Source: Nymphaea colorata
Lineage: Eukaryota
NCBI RefSeq assembly: GCF_008831285.2
Contig: NC_045138.2
Coordinates: 16,864,001-16,928,000, forward strand
Reading direction: 5' to 3'
DNA: 64,000 nucleotides
In this document: positions 1 through 64,000 of the stretch, one piece after another
Position numbering within the stretch: the first letter of the stretch is position 1
Layout of the letters: every line of letters begins with the position of its first letter
Notes under the pieces: generated by a model
The model's input: the letters and a program-made list of their open reading frames with translations, nothing else
Databases searched by the model: none
What the model was told of the DNA's origin: nothing
Made by a program: the position numbers and the translations under genes

Positions 1-451
1 TACAAATAATTGTTATATATATATATATATATATATTATACACACACACATAATATTTCACCACTCAATTTCAGTATTTCACGTCTGTCAAACCAATTAC
101 ATGGAAAACTTCGTTATTAATTAGTTGTCCAACGTACCCCAGGAGAGAAAATAATTATGTAGCTTTTGATCTTGGTTAATTTATGTGGGGGATCACAACT
201 TACCAATTTTGTTTTAACACTAGTAAGTTTCTAATTATAAACTCCCACCCTTTTCATAAATTAATCTGCTTATACAGATCATGCCTAGATTGGTTTTATG
301 TACTTTTTCCAACTCTACCAGATAGCTTTGTTGAGACTTCAATGTATCCGAAGCACCATATACAATTGAAAAGTTTTGAAGGATAGCTTACCATATACAA
401 TTGAAAAGTTTTGAAGGATAGCTTCAACGACCAAAATTGATTTGCTTATTA

Positions 452-700
452 GAGGCAGTTTGATCAAACAGAACTGAAAATATGTTCTTTAGAAATCAAA
501 TGTATGATAGAACAGACAGAACAGGCAAACATGTTCTATGTGAACTAAAGTTAAATAGAGCAAACATTATGTTTTGGTATTAATTTCATCAAACAATGAA
601 TGGAGAATTGGTGAGTCGATGAGACATGACGGTGGTGTAAACTGTAAAGAACAGGACGTCCTATTGTCCTGTCTCTATGGAACATGAATCAAACGACCTC
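452..700. mobile_element. Tourist-like (PIF/Harbinger) MITE; second copy at 11677-11925
   Basis: Imperfect TIR GAGGCAGTTTGAT / ATCAAACGACCTC with TTA on both sides (449-451, 701-703). Confidence 0.65.
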
Positions 701-2041
701 TTAAGAAAACCGACCTACATAACTGGTTATTGATTGTTTTTTGTTTGGAGGCAGTATTATAAGAGACTTTTAGTGACGGCTTCTGCAAAAGGTCATTGAA
801 CGTCTAACTTTTGTTGATGTCATTCTATTTAACGTCAGTAAATTTACATGTTCGGCACTTTAAAGTTGAGCAAGCAAACGAGAGCAATGCTTTCCATTCA
901 TATGTCAATCATCCCATGATCGGATATAGGGTTATAGAGATGTTAATGGATCAGATTTAAATCAATTATACATTTAACCATATCTACTTTTTTTAATCAG
1001 CTATTAAATTCTTTTCCATATCCGGCTTTTTTTAATGGTTTAGTCGGATATCCAATCGAAATTTGGTATATTGATATCCCTAAATTACATATTTTGATAT
1101 AATGAGTCGGCATGCTTTGAGGGAGCAGGGGCAGGAGATTACTAGTATTGGATCCTCTCACACAGAAACTAATAAATCTTTTGATCTTTTGCAAATGTGA
1201 GATCACAGTTAAATTTTTTGATCTTATTTTTCATGGCCGAATCCAAGTTTGGCTCCAAGTCAAATCAAGAAATATCTGAATATATAGAAGGACATGATTG
1301 TCGGATTAATTTGCACTTTTCAAATTTAGAAATAAATTTTGTCTTCAAGTCGAACAAAAAGGTATTCGAATACTAAAATGCTTCCTCGATCGACAGCAAT
1401 GGGTGCTTCTCCTCCAGCGAACCAAAGTTAACGACTTTTACTGACATTTTGATTTCTTGGCATCAGTAAATGCCTTGTTCTTTGCTCCAGGCAAGAAAAA
1501 CTGTTGGCGTTTAGGAGACACCTAAAACAAAGGGGGGCTGGGGGGCCTCAAAAAAAAAATTAAAAATGTAATTTTTTTAAAAAAATTCATTTATTATGAA
1601 AAAAGTTTTGAAAAATTATATTAATACTATAATTCGACTTCCTGGTGAAAAATTCTGAAGTCCAACGCTGGCAAGAGTTTAAAGAAAGAACGTCAAATCC
1701 ACTCACGTTAGAATGTCACATGCACGAAAAAATTGGCAAAGGAGGCACGGTATTGTTTTGAACTCAAACAAACTTCAACCCTCAATCACCAAGACATACA
1801 ACAAGAGACACAAGTTAGCCCAAGACCATAAAACTCACAACTCTTTAACTTCCATCATAGCAAATACAAGATGGCCACTGCATCCATGCATTATTATTAA
1901 AGCAAGACAACAACACAAACAGGAGACCACAAAAGACAGACCCGGTTACCCATGCACAACGGGTAGCCATTACACAACATTGACCGGAACATACATCTTG
2001 CCACAAGTTTCAACCATTGATGTTGAGATGGAGCGTTTGCA

Positions 2042-2598
2042 TCACGGTTTACGAATTAGCTTCCTGATGGCGTCAGCTTTTTTCTTGTCAAAACTGTCCA
2101 CCAGCTGCTCGATCCTCGCCCTGAGGTTATCCGACTCCCTCTCCAAGCTCCTTAAGCGGTTGCGAGTCTCCTGCAACACTGCCGGGGAAGCCTGCACCCA
2201 TATGCTTCACATTAATATTAATATTGGAGATAAGCCCACAAAATTTACTTTGTTTATGCATAGATAATAACTACATAAAAAGAGGTCCTAACGTCACTAG
2301 TGATGTTACTGACGATAAAGTTTCGTCGAGGACGTCAGTAAAATTAGTGTCGTTGATACTTTCCTGATGTCTTCATGGTTTTTAATTATTTTTTTGACAT
2401 ATGATTACGTTTGAACTTTAAAGCATTAGTGCCACTTTGATAAAAATTTCAGGCTCAGCGAAATCAACCAACCTCATTATCAGGAAGCACGATGTTGTGC
2501 AGCTGGTTTTGCAAGTTCTGCAGCTCGGCTAGGAGTTCTTGGACCCTCTGGTCGGTCGAGCCTGCAGAACTTCCACTTTTTGATCCCGAGCTAGACAT
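2042..2598 (-). CDS. Divergent PRE/ILI-family atypical (non-DNA-binding) HLH protein, 91 aa, 2 exons
   Basis: Exon1 2598-2473 (MSSSGSKSGSSAGSTDQRVQELLAELQNLQNQLHNIVLPDNE), GT donor 2472, tgcAG acceptor 2192, exon2 2191-2042 (ASPAVLQETRNRLRSLERESDNLRARIEQLVDSFDKKKADAIRKLIRKP*). VLQET..(I/L)RSL.RE.D.L..R...L motif, size and single phase-0 intron match PRE/ILI genes. TATTTAAT ~130 nt upstream of ATG. Confidence 0.8.
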
Positions 2599-5500
2599 CT
2601 TCACTGGAGAGGGAGAAGAGCGAGTGTCTAGTTCTTGGCTTGCTATCAAGTCGCAGCCTGAGTCAAGGAGAAGAGAGAGGAGCAAGGAAGGGCGTGTTCG
2701 TGGGGAGGAGGAATGGCCTGAGGTTGGTATTAAATAAGGTTGCGAAGAGAGAATCATATTCAAGAGATGCACCATAAAAAATCCTGACTCCACCTTTTCA
2801 TGCCAAAGCAGAAAGATTGAAATATTACTGCCATTGATTTTACAATCAACAAGTATCCAAAGGCTTCTGATAAATCTCAAGTCACAGGCTGTTAATTAAA
2901 TTAAAGAAAAAAATTTAAGATTTTTCTTCCTTATTTATACTTAAGATTTTGCCAAAGCTGTGTTTGGATGGATGAAAATGAAAGGAACGGGAGGGATGGA
3001 AAGAACAGGAAAAGGAAGGGAATGAGGAGCCAAATGAGAGGAAAGGAAAAAGACATAAAATATATGATTATAAAGCTTGTTTGAACGAAATGGAAATGCA
3101 CATCCCTTTTCATTTTAAGAAGGGCAAATTAATCCAATAACCATGTAGAGTCATTCATATATTTCTTGATTGGACTTGAAGCCAAACTTGGATCTGAGTG
3201 TGAAAAAAATCCAATTTTAACCATGTAAGACCATTCAAATCTTTCTTAATTTGTCTTGAAGCCAAACTTTGATTTCTATATGAAAGAGGCAAAATCATTT
3301 TTACCGTAATTATGCCTTAGTTGTTATAGTGAAAAAGAAACTAACATTACTATACAATCTACACCAAAATATTGGGACATCCTCAAGCCCAAACGATTAA
3401 AATGACAGTTCTCTGAGATATACATGAATTAGTAAAATACTTTTGCTTAAAATTGTCAATATTAAAATTTTTTCTATCTGCACAGGATACTGCATACTCC
3501 ATGAGAACATTTTTAAATACCAGCTTTGCCCATCTACTTTTCTGTACTGAGAAAAAGGATGCTTCTTAGTAGGGCAAGGTTTGAACTAGTAGCAGAGCCA
3601 CATGGAGGCTGGTGTGGGCAGTTCACAAACTTTGATTAGGTTTTACATTAAATGCTTTGATATGTTTGATTGTTTATATGTATAGGTTTCCCTAAAAGTA
3701 TTAAAGTTATTGAATTTAGCGTCCCTTCAGCCAAAATTTTTAGCTCTGCTAGTGCCTTGAACATTTAATCTCGTGCATATTTGATCTTCTCTAGCTCAGA
3801 AATGACTTTCACCAAAAATTATCATGTGCATAATATACTTCCAATTAACTTAACGTAAACACCAAAAGTTTAAAAGTTTTAAAATTTCTCATATCAAGAA
3901 AGTCCTGCGCCTAGGCATAAAAAATCTTGATCCGCAATTTTTTTCTTTCTATCCTGGGAAACTCATTTGCATGGTAAGTACCCACATATACCAAATGAAA
4001 AACGAGTACTACCGTCAGATATGAAGACTAACATGCATCTACATATTAGACCAAGAACGGATCAAAAGAAACTTTTCAATTTCAAAATGTCAATAGTACC
4101 ATACAATTTTTAAGAAAATTACGTACAAATTGTTTAAATATGTAATATGAGTATTATTTGGAATCTAGGCAGGTTGTAATTTTTGTACTAATTGATCCAA
4201 TTATGTCAAAGAAGAACTATTATAAAAAATCATTATAAAGGCATCTCTGGCGCTAAGGATTTCGGCAGAAACAGTCATTTCTGGCGCTCGACAAATGCAA
4301 CAAATTTTCTTATCGGTGGCGCCATAACTGTGCCAGAATGAACCACAACTCTGGGCACTATACCTATGCCAACGAAAAGCAGAGCTTCGGCTCTATGGCG
4401 GTTCGACCACTGGCGCTGCTTTGGGTGTTAGTTTAGCGTCAGAGCCGCAGCTTTTTGTTTTCATTGAGAATATAATTGAATGGAGACTCTTAACTTTTTC
4501 AGAATTACTTAACCATTTAACTAGAGCCATCTAATTCAACCCGATGAACGGTTAAAAGAAAAACAAGGAGAAAAAGTTGATGGGTTTTTCTCACCTTGTT
4601 TTTTTCTCAATCATCCATTTCCTTCAAATGAACAACCTTTGTTAGATGGCTGGGTGACTTTGGATGTACATATATATATATATTCATTGTGTATCTTTTT
4701 ATCTAATAGCTAGATTGGTAAGTTAACAATAACAGGCATCTTTTTTATTTCCAGCCTTACCCATGACATATAGCACCAAATACAAATTTCTTATGTATTA
4801 CCCGCTCCTTATTTATTTTATTTCACAGCAAGCTTATGGTGAAGCAAACCATAATAGTTTATACGAACAAAATGCAATATCCCGACAATTGAAGAACTCT
4901 TAGGTTTCTTTAACTTCGAAAGTCTTGAATTGCAATCCCTTAGCTAGCCATGGGGAAACCTTTTATTCTCCTAGAGCTAGTTTATTTAATATTAAGTTCA
5001 CTTAACTGATTTTGCTTATAATTGGCTTGAACCGAGTCGGTATACCCGATCCTATCAAATCCAGCTGTGGTCATTTTGGATCACTCACGCGAGTTCAGAA
5101 CGTCAGTGAAAGCTCCCAGAGTACAACAAGGAGGACTTTGATGCCAGATGTGGGCATCAGTGACAGTGAACACTTATTTCTTACGTTTGCTGCATATTTA
5201 GTAAAGTTCATGATATTTCACAATTCAAAAAATGACAAACTGAGGATCCCAGCTGTCTCGCCAAACCCAGACTCGTAACCTAAGAAACATACAATCTTAG
5301 CTGACACATGCAACTTGCGACTCGGATTGGCGAGTTTGCCAACTATGCTTATATGGCTGCAATATTAGGAATGCCTTTTAAAATTTTGACAAGAGGGACC
5401 ACCCTTTCACTTCATTCTTCCTAATCTCTCCAATTCAAGGAAATTAAACACTTAAGCTGGAGGCATTTAAGAAGGTGTATAATGCATATTAAGTGCCACT

Positions 5501-6424
5501 AAAAGCGACAGGATGAAGATTTCAACATTGTTTGACCGAAGCCAGTCGAGGCCTAAGTCTCTGCGAGATTCATGAACTGACTTGAGCCGCTTTCGATGTT
5601 AGTGGTCCTCGTAGGTCAGGTGAAGGTGAGCAAAGTCTGTTTGTGGTCATTGTGTCTGCCTCATTTAAGACTTGTGAGTTCCTCTCATACAGCTGTGATG
5701 GGCATATAAGCCATTTTATTAACAAAAGATCTTCACTGCCTTGACTTGGAGAAATGCCTCAATTTTAGGCCTCATTTGTTTCATCACTTGGGAAAGAAAC
5801 CACCTCTAGTGGTTCGATTTGGACCAATGGCTGCGATCCCTAGTTTGATTCTCATAGGTGTCAACTCCTTACATAAGTCTAAATAGGCTTAGGCCTTAGA
5901 TTCAGGGGTACTAGCTTTGAGGTTTTATATTGCATTCAAGTCTTTTGGCCTGGATGCAGTTTCTTTTGGACCTAAATTAAAGGTGAGCAGGAGGCTAATC
6001 CCACTGCCTGAGTGAAAGCCTCTTTCAGACATTAATTACTCTCTAAACATATTTAAGCAAATTAAACAGTTATACTGCAGGCATTTTAAGGTCTTCTTAG
6101 CCTGAATGCAGTTTTCCTTGGACCTAAATCAAGGGCGATGAAGTACAGTTGTTGTGTTGTTGTAATGTTCTAAAACTGTCTTTTGTATTTTCAGCCTTAC
6201 CCACTTGACATAGGCCCAAATACAAGCTTCCAATGTATGACATGTTCCTTATTTATTTTATTTCATAGCGCTGGGAAGAAGCATACAGTATAGTTTATAC
6301 GAACAAAGATGCATCCAGAGAATTAAACCCTCAGCTTCCTTTTAACTGTAAAAGTGTTCAAGTCAGCCCTTACCTTGGGAGCAAACATCTTATTCTCCTA
6401 CAGCTATTTTTTTTATAAATACGT

Positions 6425-7164
6425 CACCACGGGTTTTACTGCCTTCAGAAAAAGGTCAATAATAGTGTACAAACCACCATAGTTAGCAAACTTGTCGAGC
6501 TGACTCGGGAATCGCCGGAGGAGTCAGCTCAGATCGAGCCCTGACTCGACTTGACTGCAGTGATTTACATTATGGTTATTTGAATATTCAATCGAGTCGA
6601 TGAATCAACTTGCTGACCCTGTGATCCGGTCATCTACTGATCCAGGTCCGAGTCATGGGTTTGCCAACTATGCAAACCATCACTTTAAGAATAACTTATT
6701 GATGTTTTCAAGGAAATGTCGATGAAGACCTTTAGCGATGTTTTTAGAAAAATGCCATTGAACACCTACAAAACGTAAGATCTTCACTTATGTTTTTATG
6801 TAAAAATGTCACTAAAAACCAGCAATAAGAGAAGGTAGTGATGTTCCGTTGGATACGATGACTGAACCTTCATTACGTTTTGAGTTGCACATTAGTAAAA
6901 GAAATCTCAGTCATTGAATGACTCACCACTATAGGTCTACAAAGGTGATTGTTTTCAGCGCTGTACCATTTTTCATGTATACAGACAAGTGGGAGGAACT
7001 TTGGAACGTTCCGCGATGTCAAGCTAGGCCCCACCGTTAGCAACGTCAATGAAACATCAGTTATAATTGAACTTTATCGACATTGAAAATGGAACATCTA
7101 TAAAGATATATATTTACTGACATGATATTTTCACACGTTAGTAAATACTTGTGGCCTTATAGTG
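6425..7164. mobile_element. Degenerate non-autonomous CACTA-like element; second copy 17649-18448
   Basis: Left end CACCAC (followed by AGAAAAAAGGGG in copy 2), right end TTATAGTG. 3-bp flanks cgt / tgt differ by one transition. Internal tactgac/gtcagta-like motifs. Confidence 0.45.
6478..6672. mobile_element. hAT-type MITE nested in the CACTA-like relic; longer copy at 17711-17956
   Basis: TIR CATAGTTAGCAAAC / GTTTGCCAACTATG. 8-bp TSD caaaccac/caaaccat here and perfect caaaccac/caaaccac at 17703-17710 and 17957-17964. GACTCG/CGAGTC subterminal motifs. Confidence 0.8.
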
Positions 7165-7254
7165 TGTTAAGTTCTAAACCTCATTTTACAGATAATAGGA
7201 CGACTTATAATTGGGTTGAATTTGAGATGAAGAACTGGCGATATGCCTTATAGC

Positions 7255-7605
7255 GTTTGAAATAACGAAAGTGGTATGAAATAATAAAAGGAGATGACGA
7301 AACAACAACGGCGTGAGATAACGAAGTAGGTTGTATAGCATGAGAGATAACAACATAGGTATGAGATAACGAAATGAGACTTATAACATCTTAAATAACG
7401 ACAAAAGTATGAGATAATGAAACATGTCTTATAGTACCTGAGATAACGACGTGAGTATGAGATAAGAAAACATATCTTATAATGTATGAGATAACGATAA
7501 AAGTATGTGATAACAAAACATGTTATATAGTGTCGGAAAACATGTTATATAGTGTCGGAGATAACAAAAGGGGTCTAAGGTAATGACAAAGGTCTGAGAT
7601 AAAGA
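7255..7605 (+). repeat. Degenerate minisatellite built on (T)GAGATAAC(GA); second copy ~18540-18865
   Basis: About ten GAGATAA/AAATAACG units at irregular 15-50 nt spacing. Confidence 0.75.
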
Positions 7606-10600
7606 AAAGGTGGAGACAAAAACAAACAGAGAAGTATATTGGTCATAATGACATGTATATATAAACTTACACAAGCATTCCCGCCTTCGCATCAGGGCAT
7701 GCTTGATTAAGTAATTCATCGGTAGCCAATCTTGATTCTATTGTCAAATCTCAAAACCTTCTATTACTATGTGGCAGCATCACAAGCCTGTGTACAAAAT
7801 TTTCGCGCACCATGAAAGCGTATATAACCTGCTTCGCGTGTACATAAGATGGCACAAGTTGATTAACCCAAAAATCAAACACATGAACATAATTAACAAG
7901 ATACATATCCACTTACATCATGTCATCATGTGAGCATGACAGATTAACATGCATACTATCCATTTCAGTATACATCACGCATAAGTGAGCATTGGTGATC
8001 ATGTGCATGGATATCAACAAAACTGAGGAACCGAAGTTACGAACTAAAACAATCATACTGATATTAATCGTGCGTCCAGATAACAATCAATCACACTAAT
8101 TAGGCACATACATATAACATGTTTGATTACAATGAAAGCGGGATTAGAGGGAGACAACTTACTCTCCTGACCAGAAAAGTTCCACCGAATATTGGAAATG
8201 AAAGAGACTGGAGAAACAAACATTGATGCGGAAGAGATAGAAGAAACCAGAAGATTGAGAAAGAGCGCGCCAAGCAAAGAGAGAACACACTCAAAAATCT
8301 TAAGGTGGTTTTCCTACCCATTAAGAAAACATATAACTTGTTTAATAGTTTATAATAGTGCAGTAATTAATGTCTTTCTATATATATCAATAATTAATGT
8401 CCCGTTTTCATTATATAGCACATTGTTGCTGGCTCGCAGCTTTACTTCTTTGGTCTGCGAGCGTTGTTTTGGGTCTTATGGACCAACTTTTCATCTTCCC
8501 TCTCAGTGGCAGGGGTCATGGCCCCACCTCTGGTCATTTAAAAAATTAAAAAAAATTACATATAAATTTTAAAAATTTTAAATTAACCTATATAAAAAAA
8601 TTTAAAAATTATATTTTGGCCTTAATATAATGAAAAATTAATTTCCATCTCCAATCCTGTCTACAAGTTGAGGAAAACAGGCCGTCGTTAACGACTTTGT
8701 ACTCTCTTCAATCCACTATAGCTCAAGGTAAAGCTAAATTTGTAGAGGAACAAAATGGCAAGCCTTCATGGACATTGGTGATTAAATTTGGCCCTCTAAG
8801 ATCAGGTATGTATGTCTTCTTGTGCATAACATTGGTGATTAAATTTTCATTCCCTTCAAAATAAGGACATATGCATTTGGTTAAAATATTTTATTTAGTT
8901 TGTCAGCAATATCCTTTCTTCCTCATAAGGATTCGCTTTACGGATTTATTAGTTATGGCTTGTGACTCTTACCACTTTGTGTTTGGTAGCTGGGCATATG
9001 TTTTGTGTACTTAAATATTAGTACGAAGAAAATGAAAAAAATGAAAGCAGTTGTGACACTGTGTTAGTAAGATTAGATAGCTGAGACGATGAATGAACCA
9101 ACTAATGGATGAACAAGAAGAAAAATGAAGAATGTAAAAGGTGAAGAATTAGCACAAGACAAACATTGTGGACCGATCGATCAAAAGTTCTATATTAAGT
9201 CATCGTACAGTATATGCCTGTTGAGCTATTCATTTCTAGGTCTGGTTCATCTTTGCTGTTCGAATTTCTTGCATTTGAGGCTAATAGATTTGGCATTTAG
9301 GATTCATGCTAAATGTTGTTTATTAACACGGAGTAGGTTTCCATGATCTGACATAAAATTTACAACAGATGATTGAACTTGATCCTCCACTTCCAGCTTC
9401 AGCTGTGGATAGGAATTGTGTGTGCAGAAACAGAGCACTTTGCTTCGATCAACGGTCTTTCAGTCGGGTACCCATCGGTTTCTCTCAGTCGGTAAAAACT
9501 GATTAATTTGGGGAAATCTCCAAACATAGTCGATCGCTAGCTTTTTCAACCAGCCGCTAAAGGAGCTACCCCAAAACCCTCACATGCCACCCACCTCACC
9601 CTTTTTGTCGTCTCTTTTCCTTCTTGTGTGCTGCTAATTTCTTATTTCACAGTCTTTCTTCCACTATATATGAACGGACAACTTGTATAGCTTCTAGAGA
9701 AACTGATATTTATTGTGGAAACTTATTGTAGTTTAAGAATAACCAAGTTATGGAAATTGTTAAACTGCCTTTCCAATTTCGTTACTTGCATGTCTTTGAA
9801 CTTGGGTTGGTCAGATTTGTCTCTTACCATCACCTCTTGTAAGTTATCTGTGTCAAAGTCCGGGAAAACATCTGTTTTAGTAGACAAATTAAATTTTGTT
9901 TTAGTATTTACTAGAAAAACATGATGGATATATGCTATGTGCTGGAAGAGTTATTTCTGGATCTACTTGTCTTAAACACACTTTCTGTCTTCGTCAAGTA
10001 CTTTAACAAGGCATTGACGAGTTCTATTGTATCATGTTCATGACGACTGAACATAATTTTTAAGAAACTTCAATCTAAGCTGTGGTATTTATACTCTTAG
10101 CCACAGTTTTGACATTTTGATGTTGCAGAAACCTACCGAAAACGGTGTGCTAGAACATCTAAATGTCAGAATTGAATTCTTTTGTGGAAATTTTCTTCAT
10201 TTTCCCAACCTCTGACATCATAAGAATATTGCCAAGAGAACTGTTTTAGCATTGTCTTGTGATCCCTATGCTTGGTATGGTTTTTGAAGCAACAGCATAA
10301 TATTTCGCCTCACCACATTCTCCTTTGAGCCATCCATCTATTGAATTAGCAACAATCTGGGCATGAGCTAAACTGAGAAATTATGTTGTTACTGGGAACA
10401 TGGTCCATTTCAGCAACTCCTGATCAGGTGGGTCATAATTTTAGTCGAATTATAAGATGGACCTAAAAAACACCCCTTAGTGAAAGGCTACAACCATGTA
10501 TGTCTTATTTTGAAGTAATGCGATCAATGAAGGCTTATAAAACCTTCAAATCCGTGATACTAACTTGCTGGGAAATGATGTCTTCCGTTAGATTGTGCAT

Positions 10601-11225
10601 GTGTGCTATACCGTTTTGTATATTTTCTGCAAAAATACATTTGAAGAGGTAGGAACCTGTTGGAGTGCGGAGCTTGATCCATACTTGATAGCCTTCCCTA
10701 GTTTCTGTAAAGGCATTTATGTCATTTTTTTATGGGTTTTGCCCTAGTCTCATGTTTATGAGGCCGCTGTTTGGCTTGTACTCAGTATTCTTCTATGATA
10801 ATGAAAATTGCTCTATGTGGTAACCGTAGACATAGGAGAATGTTGTCTTCCAACCTAATAAATCTTTGTGTTTTCTTTCTTTCTCTTTCTAATTTTTATT
10901 CTATTGGTATATTAAAAGAGTCTGAGAAAGTCTCGTTCCAAATATAACTGACCTTCATTGAGTTATGGTTAGAGGTCGATAATAGAAAATTCACCTTTAG
11001 GGCACCTTGTTTTTTCCCTTGTGTGTGTGTGTGTAGGGTTTGATCTAACCATGGGATTCACTGCAACAGGCGGTTTGTTATTTAGGTGCTTATAGTTAGT
11101 TTTCACTTTGCTTGTTCTCAAACTAACTTGCATCTAAAGATGGTGATCTCCAAAGCCGAAAGCTGGTTATATGCACATAGCCGGTATTAAAAGCGGTAAG
11201 AATCTTGAAAAGTGTAATGGGCACA

Positions 11226-14200
11226 TACAAATAATTGTTATATATATATATATATATATATTATACACACACACATAATATTTCACCACTCAATTTCAGT
11301 ATTTCACGTCTGTCAAACCAATTACATGGAAAACTTCGTTATTAATTAGTTGTCCAACGTACCCCAGGAGAGAAAATAATTATGTAGCTTTTGATCTTGG
11401 TTAATTTATGTGGGGGATCACAACTTACCAATTTTGTTTTAACACTAGTAAGTTTCTAATTATAAACTCCCACCCTTTTCATAAATTAATCTGCTTATAC
11501 AGATCATGCCTAGATTGGTTTTATGTACTTTTTCCAACTCTACCAGATAGCTTTGTTGAGACTTCAATGTATCCGAAGCACCATATACAATTGAAAAGTT
11601 TTGAAGGATAGCTTACCATATACAATTGAAAAGTTTTGAAGGATAGCTTCAACGACCAAAATTGATTTGCTTATTAGAGGCAGTTTGATCAAACAGAACT
11701 GAAAATATGTTCTTTAGAAATCAAATGTATGATAGAACAGACAGAACAGGCAAACATGTTCTATGTGAACTAAAGTTAAATAGAGCAAACATTATGTTTT
11801 GGTATTAATTTCATCAAACAATGAATGGAGAATTGGTGAGTCGATGAGACATGACGGTGGTGTAAACTGTAAAGAACAGGACGTCCTATTGTCCTGTCTC
11901 TATGGAACATGAATCAAACGACCTCTTAAGAAAACCGACCTACATAACTGGTTATTGATTGTTTTTTGTTTGGAGGCAGTATTATAAGAGACTTTTAGTG
12001 ACGGCTTCTGCAAAAGGTCATTGAACGTCTAACTTTTGTTGATGTCATTCTATTTAACGTCAGTAAATTTACATGTTCGGCACTTTAAAGTTGAGCAAGC
12101 AAACGAGAGCAATGCTTTCCATTCATATGTCAATCATCCCATGATCGGATATAGGGTTATAGAGATGTTAATGGATCAGATTTAAATCAATTATACATTT
12201 AACCATATCTACTTTTTTTAATCAGCTATTAAATTCTTTTCCATATCCGGCTTTTTTTAATGGTTTAGTCGGATATCCAATCGAAATTTGGTATATTGAT
12301 ATCCCTAAATTACATATTTTGATATAATGAGTCGGCATGCTTTGAGGGAGCAGGGGCAGGAGATTACTAGTATTGGATCCTCTCACACAGAAACTAATAA
12401 ATCTTTTGATCTTTTGCAAATGTGAGATCACAGTTAAATTTTTTGATCTTATTTTTCATGGCCGAATCCAAGTTTGGCTCCAAGTCAAATCAAGAAATAT
12501 CTGAATATATAGAAGGACATGATTGTCGGATTAATTTGCACTTTTCAAATTTAGAAATAAATTTTGTCTTCAAGTCGAACAAAAAGGTATTCGAATACTA
12601 AAATGCTTCCTCGATCGACAGCAATGGGTGCTTCTCCTCCAGCGAACCAAAGTTAACGACTTTTACTGACATTTTGATTTCTTGGCATCAGTAAATGCCT
12701 TGTTCTTTGCTCCAGGCAAGAAAAACTGTTGGCGTTTAGGAGACACCTAAAACAAAGGGGGGCTGGGGGGCCTCAAAAAAAAAATTAAAAATGTAATTTT
12801 TTTAAAAAAATTCATTTATTATGAAAAAAAGTTTTGAAAAATTATATTAATACTATAATTCGACTTCCTGGTGAAAAATTCTGAAGTCCAACGCTGGCAA
12901 GAGTTTAAAGAAAGAACGTCAAATCCACTCACGTTAGAATGTCACATGCACGAAAAAATTGGCAAAGGAGGCACGGTATTGTTTTGAACTCAAACAAACT
13001 TCAACCCTCAATCACCAAGACATACAACAAGAGACACAAGTTAGCCCAAGACCATAAAACTCACAACTCTTTAACTTCCATCATAGCAAATACAAGATGG
13101 CCACTGCATCCATGCATTATTATTAAAGCAAGACAACAACACAAACAGGAGACCACAAAAGACAGACCCGGTTACCCATGCACAACGGGTAGCCATTACA
13201 CAACATTGACCGGAACATACATCTTGCCACAAGTTTCAACCATTGATGTTGAGATGGAGCGTTTGCATCACGGTTTACGAATTAGCTTCCTGATGGCGTC
13301 AGCTTTTTTCTTGTCAAAACTGTCCACCAGCTGCTCGATCCTCGCCCTGAGGTTATCCGACTCCCTCTCCAAGCTCCTTAAGCGGTTGCGAGTCTCCTGC
13401 AACACTGCCGGGGAAGCCTGCACCCATATGCTTCACATTAATATTAATATTGGAGATAAGCCCACAAAATTTACTTTGTTTATGCATAGATAATAACTAC
13501 ATAAAAAGAGGTCCTAACGTCACTAGTGATGTTACTGACGATAAAGTTTCGTCGAGGACGTCAGTAAAATTAGTGTCGTTGATACTTTCCTGATGTCTTC
13601 ATGGTTTTTAATTATTTTTTTGACATATGATTACGTTTGAACTTTAAAGCATTAGTGCCACTTTGATAAAAATTTCAGGCTCAGCGAAATCAACCAACCT
13701 CATTATCAGGAAGCACGATGTTGTGCAGCTGGTTTTGCAAGTTCTGCAGCTCGGCTAGGAGTTCTTGGACCCTCTGGTCGGTCGAGCCTGCAGAACTTCC
13801 ACTTTTTGATCCCGAGCTAGACATCTTCACTGGAGAGGGAGAAGAGCGAGTGTCTAGTTCTTGGCTTGCTATCAAGTCGCAGCCTGAGTCAAGGAGAAGA
13901 GAGAGGAGCAAGGAAGGGCGTGTTCGTGGGGAGGAGGAATGGCCTGAGGTTGGTATTAAATAAGGTTGCGAAGAGAGAATCATATTCAAGAGATGCACCA
14001 TAAAAAATCCTGACTCCACCTTTTCATGCCAAAGCAGAAAGATTGAAATATTACTGCCATTGATTTTACAATCAACAAGTATCCAAAGGCTTCTGATAAA
14101 TCTCAAGTCACAGGCTGTTAATTAAATTAAAGAAAAAAATTTAAGATTTTTCTTCCTTATTTATACTTAAGATTTTGCCAAAGCTGTGTTTGGATGGATG

Positions 14201-17200
14201 AAAATGAAAGGAACGGGAGGGATGGAAAGAACAGGAAAAGGAAGGGAATGAGGAGCCAAATGAGAGGAAAGGAAAAAGACATAAAATATATGATTATAAA
14301 GCTTGTTTGAACGAAATGGAAATGCACATCCCTTTTCATTTTAAGAAGGGCAAATTAATCCAATAACCATGTAGAGTCATTCATATATTTCTTGATTGGA
14401 CTTGAAGCCAAACTTGGATCTGAGTGTGAAAAAAATCCAATTTTAACCATGTAAGACCATTCAAATCTTTCTTAATTTGTCTTGAAGCCAAACTTTGATT
14501 TCTATATGAAAGAGGCAAAATCATTTTTACCGTAATTATGCCTTAGTTGTTATAGTGAAAAAGAAACTAACATTACTATACAATCTACACCAAAATATTG
14601 GGACATCCTCAAGCCCAAACGATTAAAATGACAGTTCTCTGAGATATACATGAATTAGTAAAATACTTTTGCTTAAAATTGTCAATATTAAAATTTTTTC
14701 TATCTGCACAGGATACTGCATACTCCATGAGAACATTTTTAAATACCAGCTTTGCCCATCTACTTTTCTGTACTGAGAAAAAGGATGCTTCTTAGTAGGG
14801 CAAGGTTTGAACTAGTAGCAGAGCCACATGGAGGCTGGTGTGGGCAGTTCACAAAGTTTGATTAGGTTTTACATTAAATGCTTTGATATGTTTGATTGTT
14901 TATATGTATAGTTTCCCTAAAAGTATTAAAGTTATTGAATTTAACGTCCCTTCAGCCAAAATTTTTAGCTCTGCTAGTGCCTTGAACATTTAATCTCGTG
15001 CATATTTGATCTTCTCTAGCTCAGAAATGACTTTCACCAAAAATTATCATGTGCATAATATACTTCCAATTAACTTAACGTAAACACCAAAAGTTTAAAA
15101 GTTTTAAAATTTCTCATATCAAGAAAGTCCTGCGCCTAGGCATAAAAAATCTTGATCCGCAATTTTTTTCTTTCTATCCTGGGAAACTCATTTGCATGGT
15201 AAGTACCCACATATACCAAATGAAAAACGAGTACTACCGTCAGATATGAAGACTAACATGCATCTACATATTAGACCAAGAACGGATCAAAAGAAACTTT
15301 TCAATTTCAAAATGTCAATAGTACCATACAATTTTTAAGAAAATTACGTACAAATTGTTTAAATATGTAATATGAGTATTATTTGGAATCTAGGCAGGTT
15401 GTAATTTTTGTACTAATTGATCCAATTATGTCAAAGAAGAACTATTATAAAAAATCATTATAAAGGCATCTCTGGCGCTAAGGATTTCGGCAGAAACAGT
15501 CATTTCTGGCGCTCGACAAATGCAACAAATTTTCTTATCGGTGGCGCCATAACTGTGCCAGAATGAACCACAACTCTGGGCACTATACCTATGCCAACGA
15601 AAAGCACAGCTTCGGCTCTATGGCGGTTCGACCACTGGCGCTGCTTTGGGTGTTAGTTTAGCGTCAGAGCCGCAGCTTTTTGTTTTCATTGAGAATATAA
15701 TTGAATGGAGACTCTTAACTTTTTCAGAATTACTTAACCATTTAACTAGAGCCGTCTAATTCAACCCGATGAACGGTTAAAAGAAAAACAAGGAGAAAAA
15801 GTTGATGGGTTTTTCTCACCTTGTTTTTTTCTCAATCATCCATTTCCTTCAAATGAACAACATTTGTTAGATGGCTGGGTGACTTTGGATGTACATATAT
15901 ATATATATATATTCATTGTGTATCTTTTTATCTAATAGCTAGATTGGTAAGTTAACAGGTATCTTTTGTATTTTCAGCCTTACCCATGACATATAGCACC
16001 AAATACAAATTTCTTATGTATTACCTGCTCCTTATTTATTTTATTTCACAGCAAGCTTATGGTGAAGCAAACCATAATAGTTTATACGAACAAAATGCAA
16101 TATCCCGACAATTGAAGAACTCTTAGGTTTCTTTAACTTCGAAAGTTCTTGAATTGCAATCCCTTAGCTAGCCATGGGGAAACCTTTTATTCTCCTAGAG
16201 CAAGTTTATTTAATATTAAGTTCACTTAACTGATTTTGCTTATAATTGGCTTGAACCGAGTCGGTATACCCGATCCTATCAAATCCAGCTGTGGTCATTT
16301 TGGATCACTCACGCGAGTTCAGAACGTCAGTGAAAGCTTCCAGAGTACAACAAGGAGGACTTTGATGCCAGATGTGGGCATCAGTGACAGTGAACACTTA
16401 TTTCTTACGTTTGCTGCATATTTAGTAAAGTTCATGATATTTCACAATTCAAAAAATGACAAACTGAGGATCCCAGATGTCTCGGCAAACCCTGACTCGT
16501 AACCTAAGAAACATACAATCTTAGCTGACACATGCAACTTGCGACTCGGATTGGCGAGTTTGCCAACTATGCTTGTATGGCTGCAATATTAGGAATGCAT
16601 TTTAAAATTTTGACAAGAGGGACCACCCTTTCACTTCATTCTTCCTAATCTCTCCAATTCAAGGAAATTAAACACTTAAGCTGGAGGCATTTAAGAAGGT
16701 GTATAATGCATATTAAGTGCCACTAGAAGCGACAGGATGAAGACTTCAACATTGTTTGACCGAAGCCAGTCGAGGCCTAAGTCTTTGCCTGATTCATGAG
16801 CTGACTTGAGCCGCTTTCGATGTTAGTGGTCCTTGTGGGTCAGGTGAAAGTGAGCCAAGTCTGTTTGTGGTCATTGGGTCTGCCTCATTTAAGACTTGTG
16901 AGTTCCCCTCATACAGCTGTGATGGGCATATAAGCCATTTTATTAACAAAAGATCTTCACTGCCTTGACTTGGAGAAATGCCTCAATTTTAGGCCTCATT
17001 TGTTTCATCACTTGGGAAAGGAACCACCTCTAGTGGTTCGATTTGAACCAGTGGCTGCGATCCCTAGTTTGATTCTCATAGGTGTCAACTCTTTACTTAA
17101 GTCTAAATAGGCTTAGGCCTTAGATTCAGGGGTACTAGCTTTGAGGTTTTATATTGCATTAAAGTCTTTTGGCCGGGATGCAGTTTCTTTTGGACCTAAA

Positions 17201-18977
17201 TTAAAGGTGAGCAGGAGGCTAATCCCACTGCCTGAGTGAAAGCCTCTTTCAGACATTAATTACTCGCTAAACATATTTAAGCAAATTAAACAGTTATACT
17301 GCAGGCATTTTAAGGTCTTCTTAGCCTGAATGCAGTTTTCCTTGGACCTAAATCAAGGGCGATGAAGTACAGTTGTTGTGTTGTTGTAATGTTCTAAAAC
17401 TGTCTTTTGTATTTTCAGCCTTACCCACTTGACATAGGCCCAAATACAAGCTTCTTATGTATGACATGTTCGTTATTTATTTTATTTCATAGCGCTGGGA
17501 AGAAGCATACAGTATAGTTTATACGAACAAAGATGCATCCAGAGAATTGAACCCTTAGCTTCCTTTTAACTGTAAAAGTGTTCAAGTCAGCCCTTACCTT
17601 GGGGGCAAACATCTTATTCTCCTACAGCTATTTTTTTTATAAATACGTCACCACAGAAAAAAGGGGTTTTACTGCCTTGAGAAAAATGTCAATAATAGTG
17701 TGCAAACCACCATAGTTAGCAAACTTGTCGAGCTGACTCGGGAATCGCCCGAGGAGTCAGCTCAGATGGCCAACAAATTCAGCCATGAGTCAAGGTTGGC
17801 TCAGCTCGTCCCTGACTCGGCTTGACTGTCTGATTCAGTTGCAGTGATTTACATTATGGTTATTTGAATATTCAATCGAGTCGATGAATCAACTTGCTGA
17901 CCCTGTGATCCGGTCATCTACTGATCTGGGTCCGAGTCATGGGTTTGCCAACTATGCAAACCACCACTTTAAGAATAACTTATTGATGTTTTCAAGGAAA
18001 TGTCGATGAAGACCTTTAGCGATGTTTTTAGAAAAATGCCATTGAACACCTACAAAACGTAAGATCTTCACTTATGTTTTTATGTAAAAATCTCACTAAA
18101 AACCAGCAATAAGAGAAGGTAGTGATGTTCCGTTGGATACGATGACTGAACCTTCATTACGTTTTGAGTTGCACATTAGTAAAAGAAATCTCAGTCATTG
18201 AATGACTCACCACTATAGGTCTACAAAGGTGATTGTTTTCAGCGCTGTACCATTTTTCATGTATACAGACAAGTGGGAGGAACTTTGGAACGTTCCACGA
18301 TATCAAGCTAGGCCCCACCGTTAGCAACGTCAATGAAACATCAGTAATAATTGAACTTTATCGACATTGAAAATGGAACTTCTATAAAGATATATATTTA
18401 CTGACATGATATTTTCACACGTTAGTAAATACTTGTGGCCTTATAGTGTGTTAAGTTCTAAACCTCATTTTACAGATAATAGGACGACTTATAATTGGCT
18501 TGAATTTGAGATGAAGAACTGGCGAGATGCGTTATAGCGTTTGAAATAACGAAAGTGGTATGAAATAATAAAAGGAGATGACCAAACAACAACGGTATGA
18601 GATAACGAACTAGGTTGTATAGCATCAGAGATAACGACATAGGTATGAGATAACGAAATGAGACTTATAACATCTGAAATAACGACAAAAGTATGAGATA
18701 ATGAAACATGTCTTATAGTACCTGAGATAACGACGTGAGTAGGAGATAAGAAAACATATGTTATAATGTATGAGATAACGATAAGAGTATGTAATAACAA
18801 AACATGTTATATAGTGTCGGAGATAACAAAAGGGGTGTAAGGTAATGACAAAGGTCTGCGATAAATAAAAGGTGGAGACAAAAACAAACAGAGAAGTATA
18901 TTGGTCATAATGACATGTATATACAAACTTACACAATTATTCCCGCCTTACACAATTATTCCCGCCTTCGCATCAGG
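11226..18977 (+). repeat. Segmental tandem duplication, copy 2
   Basis: Direct repeat of 1-7696. Essentially identical to ~14850, then SNPs and indels accumulate. Confidence 0.97.
13268..13824 (-). CDS. Divergent PRE/ILI-family atypical HLH protein, second copy, 91 aa
   Basis: Exon1 13824-13699, exon2 13417-13268. Appears identical to the 2042-2598 gene (offset 11226). Confidence 0.8.
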
Positions 18978-21449
18978 TTCAACAGATCTTCAAACAAATG
19001 GGAGATAGAATCTCCCTTGCCAACAAAGAAAGATTCAAGAAGATCCTTCAAATGGCTTTTACTGCAGTTGATAGTGAACTTCATGCAATGTCTGAGCTAA
19101 CAAAGAAGAACATGTGATTCAGTTAACAATCCCAGTTGACTCTACAAACCCTGACTTGTGACCCAGCAAATACACTATCTTAGCTGACTTGGGCGACTTG
19201 GGACTCGGATTGGCGAGTTTGTTAACTATGCTTAGATGACTGCAACATTAGGGATCCCTTTTATAATTTGATAAAGGGACCATTTTTTTTCTTAATTCTT
19301 TGTAATCTCTCCAATTCAAGCAAATTAAACACTTAAACACTTAAACTTACTTCAATCAAACATTTCTGGCTCCACGACAGATTGTTGTATTGTGTTCCAA
19401 CGTGATCAAACATCATAGCTAGAAATTTCTCGCTAATGAAAACTAATATTTTAAATTTTAAATTTGAAGGGCAATCATATATATATTATTAAAAAATAAT
19501 CGAACATTTATATGGAAATAAGAGAATTTGTATCGACTTGTGTGGGTTGCCCACATCAAGCCACACGTGCCTCCCCCATTGATTCCAGCAAATAAAAAAG
19601 ACATGGTTGCCTTCTTGGAAGGCAGGCTATCATGGATGCTTACCAACCACAGCTAATGTATTCAATTCCACTTGCCCCATCTTTAGGGTAAATTTCAATG
19701 CAAATGGCCCACATGGATTGTGTTGCGACCACTTAGGGTTAATGGGTTAGACCTTTTTAATATGAAAATGACGGTAACAGTCAACAAGAGAGCTTTTTGG
19801 AGAACAAATTAAAACAACCATCTATCTTCAATCAAGAATTCATTTTGACTCAAAATTCTCATGAATGCCAAAATAAGCGGAGACCACTCACATGCAAGTT
19901 GAAGCATGGCAGAGGCCGCACCTCAAAGCATCGAAAGTCGGTCATTTACTTTAAAAAAAAAAAGGGTTGAGAGAAAGTTTTGGCTTCTGATATACATCTA
20001 TGTGCGGCTTGCCGATGGCAGACATCACTTTTTGCAGTGAGAGATATCAGCATAAGCCTGCATGTGTACCACATTAATAAGATCACCCAGTGGCCAGAAA
20101 ACCTTTTCTGACGTAACACTTTATAAGTCATCGGCGAATTTTCGTGTGGACTAGTCATAAGCAAGTCACATAATCATTAAGTTCACTATAATGAATATTA
20201 TATTAATGGCATACATATGTGTAAAAACTTAAGTTTATTTCTCCAAGATAAATTAAACTGGAGGATGAAAAAGATGTGATGATAAATGGAAAGCAGGAAG
20301 AGGCATGCCAAAGTCTCTCCACGAAACCAAAACATTTTGAGCGAAGGAGATGGACGAACTCCCATGATAAGAAACACAAGCTGGGCCTTATCATTTTTTC
20401 TATCAGTACGTTGGAATGCTTTCACAAATCGACAAACTTGAAATGTAATCGATTTTCAAGAGAGTTGGCACAATAAACTTGGTGACTTATGGTAGACACG
20501 GTTGATCTCCTATAATGTCAATTCTCTAGATTTTTAAGAGGATACTGATATGCAAGTTCAAGCATAACAAAACTATTTTCTAAGCATTGCACTCAAAGAA
20601 AGCAGACTTGATAAATCTTTTTTTCACAAATAACTAAATAACAATTTCATACTTTTTAAGAAAGTCTGATTTTCACATTGAATTTTATAAACTCTTTTGA
20701 CCGGCAATTTCTACTATGTAGGCAGTCATCTATTATTAGTTTATATTTTTTTTCTTAGTTTTCCTTTCTACTATTGGTCTAATTGTTAAACATTTAGATG
20801 TTAAATGAATTAAGAACAATTTCAGCATTGATATTTTCTAAATAAACCATTAAGAGAAAAACAAGAAAAAAAAAGTATAATGAAATATTGTTGTCATCTA
20901 ATATTAGTTCATATTTTTATATATATTGAATATTCTAACCACATTGGTACTGTCAGTTTTAGAAACACCAAGTGGAAACCACCACAGATTCTCTTTCTTG
21001 TGCGAGACGTACTTCATTCAATCACTACCAAAAATTAACAGCCGAAATGGACTTTCAAGCTTTCCTTCCGAATCATTCGCTTGTCATCCTTTGTATCCTC
21101 CCAACTTTGTTGACTTGTTTTCTGGAAGTCATTTTCATCTTCGTCAATCATAAACAGCATTATCTTGGACAGAAAACACACAAAAAAATCACATCAACAG
21201 AACTCTGTCATCTTCTTCATGCGCCTGAGGCGCCATGCACTTTCCTTCAACAATTAGAGAAAAACGAGAGCTCTTTCACTAATTTTGAGCAAAATTTTGC
21301 CTTCTGTTACAAAATTTTTGAGCTTACAGTCTGAGAATTTATTTCTTTGCACTTGGTATCAATTTGATAATTCTTTACAAAAGAATAAATATTGGAAAAA
21401 ATGGCAACAAATAAAGTTAACCTGAAAAAAAAAAAAAAAGATCTGCTCT

Positions 21450-21815
21450 CTATGATCTTGGGTGTTCACGATCTTCATGTGAACCAGTATCATTGTCAGC
21501 ACTTGCGGTCCCGAACTTGATCATCTCCGACGGGTAGGCCGGCTGGGCAGCAGGGCGGTGGCGCAGGCCGCCGGCGAAGTGCCTCTCTTGGAGCGCGCAA
21601 GGGCGGCTGCCGCCACCGGGAACGGTGGTGGTGCAAGAAGGACCGGAACCAGTGTCGGAGCCCTTGGGGAGGGATTCTAAGAGCAACCCACTTCTTTTCT
21701 CCATCATTTCATCGAGTGGCCTGCTTCCTTCGAGAGGCTGAATGCAGAATGTGCAGAAGAGAACACCCACCACGGCCATGGCTGCTGCTAATCTTCTTCT
21801 TTGTGAAGGCCCCAT
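21450..21815 (-). CDS. Secreted peptide precursor, CTNIP/SCREW-like (SGPS + two-Cys motif), 121 aa
   Basis: ATG 21815. Hydrophobic signal peptide ending ..PLEG/SRPL, then LLLESLPKGSDTGSGPSCTTTVPGGGSRPCALQERHFAG. GC-rich single exon; TATATATA at 21967-21974. Family call from recalled motif (LPKG..SGPS.CT.IPG.GG..C...E.HFAG). Confidence 0.7.
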   Translation of the reverse strand: MGPSQRRRLAAAMAVVGVLFCTFCIQPLEGSRPLDEMMEKRSGLLLESLPKGSDTGSGPSCTTTVPGGGSRPCALQERHFAGGLRHRPAAQPAYPSEMIKFGTASADNDTGSHEDREHPRS

Positions 21816-22564
21816 TGCAACTCTAACAAAGTGAAGATAAGCGCCCCGGATTTTCTGAAATTGGTGGCGCCTGAAGAGGATCTGCGGTAGAGGAAGGATT
21901 GGATTCTGTCTTGGTAGAAAGATAAAACAGAAAACGAACGGTGCTTTTGCCGGCGATCTCTCCCGGTATATATAGGCGAGCCGACGACAGAGGACGGGCA
22001 AAAACTTTCAATTCGATGCGAAACTTTTTCTATAATTACAAATGAGGATTACGCTTTTTAGACTTTTCTAGTATGGGGCAGTTTGGGGTTTTGCAATTTT
22101 TATTATATGGACCCAAGTCCTTGTATGGATTTGGACTTTCTGGCTTTGATCGATTTGCATTGAAGGGCCGCAGGACCTTGGCTGCATTTTCAATTTCAAG
22201 TGGGTTTGGGCACATCGAGTCCACCCATGACTCACTTGATCCAACTCAAGACCCCGAAAACAAAGAGAATGAATCGTGCCTCCTTTTCACTTGAAAGCAG
22301 TTCATTCCCTTTTAAGTGTGTTTTATAAGGTCCATAAAGGCATGGGGGAATTTGTAAGGATGCTCTCATAAGAGTCCAAGATCTGAATTCTATTTCCCAA
22401 TAAAAGAAGACTCTATAGGTTTTGGATCAGACCCGATGTTTACCTAATCTTGAGCAAAATTTGAGATTTAAGGAAATCAAGAGCACGATATGGAATTATC
22501 GGGTAATAGATGAGTGAATTCAGGAAGTTCTTTTGCCTTGATTTAAAAAATCGGCGTGCGAGGT

Positions 22565-22638
22565 TTGACTGTGGACTTTTGTTTTGAATGGGACAGTGAA
22601 GAAACCGGGTCAAGAGGAGGCTTGACAGGAGCACGCGG
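22565..22638. promoter_or_regulatory. Candidate W-boxes and CGCG box upstream of the peptide gene
   Basis: TTGACT 22565-22570, GGTCAA 22608-22613, ACGCGG 22633-22638. Short motifs that could occur by chance. Confidence 0.3.
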
Positions 22639-23781
22639 CGTGCTTAGACCGGACCCGTCCCCGACCTTTGAAAATTCCACTGATGGAATGGTTGCTCCAA
22701 CTAACATGAAATTAATTCTTTAATGGATCACCACTTTTGGATCCATAAAACTCTTATTCCACGTGCTTGAATGCATTGCTACTCAAGCCTCTGTATCGGA
22801 TCCGGTATCTCCAATCAGGACAAAATCAAATTCGTGTTCAGCTATTTCGATAGATACTCTGTGTTTGGATCTAATAGATGATGACAATATATTCATATTC
22901 AGTCAAACTGTTCTGAAAAAAAAACGAACGAAAAGAAGATTTCTCGTCCAACTAAGAAATCGGATCAGATTTGGATTTTTAAAACGACATCTTATCTGAT
23001 CGAATTCAGATTTGGTTTCAGATAGGCATAAATATCCTATTGGACTTGGATTCAGATTCAGATTCATATCTAATACCCTTACATTTTGAAAATCGGTCGG
23101 TTTTTATTTAAAATTCAGGTTTGGATTCGGATGTGAATTTAAAAATTGTACTAGGATTGCAAAATCAAATTTTTATATTTGAATTTGGATATTACTTTAC
23201 CACGGATTTTAATCCGGTTCCATCACACAGTGGACAATAATTCAGACATTTTAATCCATGCCCATCATAAGTTAGACAAGAATCTTGTCTGCGGACAATT
23301 TTCTCTTGGTATTAAATCTATGGATTAAAATCTATGGAATTTTTATCCATGGACTTTTGTTTGTGGTAATTATATATACTTTCTCTTTCTATAAGGCAAG
23401 CACGCTTTTGGTGTTCAAATTATTTTACTGGATCCAACTAAACAGATTCAAAATTGAATAAGTAATCTGACATATCCGATAAGTTTACTTTCTTAGTCAA
23501 GAGTCAAGAAAAAAGAAGGAAGGAAATATCTGCTGCTACACAGAAGCTGGTTTTTTTCAATGATGATCAACTGCTCATAGATGGACCGTCGGCCGGAAAA
23601 ATTGAAGGCCCTCTGCCCGCAAGAGATACGGTAGTCCCCAACTTCCACAAGCGTTAATGGAGATACCGCAAGTTTCAAAGGAAGGACCTCCAAAATAGTC
23701 TTCTATTCAAAATGTCAAAAACTTGGACTATGAAGAAGTCAATTGGGCAGCCATGGCTGCTCCTCAAGAAACAATTGCTTA

Positions 23782-23784
<3 letters not shown>

Positions 23785-23866
<82 letters not shown>
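23785..23866. repeat. (CT)n(AT)n microsatellite; other long (AT)n tracts at ~34599-34636, ~37813-37896, ~54280-54323
   Basis: Dinucleotide runs seen directly. Confidence 0.95.
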
Positions 23867-23868
<2 letters not shown>

Positions 23869-24944
23869 TCCATCAAACATGTCTGCAGTGTATGCTTTTT
23901 CTTAAAGTTGCACTGTTTTTATGAAACCTGTGTTCACTTTCTATCGAGGAATCGTTTGAGTATTCCTAATCTTGGATTCATGCGTACGATGTAGAATTTT
24001 TTTGGGGTTGATGTGACTAAAAATACATAAAAAAATTAACGGTTGTCGAACTAAATTCCACAATTGAGATTTTTGATTTGTCTCGAGGGGTCTAGCATGA
24101 ATTGTCGAACGAAAAATGAGTAGATGGTACATCACCTATTCAAATCCCGTAGGTGTTACTCTTCTTACCCGCAAAGGGTTGATTGGGGAGAGAGGGGTGC
24201 ACTATTGAGTTGAAAGCGGCGGTTGCGAACATATCTCAAATCTCAAGACCCAGAAGAGAACTGGAGGAAGTGGCTTCAAGTTTCTTCCTAACAATCCTTT
24301 GTTAACCTCCTACCCACGTTAAGATCTTCTATTTAGTTTCTTACACTTGCATTGACAAAAAGAATTGATTTAAGATGGGAGGGAGATAAATTGCACAAAC
24401 CCTTGTCAGACATTGAGGTTGTTTCGGCGAGGTATCCGGGTGGATTGCCTCCTCTTTCAAGAGGGGATGGCTGAGCCGGTGCTGACGATTAACCTTTCGA
24501 GTAGCCATATGAAAAATTTAGGCATGGAGAAACTCAATAGTCTTTGAAGATTGTCCCATTTGCCGACAACAAAATATTGACATAATTAATCTTTCGATTG
24601 GCCATCAGATCAAAAAGAAAGGAGATTTTTTTTGGGTGAAAACAAACTTCCTTTTTTTGTTTAAATCTCTTTAAACTAAGTCTGGGCATTGGGCCGGGCT
24701 GCCGCCGGGTACCCGATACCGAGCCCAACTCGGCCCGGGAGCCTTGCAAATTTGATTTCGGGCCGTTAATTATCGGGCTCGGCCCGGCCGGGTAATTAAT
24801 GGGTCGGGCTCCGGCCAGCAGCTTTGATCGTCGGTGGTCCGAGAAGTCCGACATTATTATTTTTTTTTTTGAAAAATGAACTTAGGGTTTAATGACGTTG
24901 ATAATGAATTAATGATACTTCCTATTTCTCCCTGTTTCTGCCCG

Positions 24945-25190
24945 TCGAGACTGCCTCTTCGTCGACTCGCCCATCGGCTGCCTCTTCGTCGCCCATCGGT
25001 AGTGCCTCTTCGTTGTCGGCCTCTTCGTCGACTCGCCCATCGGTAGTGCCTCTTTGTTGCCAGCCTCTTCGTCGACTCGCCCATCGGCAGTGCCTCTTCG
25101 TTGCCGGCCTCTTCGTCGACTCGCCTATCGGCAGCCTCTTCATCGCCCATCGGCTGCCTCCTCCTGTCATCCCAGTCGGCCATCGCCCAT
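24945..25190 (+). repeat. GC-rich tandem repeat inside the hAT element
   Basis: Repeated GCCTCTTCGTCGACTCGCCCATCGG and variants, higher-order period ~60 bp. Explains the overlapping repetitive ORFs. Confidence 0.9.
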
Positions 25191-26285
25191 CTGCTGTCTC
25201 CCCATCCGTCCTCTTGCATGTGCGCCACTTTTTCCCTTTCTTCCTGTCCTCTCATTCCCCTGTTTCGCATCATTTTTTTCTTCCTTATACTTCGAGCATA
25301 CTGTGATTGTTGGGGGTCTTACACCGTTTCCAAGATGCTTCTCACATCCATTTGCATGTGCTTCACAATTATCTGCTGCTTCTCCCTTCCCTTACATGTT
25401 TCTGTGGAACGGACATGTGTTCATTATTTAAGCAAATGTCGACCCTCTCAAGGCTGCACCGTGTTCTTTCAACTTTTAGGATGCTAAGAAACAAGGTGTC
25501 CAACTCAATTATACTATCAAACACCCACTTAAAATGGCTGAGGGAGCAGCCTGATTCTCACAACACGTCCCTTGGTTTAAGCTTTTATATTGCATGCTTC
25601 TCTTATTATCTGATGCTTAATCTATTATTTGCATATGGGCATTGTTTGCCTCCGTAGGTTATGTCTCAACCTAGTCCCATTAAACTGAACCATTTCCATT
25701 ACTCGAATTAAGCAAACAATTCATCTAGGCTCATAAATGTCCAAGAAATCATATACCCAAGATTGCCCTAGGCTGCTCCAAGTGAACTCCTCTCCTTGCA
25801 GAGCCCACCATCTTCCTCATCTAGGCAAGGCTTCGTTCAAAGAAAGAAAATTTATTAGCTAAGGCAATAAAAACTGTAATTTCGTGATGGAGCTAACAAT
25901 GGAAAAGCATCGCAGCTATCATGCATTCACTTCAAACGTTTATTTGAAGTTATCAAATTGAAAGTGCCACAATTATTAAAAAATGCTGTTATCTATCTAA
26001 ATATGAGGTTTTGTTATAACTTTTTTTTTTTTGCAATCATTTTTTTAAACATAGTTTATATGTTTTGATGACAACTTAAAACAACATTTTCTGTGAAAAT
26101 TTTGAGGGGAAATTAGGGTATTCACTGGCTTTTGACAAAACCATTTTAGCAAAATTAGATTTTTCACAAACTTAATTTTGACTATCACGTAAACAGACCT
26201 CAAACAAGGTTTGAGAGGTAAATGGATGTTTTTGCCTCCACAACGCCATTTAAGGGTTTCAGCTAAACACAACGAAAACCTTTTT

Positions 26286-26487
26286 AAAAGACGTATATCA
26301 CTTTCTGCTGTTCAAAAGATATTGGCATATTGCTGAGTGAACTCAGTGACAATTACTTTGCAATTATAGTGCAAAATGAGTATGACTGTTTGATGGCCAG
26401 CACACGTAAAAGTGAAATTGTGTCAGTGCTAGCAGAAGCCACCAAGGACAGATCTATTTTAGAAATTGATATTTGCTTTTTCAACAG
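26286..26487 (+). pseudogene. Captured exon fragment of a plant myosin tail-homology-1 (TH1) domain gene
   Basis: KRRISLSAVQKI[8-nt insertion]LSELSDNYFAIIVQNEYDCLMASTRKSEIVSVLAEATKDRSILEIDICFFN, then AG|GTAAAG donor at 26488. Matches recalled plant TH1 motif LKRRI.L.AV.KI.LSELSDNFFAII.P.EYD.LMASTRKTEIV. Confidence 0.8.
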
Positions 26488-27888
26488 GTAAAGAATACTT
26501 TGCAAGTTTGCAAGAATTATCAGGCGTAAGTGTTACTGCTTTTGCGCTACTGATGTTCTTTGCAGTTCTCCAGACATAAAAGTTATTTCTTTTGCACTAC
26601 TAATATTCTGCACTACAAGTTCTCCAGACATAAGAATTATTGATTGATCCCAGCAGAATTGCAAGATGAATATTGATTGACATGTATCATGGGAGTAAGT
26701 AGGCAGACCCGCCCCAAGGCCCAGCCCAGCCCGCCTCAAAGCCTGTCCCAACCCGCCCGGCCCGTTAACAATTGGGCCGGGCCAGGCCTCGGGTATAAAC
26801 TGAAACCCGAGGCCTGATATTACATAAGCCCGGCCCGGCCCATTTAGAAACAGGCCGGGCCTCGGGCCGGCCCGTTTCTAATGCCGGGCTTTGATGGTCG
26901 GCCCGGCCCGATGCCCAGCCTTACTTTAAACTAGATTATGAGCTTCTAACCCAAATAGGTACATTAAAATTGAATGACTCTGTTAAAGTTGGGGCATTGA
27001 TCTCTACGAGAAGACAGATTTGACACAAAGAAGCACTTTGAGGCTTCCTTTTCACGTTCACTTCCCATCCTCTATTCCATGAAACTACTAGTTTGGAACA
27101 GCTACTATCCATGTTGCAGATTGAGGGGCAGCGTGTGTGCAGGTTCTTTCTAACAACATGCAATTGATTAAAGTATGTGGCAAGTGATTTGTGGTCAAAC
27201 TCAACTTCAACCAGACAACATATGCAGGTTGAAGTCGCATCTCAATTTTTGTTATCGTAACCCTTCTAAGGAGCTGAGTATCATTTTGTTTTACTCCTTG
27301 CAATCTAATGTTATTTTTTATTGGGACCCCTCTTCTTGTGGATGAAATTTGAACTCGTTGCTTAGCTCTTTACCATAAGTGATACTTGTGTGTTCTTTCT
27401 GTGTACATTCCTTCCACTCTTTTGTATCTTTTGTTCATAGCTCTTCAATAATATAATATGGTAATATCCACAGCAGAATTTCCCCAGCAGGATTGCATTG
27501 GATTGGAGGGAGTGCATTGGATTGGAGGGAGAGGTGTAATCTTAACTTGATTTATCTCAATTTTTAAAGATCTAAGATAAAGCCAAACGGCCTTAAGTTC
27601 TAAGATCCACGCCCATTAAGAGGTTCGAGCACCAATCTGAACATATTCGCGTGCCGTACCTCCAAAGTATCCAGTTACCATGAATTGTTGAATAGATTGA
27701 ACGTTTTTACAGTGGTTTTGCGAAAAAACAGGGCAAAAACGAACGATACGCCGAAATGCCGCCCATAAGATTTGTATTACAATAGACGGATATTAGAAAT
27801 ATACGATCTTTTAAAATATGTGAGATTAGCCTCTAACTCCAGTCGACCCGCCGCAAGAGCGTGCCAGGAAGGGAGGGAGAGAGGGACC

Positions 27889-28321
27889 ATGGCCGCCACT
27901 GCTGCTGCAGCAGTCCAGGGGCTAACGAGGGTTAGGTTCTCTGAGCTTCGGCCCCAACTTTCTGATCAGGTTCTTGGAGTTCTGGAAGAGGAGGGGTTCG
28001 AATTTTGTACCCCCGTTCAGGTCGCTACTATCCCCTTGCTCTGCTCGTTCAAGGACGTTTGCGTCGATGCCGCTACCGGTTCCGGGAAGACCCTCGCTTT
28101 CGTCGTCCCACTCGTCGAGATCGTCCGCCGAGCCACTGCCCAGCAACCCCTGAAGCCCCACCAGGTTGGTGGTCCACCACCCGCTTGATTTCATCTTTGC
28201 TAGTTCTGTGAACAATGTTCTATGGGCATTCAATCTTTTCTCTGTAGTGGAGGTTTTAGTTAACGGCTCAATTTCTGTTATTATTGTTGGCTTTCTGCAT
28301 TTGTGATTGAGTTCGGTGATT

Positions 28322-28363
<42 letters not shown>

Positions 28364-31300
28364 GGAGCCGTCGATAAGCACCTATGATTCAGAAAAATTG
28401 GGAAACACTGTGATACGCTGTAGAGTTCAGTTCTCAAGTTTATTAGTAGTTCTGCTTTAGTGAGTGCATCCTGATGCAGAGTTTGGTTGTCTCAGAGGAC
28501 CATGGCGAAGTGATAAACTCTAGAGACTGATTACATATCATTCAGGACATTATTGAACTGCATTTCAATGTTATTCTCAGTAGTCAGTATTCATAGTTCT
28601 TATTTCATCACTGTGCTACTAAGATAGTTTCTGTTTCTTTCTACGCAATTCTATTGTTTTCGTTTAAAATGGAATTAGGTACTAATGATAACACACTCAG
28701 GTTTCAGGAATCATTATTTCACCAACAAGAGAATTGTCCACTCAGATATACCATGTCGCGCAGCCATTTACTTCGACTGTCCCTAATTTTAAAACCATGC
28801 TTCTTGTTGGAGGGTTGGATATAAAAGTTGATTTAAAGAAAATAGAGGAGGAAGGTGCGAATCTTCTCATAGGCACTCCTGGAAGGCTATACGACATAAT
28901 GGAACGCGTGGAAAGCTTGGACTTTAGAAGCTTGGAGGTATGTTCATCTCCCCACGTTTCCTGCAGAACTTAATCATCTGAGCCATGAATCTTTACAGTT
29001 AAGTCTAGGATTCCTTCATCTGCACTGCATTGTACTTGATAAACATTACATAAATAAGTCATATGAGAATTTGCTAGCAAGTGATGGGTTTGTTCTTTGG
29101 GCACTATGTTGAGCTTTCAAGACGTTTCTATAAATAGAGTTATTCTACGACTTTCTGGTTCTTGTACATGAATACTTTTTCTGACTTTTATTCTATGCGA
29201 GAAAAAGAAAGGAAGTCTACCAGAACAGTTTGTATTGTCGGAATGAGAGACTTTCTTACAGTATTATGAAGAAAAGGTATTGAGCAGTTTGTATTGCACA
29301 ATATGTCTCTTAATTTCCTTACACCATCGTGGGAAGCAGGTTTTGATTCTTGATGAGGCAGATAGACTTCTAGATATGGGTTTCCAAAAGCAAATCTCTT
29401 CCATAATAACTCGTTTACCAAAGCAACGAAGAACTGGTCTTTTCTCTGCCACTCAAACGGAGGCTGTTGAAGAGCTATCCAGAGCAGGATTGAGAAACCC
29501 TACGAAGGTTGAAGTTAGAACTGATGCCCAGTTACCAGCTGACTCTATGGCAGAAAGATCCTCTTCCAAGACACCATTGGGGCTCCATATTGAGGTACTA
29601 AAAATTGCATGTAATTAATCTAATCTGATAGATTTAGTACTTTGTTGTGGGTCTTCGTCCTCCAGAAAATGCATCTGGAGAAGAAAAGGGGTCATCACAT
29701 TTTACTTGTACAGAAGAAAAAATCTCGTTTCAGTAAAATAAAGAATGACATACAAAGAAAAAAAGCTAGAAATGGATAAGCATGCGTTGACTTGTATATC
29801 CATTAAAAGCAGTGAGAGCGGTCTGGTGCCTTCTGTTCTGATAGGTGATTAGGTACCAGCTATAAGGTATTGAAAGTGTGCTTCTTAGAATAGAGTGATG
29901 ATGACTATTTCTATGTATAGGCTTCCCCTATTTTTGCTTCTTGCTCCTGTTATATTATATTATATACTGTGTCATCTTGCAGCCAGAATGTGGAGATAGA
30001 TTATGTTAGGTCTTGGATAAAAAAGGACATCTGAGTTCCTTTTCCATTTTACATATATCAAAGCAAACATATTCTTAAAAAACTGTTCCTCAATTTCTAA
30101 TTTCCTTATTACCTCGATATGTAGTATCTCGAATGTGGAGCAGAGGTGAAGCCATCACATCTTGTTGATTTTCTGTACAATAATAAACAAAAGAAAGTCA
30201 TAGTGTAAGTCTCTTTTTCAATATTTTTATTATATCAGGCATTTCATGGTTAGTACCTTAAAAGGTGACAAGCATTATTTCTTGATTTTCTTTTGGGCGC
30301 ATTGGCCTGAATTTCCACTTATCCCATTTCTTGCTCTGTTGTTGGCAGCTATTTCATGACCTGTGCTTGTGTTGATTACTGGGGAGTTGTCTTACCTCAG
30401 CTTGGACTTCTTAAAGGTTGTTATATTGTTCCACTCCATGGAAAAATGAAGCAGGTAAAAATAAATAAATAAATGAATAGATAAGTATGCAGGACAAATG
30501 TGCATTGTGGGGTACACTGATCCTGGGATCATCATATTCCATCATTTTATTTGTCATAGACTCATACAGTTAATTTGAGTTGGTACCATCAGAGCCATTA
30601 CTGGATGTTGCAACCTTAATTTACTAGTGGATGTCTTTTAGGTGCTAAAATAAAGTTGAAATTTCATGCAGACTGCTAGAGAGAAAGCTTTAGCTTCTTT
30701 CATGGAATTGTCAAGTGGTATCCTGTTATGTACTGATGTTGCAGCACGAGGGCTTGACATTCCAGGGGTTGATTGGATAATCCAGGTATGCTGCATTTAA
30801 ACTTTTATCTTTCCTTTTGCTGTGTTGCATCATGTTTGCTTTCAGAAACTAATGTTCAGAAAGAACATACACATTTTATGAAATTCTCAAAGAGGTATAA
30901 CCTGTTCAGACATATCATGTCATTTTTACCGTCATATAGTTATGTATGTGTATATATGAGATATGTAAATTGACTACAAACAACAAATTTATAATTAGCA
31001 AGCTATGACTCTATCAATGATTCAATGAAAAAGAAAGCAAATTGTTGTTGCCGCATCTGAGCTGCATCTATACCCACATCTGCACCCAGGTCCTGTCCAC
31101 TTGGGTGTGCAGCTGTTTTCTGGAGTCCATGTAGCTTAGCATTTTACTTGCCCCATCAGAGACATTGCTGGTGTGCTTCATGAAGATAAAGGACCTTTTA
31201 TTTGGCTACAGTGTGTAAAAGTAGCTAATTTAGGGGGGGAAAAATGCTTTGCGGATGTGCTTTAGCTTTTCCAATACTTCAAACCATGATAGTTGTATGC

Positions 31301-34184
31301 ATATATGGGGCACATAGATCACAAACAGCTATTATTTAATCAAGTTTTCAAATGAACATGTGAAAGGAGGAGTGTTGAAGATTAGCTTCTGGGTAGAATG
31401 ATCTTTCATACATTTTATGGAGTTCTGGTGCAGAAGTTATTTCTTGTTTTCTAATTGCTAGTTACATGTGATAAAAATCACCTGGAATTTGAGGTCGTTT
31501 GTTTTTACTAATTTTTTGTAATGCTAAACGCAATGGACTTGCTTGTGGCTGTTTTGTCTTTTTTTTTGGTGTGATGTGTACAAAGTTGGTTAGGAGTTAG
31601 TCCTTTGGATGACAATATGCATGAACTCTATTTAAAGTTGTCTTTTGGAGTTCTGGTGTACATGTAGTTTTGGTGTCTATGCCTGGTTTCATGATTATCT
31701 AATGATTCTAATCTGTTTATTATTGGCTTGCTGCTTGTCTCTGTACTTTGCAGTATGACCCGCCTCAAGATCCAAATATGTTTGTGCACCGTGTTGGTCG
31801 GACTGCACGCATGGGTAGACCAGGAAGTGCTATCGTATTCCTACTGCCCAAGGTAGTTTATTGGTAGAAAATTCAATAATTCGTATCAAGCAATGATTGT
31901 TGTCCAAAAAATTCTCTTGCAAACTCTACAGCTCCTGTGGCAATAGGATACAGAGATTATTACCAGGAGAAGATGTGCTCAATGGATGTATACTGTCTTT
32001 CTACTATTTATCCATCTAATTATCTTATTTCTGCATTTAAAGGAGGAAGCGTATGTTGATTTTCTACGTATAAGAAGAGTTCCTCTTGAAGAAAGGAAGT
32101 GTTCTGCTGCTGCTTTAGATGTAGTTCCTCAGGTAATTTATTAGTTACTTATTGAAAATTTTCTACGTGTCCAACAATTAGTTTGATTCTTGAAGCATTT
32201 ATATGGTGAATATCTTCAAATCATTACGAGATGAGGTCTAATTCCAACTTTTCAAATCCATTCTTTGTCCGAGTTCGAGGAAGATTAAACCCTTTTCCAT
32301 TTATTAGAAAAGATAAACTTCCTCATGCAACAGCCTTTCCATTTTTTTGGCTTCTGTTGCATATGCTGATTATGTTGTGAGATTTTATGTTATTTCCGAT
32401 TGTCTTGGAAAGTAAAGATTTATTATGAGTATTCATTATTATTTGGAAGTCTGGAACATTAGGTGACATCCTGGAAGAATGTCCAATTACTAATGAATAT
32501 TGTTTAGCTTCACAATAATCATTCTTAATTGCTAGTTTCCATTGGAATTTCTGCATTTTTTGCTGAGCTGCAAATTTATTCCACTGGTTCCTTCAGGGGG
32601 TTAGGATGTCTTTCAAAGGATATAAGAGAGTCAATTTGAATAGAATGCTAATTTCCCAAAGATATTTCTTTTTGCTGAAAAAATTACGTTTTAATCCTGA
32701 TATGGTGCGGCATTCTTGGGATCTAGTGAAACTTTCTATACATAACAAGTAGTCCTAACTTGAGCTTGGCTCAGGTTCATTTGCTTATCAAGTAAGAACA
32801 GACGTGCAAGCTTATTTTATGCATAAACTGAGCTTGAATATCCCTATTAGGTTGATGATGCTTACATAGATTCCGAAGTGTCCTTATGTAGAATATTCAT
32901 TACATTAGTAAAGCAAAGTTTCCTGGTGGTGAAGTATGTGCCTTTGGGAGAGGCGCACAATCTGAATCCAGCTCCTTTTTAATGGTGATTTTCTTCATTA
33001 AGTAATAACTGCCTAAAATCAAAACATGTTTTTTCATTACTGGACAACCTGAAAATGGCAATTGTAAGCAACATATTAAAGAAGTCGGAAGTAGGTTTTC
33101 AATTCATATGCTGTTGACATCAAATGGATTCAAATTCTGGTTGTTGGAAGAAGCGTCTTTTTGGTAAGGAACTGAGTTGGAAGATGTACATTTTTTGTGC
33201 AAAACAAGTGATGGATTTGACTTTGAGAAACTCCAACGCTATCTGATTCGCTTGAGCAAACTAATAGCCTTATTCATGCAGATACGTGAAGCTGCAAGAA
33301 AAGACCGTGATGTTATGGAAAAGGGACTGAAGGCATTTGTATCATATATTCGTGCGTATAAAGAACATCAGTGTTCATATATTTTCAGGTTAGTCATTTT
33401 ACCCCCTTTCTGTTGTATTGGTTTGATTCTTTCTACTTATATTTCAAATAATTTAGGTGGAAAGAGCTGGAGATAGGGAAGCTAGGAATGGGTTATGGCT
33501 TATTGCAGCTTCCTTCAATGGCAGAGTTGAAGCATCATAACTTGTCAACCGATGGTTTTATCCCTGTGGAGAACATCAACTTGTCAGAGATAAAGTACAA
33601 GTAAGTTTCATATTTTCAACCATAACCCAAAAGGAACCCTACCAGGGTGTTCATTTTGTCTTCACAAATCTTATTCATGTATCTAATTCAGAGACAAAGC
33701 TCGTGAGAAGCAACGCAAGAAGAAAATGTTACGGAAACAAGAACTGGAACATTTGGAGCCAAAACCTGACAAACCAAAGACAAATGTTGACACAAGCAAG
33801 ACAGTTACAAGGAAGAAAACAGGTAGGCAGCGGCGGGCTGTGCAGAGTATGCAAGACGAAGATGAATTGGAAAGAGAATATCGTTTACTAAAGAAGCTGA
33901 AGAAGGGAAAAATCAGTGAAAGTGAGTTTTCAAAACTGATGGGACTTGGTGATTGCTTAAGTGGGGAATCAGAGTTAGAGGAGTCTCAAATTAGCAACCC
34001 GGAGATGAGTGAGTCCACAAAAGCAGTGAGAAGGACGGGAAAAAATAGCAAGCAGCACAAAGGAGCTACTAAAATCTCAAGTATGGCATCTAGCAGAAAG
34101 GAAAGCCAAGATCTAAGGCGGAGCAAGTTGGGTGGTAGCCATAGGCATGGCAAAAAGGGCAAGGCTCAGAGGCAGAAAAAGTGA
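27889..34184 (+). CDS. RH18: DEAD-box ATP-dependent RNA helicase 18 (SPB4/DDX55-like), 11 exons, 666 aa
   Basis: Exons 27889-28164, 28701-28937, 29340-29594, 30125-30204, 30349-30454, 30672-30785, 31754-31852, 32043-32132, 33282-33388, 33457-33600, 33692-34184 (2001 nt, all GT-AG, phases consistent). Motifs [48 protein letters not shown], and SPB4-type [11 protein letters not shown] and [12 protein letters not shown]. Confidence 0.95.
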
Positions 34185-34596
34185 ACACGACAGCAAGTCG
34201 GTAGACACAGTTGTGCACAAGTTCAGTACTGCTATCAAATGACACAACAGGAAATTATCTTCTCATGTTGTTCCAACAGCAACAAAGAAGTCTGGCGGAG
34301 CACTGAAATGAATTGGCAGTCCTGAAACGAATGTTCTGGTGCTGTTGTAACCATAGAACATTTAGTTTGGGCCTTGCTTGGTGGGCTACAATTTTGACTC
34401 TACTTCGAGAGCTTTATTTGTGGGAAAACCTATTGCCCGATCCCAACTATGCTCTTTTATTCAGTTACTGAGCCGTGTTTATTTGAGATGCTAACGGGCA
34501 TATTTTCCAGGAAACCCACGTCCGTTTGTATAACTCGTTGCCCGCAACCATGCGTTTCAATATATGAAAAGATCGGGTTTTCTGCATCTGTCCCAA

Positions 34597-34640
<44 letters not shown>

Positions 34641-35167
34641 TAGAGAATGATCAACAACCCCATCTCAATGTCACTGAAATAACACTCCTCAGCCTCGCTC
34701 TCAATGCCATCAGGAAAAGAGCACAAGACTCAAGATGATGGTGCCCACGAAAATCAAATCGAACGTCTCGATACGTGCCTCCTTCCCAACCACCTACGCT
34801 ATTCATTCTCATCTCCCCTATTGAGCATTAGAAGAATAGAAAAACGAGTTCAACTCTTGTCCATATCTTGGCAGAGATGACGTGGATTCTTTGACCTGTG
34901 TGAACAAATGGGAAAGGAACTGAAGGGTTCAACTCTCTCTATCCGTCTCTCCAAGATTCAAGCATGGAGGCGTACGCACGGTCAATATTCCAGCAAGGTG
35001 GGGTTACCTACCACCGCCTCAGCCCTCGATTCATAAATCTCCCAGCCCACCTCTCCATTGCATGCATACTGTATAGCTTCATATAGTTGAGTCCCCAACT
35101 CCATATTGCCCATATATAGTTGAATCAGCCCAGAGAGAGAGAGAGAGAGAGATAGAGCGAGAGAGAC

Positions 35168-35280
35168 ATGGCGACAACAATCCAAGGGAAGGTTAGAACA
35201 TCATGTACCCAGGTCATGGTGGTTGCCCTACTCGTCTTCCTCCTTTCTGCCTCCTCCATGGCCGAAGGCTGCAAAGGTAG

Positions 35281-35324
<44 letters not shown>

Positions 35325-36204
35325 CCTTCCGTTTGTGGCTACTCAAGAGAGAAAGGAAAATAACATTAACAATAACATTAACATAAGTCCAACAAAAAGT
35401 TGAACTTGAAAAAGATTACATCTACAAATCAGCTCTCAATTCGTGTATGAGGTTGAAGGTACCAGTAGTTCCCCATAGGTTACGGGAAATTAACCAAACG
35501 TCATACAAAATGGAGGAAGCCATCCGTTCAACTGAAACCGCCTCATTTCTATAAATAATGTCATTTCTAGAGTTCCAGATGACCCACCAAAACGTAAAGA
35601 GCCAAATTCTCCAAATGGTGCATCATTTCTTTTTGTTTCTCACTCTAGTTGGTCCATGGAGCAGGTCCCAAACCAACAGTTTGAGGCTTTTTAGCTCTAA
35701 ATTTTAGCATGTCCTTAGGAAACCATATTGAGTTCTTTGCTCTTAAATCTGTCAGCACGTAACATATCACATCGCCACAGAGCCACAAAACAGCCAGTAT
35801 ATCAGACTGCAAGCCTTCTACGTTTATGAACTGAATATTAGAGTTGCATATTGCTACGTTGATCAGATTCTGTATCATGCGTGATCAAGATCCGGGTTTG
35901 TTTCTAAAGTTGCACTAAAGCGGAGACTATTGGCAACTATATGTACATAGACTGACAGTTCTTGCTATGACCAACTGCGTTCTTCTTTGAATTGATCGAT
36001 TTTGTAGGGAAGAATTCATGGCCGGAGCTGGTGGGCAGGGATGGATCGACGGCCGAAGCCATCATCAAAGCCGAGAATCCATATGTGAAGATTGTCGACA
36101 TAGTGCCGGAAGGCTCTTTCGTTATTCAAGACTTCCGCTGTGACCGGGTCTTCGTCTGGGTTAAGCCCAACAACACCATCTACCTTACCCCGAAAATCGG
36201 GTAA
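35168..36204 (+). CDS. Potato inhibitor I family (I13/PR-6) serine protease inhibitor #1, 101 aa with signal peptide
   Basis: Exon1 35168-35276 (ends GCK-G, phase 1), exon2 36008-36204 GKNSWPELVG...EGSFVIQDFRCDRVFVWV...TPKIG*. Confidence 0.92.
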
Positions 36205-36564
36205 AGCACCATGCATTGACCTTCCTCCCAAAGTCTGCTTATTGCTAAATAAATCAGCCACGTGTAGTAGAAATAAGGCTTTTATAATGCAACAGTACAA
36301 CAAGATGTTTATTAATGAAAAATAAGCCTACATATTGGCATGATTATAATCTTATTCTTGCTGGCAATCTTTTTATGAGTTCCTTTCTTCCTTTAATTTA
36401 ATACGCGAAAGCATTGAAATTTTAACAAGACGAGCACTTAGGGAAGTTAAAACGAAGGAAGCCAACATGCTTAAGTGGATATGGGTTTGAGTACAGACTA
36501 AATCTAGTTTTTTGAATTTAAATCAAGAGTTCAATTGGCTTACTGTCCAATTTCATTTTCACGC

Positions 36565-36999
36565 ATAATGTTAATGGATTGAATTCATATCAGATATATC
36601 GTTAATCATATCTTCTTTTTCAGATATTCACATATTCGGATTCAAATTTGAATAAAGAAAAGTCATATCCGAATCCAAATCTAAAATCCGATTTTACAAT
36701 CAGAATCCGATCCGAATCCAATTTTTATATTTATATCCGAATCTGAATCCAAATTTTGAACCAGATTTTGCCCATTTTCAAAATTTAATAGCATTAGATA
36801 CATGATATTTGTCTAAATCCGATCAGATATTTATGTATATCCAAATTTGAATCCAAATCCAAATCTGATCGGATGCCATTTATTAAATCCGAATCCGATC
36901 CAATTTCTTGATCGGATATTAAATTGTTCTTCATATCCAATCTTTTCAAATTGGTTCGATCGGATATCTGGTTCAAATCTGATATATTGACATCCCTAA
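36565..36999. mobile_element. MITE-like element with AATCCG/GGATAT subterminal repeats; related pieces at ~934-1082, ~22790-23230, ~37737-37790
   Basis: Right end ATTGACATCCCTA and many (A)ATCCGA / TCGGAT repeats. Left end degenerate; no TSD seen. Confidence 0.5.
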
Positions 37000-37810
37000 A
37001 CATATTGTGAGGTCTTTGTTGGGTTTAGGGTTCAGATCTGAACGTGCACATATGCAAGGATGCAACTTGATCCGAAGCTAGTTATGTGCACAAACACATA
37101 ATGACCAAAATACTCTTATTGAACTAAAAAAAAAAGAAACTTTTGATGGAATAAAAAAATTGTGAAAAAGGTTGAAATGTTTAAAATGTTCATTATTTTA
37201 TTAAAAAAATTCAAAAATACCCCCAACCCCTTTTGTGCATAATCGTTGCGTGTACCGAGGTGGTGTGCACGCAACTCCTCTTGGTGCTTATCTCTGGGTT
37301 GGATTTCACCTATATGGCCATCGTTTCTTAAGCCTTGATCTCAACTTGATCTGGGTTCAGCTATCAGTTTTAAGCTTTAATGGTGATCAAGATCATTGAT
37401 TTTGTCTCTGGTCGGAAAACCAGATTGCCGAGACTGCAAAATTCAATTTACTCAAGATTGGACTTGAGTTCGGACTGAGATTAGATTTTGAAACTAAATT
37501 TGGGTCAAGCAGATCTGATTAACCGACATCCGCGTGCAAATGGTTCTGCCTTAGACACAGATTTGTACATGCAATCCGGATTCGATTACTATTAAGAATA
37601 TGTTGGACCACTTGAGGCATGAACTGATCTTGCTTGTTCCGTTTCGTGGCACGCTATCTCGCTCGTCCTCCTCTTCACCATGCAGCAGCAGGTTGAGAAC
37701 GGCATTGGCAAAGGGGGCTTGCAAGGGCTATGAGAATTAAGGATGTCAATATATCAGATTTGAATTGGATATCTGACAGAAGGAATTCGAAAAACTGTAT
37801 GATTACTTCA

Positions 37811-37901
<91 letters not shown>

Positions 37902-37965
37902 ATACATTAAAAATTGCCCTTTAGACACCTTACTTCATCTATATGATACAATAATACATTAAAAA

Positions 37966-38595
37966 TAGAACATGTTTGGGTTGGTAACTTGAGAGCCAAT
38001 GCCCTGGACAGTGTACCTGGCCGTTCCACCAGGCTCTGTATGGGCTGCAGACCAGGCTGCTGGTGGCACCAAAATGGTGATGTGGGTGTCGACGGCATGA
38101 TCATCAACATTGCTAGCATGTTGGCTGACATCGTCACCAACCCCTACAAGAGTGGCCACTTCCAAGGGACACCTACTGTTCCTCTAGAGGCAATGCCGGC
38201 CTGTGTAGAAATATACGACAACCGCATAAGCTTGGATAAGCGTTCTTGCCGTGTATCCCTGCACAGGCCGATGCTGCCTCTAGCGAAGCACTAGTCATTC
38301 CTTGAAAGTAGGCGCTCTTGTAGGGATTGGTGTCCATACCAGGCAACATGCTAGCAATGTTGATGATCATTCCGTCGACACCCACATCACCATTTTGGCG
38401 CCACCAGCAGCCTGGTCTGCAGCCCATGCAGAGGCTAGTGGAATGGCCAGGCGCACTGTCCAGGGAATTGGTTCTCAGAGTTAGCAACCCAAACATGTGC
38501 TAACTTTTCACCGTTAGTCAACAGGAGGGCAGAGTCATGGAGGCTGCAACCGCTAATGCAGAATCCCTCCACTGCAACATCCTTGGATGCGAGTG
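37966..38595. pseudogene. EXORDIUM/PHI-1-derived inverted repeat A (arms ~37966-38220 and ~38246-38502)
   Basis: Both strands encode frameshifted [21 protein letters not shown]...[19 protein letters not shown]....TNP....FQG....PLEA..AC. Arms are reverse complements around a ~25-30 nt loop. Confidence 0.92.
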
Positions 38596-39222
38596 ATGTC
38601 GTTTTAATCAATAAATTAAAATAGTGTCCTTTCAGTAAAAAGATGACAATGTGGCATACCATGCCTATTTGGATGATGGACCTTGAGCGATGCAAAATAT
38701 TGATGTCATATCATGATTTAGCTTGCAGATTTTGTTTAATTTGAATGCATGGTAGTAAGGCATTTGTCTGTGAGCATTGGAGTTAGTATTTTCATTGGGA
38801 GAACAGCTATTAGAGAAGCATTCGTCAAGCAAAGAAAACAAAGGAAAGAGTGGGACGAAGAGAAATACTTTAACTAGCATTCTAGCTAAATCACAAAAGC
38901 AAGGAGAGGAAACTTTGTTGGTTAAAGAAGGCCGATTCTGATCCAATTTATAGTAGAGAAATGGGGTCAGTCTAGAAACTAGAGATACCTTCACAAGGAA
39001 GGAAATTGAACCAAATGAAGCAATTGTGGATGTGAAACAATCAATCCATTTTCTTTTTGCAGGTTTATTGCCTTATTATACATTAATTTTGATTCATGCA
39101 CCATATATAGGATTAGATTGGTAGCTAAGTTGAAGAGATCCTTCCATATATGTCCACGTCCAATATCTATAGAGGAAACAAATAAGATACTTATATGTTG
39201 ATTTCTCATGGCATTTTCCTTG
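38596..39222 (-). promoter_or_regulatory. Repeated leader/promoter cassette upstream (minus strand) of hairpin A
   Basis: Homologous to 41095-41885, 52325-53135 and 63450-63812. Minus-strand CTATAAAT at 38953-38946; putative GT-AG intron 38868-38629. The repeat is certain; promoter function is inferred. Confidence 0.5.
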
Positions 39223-40367
39223 TAACTCAAACTCAAACTCATTTATAACTTGATTTTAACTCGATCTCGAGCTCAACTCCTGTATTAAACGAGTCGACCT
39301 CAGGTGAAGTTTTCACAAACAAGTTCGAGTAGAGCCTCAGTCATTTTACATCTCTAAAATCAGGGTTAAACTTAAAAGACTATCAGGTAGAAGAAGATCA
39401 GCGGGTCGATATTCAATGTGTAATGACTCCGAACGACTTAATGGAGGAAGAAGCTGGAAAGTTGATGAAAGAAAAAGAATGTTTGGCAGCTGCCAACAAT
39501 GTGTAACTTTTATAGTTGTCTAGAACGGCTTGGTGGATCCGATTCCTAATAGCTCGGAAATATGTGAATTCAAATAAAAATAAGTGTTCAAGTAGACACT
39601 GGGATCCTATTTAAATTATTGCAACCGTATAAAATTTAGATGTGCATTTTGAGATGGGTATTAAAATAGCAAGTACTTCAGTTGAAATTTACTTATGTTG
39701 GATTGTAAACGGTGGTTTAAGTATGCTATGGTTCTAATTTGTAGTTGGTCAACTACACTGAACTCGTGGAGGTCATGGACTACTGCAATTATTTGTGGAT
39801 GGTATGAAATCATGTTACTTGTTTTTGTATGTCCAGTACTTAGATGCAGTCGATGTTGATAAATGCATAAACTGTGTGTTGCAAGATCAAGTCACGACCA
39901 TTCTCTTGTTTCTTCTTTTAGTTAACAGATATCTTAGATTGTTGTTTAACTGGATTGGATTGCATTTGGTTTCATGTTTTAATGGAAGAGGTGTTGTAGC
40001 TTCATTTTTTTACGTATTGGATGCTTCTTGCTTAGGTTTAAACCTCTGTAGTTTGTTGTTTTTAAAGATCATCTTTCAATTTGTATTCACGTGAAATGGA
40101 AGGAGAACGAAAAAAACAACTTCTAACGGTCAGGAAAAAAAGTCATTCATGTATTGTACCATGTGCACAAAAAACAGTTAATTTTACCTTGTAAAAAACT
40201 ATCATGTGCATCAAACACAGTTAATTTTACCATGTAAAAAACTACTATGTCATTAAACAGGGCCTCAAATTGGAAGAGGGAAAATTTTCATCCTTTATTT
40301 TTTTCCAGCATTCTTTTTCATAGTAAATTTATCACGATAAACACTTTCCTATCATCAAACGGGGCTT

Positions 40368-41092
40368 AGATGACAAGTATTCAACGGACAACACACTCAA
40401 AAGGGCACAAACAGGGAAGCTGGCTGCCAAGGCCGCCACCATTAACGGCATCACACTTGTGCTCACTGGTAGCTCTGAGAACCAATGCCCTAAACAATGC
40501 GCCGGGCTGTTCCACCAGCCTCTGTATGGGCTGCAGACCAGGCTGCTGGTGGCGCCAAAATGGTGATGTGGGTGTCGACGGAATGATCATCAACATTGCT
40601 AGCATGTTGGCTGACATCGTCACAAACCCCTACAAAAGCGGCCACTTCCAAGGGACAACTATTGTTCCTCTAGAGGCAATGCCGGCCTGTGTAGAGATAT
40701 ACGACAACTACCCCGCATAAGCTTGGATAAGTGTTCTTTCCGTGTATCCCTGCACAGGCCGATGCTGCCTCTAGAGAAACACTAGTCATTCCTTGGATGT
40801 TGGCGCTCTTGTAGGGATTGGTGGCGATACCAGGCAACATGCTAGCAATGTTGATGATCATTCAGTCGACACCCACATCACCATTTTGGCGCCACCAGCA
40901 GCCTGGTCTGCAGCCCATACAGAGGCTGGTGGAATGGCCAGGCGCACTGTCCAGGGCATTGGTTCTCAGAGTTAGCAACCCAAACATGTGCTAACTTTTC
41001 ACCATTAGTCAACAGGGGAGCAGAGTCATGGACGCTGCAACTGCTAATGCAGAATCCGTCCACTGCAACATTCTTGAATGTGAGCACAAAGA
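40368..41092. pseudogene. EXORDIUM/PHI-1-derived inverted repeat B (arms ~40468-40703 and ~40741-40975)
   Basis: Plus arm begins with DDKYS..TLKR...KLAAKAATINGITLVLT-like sequence and lacks ~105 nt. Minus arm encodes VAVDGFCISSC..HDS...[23 protein letters not shown]. Loop ~37 nt. Confidence 0.92.
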
Positions 41093-41094
41093 GT

Positions 41095-41885
41095 GATGGT
41101 CGTTCTAATCAATAAATTGAACAAGTGTCCTTTTAGTAAAAAGATGACAATGTGGCAAAATATGTGAATTTAGATGGTGGGTGTTGATGGATGAAAATAT
41201 TGATGCCATAACATGATTTAGCTTGCAGATTTTGTTTGATTTAAATGCATAAGGTATATGGCTATGAGCGTTGGAGTTTAGAATTTTCATTGGGAGGTAA
41301 GGTGTCAGAGAAGCATTAGTCAAGCAAAGAAAACAAAAGAAAGAGTGGGACAAAGAGAAATACTTAACTAGCATTCTACCTAAATCACAAAAGCATGAAG
41401 AGGAAACTTTGTTGGGTAAAGAAGGCCGATTGTGATCCAATTTATAGTAGAGAAATGGGGTCAATCTAGAAACTAGAGGTACCTTCACAAAGAAGGAAAT
41501 TGAACCAAATGAAGCAATTGTGGATGTGAAACAATCAATCCATTTTCTTTTTGCAGGTTTATTGCCTTATTATACATTAATTTTGATTCATGCACCATAT
41601 ATAGGATAAGATTGGTGGCTAAGTTGAAGAGATCCTTCCATATATGTCGACGTCCAATATCTACTGAGGAAACAAATAAGATACTTATATGTTGATTTCT
41701 CATGGCATCTTCCTTCTAAAGAAGATTTAAGTGCACAACCAAGGATTTATGAAGTTCAGAGAAGGCCTTAACATGCAGGCAGCTGGTCAATGGCTTCAAA
41801 TCCAACTGTAACCCCTTTCAAAGTAGAGCCTCATCTTGCTTGCCTAGGTACTTCACACTTAGGTAGCGCTTGGCAGCACTTGGAA
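41095..41885 (-). promoter_or_regulatory. Repeated leader/promoter cassette upstream (minus strand) of hairpin B
   Basis: TATAAAT minus 41446-41440; putative intron 41363-41130. Confidence 0.5.
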
Positions 41886-41958
41886 TAAGCATAAATGCCT
41901 TCTCCAAAATGTGAGGGGGTACCATGGCCCCTGCTAGCCTCCCCTTCTGTCAGCCAAT

Positions 41959-41997
<39 letters not shown>

Positions 41998-42085
41998 ATG
42001 ATGCTGGGTTTGCACTTAATAAGGACAGAGAATCTAAGGTGGTCTTGCACCCGAATGTCTTCAGCTTTTTCATTGAATCCGGCGC

Positions 42086-42175
42086 TCATAAATTAGCTTG
42101 AAACTGGGTTTTATGTAATAATATAACGCTAATACTTAATGAATAAATGAGCCTTAGTGGCATGATTATGCTTTA
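42086..42175 (+). pseudogene. Orphan 3'-UTR remnant of a potato inhibitor I gene
   Basis: ctcataaattagcttgaa..ttttatgtaataa..taatgaataaatgagccttagtggcatgattatgcttta aligns with the 3' UTRs at ~59270-59366 and ~54760-54805. No coding exon in front. Confidence 0.65.
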
Positions 42176-42522
42176 TTAGATCAGCAAAATCAGAAAATCA
42201 ATAAAATTTAGCAGAAACAAATAATTAACAAAGGAGGACAATAATTGAAGCAAAGAAAAAGAATTATTGATTGAAGGTGCTGATCTTCTTAAGAAATGAT
42301 ATTATCTGAATTAAGATATAGTTGAGATCCCAGTTCAGGGAAAAAGGAAATTAAAAAAGAAAAAAAGAAAAAGAAGATTGAACATTGTCACATGTCCCAT
42401 GATGAAAGGATGACAGCAACCTGCAAATTATTGTCAAGAAAAATAAAAGCATAAAGAAGAGGTGCTGAATTAGGAAAGGAAAACACCTAAGTCCAGTTGA
42501 GATACATGAGGGCTGATGTGGA

Positions 42523-42716
42523 CTTGGGCGGAGTCAAGTTAGGGCCCGTATGGGCTGTGGTTTCACCTCAATTTTTTTTAAAAAAAATTACATATAAATT
42601 TTAAAAATATTCATTTGTTTTATATAAAAATTTTGAAGAACGATATTTCGGTTCTAGTCAAAATTTAAAAACTTTAATTCAGTTCGCCTCCTGAAAAATT
42701 TCTCACTCTGCCCCTG
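42523..42716. mobile_element. hAT-type MITE (CAGGGGCGGAG-type TIR); related relics at ~3588-3753, ~8500-8660, ~63822-64000
   Basis: Ends cttgggcggag / ctctgcccctg; 8-bp TSD gatgtgga at 42515-42522 and 42717-42724. Confidence 0.7.
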
Positions 42717-44662
42717 GATGTGGACGACTGCCCTCGCAGGCGACTCCAGTGCCCCTTAGCTAAAAAAATCTTTGCTCCACCATTGCCAAAGTCCTATCTA
42801 GCAAGTCCCTGTGAAGACTGAAAAAAAAGGAGGAGGTGGGAGGAAATACTAAATTAACCACTGTGAGTTTCTATCATGAAGAATAAGTGGATGCCTTCTA
42901 AAACAAGTTCCTGAATGGATCCGGCCACATGATGCCGTGCTGATACCCAACATTTTACTTTTAAATCTGAAACAAATTGAGCCCAATCCTAAATCAGTTA
43001 ATGTTTAATTTAAGATTCAAGTTGTTATTGACTTCAATAATATTTCACCGTTACAAAAAAAAAAAAAAAATGTTAACGAAATATAGATATATGTGGATCT
43101 GTCTTTTCTGTTTCATTGACAAGATTAAATCTCGGTATTTTTTGTTCATAATGACACAAACTATCACAGAAAGTAAATGGTTGGCACAATAGATGTGGTT
43201 CATATTTTGGGTGAGCAAGAGGGAATCCCACTATCCCAGCGAGAGGCCAAAGTCCTCTCTCCATTCCCCTTTCTCCTGCTTTATCTAGAGTTGTTTCAAG
43301 ACTTGGGTGGACTTACGATACACTCTTCCACTCGATTGTTGTGCATGTCATATAGTTTGATGTCTAAATGAGTCAAGCATCCATAAGCATCCATGAGAAT
43401 CGAGTTGATGACACATTAACAGCACAACGCTCAAGCCAACCATTTATGCTATGCCCCTGTGGGTTCATATTTAACATGTCATGGTTCAAACAAAACATGA
43501 ATGATCTGAGTTCCTTAGACATATATATATATAGAGAGAGAGAGAGAAAGAGAGAGAGAGATATGAAACGAACTGAATTAAATGAAACCAATGTACAAAA
43601 AGTGTATAAAGATACCACCAACTCAAGTGGAGACACTATAAGGCAGCAACACATTCATCAAATCATGATAAGTGGTTATCCCTTATGATGAAATAAACAT
43701 CAGTGAAAACCATGTATTCAAGTATTGAATGATTGCATGCTGCATTCCAAAAAAAAAAATATCATTTCTAACAGTCCAAATCCACAACCAAAGTCCAAAC
43801 AGCCAGACCTTCTAGAGACGTCTCCACCATTTAGATTTTAAGAATATGCTTTGGCGGAAATGTCTCCACCTTTTAGATTTACAAATATGCTTTGGACCAA
43901 ATAATAAATTTCTAGCCAACGACCAAGTACATACTGTTGGTGGAGAGAGACAAAAAGAGAGAGAATAAATTTCTAGCGAAGGTCCAAGTACACAATGTCG
44001 GTGGAGAGAGAGAGAGAGTAGCATTGAGACATTAAATCCAACAAAATGTTGAAAAGAAGAACACTTACATCTAAGACTTAACTGTTGCAAAGACAGACTA
44101 CCATTACTCCATAAGTTACTAGAAATCAACCAGACCATATAAAATGGGTGATGCAATATACAACCCCGTTCGTATAGCAACTAATCCACTTAAAAAGTAA
44201 AGTAAACAACTAAATTCTCCAAATGATACTGTCACATTTAGAACAACTAACAACTTTATAATGAAATGAAAGGGAAAAAACGAAAAAGGTTCATCACTTA
44301 TCAATAAGTTTGGAGATAAGGTTGAGGGAAAAGTTCAGAGGCGGCCGACAAGACAGGGAGGTATGGAGGCAGAGTAGGGCGGCGGCCAACGTGACAGAGT
44401 GGTTAGTGCCTTCGCCGCTGTGAAGGGAGAGGAAATCTCAAGGTTCATCTCTCTCTCTCCCTCAGTAACATTCAAACACGGAGGCTGATGTACAGTCAAT
44501 ATTGCAGCAAGGCGGGGAGCTGCTTGCCAGGTACTCAGCTGCCCTCCATCTATAAATCAACCAACCCACCACTCCATTGCTGCATTGCCTGTAGTTGAAT
44601 CGAAACCCCCAACTCCATTGTTGTAGCTCCGATCGCCCACAGAGACAGGGAAAGAGAAAGCG

Positions 44663-45310
44663 ATGGCAGCCACAATCCAAACCCGAGTCATGGGGATTGC
44701 CCTGCTCTTCTTCTTCCTCCTTTCTGCCACTTCCATTGCCCAGGCCGCCACCTGCAAAGGTATTGTACTCTCTCTCTTGCAACCTTATTTTCTTCAGCCG
44801 GTCGGCCTACAGAAGAAAACCAACAGTTTGGGCCTTTTGGACTTGTCTAAAAAACTTAATCTGCACTTTAAGAAACCATCATGAATTCTTTGCTCTTTAA
44901 GTTTCTTAGGAGAGAACAGTGAGCATATTAGAATACCGCATCGCTTCGAATGTGACATTTATGAACTATTCATGAATTCATAGTTGCATCTTCGTCGTCT
45001 GCAAGATCATGTCCAAAGTTGCAGTAGAGAGAGAGACGTATTGGCAACTATGAATTATTTAAGTCACTATTATGATCAACTTCTTCTTTGAATTGAATTG
45101 ATGGGTTTTGTAGGGAAGAGCGCATGGCCGGAGCTGGTGGGCAAGGATGGGTCGACTGCGGAAGCCATCATCAAAGCGGAGAACCCTCGTGTGAACTTTG
45201 TCTTCCCCGTCACAGAAGGCTCTACTGTAAGGAAGAATTTCGACTGTCGACGAGTGTTTGTCTGGATTAAGCCCAACGGCAAGATTTACCTTGTTCCGAG
45301 ACTCGGATAG
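44663..45310 (+). CDS. Potato inhibitor I family protease inhibitor #2, 97 aa
   Basis: Exon1 44663-44759, exon2 45114-45310 GKSAWPELVG...EGSTVRKNFDCRRVFVWI...VPRLG*. TATAAAT 44551-44557. Confidence 0.92.
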
Positions 45311-47587
45311 ATCACCCGTTAGCCTTGCTCTCAGGATCTGCTTATTGTCAAATATGTCAGCCTCCTGTACTAGTAATTAAGGCTCTTGCAATGTAATATA
45401 ATAAAGCTCGATGCTAATGAGAAATAAGCCTACATATTGCCAATATGATGAAGTACAATCTTGTTCTTGCTGGCAAAGTTTGTAGTTTTCCTTTTTCCTT
45501 TTTCATTCCTTACCTGAAGGCAATGGAATTTCATGATCAAGAGCAGCAACTTAAATGAAATGGGACGATAATGGAGTCCTGTGGGTTAACTTTCAATCCA
45601 GATACAGATTCAAGTTGCCCAACTACAGATTACAGTCCTCTAGAACGATCGGATTCACGGTGATCAATTAAGATGGTTGGTTTCGAATCTGATCTCAGGA
45701 AAACAAAATTGACAAGGCCGCAAATTACAAGTCAGGTTTCTGACTACCCATAAGTCGTGGCCCAATGTCCACTTTTACTTTTATGTCAAGTTCCTCCATG
45801 AATTCCTGGATGAATCCAGAACCTGCCATTATATACACGATATTTTGCTGATTTCATACAGAAATCAAGTTGAGTCAAATACCGATTCGGTTAACGTTCT
45901 AAGCTCAAGTTGTTATTTTCATCGTTATAAAACAAGGTCAGGCTATTTATTAAACAAATATATTACGTTTGGATCTATATGCTTTGTTTTCGCTCAAAAA
46001 TGAACTCGTGCTGTTAATTTGTTGTTCATGTTTATACATTACATGGTTCACATGCAAGATGTTGGCATAATGCTACTCATATTTTACAAGAAAGCATGGA
46101 CCCGATACCCAGCGCGAGTAGGGCTCGGGCCTGGAAAAAAGACACCAGGCTGACTCGGGTGGACTTCATAATTTTTTTAATATTTATGTAATTAATTTTT
46201 ATATCTAATTACAATATTTTATTATAATTAATTATATTTATATAATATTTTATATTAAAAATATATTTTTTAATTTAAGTGGACCGAACCCCATCCCATG
46301 TTTCGAGTATCGGCCAGCCTGATGTCCAGGCGTAATTGTTTAATTGTGAGAATATGATGTTTTCTTTCTTCGTCAAATGTCACATTGCCAAAATGGTCTA
46401 AGGATTACGTTTCCTTTAGAAGTAATCTATTTGACCTTAATAAAGTTTCTGGTCCGGCGCTTCTGCAACAAGGTAAGGTGATTAAGCTTTCCCTTTCAAT
46501 CCGGTGTTCAACGTCGTTGTAACTCAAGTGAGTTGATTCTGTTCAACGTCGTTGTAACTCTTATCTTGTAATAATTTGTATAGAAGGTAACCAAGACCAT
46601 GACATTTACTCAGATTTATATATTTAAGCTCTATCCTTGATATATATATATATATAAGAGAGAAAAAGTTAAGCTCTTAAGAATGTGACATTTAAAACAA
46701 GTCATAACTTTAAGGACGGTCACATCCAGAACAAGTCAAGACTTTATAATGAAAGTCATAACATTTAAATGAAAAGAAAAAAAAAAGAAAGGTTCACCTC
46801 TGATCCATAGGTCTGGAGATAAAGTTAACGGACAAATTTGAGGGGATGCCAGGATGATGTGAGAGAGCCGATAAAATGGAAATATAAAACAAAATTTGGG
46901 GACAAGAGGTCTTTAATTACAAAAACAATCCGCAAAGAACAAAATTACGCAAAAAACACAAGCAGAGGAACAAATATACAATACAATGCACAGAAAAATA
47001 AGAGAAAAGAGGAAAGGCGAAACGGCACAGTCACCCAACCACAGTCAGGCGGCGGCGCTTTAACCGAATGGCGAACTGGATATCTCTTTGCACAAGACGA
47101 GCCACAAAATCTGGTGAAGAGAAGGTGCCCCTGAAGACCATGTTGTTGTGCTCCATCCAAATGCGCCACATTGAAAAAAACGGAATTGTGGGGGCGTCAC
47201 ATTGAGAGAGAGAGAGAGAGATTTATAATGAAAAAAACAAAAGCGTCACATTGAAGATAAAATTGTGGGGGCGGCGACAGGGAGGTGCGGGAGGCCAAGT
47301 ATGGAGCGACCCACATGACAGAGAGGTTGGAGGCCTTCGCCGGTGTGAACGTAGAGGAAATCTCAAAATTCATATCTCTCTCTCTCAAAAGAGCATTCAA
47401 ACATGGAGGATGAGGTACGGTCAATGTTGCAGCAAGGCGGTGGCTGGTTGCCAGGGACTCAGCTGCCCTCCATCTATAAATCAACCAACGCACCACTCCA
47501 TTGCCACATTGCCTGTTGTTGAATCGAAACCCCTCAACTCCATTGCTGTAGTTCCGATCGCCCACAGAGACAGGGAGAGTGAAAGCG

Positions 47588-48227
47588 ATGGCAACCACAA
47601 TCCAAGCCCGAGTCATGGGGACTGCCCTGCTCTTCTTCTTCCTCCTTTCTGCCTCTTCCATTGCCCAAGCCGCCACCTGCAAAGGTATGTAGACTCTCTC
47701 TCTCTTGAAAACTTATTTCCTTCAGCCGGTCGGCCTACAGAAGAAAACCAACTGTTTGGGCCTTCTGGTCTTCTCCCAAAAAACTTAACATGCACACTAA
47801 CAAACCATCATGAATTCGTTGCTCTTATGTTTCCTAAGATAGAAGAACAGTGAGCATATTAGAGTACTGCATCGCTTCGAACGTGACATTTACTTGCATC
47901 TTCCTCGTCTGCAATATCATGTCCAAAGTTGCGGCAGAGCGAAGACGTGTTGGCAACTATGAACTATTCTAGTTACTGTTATGACCAACCAACTGTGTTC
48001 TTCTTTGAATTGAATTGATGGGTTTTGTAGGGAAGAGTGCATGGCCGGAGCTGGTAGGCAAGGATGGATCGACTGCAGAAGCCATCATAAAAGCTGAGAA
48101 CCACCGTGTGAACTTTGTCTTCACCGTCCAAGAAGGATCCTCTGTAATCCAGAATTTTGACTGCCGACGGGTGTTTGTCTGGGTTAACACACACGGCAAG
48201 ATTTACCTTGTTCAGAGACTGGGGTAG
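47588..48227 (+). CDS. Potato inhibitor I family protease inhibitor #3, 97 aa (recent tandem paralog of #2)
   Basis: Exon1 47588-47684 (MATTIQARVMGTALLFFFLLSASSIAQAATCK), exon2 48031-48227 ...EGSSVIQNFDCRRVFVWV...VQRLG*. TATAAAT 47475-47481. Promoter, intron and UTR are alignable with #2. Confidence 0.92.
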
Positions 48228-48989
48228 ATCACTCTTTACTCTTCCTCTCAAGATGTGCTTATAGTTAAAATAAGTGAGCCCGTTGTACTGGTAATTAAGT
48301 CTCTTGCAATGTAATAATAAAGCTTGATGCTAAATATGAGAAATAAGCCTACACACTGGCAATATTATTGATTATAATCTTAAGATTCTTGCTGGCAAAA
48401 TTTATAGTTTTTCTTTTACTTTTTAATTTATTACCTCAAGGCAGTGGGATTTCATGATCAAGTGCCGCAACTTAATCGGACGAGGTTTCAGTCCTGTGAA
48501 ATTAATCTGCGCCCTCATGATTTCATGGCTTAAGATCCAACATTTTCATGCAACGTTGCTCAGATATTTCTCGTCGGGTTCAGTTCTGGATTCAGATCTG
48601 AACGGATGCAGATGCAAAGCTGCAACTGCTATCAAATTGACAAGGCGCGCTCTTTCATCATTAATTAACCGTTCATGCATATTGATCAATTAAGCTTAGT
48701 AAACAGAGATTAATTCGTTTTGATTTTCAACAGAGATTAATAAATTAAGTGGGATTACTAATTGGCGGAGGGTGGTCTGAAAAAATCTTGAAATGAGGAG
48801 ACACACTCTAGATGGTCGGAGCTGCATTCAGCAAATGTGCTCGGAAAAAAATGTAAAGTGAATTCGAGGGTGACGATTCAATGTGCATTTTTTTTTTTGG
48901 CGCAGAGGGAAACGCACATATAACCGGCTTCTGATCAACTACGGAATTCACTGTCCATGTAGAAATGGCTTGACTCAGACCGTGTTGTG

Positions 48990-49592
48990 CATTAATCCAG
49001 TTTTCAACTACTTCCTGAGCTCTCTTAGCTACCAGGAGAAGAGCCCTTCGGTGCCCTCTTAGAGGTAGAAGGTCGTATGCTTAGGCAAGGCCGGCCAGGA
49101 TCCGCCATGGCGGTGCTGCGAAAGCATAACTAGATGACAAGTACTCACCGGACAACTCACTCAAACGGGCACAAATGGGGAAGCTGGCTACCAAGGCCGC
49201 CACCGTCTCTTCTGCTCATTTCTAAGGATGTGTCAATGGAGGGATTCGGTATGAGCACCTGCGGCCTCCATGACTCTGCTCCCCTGCTACCTATTGCAGA
49301 AAGATTCGCATATGTTTGGGTTGCTAACTCTGAGAGGCAATGCCCTGGACAGTGCGCCTGACCGTTCCACCAGCCTCTGTATGGGCTGCAGACCAGGCTG
49401 CAGGTGGTGCCAAAATGGTGATGTGGGTGTCGACGGAATGATCATCAATATTGCTAGCATGTTGCCTGGTATCGTCACCAATCCCTACAAGAGCGTCCAC
49501 TTCCAAGGAATGACTAGTGCTTCTCTAGAGGCAGCATCGGCCTGTGCAGGGATACACGGCAAGAACGCTTATGCCGGGTAGTTGTCGTATAT
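48990..49592 (+). pseudogene. Longest EXORDIUM/PHI-1 pseudogene remnant; its 3' half forms the outer left arm of hairpin C
   Basis: [87 protein letters not shown]. Stops and frameshifts; 3' end missing. Confidence 0.88.
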
Positions 49593-51334
49593 CCAAACAA
49601 ATTCTTGAATCATGTTCCCTTTCAATTTAATCATACTTGCGACAAGTTGCCAATGCCATTCACCAGTGAAGGACCACCTTCTATACGACGGTTAAATTTT
49701 TTTAGCATGGAATACATGGCCATTAAATGTTGTGGAGCACTCAAGGTTAGTTTCTCTGCCAAGTTCGCTTGTGAGGAGCTTCTTGGAACTATCCTAGAAA
49801 GCCTTGTGGTTTTATGTACCCCAACTGAATATACGATCCGAGTCTAATGTTTGATCTTATCCAGAATCTACCCATATCTTTCTTAAATATGAAGTCTTTC
49901 ATACTATTTATCTTGAATTTTTTGCAATACAATGAAATTGACATAACTTTATACGTTCAAATACGACTGTGAACTATTCTCTTAAACGAATACGACTGTG
50001 AACTATTCTCTTAAACAAGTGAAAGACATTTTTACAGTCGTATTTGAACGATGATGACATTATCTGCAGGCTTGTGGACCATCGCTTTGCTTCTCGATTA
50101 CCAGAGCAAGGCAGACAGAGAGTTTTGCCATGACAAGAAGTGTCTGCTCAAAATCGGTGCATTTCTCGGCCTCATCTTCCCCAATAAACTCGGGGCCGAT
50201 CTTGAACTCATGTTGGCATATAAATCTCCTTTGCTGATACAATTTTCAAAGGAACGCCCGTAATGTCTCGAAGCCTCACCAACAACAAAATATTAATTAT
50301 TTCAGTGCTGACCATTTGCCGGGAAAATCTTAACAAACATATTTTATGACTATAGCAGATTGAATTATTTGCTTATAGGACAGTTCAAATCTGCGGAATG
50401 CTGAATGTTGCGGGATAATTAACGCTATGTTTGGATGAGGCCGACAAATGCACCGATTTTGAGCAAACACTTCTTGTCATGGCAAAACTCTCTGTCTGCC
50501 TTGCTCTGGTAATCGAGAAGCAAAGCGATGGACCACAAGCCTGCAGAAAATGTCATCATCGTTCAAATACGACTGTAAAAATGTCTTTCACTTGTTTAAG
50601 AGAATAGTTCACAGTCGTATTCGTTTAAGAGAACAGTTCACAGTCGCATTTGAACGTATAAAGTTATGTCAATTTCATTGTATTGCAAAAAAATCATGAT
50701 AAATAGTATGGAAGACTTCATATTTAACAAAGATATGGGTAGATTCTGGATAAGATCAAACATTAGACTCGGATCGTATATTCAGTTGGGGTACATAAAA
50801 CCACAGGGCTTTCCAGGACAGTTCAAAGAAGCTCCTCACAAGCGAACTTGGCAGAGAAACTAACCTTGAGTGCTCCACAACATTTAATGGCCATGTGTTC
50901 CATGCTAAAAAAATTTAACCGTTGTATAGAAGGTGGTCCTTCACTGGCGAATGGCAACTTGTCGCAAGTATGATTAAATTGAAAGGGAACAGGATTCAAG
51001 AATTTGTTTGGATATACGACAACTACATTGAAAGGGAACAGGATTCAAGAATTTGTTTGGATATACGACAACTACCCCGCATAAGCATTCTTGCCGTGTA
51101 TGCCGGCTGCCTCTAGAGAAGCACTAGTCATTCCTTGGAAGTAGGCGCTCTTGTAGGGATTGGTGACGATACCAGGCAACATGCTAGCAATATTGATGAT
51201 CATTCTGTCGACACCCACATCACCATTTTGGCGCCAGCAGCAGCCCGGTCTGCAGCCCATACAGAGGCTGGTGGAATGGCCAGGCACACTATCCAGGGCA
51301 TTGCCTCTCAGAGTCAAGCAACCCAAACATGTGC
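49308..51334. repeat. Long inverted repeat C: arms 49308-50176 and 50434-51334, loop 50177-50433
   Basis: Continuous reverse-complement match over ~870 bp with scattered substitutions. Outer ~280 bp is EXO-derived, inner ~590 bp is unrelated sequence. 49-bp tandem duplication in the right arm (~50978-51075). Confidence 0.97.
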
Positions 51335-51526
51335 TATTCTTAATGTATTCTTATATCATATAGATGAAGTAAGGTATCTAAAGGCTATTTTTTTAATGTA
51401 TTCTTATTGCAACCGAGTAGGGCGATTTAAGGCGAGTCAAGATCGAGATTCACAGAGTCGGGCCGAGTTAGGAGAGAGTCAGGTTTTACGTCACCCAAAC
51501 CGGCAATTGACGTACCTCTTTCACTT

Positions 51527-52322
51527 AAAATACTGTTTGAGGAAGAAGATTTGCATTTGTTTGCACAGAGAGTTGAGGCCCATGAAAAATCCAATTGGGC
51601 AAAACAGAGTTGCCGCCACGGTTAACGGCATGAGGCTTCACCCTTGTGCCCACATCTAAGGACGTCGCAGTCGAGGGATTCTGCATGAGCAGCTGCGGCC
51701 TCCATGACTCCGCTCCCCTGCTGCCTATTGCTGAAAGATTCGCATATGTTTGGGTTGCTAATCCCGAGAGCCAGTGCCCTGGACAGTGTGCCTGGCCATT
51801 CCACCAGCCTCTGCATCGGCTGCAGACCAGGCTGCTGGTGGCACCAAATGGTGATGTGGGTGTCGATGGAATGATCAACATTGCCAGCAAGTTGCTTGAC
51901 ATCGTCACCAACCCCGACCAGAGCGGCTACTTCCAAGGGATGGCCACTGCTCCTCTAGAGGCAATGTCGGCCTGTCTTATCTCCCTGCACAGGCCGACGT
52001 TGCCTCTAGAGGAGCAATAGACGTCCCTTGGAAGTAGCCGCTCTCGTCGGCATTGGTGACGGTGCCGGCCAACGTGCTAGCCATGTTGATGACCATTCCA
52101 TCAATACCCACATCAACATTTGGCGCCACCAGGGTCTGCGGCCCATACAGAGGCTGGTGGAATGGCCAGGCGCACTGTCCAGGGCATTGGTTCTCAGAGC
52201 TAGCAGCCCAAACATGTGCTAACTTTTCACCATTAGTCAACAGGAGGGCAGAGTCATGGAGGCTGCAACCGCTAATGCAGAATCCCTCGACTGCCACATC
52301 CTTGATGCGGGCACAAGAGTGA
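51527..52322. pseudogene. EXORDIUM/PHI-1-derived inverted repeat D (arms ~51638-51975 and 51989-52322, 13-nt loop)
   Basis: Plus ORF 51646-52020 and minus ORF 52297-51977 both encode the VAVEGFC..C..HDS...[12 protein letters not shown]...DVG.DGM...GYFQG...APLEA.SAC segment. Neither has the EXO N- or C-terminus. Confidence 0.93.
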
Positions 52323-52324
52323 CG

Positions 52325-53135
52325 TCTTTTTAATCAATAAATTAAAATAGTGTCCTTTCAGTAAAAAGAAGACAATTGTGGCACACCATGTTAATTTGGA
52401 GAGGATGGGCCTTGAGAGATGCAAAATATTGATGTCATATCATGATTTAGCTTGCAGATTTTGTTTAATTTGAATGCATGGTAGTAAGGCATATGTCTAT
52501 GAGCATTGGAGTTAGAATTTTCATTGGGAGAACAGGTATTAGAGAAGCATTCGTCAAGCAAAGAAAATAAAAGAAAGAGTGGGACATAGAGAAATACTTA
52601 ACATTCTAGCTAAGTCATAAAAGCGAGAAGAGGAAACTTTGTTGGGTAAAGAAGGCCGATTATGATCTAATTTATAGTAGAGAAATTTGCTCAATCTAGA
52701 AACTATAGATACCCTCGCAAGGAAGGAAACTGAACCAAATGAAGCAATTGTGGATGTCAAACAATCAATTCATTTTCTTTTTGCAGGTTTATTGCCTTAT
52801 TATACATTAATTTTGATTCCTGCACCATATATAGGATAAGGATTGGTAGCTAAGTTGAACAGATCCTTCTATATATGTCCTCCTCCAATATTTATAGTGG
52901 AAACAAATAAAATACTAGTAATGTTTTAATTCCATTTATATGTTGGTTTCTCATGGCATCTTTCTTTTAGAAGAAGACTGAAGTACACAACCAAGGATTT
53001 ATGAAGTTCAGAAAAGGCCTTAACAAGCAGGCAGCTGGTCAATGGTTTCAAATCCAACTGTAACCCCTTTCAAAGCAAAACCTTTGCTTGCCTAGGCAAG
53101 GCTTGACACTACTTAGGTAGTGTTTGGCAGCACCA
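52325..53135 (-). promoter_or_regulatory. Repeated leader/promoter cassette upstream (minus strand) of hairpin D
   Basis: TATAAAT minus 52676-52670; putative intron 52597-52355. Confidence 0.5.
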
Positions 53136-53990
53136 GGATTAAAATCCTAAGATCAAAATCTCAAGATTTTAATCCAGGATGTGTTTGCTTTCCTAGACTT
53201 TGTTATAATGGATGTCTATCTAGTGTCTGTTAAATGTTTGGAAAAAAAATTAAAACGTTATATAAGTTTGATTCTTTGTCGGTCATAAAAGTCTATTCTC
53301 CAAATCTCTCTTTCATTGTTTTGGGATCTAACACATGAAGGCAACCTTTCCTTTCCTCCAGTTTATCACCGAACCCGTTATGTGCACCTCATTGTGGACT
53401 AGAATTTGTGCACAGGAGAGTACGATGACGAAAATACCTCCAGTGAAAGGGGAAAAAAAAAACTTTTATGTAAAAAAGAATTGTGAAAAAGTAAAAAAAA
53501 AAAAGTCTAAATACCTATTATCTGTATAAAAAATTTCACTACACCCTCCACCCACTTTGGTGTATACTTATATTTATCACCGGGCAGGGCTCTCTCTCTC
53601 TCTCCCCATCTCTCTCCCTCTAATTTATGAGCTCTCACTGATATGTGAGAGAAAGTAGGAGAGCCACCCCTTCATCATCTGCAACCTTATCATCAGCGGC
53701 CAGTCGTCACCGGTATGAACATAAAGAAATTAGACAAAAAAAGCACCAAAAGGAACTGATGAAAAACGACGATGCGAACTACCAAGAAAGTCGCACGAAA
53801 GAAATTAATTAATGGGCCCAAATCTCTCTCTTCCCTTCAGTTCAAGCATGGAGGCGCGCGCACGGTCAACATTCAAAAGTGGTCGGCGAAAGGTAGGCAA
53901 GTTAAGCAGCTGGTTCGAGTTATAAATCCCCTTAACCAGGAAGCCCTTGCTCTACGTAGCTGAATGCAGGAGGCGGAGAGGGAGAGAGAA

Positions 53991-54275
53991 ATGGCAACAA
54001 GCAAAGTTGTCTTATCAGGTGTCCAAGTCATGGCGGTACTGGCCGTACTCTTCTTCCTACTTTCAGGATCATCCATGGCTGCCGACTTTTGCCAAGGTAT
54101 ACATATAGTTCAACTACTCAATAGATGGTATCAATTGCTCACGCCAATGTACATCTGGTTCCGCCAATATATATACTTATATATATATAGTGATGGTAAG
54201 CCATAAAATGCATCTCTTTGCATGCTGTGATTCATCTATCACCATCAATATTATCCATATACATAAGGATTTTGT

Positions 54276-54326
<51 letters not shown>

Positions 54327-54692
54327 ATAGTAAGCCATAAACTGTATCTCTTTGCATGCTGTGATTCATCTATCACCATCAATATTATCTGTATACATAA
54401 GGATTTTGGAAAAAGAACTTGCAGCGTAAGATTACTGATCTCAATTGTAGCATGTTGCTCCTGTTCTTCTTACTAAGAGTATGCTCCTATCGCAGGCAAG
54501 CAGTCATGGCCGGAGCTGGTTGGACAGGCCGGAGAAGTTGCTGAGCCCGTGATCAAAGGGCAAAACCCTTTTGTGAAGGATGTTATTATTGTCCGGAACG
54601 ACACAAAGCTAATTGAAAATTTCCGCTGCGATCGGGTCTGGATCTTTACTAACCCTGACGGCACCATTAGCAGGATCCCAACGGTTGGTTAG
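53991..54692 (+). CDS. Potato inhibitor I family protease inhibitor #4, 100 aa
   Basis: Exon1 53991-54096, exon2 54496-54692 GKQSWPELVGQAGEVAEPVIKGQNPFVKDVIIVRNDTKLIENFRCDRVWIFTNPDGTISRIPTVG* (not in ORF track). TATAAAT 53921-53927. Confidence 0.92.
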
Positions 54693-54938
54693 ATCCAGTC
54701 AAGAGAAGAAACTTGTAATAAGGGTTATATATATATGTAATGACATATATAGTGATGATAATTAATGAATAAATGAGCCTTTAATTAATGGCATGATTAC
54801 TTTACTTTTCATTTTTGTAGTAATGTTAGCCATCATCCATTTTGGGGCTCTTTTTGCCTTTTATTTGTCACATGGGACATGTATTTATGCGACCGATACT
54901 TTGAATACTCACCATGAGACACAGAATTTTTTGACTTA

Positions 54939-55423
54939 GGGCCTGTTTGGTTGGAGGGAATGGGAAGGAAAGGGAGGGATTGAGCAATCCCTCCTTTGTT
55001 TGGTTGGCTAATTAAAAAGGAGGGAAAGGGAGGGAAAGAGACAAAGTATGTTTGGCTGCAAGGGAAGGGAAAGGAAAGGGAGGGAAAGGAAAGGATAGAT
55101 TAGTGTAAATCCAATCCCTCCCAAATCGGACGGATTGGGAGGGAAAGGAAAGGAAATGAAGAAGAAAAGTTTTTTTGCCCATAATACCCATGAGGACCCA
55201 CGTCTAAAAAGAAAAACGGAAGAAGATTTTAGTCTTTTCTTTCCTTTCCTTTCCTTTCTATCCAAACAAGTTTTTTAATCACCTCTTTCCTTTCCTTTCC
55301 ATTCCATTCTTTTCCCTTCCTTTCCTCTTCCCTTCCCTTTCCTTTCCCTTCCTTTCTGTCCCTTCCTTTCCCTTCCTTTCTGTCCCTTCCTTTCCCTCCC
55401 TTTCCCTCCAACCAAACAGGGCG
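54939..55423. mobile_element. Tourist-like (PIF/Harbinger) MITE with GGAAA/TTTCC tracts
   Basis: TIR GGGCCTGTTTGGTTGGAGGGAA / TTCCCTCCAACCAAACAGGGCG; TTA TSD at 54936-54938 and 55424-55426. Confidence 0.88.
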
Positions 55424-56642
55424 TTAAACGGACCAAACCGTTCAGAGACCAATTGTGAGAGAAGCCAATATAATATATTTTCTGAAAAATCTTACCTGAG
55501 CCAAAATAAAATATTCGAAAATTTTAACGACATATAATTTTTATAAGAAAAGGTAGGTGGATTCAGTTTTGCAGCACTGAAGGATTAATCTCAGGCCTGG
55601 TGAGGATGTTATATGCTGGAGGCCTAATCGAACGCCGATTAAAGAAAGGCATCAAATATGGAAGCACATTCGAGTGAACTGTGATGAAATGAAAGAAATG
55701 GATGCGGAATTTTGAACCACCTGCTGGTTTATTTACATTGGCAGTCATGGGAGATTGCTTACAAATGCCAGACTGCAAAGATCAGGATGTTCGTTAGCCT
55801 CTGTCTGTCGTCTTCAACAACATGTATTGCTTACATGCTCATATTCTCTGAAGAATTGGAGTTGCAAATTTGGAGTCTTTACTGCTAGAAGTGATTTATG
55901 CTTCACATTAATATGATGGTTCAGAAAAAAAAACTATCGTGCAGAGAGTTTAAGCTTTCCTGGAACCTATGTTTCAGTATAATTGTGTGGAAAATCTGGA
56001 GATCCAAAAATTTTTACTCCCACAAAGAGATTTACAAACCTGTTGATGAAGCTAAAAAAGAGGTATGACAGGCTTGTTTTGACATTACTCTGAAACAAAG
56101 CTGACATATCTAATCACGCAGCTTGCCATTAACTTTGGCTATGAACTGAGGTGTTCTGTCCTTTTTGGCAGATTCCTATGGGGAGTGGATATATGATAGA
56201 AATTGGTTTTGGAAAAATTGTGGCAGTTGTTTTCTGTTCTGGCATTCCATGGCACAATGATGAACTAGTAGTTAATCTTTCATTACTGGATTCTAAACCT
56301 GGGGAGTTTACAGAGTCCATCATTCGTGAGTCTTTACCACGACATGTTCCCAATTGTCATTAGAACCGAGATGGAAATCTTGGTTACATGGATTGCATTG
56401 TCTATATAGAAATCTCTGTAGGACTGGTGAATATTATGAGCTTGATCTTTCTTGTGATGTAATAACCTTGCTACTGTGCAAGGGATGCCATGACTTGATG
56501 GTCTGGTTTTGTTGACTTGTACTATTATTTATTATTGTTTATTCTTTCTTTAATGGAATGGGTACACCTTAGCCCACTTTCTTGGAAATACAATACATGG
56601 ACAGTCATATTCAATCTGACTTGATGACAATGACAATGGTCT

Positions 56643-56690
<48 letters not shown>

Positions 56691-56896
56691 TATATATATA
56701 GATAAACAAAATTATCTTTTGGTGAATCTATGAACAAAAAAAACCTAATTATAGACCGCCAGCTTTAGGACTTTAATTGGATAATTTGACACTGAAAAGT
56801 CAGTTTCATTGTTACCATAAAACTAGATAACTTGCCCTTTTCTTTACTTGCATGGCAAACCCATATCTTTTTTCGAGTACAAATACAGTAGAGACA

Positions 56897-57288
<392 letters not shown>

Positions 57289-57499
57289 ATTAAAGTACAA
57301 GAGAAGTACTTCAAAGATTCAACTCTCTCGGGTTGAATTAGTCAAGCATGGAGGAGTTCAGTCAATATTCAAAGAAGGGAAGGATGCAGCCCTCGCGCTG
57401 TTATAAAGCACTCCAAACAGCATGCCGGCCTCGCTGCGTTTATTGTACGGTTGAATCCCTTCATTAGCTGAACCCCTCACTGAGATATCAGAGAGAGAG

Positions 57500-59227
57500 A
57501 TGGCAACAAGAATGCAAGGGAAGGTGAGGCCGCCATCATGTGCCCTGCTCATGGGGGTGGCCCTGCTTTTCTTCTTCCTCCTTTCCGCCTCCACCATGGC
57601 CACCGACTGCAAAGGTATATTTTAATGTGTCTTCTTTGTTCGAACTTTAGGCCGTGTTTGTTTGCCTCGGATTTCATGGGGGAGATCCAAAGTAAAACAA
57701 AGGACTGATCTCAGCAAACCCACGAGAGGGCAGCAATCCACGAATTAGAGATCAGACACCCCTGCGTCTGATCTCTGTCGTGGATCTCACATCCCCACGA
57801 GTCGTTAAGCTTGGGCTCTCCTGCCATGCTTGTCGACCAACCTCCTGTCGGTGGCTCTCTCTCCACCAAATAACCAGTGATAGAAAAACGATCTGCGGGT
57901 TTAAAAAAGAAAAAATTGGAGCCCTTGGCACTGCAAGGGTTTGAGAAAACATGTTTTAGAAGAGAGAAAGGAAGAGACGTCGATTCTCAGACTGCCGGAA
58001 ACACACCTGAGAGCTCCGAACCTCACCCTTTTTTAAAAAAAAAAATGATTACTGCCAAGGGTTTCAAAAAAATAAAATACCTCGGTGTAACCCTCAACAC
58101 TGCTGAGTGTTTCAGAAATTTCAAGGATAGCGCAGAGACGGATGGAGATGACGGCTGGCTGGAAGATCTACCCTCCTCCCCTGCCGGAGAAAAGTACCTG
58201 CGACTTTATCTTTCTTGATCTGCACGCCTAGGAGGCGGGAAAAACAAGAAACAACAACCTTGACTACCATGGCGGTCAAGGTCAAGATAGATAGAAAAAG
58301 GGGACGGGAGAGAGAGAAAAAGAGTCCGCAGTCGACCATGAACTTGCAGTCGAGTATCAAGCTACGGTCAACAAAAGCTTGGCTTTTAAGACCCTCCGAT
58401 TTTAGATCAATCCTGGATCTAATATCCATGGGCATCAAATCCGACCTTTGTGTTTGATGATTTGCAATTCCGATTCAACAATAAAAATTTCAAAATCGTA
58501 GTACCTCTTCAAACTGTAGTGGAATCAAAATTCCTGATTTTAGTTTCTTTAATTCCAGAAACAAAATAGATCGTTTGTTTTATAATTCTAATTTCTTAAA
58601 AATTCAACATTTTGACTCTCAAAATTCTGTATATCAAACACCCCCAATGCCCAGACATGCATCGGCACATGCATGTAAAATCTTGACTTGTTGTGGAACC
58701 TGTCAATTTTGATTATGAGCACTAGTTATATAATTTTAAATTTTTAGAGGCACTGTACAGAAATGAAAAAAAGGGTTCATGAAATTTCAATATGAAAATA
58801 AACACTTTTTGTGGGTTTGTGTGGCCAATTGCCCACACCTTCCTCCGCCCCTGCCCTTAAACATTTTTCCCTGTATCTTCACCAAACATGCTTGACATTT
58901 TCATGCATTGCATGTCCTTAATGCATTAATTCATTGGCCTTATGTACATGGCTATATTCTCCTCACGCATTTTATATTAATAGAGCTACTTGTTGTTTTC
59001 TGCTTATAGATTAACTGTGTCTTAACACAGGGAAGGAGTCATGGCCGGAACTGGCGGGCATGGATGGACAGGTCGCTCCCCCCATTATCAAAGCTCAGAA
59101 TCCTTATGTTACGGATGTTCCCATTGTGAAAGAAGGCACCGTGGTTATTTTGAACTTCCTCTGCAACCGTGTTCGCGTCTGGGTTAAGCCCAACGGCACC
59201 ATCTACGAGCCACCCACCATTGGCTAG
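57500..59227 (+). CDS. Potato inhibitor I family protease inhibitor #5, 103 aa
   Basis: Exon1 57500-57614 (MATRMQGKVRPPSCALLMGVALLFFFLLSASTMATDCK), exon2 59031-59227 GKESWPELAG...EGTVVILNFLCNRVRVWVKPNGTIYEPPTIG*. 1416-nt GT-AG intron; TATAAAG 57402-57408. Confidence 0.9.
57650..58645. mobile_element. One or two adjacent Tourist/PIF-like insertions in the intron of inhibitor #5
   Basis: tta|GGCCGTGTTTG at 57650. GTGTTTGAT ~58450 pairs with ATCAAACACCCCC ~58633-58645. GC-richer interior; TSDs not clean. Confidence 0.45.
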
Positions 59228-59974
59228 ACGTTCCCGTTCATGTTTACAGGTCTCCAGCTGCTTACGATCTTCATAAGTTGGCCTGAATATGAGGCTTTTA
59301 TGCAATAACGTATTGCCGCTTAACTGATAATGAATAAATGTGCCTCAGTGTCGTGCTTATGCTTTACTTCCCATGAGAATCGAACTAGTGGCTGGTCTTA
59401 TAGTAACTGCTTATAGTACCGAGCCCCCAAAAGTTTACAAGACTACTTCATCGAGAGTTCAAGATTTGGTTCCAAGACTTGTTTGAAAATAAACTAACGA
59501 CCAATACGCACTAAATTATATAGAATATACCTTTCTAGAAAAACCTATCCAATTAATTACTTTATTATTGTTAAACGTTGAGTACAGAAACGATTTCCAA
59601 ATTAATTGATTTTTCCTTTTACTTACAAGTAGGCGTATTCTCAAATTTGAAGGCTAATTTCTCACAAATAGTCAAGGAAGGCACTTTTGACATTCGGCGT
59701 CTAAGGCATGAAAGCATGATGTAAATTACACTTACATGAATAGAAAACTACCGCATGAGGAAGAAGCAGGTGTGCTCAAGATCATTTTGAGGAGGACCAA
59801 TCAATCTAGTGTTCAAATGCATCAAAACTTTGAGAAACGGAGCAACAAACAGGGGAGATTATAGATAAACCATTGCAAGTTTTAGTCAAGAACTATTATT
59901 TTCTCAATCCCCACATTGGTTGTTAGGTAGATTGTTCTCCAATATGTAAACTATGAGATTTTGTACGGCCAGTA

Positions 59975-60065
59975 AACAACCCAAATAACACAAAGAAAAT
60001 TTTACGTGGTTCAGCTTTACGCCTACATCCACGGTCTCTGCAATAAACTCTCATGATACACGAGA
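59975..60065 (-). mobile_element. Possible Copia-type LTR fragment
   Basis: Minus strand GTGGATGTAGGC..GAACCACGTAAAATTTTCTTTGTG resembles a motif common in plant LTRs. No TG..CA ends or TSD located. Confidence 0.3.
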
Positions 60066-60216
60066 GTTGCAGGTTCCACTATGTAAAGTCATGTTGCTAC
60101 AACAGGATTGATTTCCTTGCCTCTCTGGTGATAGATTTTTAAGATCAAATGAGGCAACATAATCACCAATTGTTACATTAAATAAGGTAAAAATATTTCT
60201 GTGCCGATACTTTTGG

Positions 60217-62135
60217 GTGAGTATGAGGGTCCTTGTGGCACAAGCACATGAACTGGATCTCTCAAACAACCATGCTCTTCACAGCCATAAGGTTACCGTG
60301 GGAGAAAGCCATGAAATAGCTATGGACCACAATCAAGACTCGGATATCAATGTTGGGCAGGAGTTGGTCAGTGTGCATCAGCAATTGCAGCCGCCTGTGA
60401 CTAGTCGGGCACTTGTTGCACCCATTCGTCAGAGCCGAGCACTCGTTGCTGACCCAGATCATGAGCTGACGGTAGGGCAGGAGTTTCCTGATGTGAAGAG
60501 TTGCCGAAGAGCCTTGAGAGAGACTGCTATAGCGTTGCATTTTGAGATTCAGACCGTGAAGTCAGACAAAACAAGATTCACAGCTAAATGTGCTACTGAA
60601 GGTTGCCCTTGGCGAATTCATGCTGCAAAGCTTCCTAGTGTTCCTACTTTTACAATAAGAACCATTCATGCCCAACATGCTTGTGGAGGCATTACACACT
60701 TGGGGCACCGGCAGGCTTCAGCTCCATGGAAGATCGGCTTCGAGAAAATCCGTCTTATAAACCAAAAGACATACTTGAAGACATACATAGACTTCATGGG
60801 ATCACCCTAACATATAAACAAGCATGGCGTGGAAAGGAACGTATAATGGCTGCTGTTCGTGGTTCATTTGAGGAAGGCTATCGTCTTCTACCACAGTATT
60901 GTGAGCAAATCAAGCGGACTAATCCTGGTAGTATTGCTTCAGTGTACGGTATAGGTCCTGACAATTGCTTTCAGCGCTTATTTATCTCATTTTATGCTTC
61001 CATCTATGGTTTCGTAAATGCTTGCCGTCCACTCCTTGGGCTCGACCGGACAGTGTTAAAGAGCAAATATCTAGGGACCTTGCTCTTTGCTACAGGATTT
61101 GATGGTGATGGTGCATTGTTTCCACTGGCATTTGGAGTTGTTGATGAGGAAAATGAAGAGAGCTGGATGTGGTTTTTGTCTGAACTCCATAATCTGCTTG
61201 AAATGAATACTGAAAACATGCCTAGGCTAACCATCTTGTCTGATCGGCAGAAAGGCATTGTAGATGGTGTTGAAGCAAACTTTCCCACTGCATTTCATGG
61301 GTTCTGCATGCGACACCTCAGCGAAAGCTTCCGCAAAGAGTTCAACAATCCCATGCTGGTGAACCTTCTGTGGGAGGCTGCCTATGCCCTCACTGTTATT
61401 GAGTTTGAGGCCAAAATATTAGAAATAGAAGAAATATCACAAGATGCAGCCTATTGGATCCGACGTGTTCCACCTCGTCTTTGGGCTACTGCTTATTTTG
61501 AGGGCACAAGGTTTGGACACCTAACAGCAAACATTGTGGAGTCGTTAAATACATGGATGCTTGAGGCATCTGGATTACCAATTGTTCAGATGATGGAATC
61601 CATCCGAAGACAGTTAATGACATGGTTCAATGAAAGGAGAGAAACTAGTATGCAATGGAATTCTATCCTTGTACCATCCGCCGAAAGGCGTGTAGCTGAT
61701 GCAATTGACCAGGCTCGCAATTATCAAGTTCTGCGTGCAAACGAGGCAGAATTTGAAGTTATATCTCATGAAGGAACCAATATTGTAGATATCCGAAACC
61801 GTTGCTGCCTTTGCCGTGGCTGGCAGTTGTATGGCTTGCCATGTTCACATGCTGTTGCAGCACTCATCTCTTGTAGACAGAATGTTAATCGATTTACTGA
61901 GAGTTGTTTCACTGTCACAAATTATCGCAAGACCTACTCTCAGACAATTCACCCTGTTCCTGATAAAACATTGTGGAAGGAATTGTCTGAGAATGCACAA
62001 AATGGTGGCGATAAAGTTGATATTGTAATAGCCCCACCCAAGTCTCTCCGGCCACCAGGACGCCCAAGGAAGAAAAGAGTACGTGCAGAGGATCGTGATC
62101 GTGTAAAGCGAGTTGTCCACTGTAGCTCGTATTGA
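60217..62135 (+). pseudogene. MUSTANG subgroup A-like (MuDR/MULE transposase-derived) gene, frameshifted and C-terminally truncated
   Basis: MuDR domain GQEFPDVKSCRRAL..CATEGCPWRIHA in frame 60217-60720. MULE core (GLDRT, SDRQKG, CMRH, ANIVES) and SWIM CLCRGWQLYGLPCSH in another frame from 60721. Ends VVHCSSY* where a CCHC knuckle is expected. No ATG start and no TIRs seen. Confidence 0.85.
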
Positions 62136-62139
62136 CTAT

Positions 62140-62425
62140 CAGTTGATTGTCATCTCTGAAGATGGTTTTGTGAGTCTTCTGACTGACAGGGAAAACCATA
62201 AAGATGATTTTTGACTTCCAACTGATGAAAATATGGCTTTGTGGGTCTTTTGACTGACAGTGGATGCAACAAAGATGATCTACAACATTCCACCGATGAA
62301 AATCAGTTTGCTCAGGTGATATTGTCCCATCTTCCTACCGTAATGATGTTCCCTGTGTTACTCATTCTGATTGTCAATTGATTGACATCTTTGAAGATGG
62401 TTTTGTGAGTCTTTTAACTGATAGT
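62140..62425 (+). repeat. Three imperfect direct repeats immediately after the MUSTANG truncation
   Basis: gatggttttgtgagtctt..actgac/tag at ~62161, ~62233 and ~62396. Confidence 0.7.
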
Positions 62426-63449
62426 TGAAGCATGAAATAGTGACTGCACTGGTCAAACTCAAGTGGGATAAGTAGTGCTGAGAAGACAAAGCCATCTTAC
62501 TCCAGCCACTTGGGTGACTGATTTGGTCTTGTCTCTTTCTTCCATGTCCATTGCTAAGTATTGGTTATTTTCAGTTGTCATTCACCAAATACAGAAGGAT
62601 ATAGTGACATTGTCCACTGAGCCCGCCAAACTCTGTTCATAAAGTTCTTACAATTAGTCAAATTGAATTGTTCAAGCTTTCCAAATCTAAATGAAACATT
62701 GTCCATATAATAAACGTTGGAGGTAAATAAGTTCATCAAGATTGGATAATAGTTGGACAATTTAGATGTTTAATGCATATTTGAATATTTTGACACTCAT
62801 TTGCTTTTCTTTTAATGTGTAATATGCTTTTGACTTCTATTGGAAATGACTTATGTATGTAGATGAAGCAAAGACATTTAGAATTTTTTTCTTGTTCATA
62901 TATACAAAGGGTGATTCAAATCTGTCAAATGTTTGATTTTCTAGATGGCTATAAATTAAAAATCCATCTCTAAAAATATCATGAACCATTGATAAAAGCA
63001 TGATGAACCACTGTCACACTACAAACCACCGTTAATACTCTTGTGATGACTTCTGGTAACAATTTTTTTCTTTTAGCCATGCAACAACATTCAATAGATT
63101 TGAACTCTCTTATGTATGTACTATTTCACTTAATGTATAACATAAACACATATTCTTGGAGTAGAGCAGGGGCCTTAGTTGCCATGATTCATCTAAAATT
63201 GAGGCTTAGACCAAGGTATGCTTCATCCATATATTTAGTCAAAGACCAGTTTCTCTACCCAGGTCCTCCAACCCCCCTACCCCCTTTGTATGCAGCAAGG
63301 GCCTGTTAGCCACAACGCATATACGAAGAAGGGTCTGTTAGACATAGCTCAAAGACGAAGGAATGGAGTGATTATGTACCTCAAGTTTATATGTTTGAGT
63401 GGTGAAAAAATTCAATAAGAAAGCTACAATTTTGAAAATAAAAAATAGC

Positions 63450-63812
63450 TCATCGTTTTAATCAAACAATGGCAACTTTCAGTAAGAATATGACAATTTG
63501 GCAAAAGATGATGGGCCTTGAGGGATGCAACTATTGATATTATATCATGTTTTAGATTGTAGAGATTGCATGCATTGTGTAAAAGCACATATCCAAGAGA
63601 GTTCCGTTTGAGCTTTTCATTGGGAGAAAAAGTGCAAGCGAAGCATTCATCATGCGATAATTCCAATTACCAAGAGTACAATTGAAACGAAACAAAAGAA
63701 AAAATGAAGCGAATAGAAATACCTCACTAGCTTTATGAATAACAGATCCTGAACAGATGCTTCTCCATATCATATAATAAGAGGAAACTTTGTTGTGTAA
63801 AGAAGGGTTATG
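63450..63812 (-). repeat. Diverged fourth copy of the hairpin leader cassette, without hairpin or TATA
   Basis: Shares ctttcagtaa, gggccttgag.gatgcaa, ttttcattgggaga, gaagcattc, gaaatac and gaggaaactttgttg..taaagaagg with the three cassettes. Confidence 0.7.
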
Positions 63813-64000
63813 CCATATTCTGCAGTGGTGGAGCCAAGAATTTTTGCCAAGAGACACTCCTTTAAAAGACACATTCATTTAGGTGCACCTTATATGTGAA
63901 TAGGCAAATAATTGCAAGGCACCAATATAAAATTAAAGAAAAATTTAATTTGGGGCTGGCGTGGGCAACTGCCCACGCCACCTATATGTAACTCTACTAC

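What the first reader, a model, noticed from the sequence alone, without database searches (positions are those of the whole stretch)
37966..53135. Family of four EXORDIUM/PHI-1-derived fold-back loci interleaved with protease-inhibitor genes: candidate hairpin-RNA / proto-MIRNA system
Seen: EXO/PHI-1 coding sequence occurs eight times in 15 kb, never as an intact gene and always as tail-to-tail pairs. The pairs are A (~250-bp arms, ~25-30 nt loop), B (~235-bp arms, ~37 nt loop), C (~870-bp arms) and D (~335-bp arms, 13-nt loop). All stems cover the most conserved part of the family ([27 protein letters not shown]). Established: inverted duplication of a target gene is the accepted origin of young plant MIRNA and endogenous IR-siRNA loci, and EXO/EXL genes act in brassinosteroid-linked cell expansion. 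Inference: these loci give dsRNA diced into small RNAs that silence intact EXO-like genes in trans, and they were amplified together with the inhibitor array. I know of no described EXO-targeting hairpin family, but could not search.
Basis: partly seen in the sequence, partly recalled or inferred. Interest (0 to 1): 0.88.

Follow-up and report, generated by a model that had tools for sequence, protein, structure and literature searches.

The report
Water-lily EXORDIUM-derived hairpin cluster
A water-lily genome holds four broken, back-to-back copies of part of a cell-wall growth gene, descended from one old inverted duplication, and they likely make hairpin RNAs whose small RNAs could dampen the intact gene, though no RNA from them has been seen.

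Summary
The four fold-backs are real (arms 237-870 bp, 84-94% paired). An independent contig bridges loop D exactly, and D-type junctions occur in five of seven runs laid, so they are not assembly artefacts. The window matches Nymphaea colorata; RefSeq's 'EXORDIUM-like 7' is a gene model stitched from loci C and D. All eight arms lie 10-14% from one intact PHI-1-like gene on another chromosome (88% identity seen directly, exact tracts over 30 nt). They diverged about neutrally and share rearrangements. This points to one inverted duplication, roughly 15-35 Myr old, then local copying and arm-to-arm conversion. Two thirds of stem C is not EXO. A conserved, TATA/splice-site-bearing element flanks A, B and D. 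No duplicated block joins a fold-back to an inhibitor gene, so co-amplification is not supported. No transcript or small RNA could be examined, and tests for selection on the stems were inconclusive. Best reading: gene-derived endogenous inverted-repeat siRNA loci (about 0.5), against silent decaying palindromes (about 0.35). New member of a known kind, directly testable with public N. colorata sRNA-seq.

The parts
37961..38221 (+). Fold-back A, left arm (EXO-sense on +); a chimera whose distal end and upstream flank are an inverted copy of C-right and its flank
38246..38602 (-). Fold-back A, right arm (paired to 38507; EXO homology continues to about 38602); loop 38222-38245
38603..39225 (.). 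Right flank of unit A, shared with B and D; non-EXO
39007..39112 (.). Most conserved flank element (3 variable columns of 100 among A/B/D). Holds a minus-strand TATA-box match at 39109 and a plus-strand 3' splice-site-like motif at 39049-39064. Candidate promoter or intron end; function inferred
40357..40703 (+). Fold-back B, left arm (EXO residues about 111-147, a 34-codon deletion, then about 182-262; paired part 40467-40703; near-perfect core 40510-40609)
40741..41090 (-). Fold-back B, right arm (paired to 40977); loop 40704-40740 keeps a relic of the C-type non-EXO junction
41091..41888 (.). Right flank of unit B (conserved element about 41501-41606)
48990..49578 (+). Fold-back C, left EXO fragment, the longest (residues about 67-266; paired from 49301); proximal part re-copied from a right-type arm
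49579..50176 (+). Non-EXO segment X, left arm of C (about 96-97% paired); source unidentified; a further diverged copy of its start is seen in three runs
50177..50433 (.). Loop of C
50434..51080 (-). Segment X, right arm of C (with a 49-nt tandem duplication at the EXO junction)
51081..51341 (-). Fold-back C, right EXO arm
51342..51407 (.). Short flank shared, inverted, with 37896-37960 upstream of A
51586..51975 (+). Fold-back D, left arm (residues about 117-255; paired from 51633; no frameshift in the paired part)
51989..52327 (-). Fold-back D, right arm; loop 51976-51988 bridged by independent contigs
52328..53142 (.). Right flank of unit D (conserved element about 52731-52836)
35168..36204 (+). 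Potato inhibitor I family gene 1 (two exons); neighbour, not part of the fold-back units
44663..45310 (+). Potato inhibitor I family gene 2
47588..48227 (+). Potato inhibitor I family gene 3 (tandem copy of gene 2; exon 2 86% identical)
53991..54692 (+). Potato inhibitor I family gene 4
57500..59227 (+). Potato inhibitor I family gene 5
63453..63806 (.). Older (68-70%) homologue of the A/B/D right flank, without an EXO fold-back next to it

Best explanation
The four fold-backs are copies of one old inverted duplication of a PHI-1/EXORDIUM gene fragment that landed inside a protease-inhibitor array, and they likely act as hairpin-RNA (endogenous inverted-repeat siRNA) loci whose small RNAs would be able to dampen the intact parent gene in some tissue. 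Shown: fragment origin from one parent gene on another sequence, single ancestry, later local copying, arm-to-arm homogenisation, near-neutral decay, presence in several differently labelled organisms, and long near-exact matches to the parent. Inferred: Pol II transcription using the conserved flank element (strand open), folding into 240-870 bp stems, dicing by DCL2/3/4 into mixed 21/22/24-nt populations rather than one DCL1 miRNA, and partial silencing in trans by cleavage or RdDM.
For: Stems and folding. Parent: a 1420-nt contig in run X1 matches B-left with 23 differences in 192 nt, lacks the frameshift and runs on into intact EXO codons. The same-length contig matches D-right with 20 differences and one 6-nt gap that restores the P0018 residues. 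P0018 = XP_031497745.1 lies on a 24.9-Mb sequence, the stitched model on a 44.6-Mb one. Against an inferred pre-duplication sequence (checked within 1-2 nt against those two direct counts), arms differ by 10-14%, with longest exact tracts of 24-58 nt and 48-108 21-mers per arm within one mismatch. The best-paired core of A and B (2 non-pairs in 84; 1 in 100) overlaps the motif that other N. colorata paralogues share. D-type loops are bridged by listed contigs in 5 of 7 runs laid (X1, X2, X4, X8, X15), and B- and C-type junctions appear in X6, X8 and X15. A 100-nt flank element is more conserved than the rest of the flank within the window (p=0.012). Across runs the distal flank differs by 3-5% against 8-10% for the proximal part (Fisher p 0.002, 0.02, 0.06). 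It carries TATA and splice-acceptor motifs in all three units. Precedent: endoIR siRNAs, Mu killer, poplar ARR17 repeats (passages).
Against: No G-U excess marks a transcribed strand (GU 46, AC 64 on +; p=0.10, loci not independent). D's arms are about as diverged from each other as neutral decay predicts. Scans for a window protected from change against the parent were mostly not significant (single arms p 0.03-0.83; the low pooled values use arms with shared ancestry). The perfect core is equally explained by gene conversion. CpG transitions are 2.6 times the rate at A/T sites, the footprint of methylated DNA. The parent is intact and conserved in N. thermarum (107 of 109 residues) and Victoria (97 of 109), so it is not permanently shut off. 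The flank's lower divergence may reflect base composition, collapsed paralogues in the contigs, or a function older than the fold-backs, since a homologue sits at 63453 without one.
Confidence: 0.5

Rival explanations
1. Silent, methylated pseudogene palindromes: the same origin, but no Pol II hairpin of consequence; at most Pol IV 24-nt siRNAs keep them silent, and conversion and rearrangement are by-products of palindrome instability.
For: Near-neutral codon pattern (25 of 28 pairwise dN/dS inside the simulated neutral range; within-locus pairs 0.50-0.83), CpG decay, no wobble asymmetry, no significant protected window, many lineage-specific rearrangements.
Against: Retention of three junction types across several differently labelled organisms, and a conserved promoter- or splice-like element beside three units.
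Confidence: 0.35
2. The repeats matter in cis: their 24-nt siRNAs and methylation tune chromatin and expression of the neighbouring protease-inhibitor genes, as proposed for Arabidopsis inverted repeats near genes.
For: Each fold-back lies 0.8-4 kb from an inhibitor gene; mechanism described in a passage of PMC10827316 citing Arce et al. 2023.
Against: No shared sequence between arms and inhibitor genes and no co-duplication; the conserved element sits on the fold-back units themselves.
Confidence: 0.06
3. Cargo of a non-autonomous mobile element (Pack-MULE, Helitron or retro-capture); the shared flank is the element's end.
For: Several foreign fragments lie here in the same orientation (EXO, segment X, MuDR-type and eIF5A pieces), and the flank recurs next to the MuDR-eIF5A chimera.
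Against: The outermost paired sequence is EXO coding DNA, not terminal inverted repeats, and no outer inverted repeat was found. The flank shows few contigs at 82% likeness, unlike the MITE-like palindrome at 53133-53178. This rival concerns origin and does not exclude siRNA output.
Confidence: 0.06
4. Two convergent, functional EXO paralogues were fused by a deletion between them.
For: Left and right arm types are distinct; three pairs have dN/dS of 0.30-0.31, two of them involving D-left.
Against: Both arm types are equally close to the one parent (72-79% residues, 10-14% nucleotides), share derived changes, and within-locus differences are spread over all codon positions. No intact EXO gene lies in the window.
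Confidence: 0.02
5. A real protein-coding gene (RefSeq XP_031495123.1), or an assembly artefact.
For: The RefSeq model exists.
Against: The model joins an off-frame stretch, an antisense stretch of C-right and D-left read-through, and is alone in its cluster. Arms are 84-94%, not 100%, alike, and a 379-nt contig bridges loop D with no difference. Loops A, B and C were not shown bridged in X1 (tables cut).
Confidence: 0.01

Closest known systems
Endogenous inverted-repeat siRNA loci (endoIR; Arabidopsis IR71, maize Mu killer)
   Same: Long imperfect non-coding fold-backs of hundreds of base pairs, predicted substrates of DCL2/3/4 (definition from passages of PMC10827316).
   Different: Derived from a host growth gene, four clustered copies, shared among several organisms (that review calls Arabidopsis endoIRs mostly transposon-derived and poorly conserved); siRNA output not shown here.
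Target-gene inverted-duplication MIRNA precursors (Allen et al. 2004 model; NBS-LRR-derived MIR472/825/1885; Aha-miR217)
   Same: Both arms resemble one protein-coding gene, at its most conserved motif (passages).
   Different: Stems are long and still largely perfect in the core, with conversion restoring pairing; no single miRNA/miRNA* is known; the locus is away from the parent gene.
Poplar ARR17 partial inverted repeats
   Same: Translocated gene fragments in inverted orientation under relaxed constraint, able to act on an unlinked intact gene (passages of PMC9636151).
   Different: There 24-nt siRNAs and target methylation are shown and the repeats are sex-linked; here the arms hold coding sequence only, no promoter of the parent, and no sex linkage is suggested.
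Siren loci of ovules
   Same: N. colorata has 218 such loci (passages of bioRxiv 10.64898/2026.08.14.744852).
   Different: Those are Pol IV-type and enriched in hAT elements; the paper's main text has no mention of 'hairpin' or 'inverted'; overlap with this locus could not be checked.

Membership tests
PHI-1/EXORDIUM protein-coding gene | Phi_1 (PF04674) homology | tested here: met
PHI-1/EXORDIUM protein-coding gene | Complete ~300-aa ORF with signal peptide and C-terminus | tested here: not met
   Residues about 67-266 at most; frameshift in 6 of 8 arms; stops
endoIR-siRNA locus | Long, non-coding inverted repeat able to form an extended imperfect hairpin | tested here: met
endoIR-siRNA locus | Pol II transcript through both arms | not testable with these tools
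   No RNA holder listed; only motif and conservation hints
endoIR-siRNA locus | RDR-independent 21/22/24-nt siRNA populations from the stem | not testable with these tools
   No sRNA reads available
Target-inverted-duplication MIRNA / proto-MIRNA | Extended similarity of both arms to one coding gene | tested here: met
Target-inverted-duplication MIRNA / proto-MIRNA | Complementarity to the parent sufficient for targeting | tested here: met
   88% direct identity; exact tracts 24-58 nt against the inferred parent; partly inferred
Target-inverted-duplication MIRNA / proto-MIRNA | Precisely excised miRNA/miRNA* duplex dominating reads | not testable with these tools
   No Rfam match at gathering scores; the 141 N. 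colorata miRNAs of ANAgdb are not in the supplement sheets listed
Target-inverted-duplication MIRNA / proto-MIRNA | Selection on pairing or on a guide sequence | tested here: inconclusive
Pack-MULE / foldback transposon | Outer terminal inverted repeats of element sequence, high copy number | tested here: not met
   Outermost paired DNA is EXO coding sequence; no outer repeat; contig depth is a weak guide to copy number
Pack-MULE / foldback transposon | Target-site duplication and copies elsewhere in the genome | not testable with these tools
   No whole genome held

The most novel reading that the evidence does not exclude
A water-lily lineage has kept, for tens of millions of years, a clustered family of gene-derived hairpin RNAs in which arm-to-arm conversion keeps restoring perfect pairing over the most conserved EXO motif. 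This would hold them in the siRNA state instead of decaying into MIRNAs, so that they tune the PHI-1/EXO cell-wall family in trans, and locus C a second, unknown target.
Probability: 0.17. Interest if true: 0.7.

Novelty: new member of a known kind. Interest (0 to 1): 0.42.

Why it matters
Intermediates of the inverted-duplication route to MIRNAs are rare (two cases in the A. halleri survey; passage), and the examples cited in the papers read are eudicots or maize. Here four related stems from one event sit side by side at different stages: D near neutral decay, A and B with a converted core, C freshly re-copied. That allows a direct test of how pairing sets Dicer choice and whether conversion stalls the siRNA-to-miRNA transition, in an early-diverging angiosperm with public sRNA data. 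If they act on PHI-1/EXO, they would touch cellulose synthesis and cell expansion (abstract; listing). It also flags a wrong RefSeq gene model.

Tried and rejected
No whole genome was held, so no genome-wide search for copies or targets. No RNA holder listed among 21 runs; this is no evidence on expression. Rfam: 0 matches at gathering scores in the whole window. Metagenome contigs: 0 exact matches to a 24-nt core motif. Segment X: no Pfam hit; 2 hits among 1.84 billion representatives, both repeat proteins judged spurious. A search for fold-back junction proteins in other Nymphaeaceae gave none among 71 hits (limited to 70-224 aa). G-U asymmetry: not significant. Protected-window scan: inconclusive. 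Arm tree: weak support (50-86%) because arms are mosaics. Co-duplication with inhibitors: 9 region pairs aligned on both strands; only a 90-nt inhibitor 3'-UTR remnant after B stood clearly above shuffles. Literature: 0 papers hold EXORDIUM + inverted repeat + small RNA; 4 hold EXORDIUM + miRNA + target + degradome, of which one was opened and lists a predicted apple novel miRNA for EXL3 (passage); 3 hold Nymphaea + sRNA-seq + miRNA; searches listed nothing on this locus (listings only; 20 of 24 shown). The Euryale genome paper had no EXO passage. PmiREN, miRBase and the ANAgdb miRNA pages could not be searched. The supplement of PMC9641971 was too large, and preprint supplements (SirenScan locus lists) were not seen; an existing annotation there cannot be excluded. 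Earlier scan notes: none relevant.
Full report
Observation. A pairs 220 of 261 columns across a 24-nt loop, B 206 of 237 across 37 nt, and D 284 of 336 across 13 nt. C spans 49301-50176 / 50434-51341 at about 94% outside gaps. A and D fold far below all shuffles (z -35 and -30), and nothing similar lies elsewhere in the window. All eight arms map to PHI-1/EXO proteins, and none is a complete gene. One correction matters: about two thirds of C's stem is a non-EXO segment, X, that I could not identify.

Source and annotation. The protein search returned XP_031495123.1, 'EXORDIUM-like 7' of Nymphaea colorata. Its pieces match the window exactly or nearly so: 103 of 103 residues on C-left, an antisense stretch of C-right, and D-left. 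The window is therefore N. colorata or nearly identical to it. The model is a stitched artefact, alone in its cluster. The closest intact protein is P0018 (XP_031497745.1), on a 24.9-Mb sequence against 44.6 Mb for the stitched model, with orthologues in N. thermarum and Victoria.

Not an artefact. I laid 7 of the 21 runs listed, all DNA contigs. In X1 a 379-nt contig spans loop D with no difference. X2 (no difference, so possibly the same germplasm) and X4 (6 differences in 222 nt) also span it. In X8 and X15 single contigs run left arm, loop, right arm with the D-type junction. B-type loops lacking a 10-nt duplication appear in X8 and X15; the EXO-X junction of C appears in X6 and as a loose end in X8. 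No listed X1 piece bridged loops A, B or C, but those tables were cut (809 and 243 pieces not shown).

History. A 1420-nt X1 contig matches B-left with 23 differences in 192 nt, lacks the frameshift, and continues into intact EXO codons. Against D-right it shows 20 differences and a 6-nt gap that restores two P0018 residues. I take it to be the parent. A pre-duplication sequence inferred from the arms and P0018 reproduces these counts within 1-2 nt and puts all eight arms 10-14% away. With Ks 0.9 at 107 Ma (passages of PMC7015852) this gives 26-36 Myr. Methylated DNA mutates faster, so I use roughly 15-35 Myr. Differences between arms fall on all codon positions; 25 of 28 pairwise dN/dS values lie in the simulated neutral range, and three are slightly below it. 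Left and right arm types exist, but the arms are mosaics. One 1-nt insertion is in both arms of A, B and C and in neither arm of D. C-left switches from left type to right type towards the loop. A-left and its flank are an inverted copy of C-right. B's loop keeps a relic of X. This is one inverted duplication followed by tandem copying (units 88-93% alike), inversion and arm-to-arm conversion.

Inhibitors. Five potato-inhibitor-I genes surround the loci. No alignment joins an inhibitor gene to a fold-back unit, and 9 of 10 exon-2 pairs are 57-73% identical. The array is older, and the fold-backs were copied on their own inside it.

Could they work? Arms carry exact tracts of 24-58 nt and 48-108 21-mers within one mismatch of the inferred parent. 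The best-paired cores of A (2 non-pairs in 84, against 27 in 98 nearer the loop) and B (1 in 100, against 22 in 94; windows chosen after the fact) overlap the motif shared by other N. colorata paralogues. Small RNAs made here could therefore hit the parent and perhaps its relatives. A, B and D share a right flank whose most conserved 100 nt (3 variable columns; p=0.012) hold a minus-strand TATA match and the only strong plus-strand acceptor motifs in the 15 kb. Listed contigs of X8, X12 and X15 differ by 3-5% over the distal flank and 8-10% over the proximal part (pieces chosen from cut tables, runs not independent). C lacks this flank.

Against function. There is no G-U asymmetry (46 against 64). 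No window is convincingly protected from change. CpG decay is clear. The stems are no more conserved between A and B than the distal flank. Conversion alone explains the perfect cores. The flank has an older homologue at 63453 without a fold-back, so its conservation may predate these loci. The parent remains intact in three species.

Comparison. The anatomy fits endoIR siRNA loci and the Allen et al. inverted-duplication model (passages of PMC10827316, PMC9641971, PMC5026261 and bioRxiv 10.1101/2024.07.25.605110). The closest working analogue is the poplar ARR17 repeat (passages of PMC9636151). The sequence features of these classes are met; the defining RNA features could not be tested. My searches found no description of an EXO-derived hairpin. 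The N. colorata miRNA and siren-locus lists exist but were out of reach.

Verdict. A real and well-resolved case of a known kind, in a lineage and gene family where I found none described. Hairpin-siRNA loci about 0.5, silent palindromes about 0.35; a meaningful effect on EXO genes about 0.2. One mapping of public sRNA-seq would largely settle it. Interest 0.42.

Noticed in passing
window 60223-62430: MuDR/MULE-domain gene with a frameshift near 60720-60760 and a truncated end, fused directly to three tandem eIF-5A fragments (Pfam MULE, SWIM, DBD_Tnp_Mut, eIF-5a). It looks like a chimeric pseudogene; the label MUSTANG is recalled, not tested.
   Followed up: partly
window 63453-63806: 68-70% homologue of the fold-back right flank, cut by a repeat-like insertion; a loose end in run X8 suggests the homology resumes beyond the window edge.
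   Followed up: partly
window 1-7687 and 11226-18949: 7.7-kb direct duplication at 97.8% identity; content not identified (two ORFs without Pfam hits).
   Followed up: no
window 21450-22007 (-): ORF resembling a small secreted peptide precursor with a signal-like stretch; no Pfam hit; family not tested.
   Followed up: no
window 27769-34184 (+): Multi-exon DEAD-box RNA helicase gene (Pfam DEAD on the first exon).
   Followed up: no
window 42086-42175: Remnant of an inhibitor gene 3' UTR, closest to gene 5, showing a lost inhibitor copy.
   Followed up: partly
window 49270-52020: RefSeq model XP_031495123.1 is stitched across fold-backs C and D and should not count as an EXO gene.
   Followed up: yes
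run X8 laid on window 41086: A contig joins the end of a right arm to sequence that precedes C-left in the window, so the cluster is arranged differently in that organism.
   Followed up: no
window 53133-53178: Short palindrome with many loose ends in four runs, likely a MITE inserted in D's flank.
   Followed up: no

Follow-up and report, generated by a model that had tools for sequence, protein, structure and literature searches.

Results

Organization of the cassette-hairpin loci

Within the analysed window, a 64-kb stretch of Nymphaea colorata DNA, a profile search identified four copies of a non-EXO cassette, all on the minus strand (4/4), and eight arms homologous to EXORDIUM/PHI-1 (EXO). 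Three of the cassettes adjoin hairpins A, B and D. Cassette A (38598..39225, minus strand) comprises an upstream block, a TATA box at 38946-38952, a predicted start at ~38919, exon 1, a predicted leader intron of 240 nt (38629..38868, minus strand; AAA/GTATTT ... TGAAAG/, slashes marking splice junctions) and a 31-nt spacer. It is followed by the proximal arm of hairpin A (38236..38597, minus strand), which is a frameshifted sense fragment of EXO/PHI-1, and by the distal arm (37966..38221, plus strand), which is antisense within the predicted RNA. Cassette B (41098..41888, minus strand) has its TATA box at 41440-41446 and a predicted intron of 234 nt (41130-41363); its proximal arm lies at 40727..41097 (minus strand), and its distal arm (40367..40707, plus strand) consists of a more 5' EXO piece with an internal deletion. 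Cassette D (52324..53142, minus strand), with its TATA box at 52670-52676 and a predicted intron of 243 nt (52355-52597), leads into a proximal arm at 51989..52323 (minus strand) and a distal arm (51605..51975, plus strand) that is an in-frame Phi_1 fragment (PF04674). Hairpin C (49010..51341) is a ~570-bp non-EXO inverted repeat flanked by two EXO arms and is without a cassette.

Every motif of the original prediction was found at its place in A, B and D. The sequence TTTCTCTACTATAAAT occurs three times in the 64-kb window, always on the minus strand, with the TATA at 38952, 41446 and 52676; the acceptor motif also occurs three times in the window, as does TTTCTTTTTGCAG on the plus strand, ending at 39062, 41556 and 52786. 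All three predicted introns begin with GT and end with AG, and contain 34-37% T and 28-29% A. EXO homology begins about 31-32 nt past the predicted acceptor, and the non-EXO block that the copies have in common measures 629 bp between A and B and about 790-820 bp between B and D.

The three loci are copies of a single unit

Alignment of the loci revealed that A, B and D are duplicates of a cassette-plus-hairpin unit of 1.25-1.45 kb, 82-91% identical: 37982-39225 (A) matches 40467-41719 (B) at 90.7%, 37972-39224 (A) matches 51746-52969 (D) at 83.9%, and 40477-41888 (B) matches 51766-53142 (D) at 81.7%. Three-way invariance was 0.76-0.90 for each cassette segment except the TATA 16-mer, and the longest invariant runs were 49, 27, 26 and 18 nt, the run containing the TATA box ranking just fourth. 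Since whole units were duplicated, hairpin included, the sharing of motifs is mostly inheritance, and we do not take their threefold recurrence as evidence of function. The recurrence of one cassette at three hairpins, as first proposed, is real. Three independent captures were rejected from the whole-unit alignments; a single capture, followed by tandem duplication, very probably gave rise to the recurrence.

A fourth cassette lacks the hairpin

The fourth copy, cassette E (63447..63820, minus strand), was absent from the original prediction. It is a diverged paralog, about 66% identical to A, without an EXO arm; the position of the TATA box is occupied by MITE-like sequence, but the initiator block (~63779-63806), the donor GAG/GTATTT (63722) and the acceptor AG (63476) are retained. 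Similarity to A, B and D extends from the initiator region to TTGATTAAAACGA and ends where EXO starts: past TTGATTAAAACGA, E continues to an ATG (63453), where A, B and D have EXO sequence instead. The switch from cassette to EXO sits at a short ATTAA..CG look-alike between the two. A hairpin-free paralog whose similarity stops at the EXO junction suggests that the cassette was probably a local 5' gene end already in place before EXO was joined to it, in keeping with the earlier proposal that the promoter block was borrowed. It appears fairly likely that the cassette is genuinely the 5' end of a minus-strand gene.

The donor gene of the cassette was not found by Pfam or protein-library searches with a 37-aa hydrophobic frame that follows the ATG of E, one frame off that ATG. 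The frame had no Pfam match and no homologs among proteins of 75-2000 aa (one candidate, none scored). Its sole match in the full library (E value 3e-4), a nematode chemoreceptor-like protein, was rejected as compositional, reflecting a thrice-repeated hydrophobic helix. Fragments of eIF5A and a disrupted MULE-type ORF are found beside E.

Conservation and splice signals

We aligned the four cassettes and tested conservation by the binomial against the invariant fraction of 0.63 found elsewhere. The initiator-region block (38905..38935 in A, minus strand) was the most conserved among all four copies, with 26/31 columns invariant (p = 0.0099), a level matched by 0.7% of windows. This supports selective retention of the block in the diverged copy E, as judged from the alignment. 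The predicted donor (6/6 columns, p = 0.07) and acceptor (4/4, p = 0.17) were invariant as well, neither being significant alone; they are among the three of ten GT and two of twelve AG dinucleotides that are invariant in all four copies.

Splice sites were scored with a matrix trained on 15 introns of the window. The donor scored 9.4 in E, the best of its block, 6.6 in A and 3.0 in B and D. The minus-strand acceptors scored 0.1, -0.3, 0.9 and -3.5, at the 45th-77th percentile of all AG, where the leave-one-out scores of real acceptors ranged from -1.9 to 14.9; an AG upstream of the predicted acceptor (38768 in A) outscored it in A, B and D. The predicted introns have a T-A skew of +0.07 to +0.18 on the minus strand, and positive skew was seen in 13 of the 15 window introns. 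The minus-strand orientation first proposed agrees with this skew; in the plus-strand alternative A exceeds T and the donor is poor. We predict splicing at precisely these sites with slightly less than even confidence, and it is somewhat probable that at least one cassette copy is transcribed today.

Hairpin stems

The stems are 237-330 bp long and 84-87% complementary. Their predicted fold energies were -444 (A) and -565 (D) kcal/mol, and none of 20 shuffles folded equally well. A spliced RNA would have first ORFs of 2-29 aa, differing among copies, and longest ORFs of 78-107 aa that lie inside the stem, so a coding product was rejected. With a fold below that of shuffles and no conserved ORF, the placement of a long non-coding fold-back in the predicted exon 2 held up. 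Comparison of G-U with A-C mismatches gave a lean toward the minus strand in 5/5 stems (16:11, 13:9, 20:16, 7:5 and 6:4), which was not significant in any of the five (p 0.44-0.77), the stems not being independent.

A tract of 100 columns (38344..38443 on the minus strand of A, with its partner at 38024-38123; 40835-40934 in B) appears to have been homogenised from one arm to the other in the lineage of A and B. The eight arm cores, being mosaics, gave a poorly resolved tree. The observed/expected CpG ratio was 0.43-0.51 in the hairpins and 0.34 in cassette A, compared with 0.86 and 0.94 in two exons, a depletion expected of long-methylated DNA.

EXO origin of the arms

The arms match the Phi_1 domain of Pfam, and both arms are homologous to a protein-coding gene elsewhere. 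The closest intact protein, XP_031497745.1 (78% amino acid identity), is encoded on a different contig of 24.9 Mb. When mismatches forced by the protein sequence were counted, the best-paired tract overlapped 15-18 codons with none in 5/6 Nymphaeaceae EXO proteins.

Gene models of Nymphaea thermarum carry the same arms. KAF3788985.1 reads the proximal arm in sense and then the distal arm in antisense, which is the minus-strand order of the window, and KAF3788990.1 and KAF3777261.1 share the arm frameshift. In N. colorata, a plus-strand RefSeq model, XP_031495123.1, extends across the distal arm of D. This RefSeq entry and the three N. thermarum "proteins" are probably mis-annotated hairpin arms.

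Discussion

Our findings favor, by a small degree, an explanation of A, B and D as chimeric loci in which a promoter drives an EXO hairpin RNA. A local block of greater age, which likely served an unrelated gene as its promoter and intron-bearing 5' leader, would have been fused to an EXORDIUM/PHI-1 inverted repeat, and the chimeric locus would then have been copied in tandem to give A, B and D. From each, Pol II is predicted to transcribe the minus strand into an RNA that, once spliced, would fold into a hairpin of 240-330 bp; dicing would then release small RNAs that could pair with mRNAs of EXO genes located elsewhere. Transcription, capping, splicing and silencing at these loci are all predicted steps: siRNA output from the stems has about an even chance, and a measurable effect on EXO genes seems rather doubtful. 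The fullest version, which we regard as speculative and unlikely, is a water-lily family of hairpin-RNA genes, transcribed by Pol II and spliced, that arose when the EXO repeat was grafted a single time directly before the start codon of a resident gene. Amplification would have followed, with arm-to-arm conversion preserving the pairing along the tract that corresponds to the best-conserved EXO motif, and the family would silence EXO/PHI-1 in trans. On that version alone, A, B and D would represent a proto-MIR family in the midst of its birth, next to the donor that lacks a hairpin, in two species of a genus that diverged early among angiosperms.

The loci may instead be silent debris, the capture and duplications being real but the products being methylated pseudogene repeats that make no Pol II transcript and at most self-acting 24-nt heterochromatic siRNAs. 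CpG depletion of the arms and of cassette A, the weak splice scores and the non-significant G-U bias fit such loci, as do surroundings full of fragments and insertions, such as those near E, and arm-to-arm conversion might proceed on DNA without transcription. We nevertheless consider it unlikely, since the initiator block is conserved above background between E and the other copies, the TATA box is intact in 3/3 hairpin copies and similar arms persist in N. thermarum. Should RNA prove absent, A, B and D would be ordinary duplicated pseudogene debris.

Reading of the hairpins from the left, with the block as a 3' intron and terminal exon, was also considered. The caution in the original prediction about a good plus-strand acceptor was justified: TTTTTGCAG/G, at 39062, 41556 and 52786, scores 7.9-11.1 (99th-100th percentile), and the 49-nt run that is the longest invariant across the three loci (39047..39095, plus strand, ~110 nt upstream of the TATA box) coincides with this look-alike. 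A plus-strand GTAA is invariant in 4/4 cassettes, and a plus-strand RefSeq model spans C and D. However, the score of that donor is only -3.8 to -2.4, A predominates in the intron it would define (T-A skew -0.12 to -0.16, whereas none of the 15 real introns falls below -0.03), the left flanks of A, B and D are not alike, and the RefSeq model switches frame and reads one arm in antisense. Plus-strand transcription would also leave without reason the conservation of a block 17-47 nt from the minus-strand TATA start, and we give it little credence. Least credible of all is that the block, present four times in 64 kb, is the end of a transposable element (LTR or DNA type) which is common genome-wide and from which the TATA box came, since all copies in the window lie in one tandem cluster in a single orientation with a common EXO junction, the block ends coincide with other insertions, and self-comparison of the window shows neither terminal inverted repeats nor paired LTRs of the block.

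For the promoter-driven hairpin model, the class of locus can be narrowed. Canonical MIRNA genes have a short imperfect hairpin that yields one precise miRNA/miRNA* duplex, and endogenous inverted-repeat (endoIR) or long hairpin siRNA loci give RDR-independent populations of 21/22/24-nt siRNAs. The fold-backs of A, B and D are extended and imperfect, as in the latter; stems of 237-330 bp are not the short hairpins of a canonical MIRNA and are more in keeping with a precursor of long hairpin siRNAs or of proto-MIR type than with the pri-miRNA likeness first suggested. A known MIR family was ruled out by Rfam, with no hits at gathering score and a best weak match to MIR6425 (36.9 bits vs 142). 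The cassette pattern had no matches in metagenome contigs.

The best reading is a small family of endogenous inverted-repeat loci, of hairpin siRNA or proto-MIR type, built like GmIRCHS, the soybean I allele candidate. There, the GmJ1 gene from its promoter to part of exon 1 precedes a close-spaced, tail-to-tail pseudogene inverted repeat, the pseudogene's family being the silencing target of GmIRCHS (PMC3406792); A, B and D would share this layout if their cassette is indeed the 5' portion of an unrelated gene. GmIRCHS is a single, perfect repeat of 1087 bp for which dsRNA, siRNAs and a phenotype have been demonstrated, whereas A, B and D have three imperfect stems of 240-330 bp (about 86%) and a predicted leader intron. 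Arabidopsis IR71 (endoIR-siRNA) is likewise an extended imperfect hairpin at a non-coding locus and a suspected starting point of MIR genes, but the review describes Arabidopsis endoIRs as mostly transposon-derived (PMC10827316), whereas the arms here come from a protein-coding gene. Young MIR genes born by target-gene inverted duplication, as outlined in PMC9641971, also have arms derived from a protein-coding family present elsewhere in the genome; A, B and D differ in their long stems and in a promoter that, as far as can be seen, is not that of EXO. Maize Mu killer, a gene-fragment inverted duplication with proposed transcription from a neighbouring gene's promoter, resembles them too, although its target is a transposon. 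According to PMC3440606, RNA contradicted that flanking-promoter model, with silencing-associated transcripts starting inside the element, which counsels caution about predictions from architecture alone.

Promoter acquisition by new hairpin or MIR genes is usually inferred from few single cases. Here, a single cluster brings together E, the likely donor block, with A, B and D as derived copies and with the rearranged, cassette-less C, alongside a second species. Literature searches on EXORDIUM with miRNA in Nymphaea, or with siRNA and inverted repeats, found no papers; A, B and D may nonetheless already figure as species-specific miRNAs in lists such as the 141 N. colorata miRNAs of ANAgdb. 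Searches for the accessions, or for Nymphaea inverted-repeat hairpin small RNAs, gave nothing relevant. Small-RNA libraries of N. colorata exist, as indicated in bioRxiv 10.1101/2020.04.25.061721 and PMC11437788, so data for a test of the hairpin model are already available. Promoter-driven inverted-repeat loci are a known kind of plant locus, and A, B and D are likely sources of hairpin RNA with the potential to silence EXORDIUM genes.

Duplicate origin of the hairpin cassettes

The original prediction placed one promoter-like cassette (TATA, initiator region and leader intron) on the minus strand ahead of three hairpins, A, B and D, which are fold-backs of EXORDIUM/PHI-1 (EXO) fragments. The TATA (38952, 41446 and 52676), donor (38868, 41363 and 52597) and acceptor motifs (38629, 41130 and 52355) were each found in place. 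Across the 64 kb, each of the two long motifs (TATA and acceptor) is present exactly three times, always on the minus strand. The predicted introns of A, B and D (240, 234 and 243 nt) start with GTATTT and finish with AAAG. The recurrence is real, but the blocks are parts of whole-locus duplicates, hairpins included, that are 82-91% identical over 1.25-1.45 kb, so it reflects descent from a single ancestor and, not being separate evidence of function, says little about it. Three-way invariance was 0.76-0.90 in each segment except the TATA 16-mer, and the invariant run containing the TATA ranked only fourth in length.

The hairpins are interspersed with a tandem cluster of five plus-strand potato-inhibitor-I genes (35167-36204, 44664-45313, 47588-48228, 53991-54692 and 57500-59228), whose second exons are 58-86% identical. 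Elsewhere in the window, a 7.7-kb direct duplication (1-7687 and 11226-18949; 97.8%) holds a small minus-strand gene of two exons (about 2050-2600), presumably similar to PRE/ILI atypical bHLH proteins, whose first ORF had no Pfam match. A 121-aa minus-strand ORF (21450-21815) begins like a signal peptide and contains an SGPS motif; we take it to be like PIP secreted peptides, and it likewise had no Pfam match.

Conservation in a fourth, hairpin-free cassette

Self-comparison of the window revealed a diverged copy, cassette E (63447-63820, minus strand), with 66% identity to A across 349 positions. A profile search of the window returned exactly four cassettes and eight EXO arms, none of the arms near E. 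Since the tested positions had been chosen from A, B and D without E, this copy provides a reasonably independent test. Of the 309 ungapped columns in the alignment of all four cassettes, 201 were invariant, compared with 26 of 31 in the block 17-47 nt from the TATA start (p 0.0099), 6 of 6 at the predicted donor (p 0.07) and 4 of 4 at the predicted acceptor (p 0.17). Both predicted splice sites are among the dinucleotides kept in all four cassettes (GT, 3/10; AG, 2/12). This conservation gives the predicted signals moderate, not decisive, support.

The similarity of E to the other copies stops at TTGATTAAAACGA; at this point A, B and D continue into EXO and E carries an ATG. Because the cassette end resembles EXO sequence at this join, a microhomology junction is suggested. 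An intron end ~22 nt ahead of the ATG is the usual shape of plant 5'-UTR introns. Where the TATA of E would be expected lies a MITE-like sequence (63820-64000). Its end is similar to a second MITE-like end elsewhere in the window, and the displaced promoter may sit just past the window end. After the ATG, a 37-aa hydrophobic frame (63341-63453), one frame off the ATG and with a donor-like GAG|GTACAT, may represent a degenerate signal-peptide exon from the donor gene; a search for homologs of this frame found none. Nearby, a MULE-type ORF (60223-62430), which presumably resembles domesticated MUSTANG genes, is interrupted by a frameshift near 60730 and truncated at its C-terminus; repeated eIF5A exon fragments follow directly, and together they look like captured gene pieces.

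Strand and splice-site signals

Small splice matrices were trained on 15 introns from the window's own genes, among them an eleven-exon helicase gene (27889-34184, plus strand; presumably DEAD-box-type, the family taken from motifs), whose exons thus defined splice into an open 666-aa frame with no internal stops. The four minus-strand donors scored 6.6, 3.0, 3.0 and 9.4 (leave-one-out range of training introns, 1.5-11.3) and the acceptors 0.1, -0.3, 0.9 and -3.5 (range, -1.9 to 14.9). An AG at 38768 outscores the predicted acceptor in A, B and D and is missing from E. The good plus-strand acceptor of which the original prediction had warned (~39062), with counterparts at 41556 and 52786, does score 7.9-11.1, yet its invariant plus donor reaches only -3.8 to -2.4; a 49-nt invariant run spans this acceptor. 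All four minus introns have T>A and the plus alternative A>T, while real window introns have T>A in 13 of 15 cases and none falls under -0.03. All five stems contain more G-U pairs than A-C mismatches when read as minus, a difference that is not significant. These signals favour the minus strand as the direction of transcription; the exact acceptor is uncertain.

Hairpin structure and arm history

As anticipated, the fold-back lies within predicted exon 2, which forms a single long stem in each copy. The predicted spliced RNAs have no common ORF. The loci do not fit the canonical pri-miRNA, a short hairpin: they fail the short-hairpin test, and no Rfam family matched them.

The arms are mosaics. 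A is nearer B upstream of the intron (0.96-0.97 vs 0.90-0.91 for D) and nearer D within it (0.96 vs 0.81), a pattern suggestive of exchange among the copies. Hairpins A, B and C each carry, in both arms, a one-base insertion that breaks the EXO frame; the two D arms lack it and share a change absent from all others. A and B share 14 differences between the proximal (cassette-adjoining) and distal arms, none of them inside one 100-column tract (permutation p 0.002). Arm-to-arm conversion, which requires no transcription, explains this most simply, and selection for pairing is another candidate. This tract overlaps 15-18 codons without protein-forced mismatch to five of six Nymphaeaceae EXO proteins, a count that gives the maximum possible complementarity, in a motif conserved across the EXO family regardless.

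Hairpin C (49010-51341) has no cassette, and its outer flanks are both of distal type. Its inner non-EXO inverted repeat (549 matches, 18 mismatches, 257-nt loop) is of far more recent origin than the stems of A, B and D. One Nymphaea thermarum model starts in an EXO arm and passes into this inner sequence.

EXO relatives and a second species

The D distal arm matched Pfam Phi_1, and its top match by identity (95%) was N. colorata XP_031495123.1 ('EXORDIUM-like 7', 49270-52017), composed of hairpin C and D arms, one antisense. This protein aligns to the window as three segments, of which one matches at 100% and the others match at their own loci, the middle one reading an EXO arm antisense, and it is probably a stitched annotation artefact. 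The window is accordingly taken as N. colorata or a very close relative. The closest intact EXO protein, XP_031497745.1 (78%), is on a 24.9-Mb contig vs the 44.6-Mb contig of XP_031495123.1; the EXO source and possible target would therefore be in trans.

A search with arm A's frameshifted ORF as query gave three proteins from five candidates, all N. thermarum models resembling the stitched one. KAF3788985.1 runs through the proximal arm in sense and continues through the distal arm in antisense, matching the window's minus strand; KAF3788990.1 and KAF3777261.1 contain the frameshift; and KAF3788990.1 and KAF3788985.1 are apparently on one contig (420,184 bases). An assembly artefact was rejected, as these models carry the arms, in the same order in KAF3788985.1. 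The shared arms and frameshift place the origin of the fold-back before the two species diverged.

Proposed origin and action

Most likely, an EXO fragment inserted and folded back immediately ahead of a resident gene's start codon; duplication then gave further copies of the chimera, which were partly homogenised inside the cluster. This history is well supported and very probable. If active, Pol II would start ~33 nt past the TATA, the predicted leader intron would be spliced out, and dicing of the long imperfect stem would yield siRNA populations, as reported for endoIRs (PMC10827316); guides that target EXO would most likely come from the best-paired tract. From sequence, present transcription is somewhat probable, splicing at exactly these sites is a little short of an even prospect, and an effect on EXO is rather unlikely. 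The main rival, silent, methylated debris, fits the CpG depletion and is itself rather unlikely; the account of Mu killer (PMC3440606) indicates that promoter prediction of this type can fail on RNA examination. No report of hairpins derived from EXO turned up in our literature search; these loci may be listed in supplements or web databases. The cluster is unusual in that a probable donor block, cassette E, is preserved alongside the derived hairpin loci.

Follow-up and report, generated by a model that had tools for sequence, protein, structure and literature searches.

The window, the whole 64,000-nt stretch of Nymphaea colorata DNA analyzed here, carries four hairpins built from pseudogenes of the EXORDIUM/PHI-1 (EXO) family (Pfam ID PF04674), all located within 15 kb. 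These are A (positions 37966 to 38502; arms 84.8% identical), B (40467 to 40977; 86.9%), D (51638 to 52322; 84.9%), and C, a 2-kb palindrome. All four are predicted to be 86 to 90% paired. To the right of A, B, and D lies a common flank of ~0.6 to 0.8 kb (38590 to 39225, 41090 to 41888, and 52323 to 53142, respectively), which is noncoding, ~88 to 93% identical, and present as a weaker copy at 63453 to 63655; this flank may serve as a promoter for transcription of the minus strand. Among the EXO copies, the right arm of D (51976 to 52322) is the least decayed, with an open frame of 118 codons, and it attracts the most RNA reads from the intact EXO genes. Its best single-domain relatives are EXO proteins of Victoria and Nymphaea (Nymphaeaceae), with 70 to 73% identity.

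The EXO hairpins are interleaved with tandem potato-inhibitor-I-like genes (34910 to 36422, 44352 to 45554, 47276 to 48475, about 54485 to 54671, and 57491 to 59206); the PF00280 domain is confirmed for the copy at 48045 to 48224. A Mutator-type gene at 60163 to 62135 (PF03108, PF10551, and PF04434), split over two frames, presumably resembles a domesticated MUSTANG-type gene. The window also contains a direct duplication, 1 to 7687 and 11226 to 18949 (7.7 kb, 97.8% identity, spacing of 11.2 kb), and a tandem duplication, 56890 to 57062 and 57051 to 57243, whose unit includes GA/TA microsatellites. The short segment 53112 to 53179, where contigs of three short-read runs show many different loose ends, is a dispersed repeat.

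Local alignment of the window against itself places the inverted repeat of C at 49301 to 50176 versus 51341 to 50434 (858 columns, 35 mismatches, 95.9% identity). In the core arms, 49312 to 50176 and 50434 to 51330, 815 of 847 columns are identical (96.2%). Mismatches occupy 32 sites, and there are also 5 indels between the arms, namely, gaps of 1, 2, 10, and 6 nt and a 49-bp tandem duplication (50978 to 51075; 2.0 copies, 100%) that is private to the right arm, whereas a 29-bp tandem duplication is common to both arms (49960 to 50016 and 50594 to 50650). The unpaired spacer is 257 nt long (50177 to 50433), and its right end is a new fold-back junction. The right arm, read on the minus strand, is an inverted copy of the captured pieces described below, in the order I3, filler, I2, and I1, together with a remnant of a hairpin center and an EXO part. 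The original prediction had placed the arms, the 257-nt loop, the 49-bp duplication, and the small indels correctly, without listing the 29-bp duplication; its term near perfect amounts to an identity of ~96%, with changes on both arms. The longest perfect run within the duplex is 85 nt, 357 windows of 21 nt are perfectly paired, and the predicted folds of the two strands have energies of -1578 and -1601 kcal/mol, with ~90% of the bases paired. C thus has the form of an endoIR-siRNA locus, a long inverted repeat capable of an extended duplex.

The 2-kb palindrome is real and is not a fold-back of the assembly. Contig sets from four short-read runs with different organism labels (X1 to X4, of which X1 is possibly the window's own sample) were compared with the window, and contigs bridge the junction between the loop and the right arm in three of them (254 nt with 0 differences in X1, 120 nt with 0 in X2, and 159 nt with 6 in X4). 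In the fourth run, X3, coverage is absent from 50344 onward, which proves nothing about this junction. Both outer ends of the palindrome are also bridged in X1, with 0 differences. Continuity at 50176/50177 is 26 nt deep among the matches listed, below the 31-nt rule, and contig depths were not taken as copy numbers. An artefact produced by fold-back reads would be compatible with the fact that no single record spans the entire structure and with the possible identity of X1 with the window's own sample, but the bridged junctions and the dissimilarity of the arms have already largely refuted it, and we regard it as barely credible.

To the left of the palindrome, 49012 to 49311 (+) represents the 5' part of an EXO/PHI-1 pseudogene, aligned in a tblastn search with the Nymphaea EXO protein P0004 from residue 72 onward. 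It contains stops and frameshifts and is similar to the outer left arm of D and to the upstream part of B; in the self-comparison, 49131 to 49204 matches 40367 to 40440. The outer ~270 bp of the palindrome itself is likewise EXO/PHI-1 (PF04674, E value of 1.4e-18), broken by stops and frameshifts in both arms. Such homology of the arms to a protein-coding family is one trait of a young MIR gene of inverted-duplication origin, another being a dominant, precisely excised miRNA/miRNA* duplex that directs cleavage of its target. In the left arm, this part (49312 to 49581, +; about residues 180 to 270) belongs to the lineage of the A and B right arms. At 18 sites diagnostic for left versus right arms in A and B, the left arm of C is of the right type in 16 cases and the right arm of C in 14, the other 4 being gaps. 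In a tree built from the inner EXO part, both C arms cluster with A-right and B-right (support of 99/97); in the tree of the outer EXO part, the relations of the arms are not resolved. The left side of C changes its ancestry at the palindrome edge, between 49311 and 49328 (0 of 5,000 permutations): it is of the D-left type at 11 of 14 informative sites outside the palindrome and at 1 of 27 inside, a contrast that is inflated by private changes of D-left. On the other side, the outer flank of the right arm (51335 to 51402, -) is homologous to the outer flank of the A left arm, with 92% identity between 51335 to 51384 and 37967 to 37918 and an alignment of 37901 to 38200 with 51402 to 51102.

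The EXO part of both C arms is followed by the same 12 nt (49582 to 49593, +; mirror copy at 51060 to 51071), which are also found in the centers of A and B and are antisense to the left-arm tip. The segment 49567 to 49593 matches 40722 to 40696 at 26 of 27 positions, and in B the 12 bases extend the EXO codons of the left arm in register. Each C arm thus spans the A/B center junction and ends 12 nt beyond it. An early view of the 12 to 16 nt shared with the A and B loops as the remnant of an insert was dropped, as these bases continue the EXO codons in register. The simplest inference from this arrangement is that C may descend from a short-loop hairpin of the A/B type that was cut near its tip.

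The Nymphaea thermarum gene model P0096 (KAF3788986.1), annotated as an "EXORDIUM protein," reads across the same center as B and consists of a B-type hairpin center and an A-type arm, which places A/B hairpins in N. thermarum, too. Aligned with the window at 38390 to 38593, 40466 to 40959, and 48922 to 49047, it reads through a pseudogene-derived hairpin, in part antisense and not in frame, and is likely an annotation artefact. P0096 was also considered as a site orthologous to C and was rejected, its center and left-arm end being of the B type. The persistence of A and B in N. thermarum fits a function as well as it fits slow decay.

The inner, non-EXO DNA of the palindrome had been predicted to be ~590 bp of a second, unidentified silencing target. 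Its size is close to that (~583 bp, 49594 to 50176), but it is composite and no single gene: it comprises at least three pieces, which have other neighbors elsewhere, as judged by the loose ends of contigs in the four runs, and a filler. Contigs of the related runs depart from the window at about 49598 to 49608, 49818 to 49820, 49991 to 49995, 50050, 50202/50203, and 50393 (among 24 of 37 loose ends listed). Piece I1 (49598 to 49820) is delimited by loose ends before 49598/49608 in X1, X2, and X4 and behind 49820 in all four runs, and it occurs in related runs with different flanks on both sides. Piece I2 (49820 to 49991) likewise has other flanks elsewhere; contigs depart from the window before 49818 in X3 and behind 49991/49995 in X3 and X2. 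Piece I3 (50050 to 50413) runs from the arm into the loop, with loose ends before 50050 (X3 and X4) and behind 50393 (X1). Copies of I3 elsewhere contain at least 171 to 251 extra nucleotides between 50202 and 50203 (joint seen in X1, X3, and X4) and diverge after about 50393. The visible end of the extra segment resembles a minus-strand splice acceptor; intron loss and a microhomology deletion are equally possible explanations. An 810-nt X1 contig tracks the loop to 50393 and then continues into other sequence without folding back, which identifies the right end of the loop as a new junction.

Between I2 and I3 lies a filler of 58 nt (49992 to 50049) in which 25 nt repeat adjacent DNA directly and 16 nt repeat it in inverted orientation, compared with a longest match of 8.1 nt on average and 12 nt at most in shuffled sequences (n = 200). 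This junction thus carries an insertion templated by flanking DNA, the mark of a TMEJ repair scar. At the fold-back junction, the templates of the filler are only 8 nt long, inside the shuffled range.

Searches with the inner DNA assigned it to no family. No homologs of the ORFs 49578 to 49844 (+) and 50063 to 50245 (-) were found among longer proteins (17 and 34 candidates, respectively). Pfam searches returned 0 families for three inner ORFs and for 18 from a list of 27 ORFs, the other nine being mostly in EXO or the right arm and one already scanned; the 89-aa inner ORF likewise had no Pfam match. There were 0 sequence matches in PDB and 0 in two metagenome pattern scans, and an Atlas search with 50063 to 50260 (+) gave no usable match. 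Nothing supported an initial guess of a fragment from an NLR or F-box gene.

In the EXO part, 6 of the arm differences are derived on the left, 6 on the right, and 2 are ambiguous. The corrected distance between the arms is 0.031 to 0.039, which, if rates of 7e-9 to 2e-9 substitutions per site per year are assumed, corresponds to about 2 to 10 million years. With the arms 3 to 4% diverged and the junction common to three of four differently labeled organisms, the duplication is not very recent; the original prediction was right about a fold-back duplication but overstated its youth. Transitions between the arms are enriched at CG/CHG cytosines (14 of 21 versus 120 of 370 background cytosines; P = 0.0014), which suggests that the arms were probably methylated in the past, if the changes are taken as C to T. 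The four hairpins lean toward G:U tolerance on the minus strand (13 versus 8 in the palindrome, P = 0.38, and 16 versus 11, 13 versus 9, and 20 versus 16 in the others), with significance in none of them (P values of 0.38 to 0.62).

Expression was assessed with a single RNA-seq run that carries the species label of X1 and no stated tissue; 6% of it was read. Of 4,038 reads placed, 0 matched the window at ≥99% identity, 11 at 95 to 99%, 256 at 90 to 95%, and 3,771 at <90%; depth was zero over 49888 to 50853 and <4 on I1. The placed reads derive mostly from intact EXO genes elsewhere. This run thus gives no sign of a stable transcript, although a diced or tissue-restricted precursor would look alike. 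It also yielded no positive evidence for the read-through transcript and the DCL processing put forward in the original prediction. In Rfam, no family reached its gathering score, and four matches with E values of up to 1 fell far below it. Literature searches, in which subscription papers were mostly outside coverage, found nothing on EXORDIUM together with inverted repeats and siRNA and only unrelated material on EXORDIUM in Nymphaea; small-RNA literature on Nymphaea, as far as its listings go, contains nothing on the palindrome locus. An siRNA output of C is plausible, and a regulatory role would be putative.

On balance, C is a genuine 2-kb inverted duplication that probably arose by break repair of an older EXO-pseudogene hairpin and that today is likely methylated, with little effect on other genes. 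In the proposed scheme, EXO pseudogene fragments first formed the short-loop hairpins A, B, and D, with exchange of segments, a stage that can be read directly in the window. A hairpin copy of the A/B type would then have been cut 12 nt past its center; the junction is visible, and breakage is its presumed cause. Three or more unrelated pieces of the genome would next have been attached to the broken end, one of the joints receiving filler templated from nearby DNA. The pieces and the filler are there to be seen, and Pol-theta-type end joining may have put them together; templated insertions are a hallmark of this pathway in plants (Arabidopsis), according to PMC10923293. Finally, an inverted copy of the chimeric arm would have been made up to 50176, with the 257-nt spacer left over, and both arms would have drifted afterward. 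We infer this order of events from one assembly and short contigs, and either arm may be the copy, as crossovers between arms can flip the spacer. The earlier suggestion of a fragile site fits best of all the remarks made at first, provided that it refers to a past event, breakage at the center of the older hairpin, and not to a present driver of rearrangement.

Among the observations against a repair origin is a further copy, at least one, of the fusion of EXO with I1: in X1, X2, and X4 this fusion also follows a different upstream flank. It may thus be duplicated elsewhere, and a mobile element could explain it. Pack-MULEs and foldback elements combine fragments of several loci within inverted repeats and have TIRs and 9- to 11-bp TSDs, and a Helitron has a 5' TC end, a 3' hairpin plus CTRR end, and inserts between A and T. 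The palindrome similarly unites several loci within an inverted repeat, and the Mutator-type gene is only 9 kb away, so that the inner patchwork and long arms might be the remains of such a gene-capturing transposon. We consider this very unlikely, as the arms end inside EXO homology and carry the center of the neighboring hairpins, which points to a local origin, and the Pfam scans of the inner ORFs were empty. The absence of a TSD or transposase had been remarked on from the start, and the flanks agree: two scans around the arm ends found no TSD of 7 to 12 bp (and hence none of the expected 9 to 11 bp, though an old one could have decayed), and no inverted, TIR-like match of >11 nt connects 48476 to 48930 with 51335 to 51640 or with 52323 to 54400. 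A more improbable scenario still would make a long palindrome the ancestral form, with A, B, and D as its internal-deletion derivatives and the C arms homogenized later by gene conversion between them. The arms are indeed mosaics, and in the outer EXO part their mutual identity (139 of 151 positions) does not exceed their identity to the right arm of B (141 and 142 of 151). Yet the 12 nt common to A, B, and C continue EXO codons, which makes them a hairpin center and not the leftover of an insert, and the step in mismatches from the outer (9 of 97) to the inner part (23 of 750) is not significant (permutation P = 0.064).

Another, unlikely alternative is a functional cluster of hairpin siRNA loci of the endoIR or proto-MIR kind, like SULF or YUP, in which a Pol II transcript, probably from the minus strand and starting in the shared right flank, would be processed by DCL2/3/4 into products that repress EXO/PHI-1, with the palindrome adding targets. 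The concentration of four well-paired EXO hairpins in 15 kb, the presence of A and B in N. thermarum, the common direction of the G:U tolerance, the expression of intact EXO genes in the RNA-seq run, and the precedents in PMC10827316 and PMC12371187 are in line with it. The lack of significance of the strand bias, the empty Rfam search, and the absence of closely matching reads argue against it, the last with the reservation that a diced precursor could give an identical picture; most EXO reads are also <90% alike, which would limit targeting. If C is transcribed, the predicted 21- to 24-nt siRNAs would act mainly against C itself, its sister hairpins, and closely similar donor pieces, and their predicted action on intact EXO mRNAs would be weak.

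By structure, the palindrome is a member of the endogenous inverted-repeat kind. PMC10827316 describes kb-scale inverted-repeat duplexes as the type of substrate used by DCL2/3/4. Loci of the endoIR kind are transcribed through both arms and give RDR-independent siRNAs of 21/22/24 nt from the arms and not from the loop; the Arabidopsis endoIR IR71 is transcribed and yields 22/24-nt siRNAs. C shares with IR71 the form of a long noncoding inverted repeat with a kb-scale duplex but has a stem of ~0.85 kb instead of ~3 kb, in which pseudogene sequence and captured pieces are fused; transcription and siRNA output of C are putative. The Allen model of the inverted-duplication origin of MIR genes (SULF and YUP, in bioRxiv 10.1101/2024.07.25.605110 and PMC12371187; also Aha-miR217) is similar in that part of a protein-coding gene has been duplicated in inverted orientation while intact paralogs are expressed. 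In contrast to that model, the palindrome arms come from an already broken pseudogene, and the structure is a second-generation one that has lengthened and taken in foreign DNA, whereas Allen-model hairpins shorten and lose complementarity. The filler resembles Pol-theta scars, which, according to PMC10923293, also contain direct and inverted copies of their flanks and pieces of other molecules at the break; those scars come from fresh CRISPR and T-DNA breaks, whereas the palindrome would be an old natural scar whose pathway is deduced.

Inverted repeats derived from genes have been proposed as the starting material for new small-RNA genes of plants, and their births are rarely readable. Here, the parent hairpins, the derived palindrome, and the repair scars lie side by side and are common to related taxa, which makes the order of events testable. 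If the locus is silent, it represents a tidy but ordinary case of unstable hairpins among tandemly arranged genes. A more far-reaching possibility, which we hold to be quite doubtful, is a self-renewing hairpin cluster, in which EXO siRNA hairpins would break at their tips, capture other loci, and refold, gaining silencing targets; one of the pieces would then possibly come from spliced RNA, given that the deletion at 50202/50203 ends at an acceptor-like site of the minus strand. If this were true, small-RNA loci of an early-diverging flowering plant would be widening their own target range, beyond the standard inverted-duplication model.
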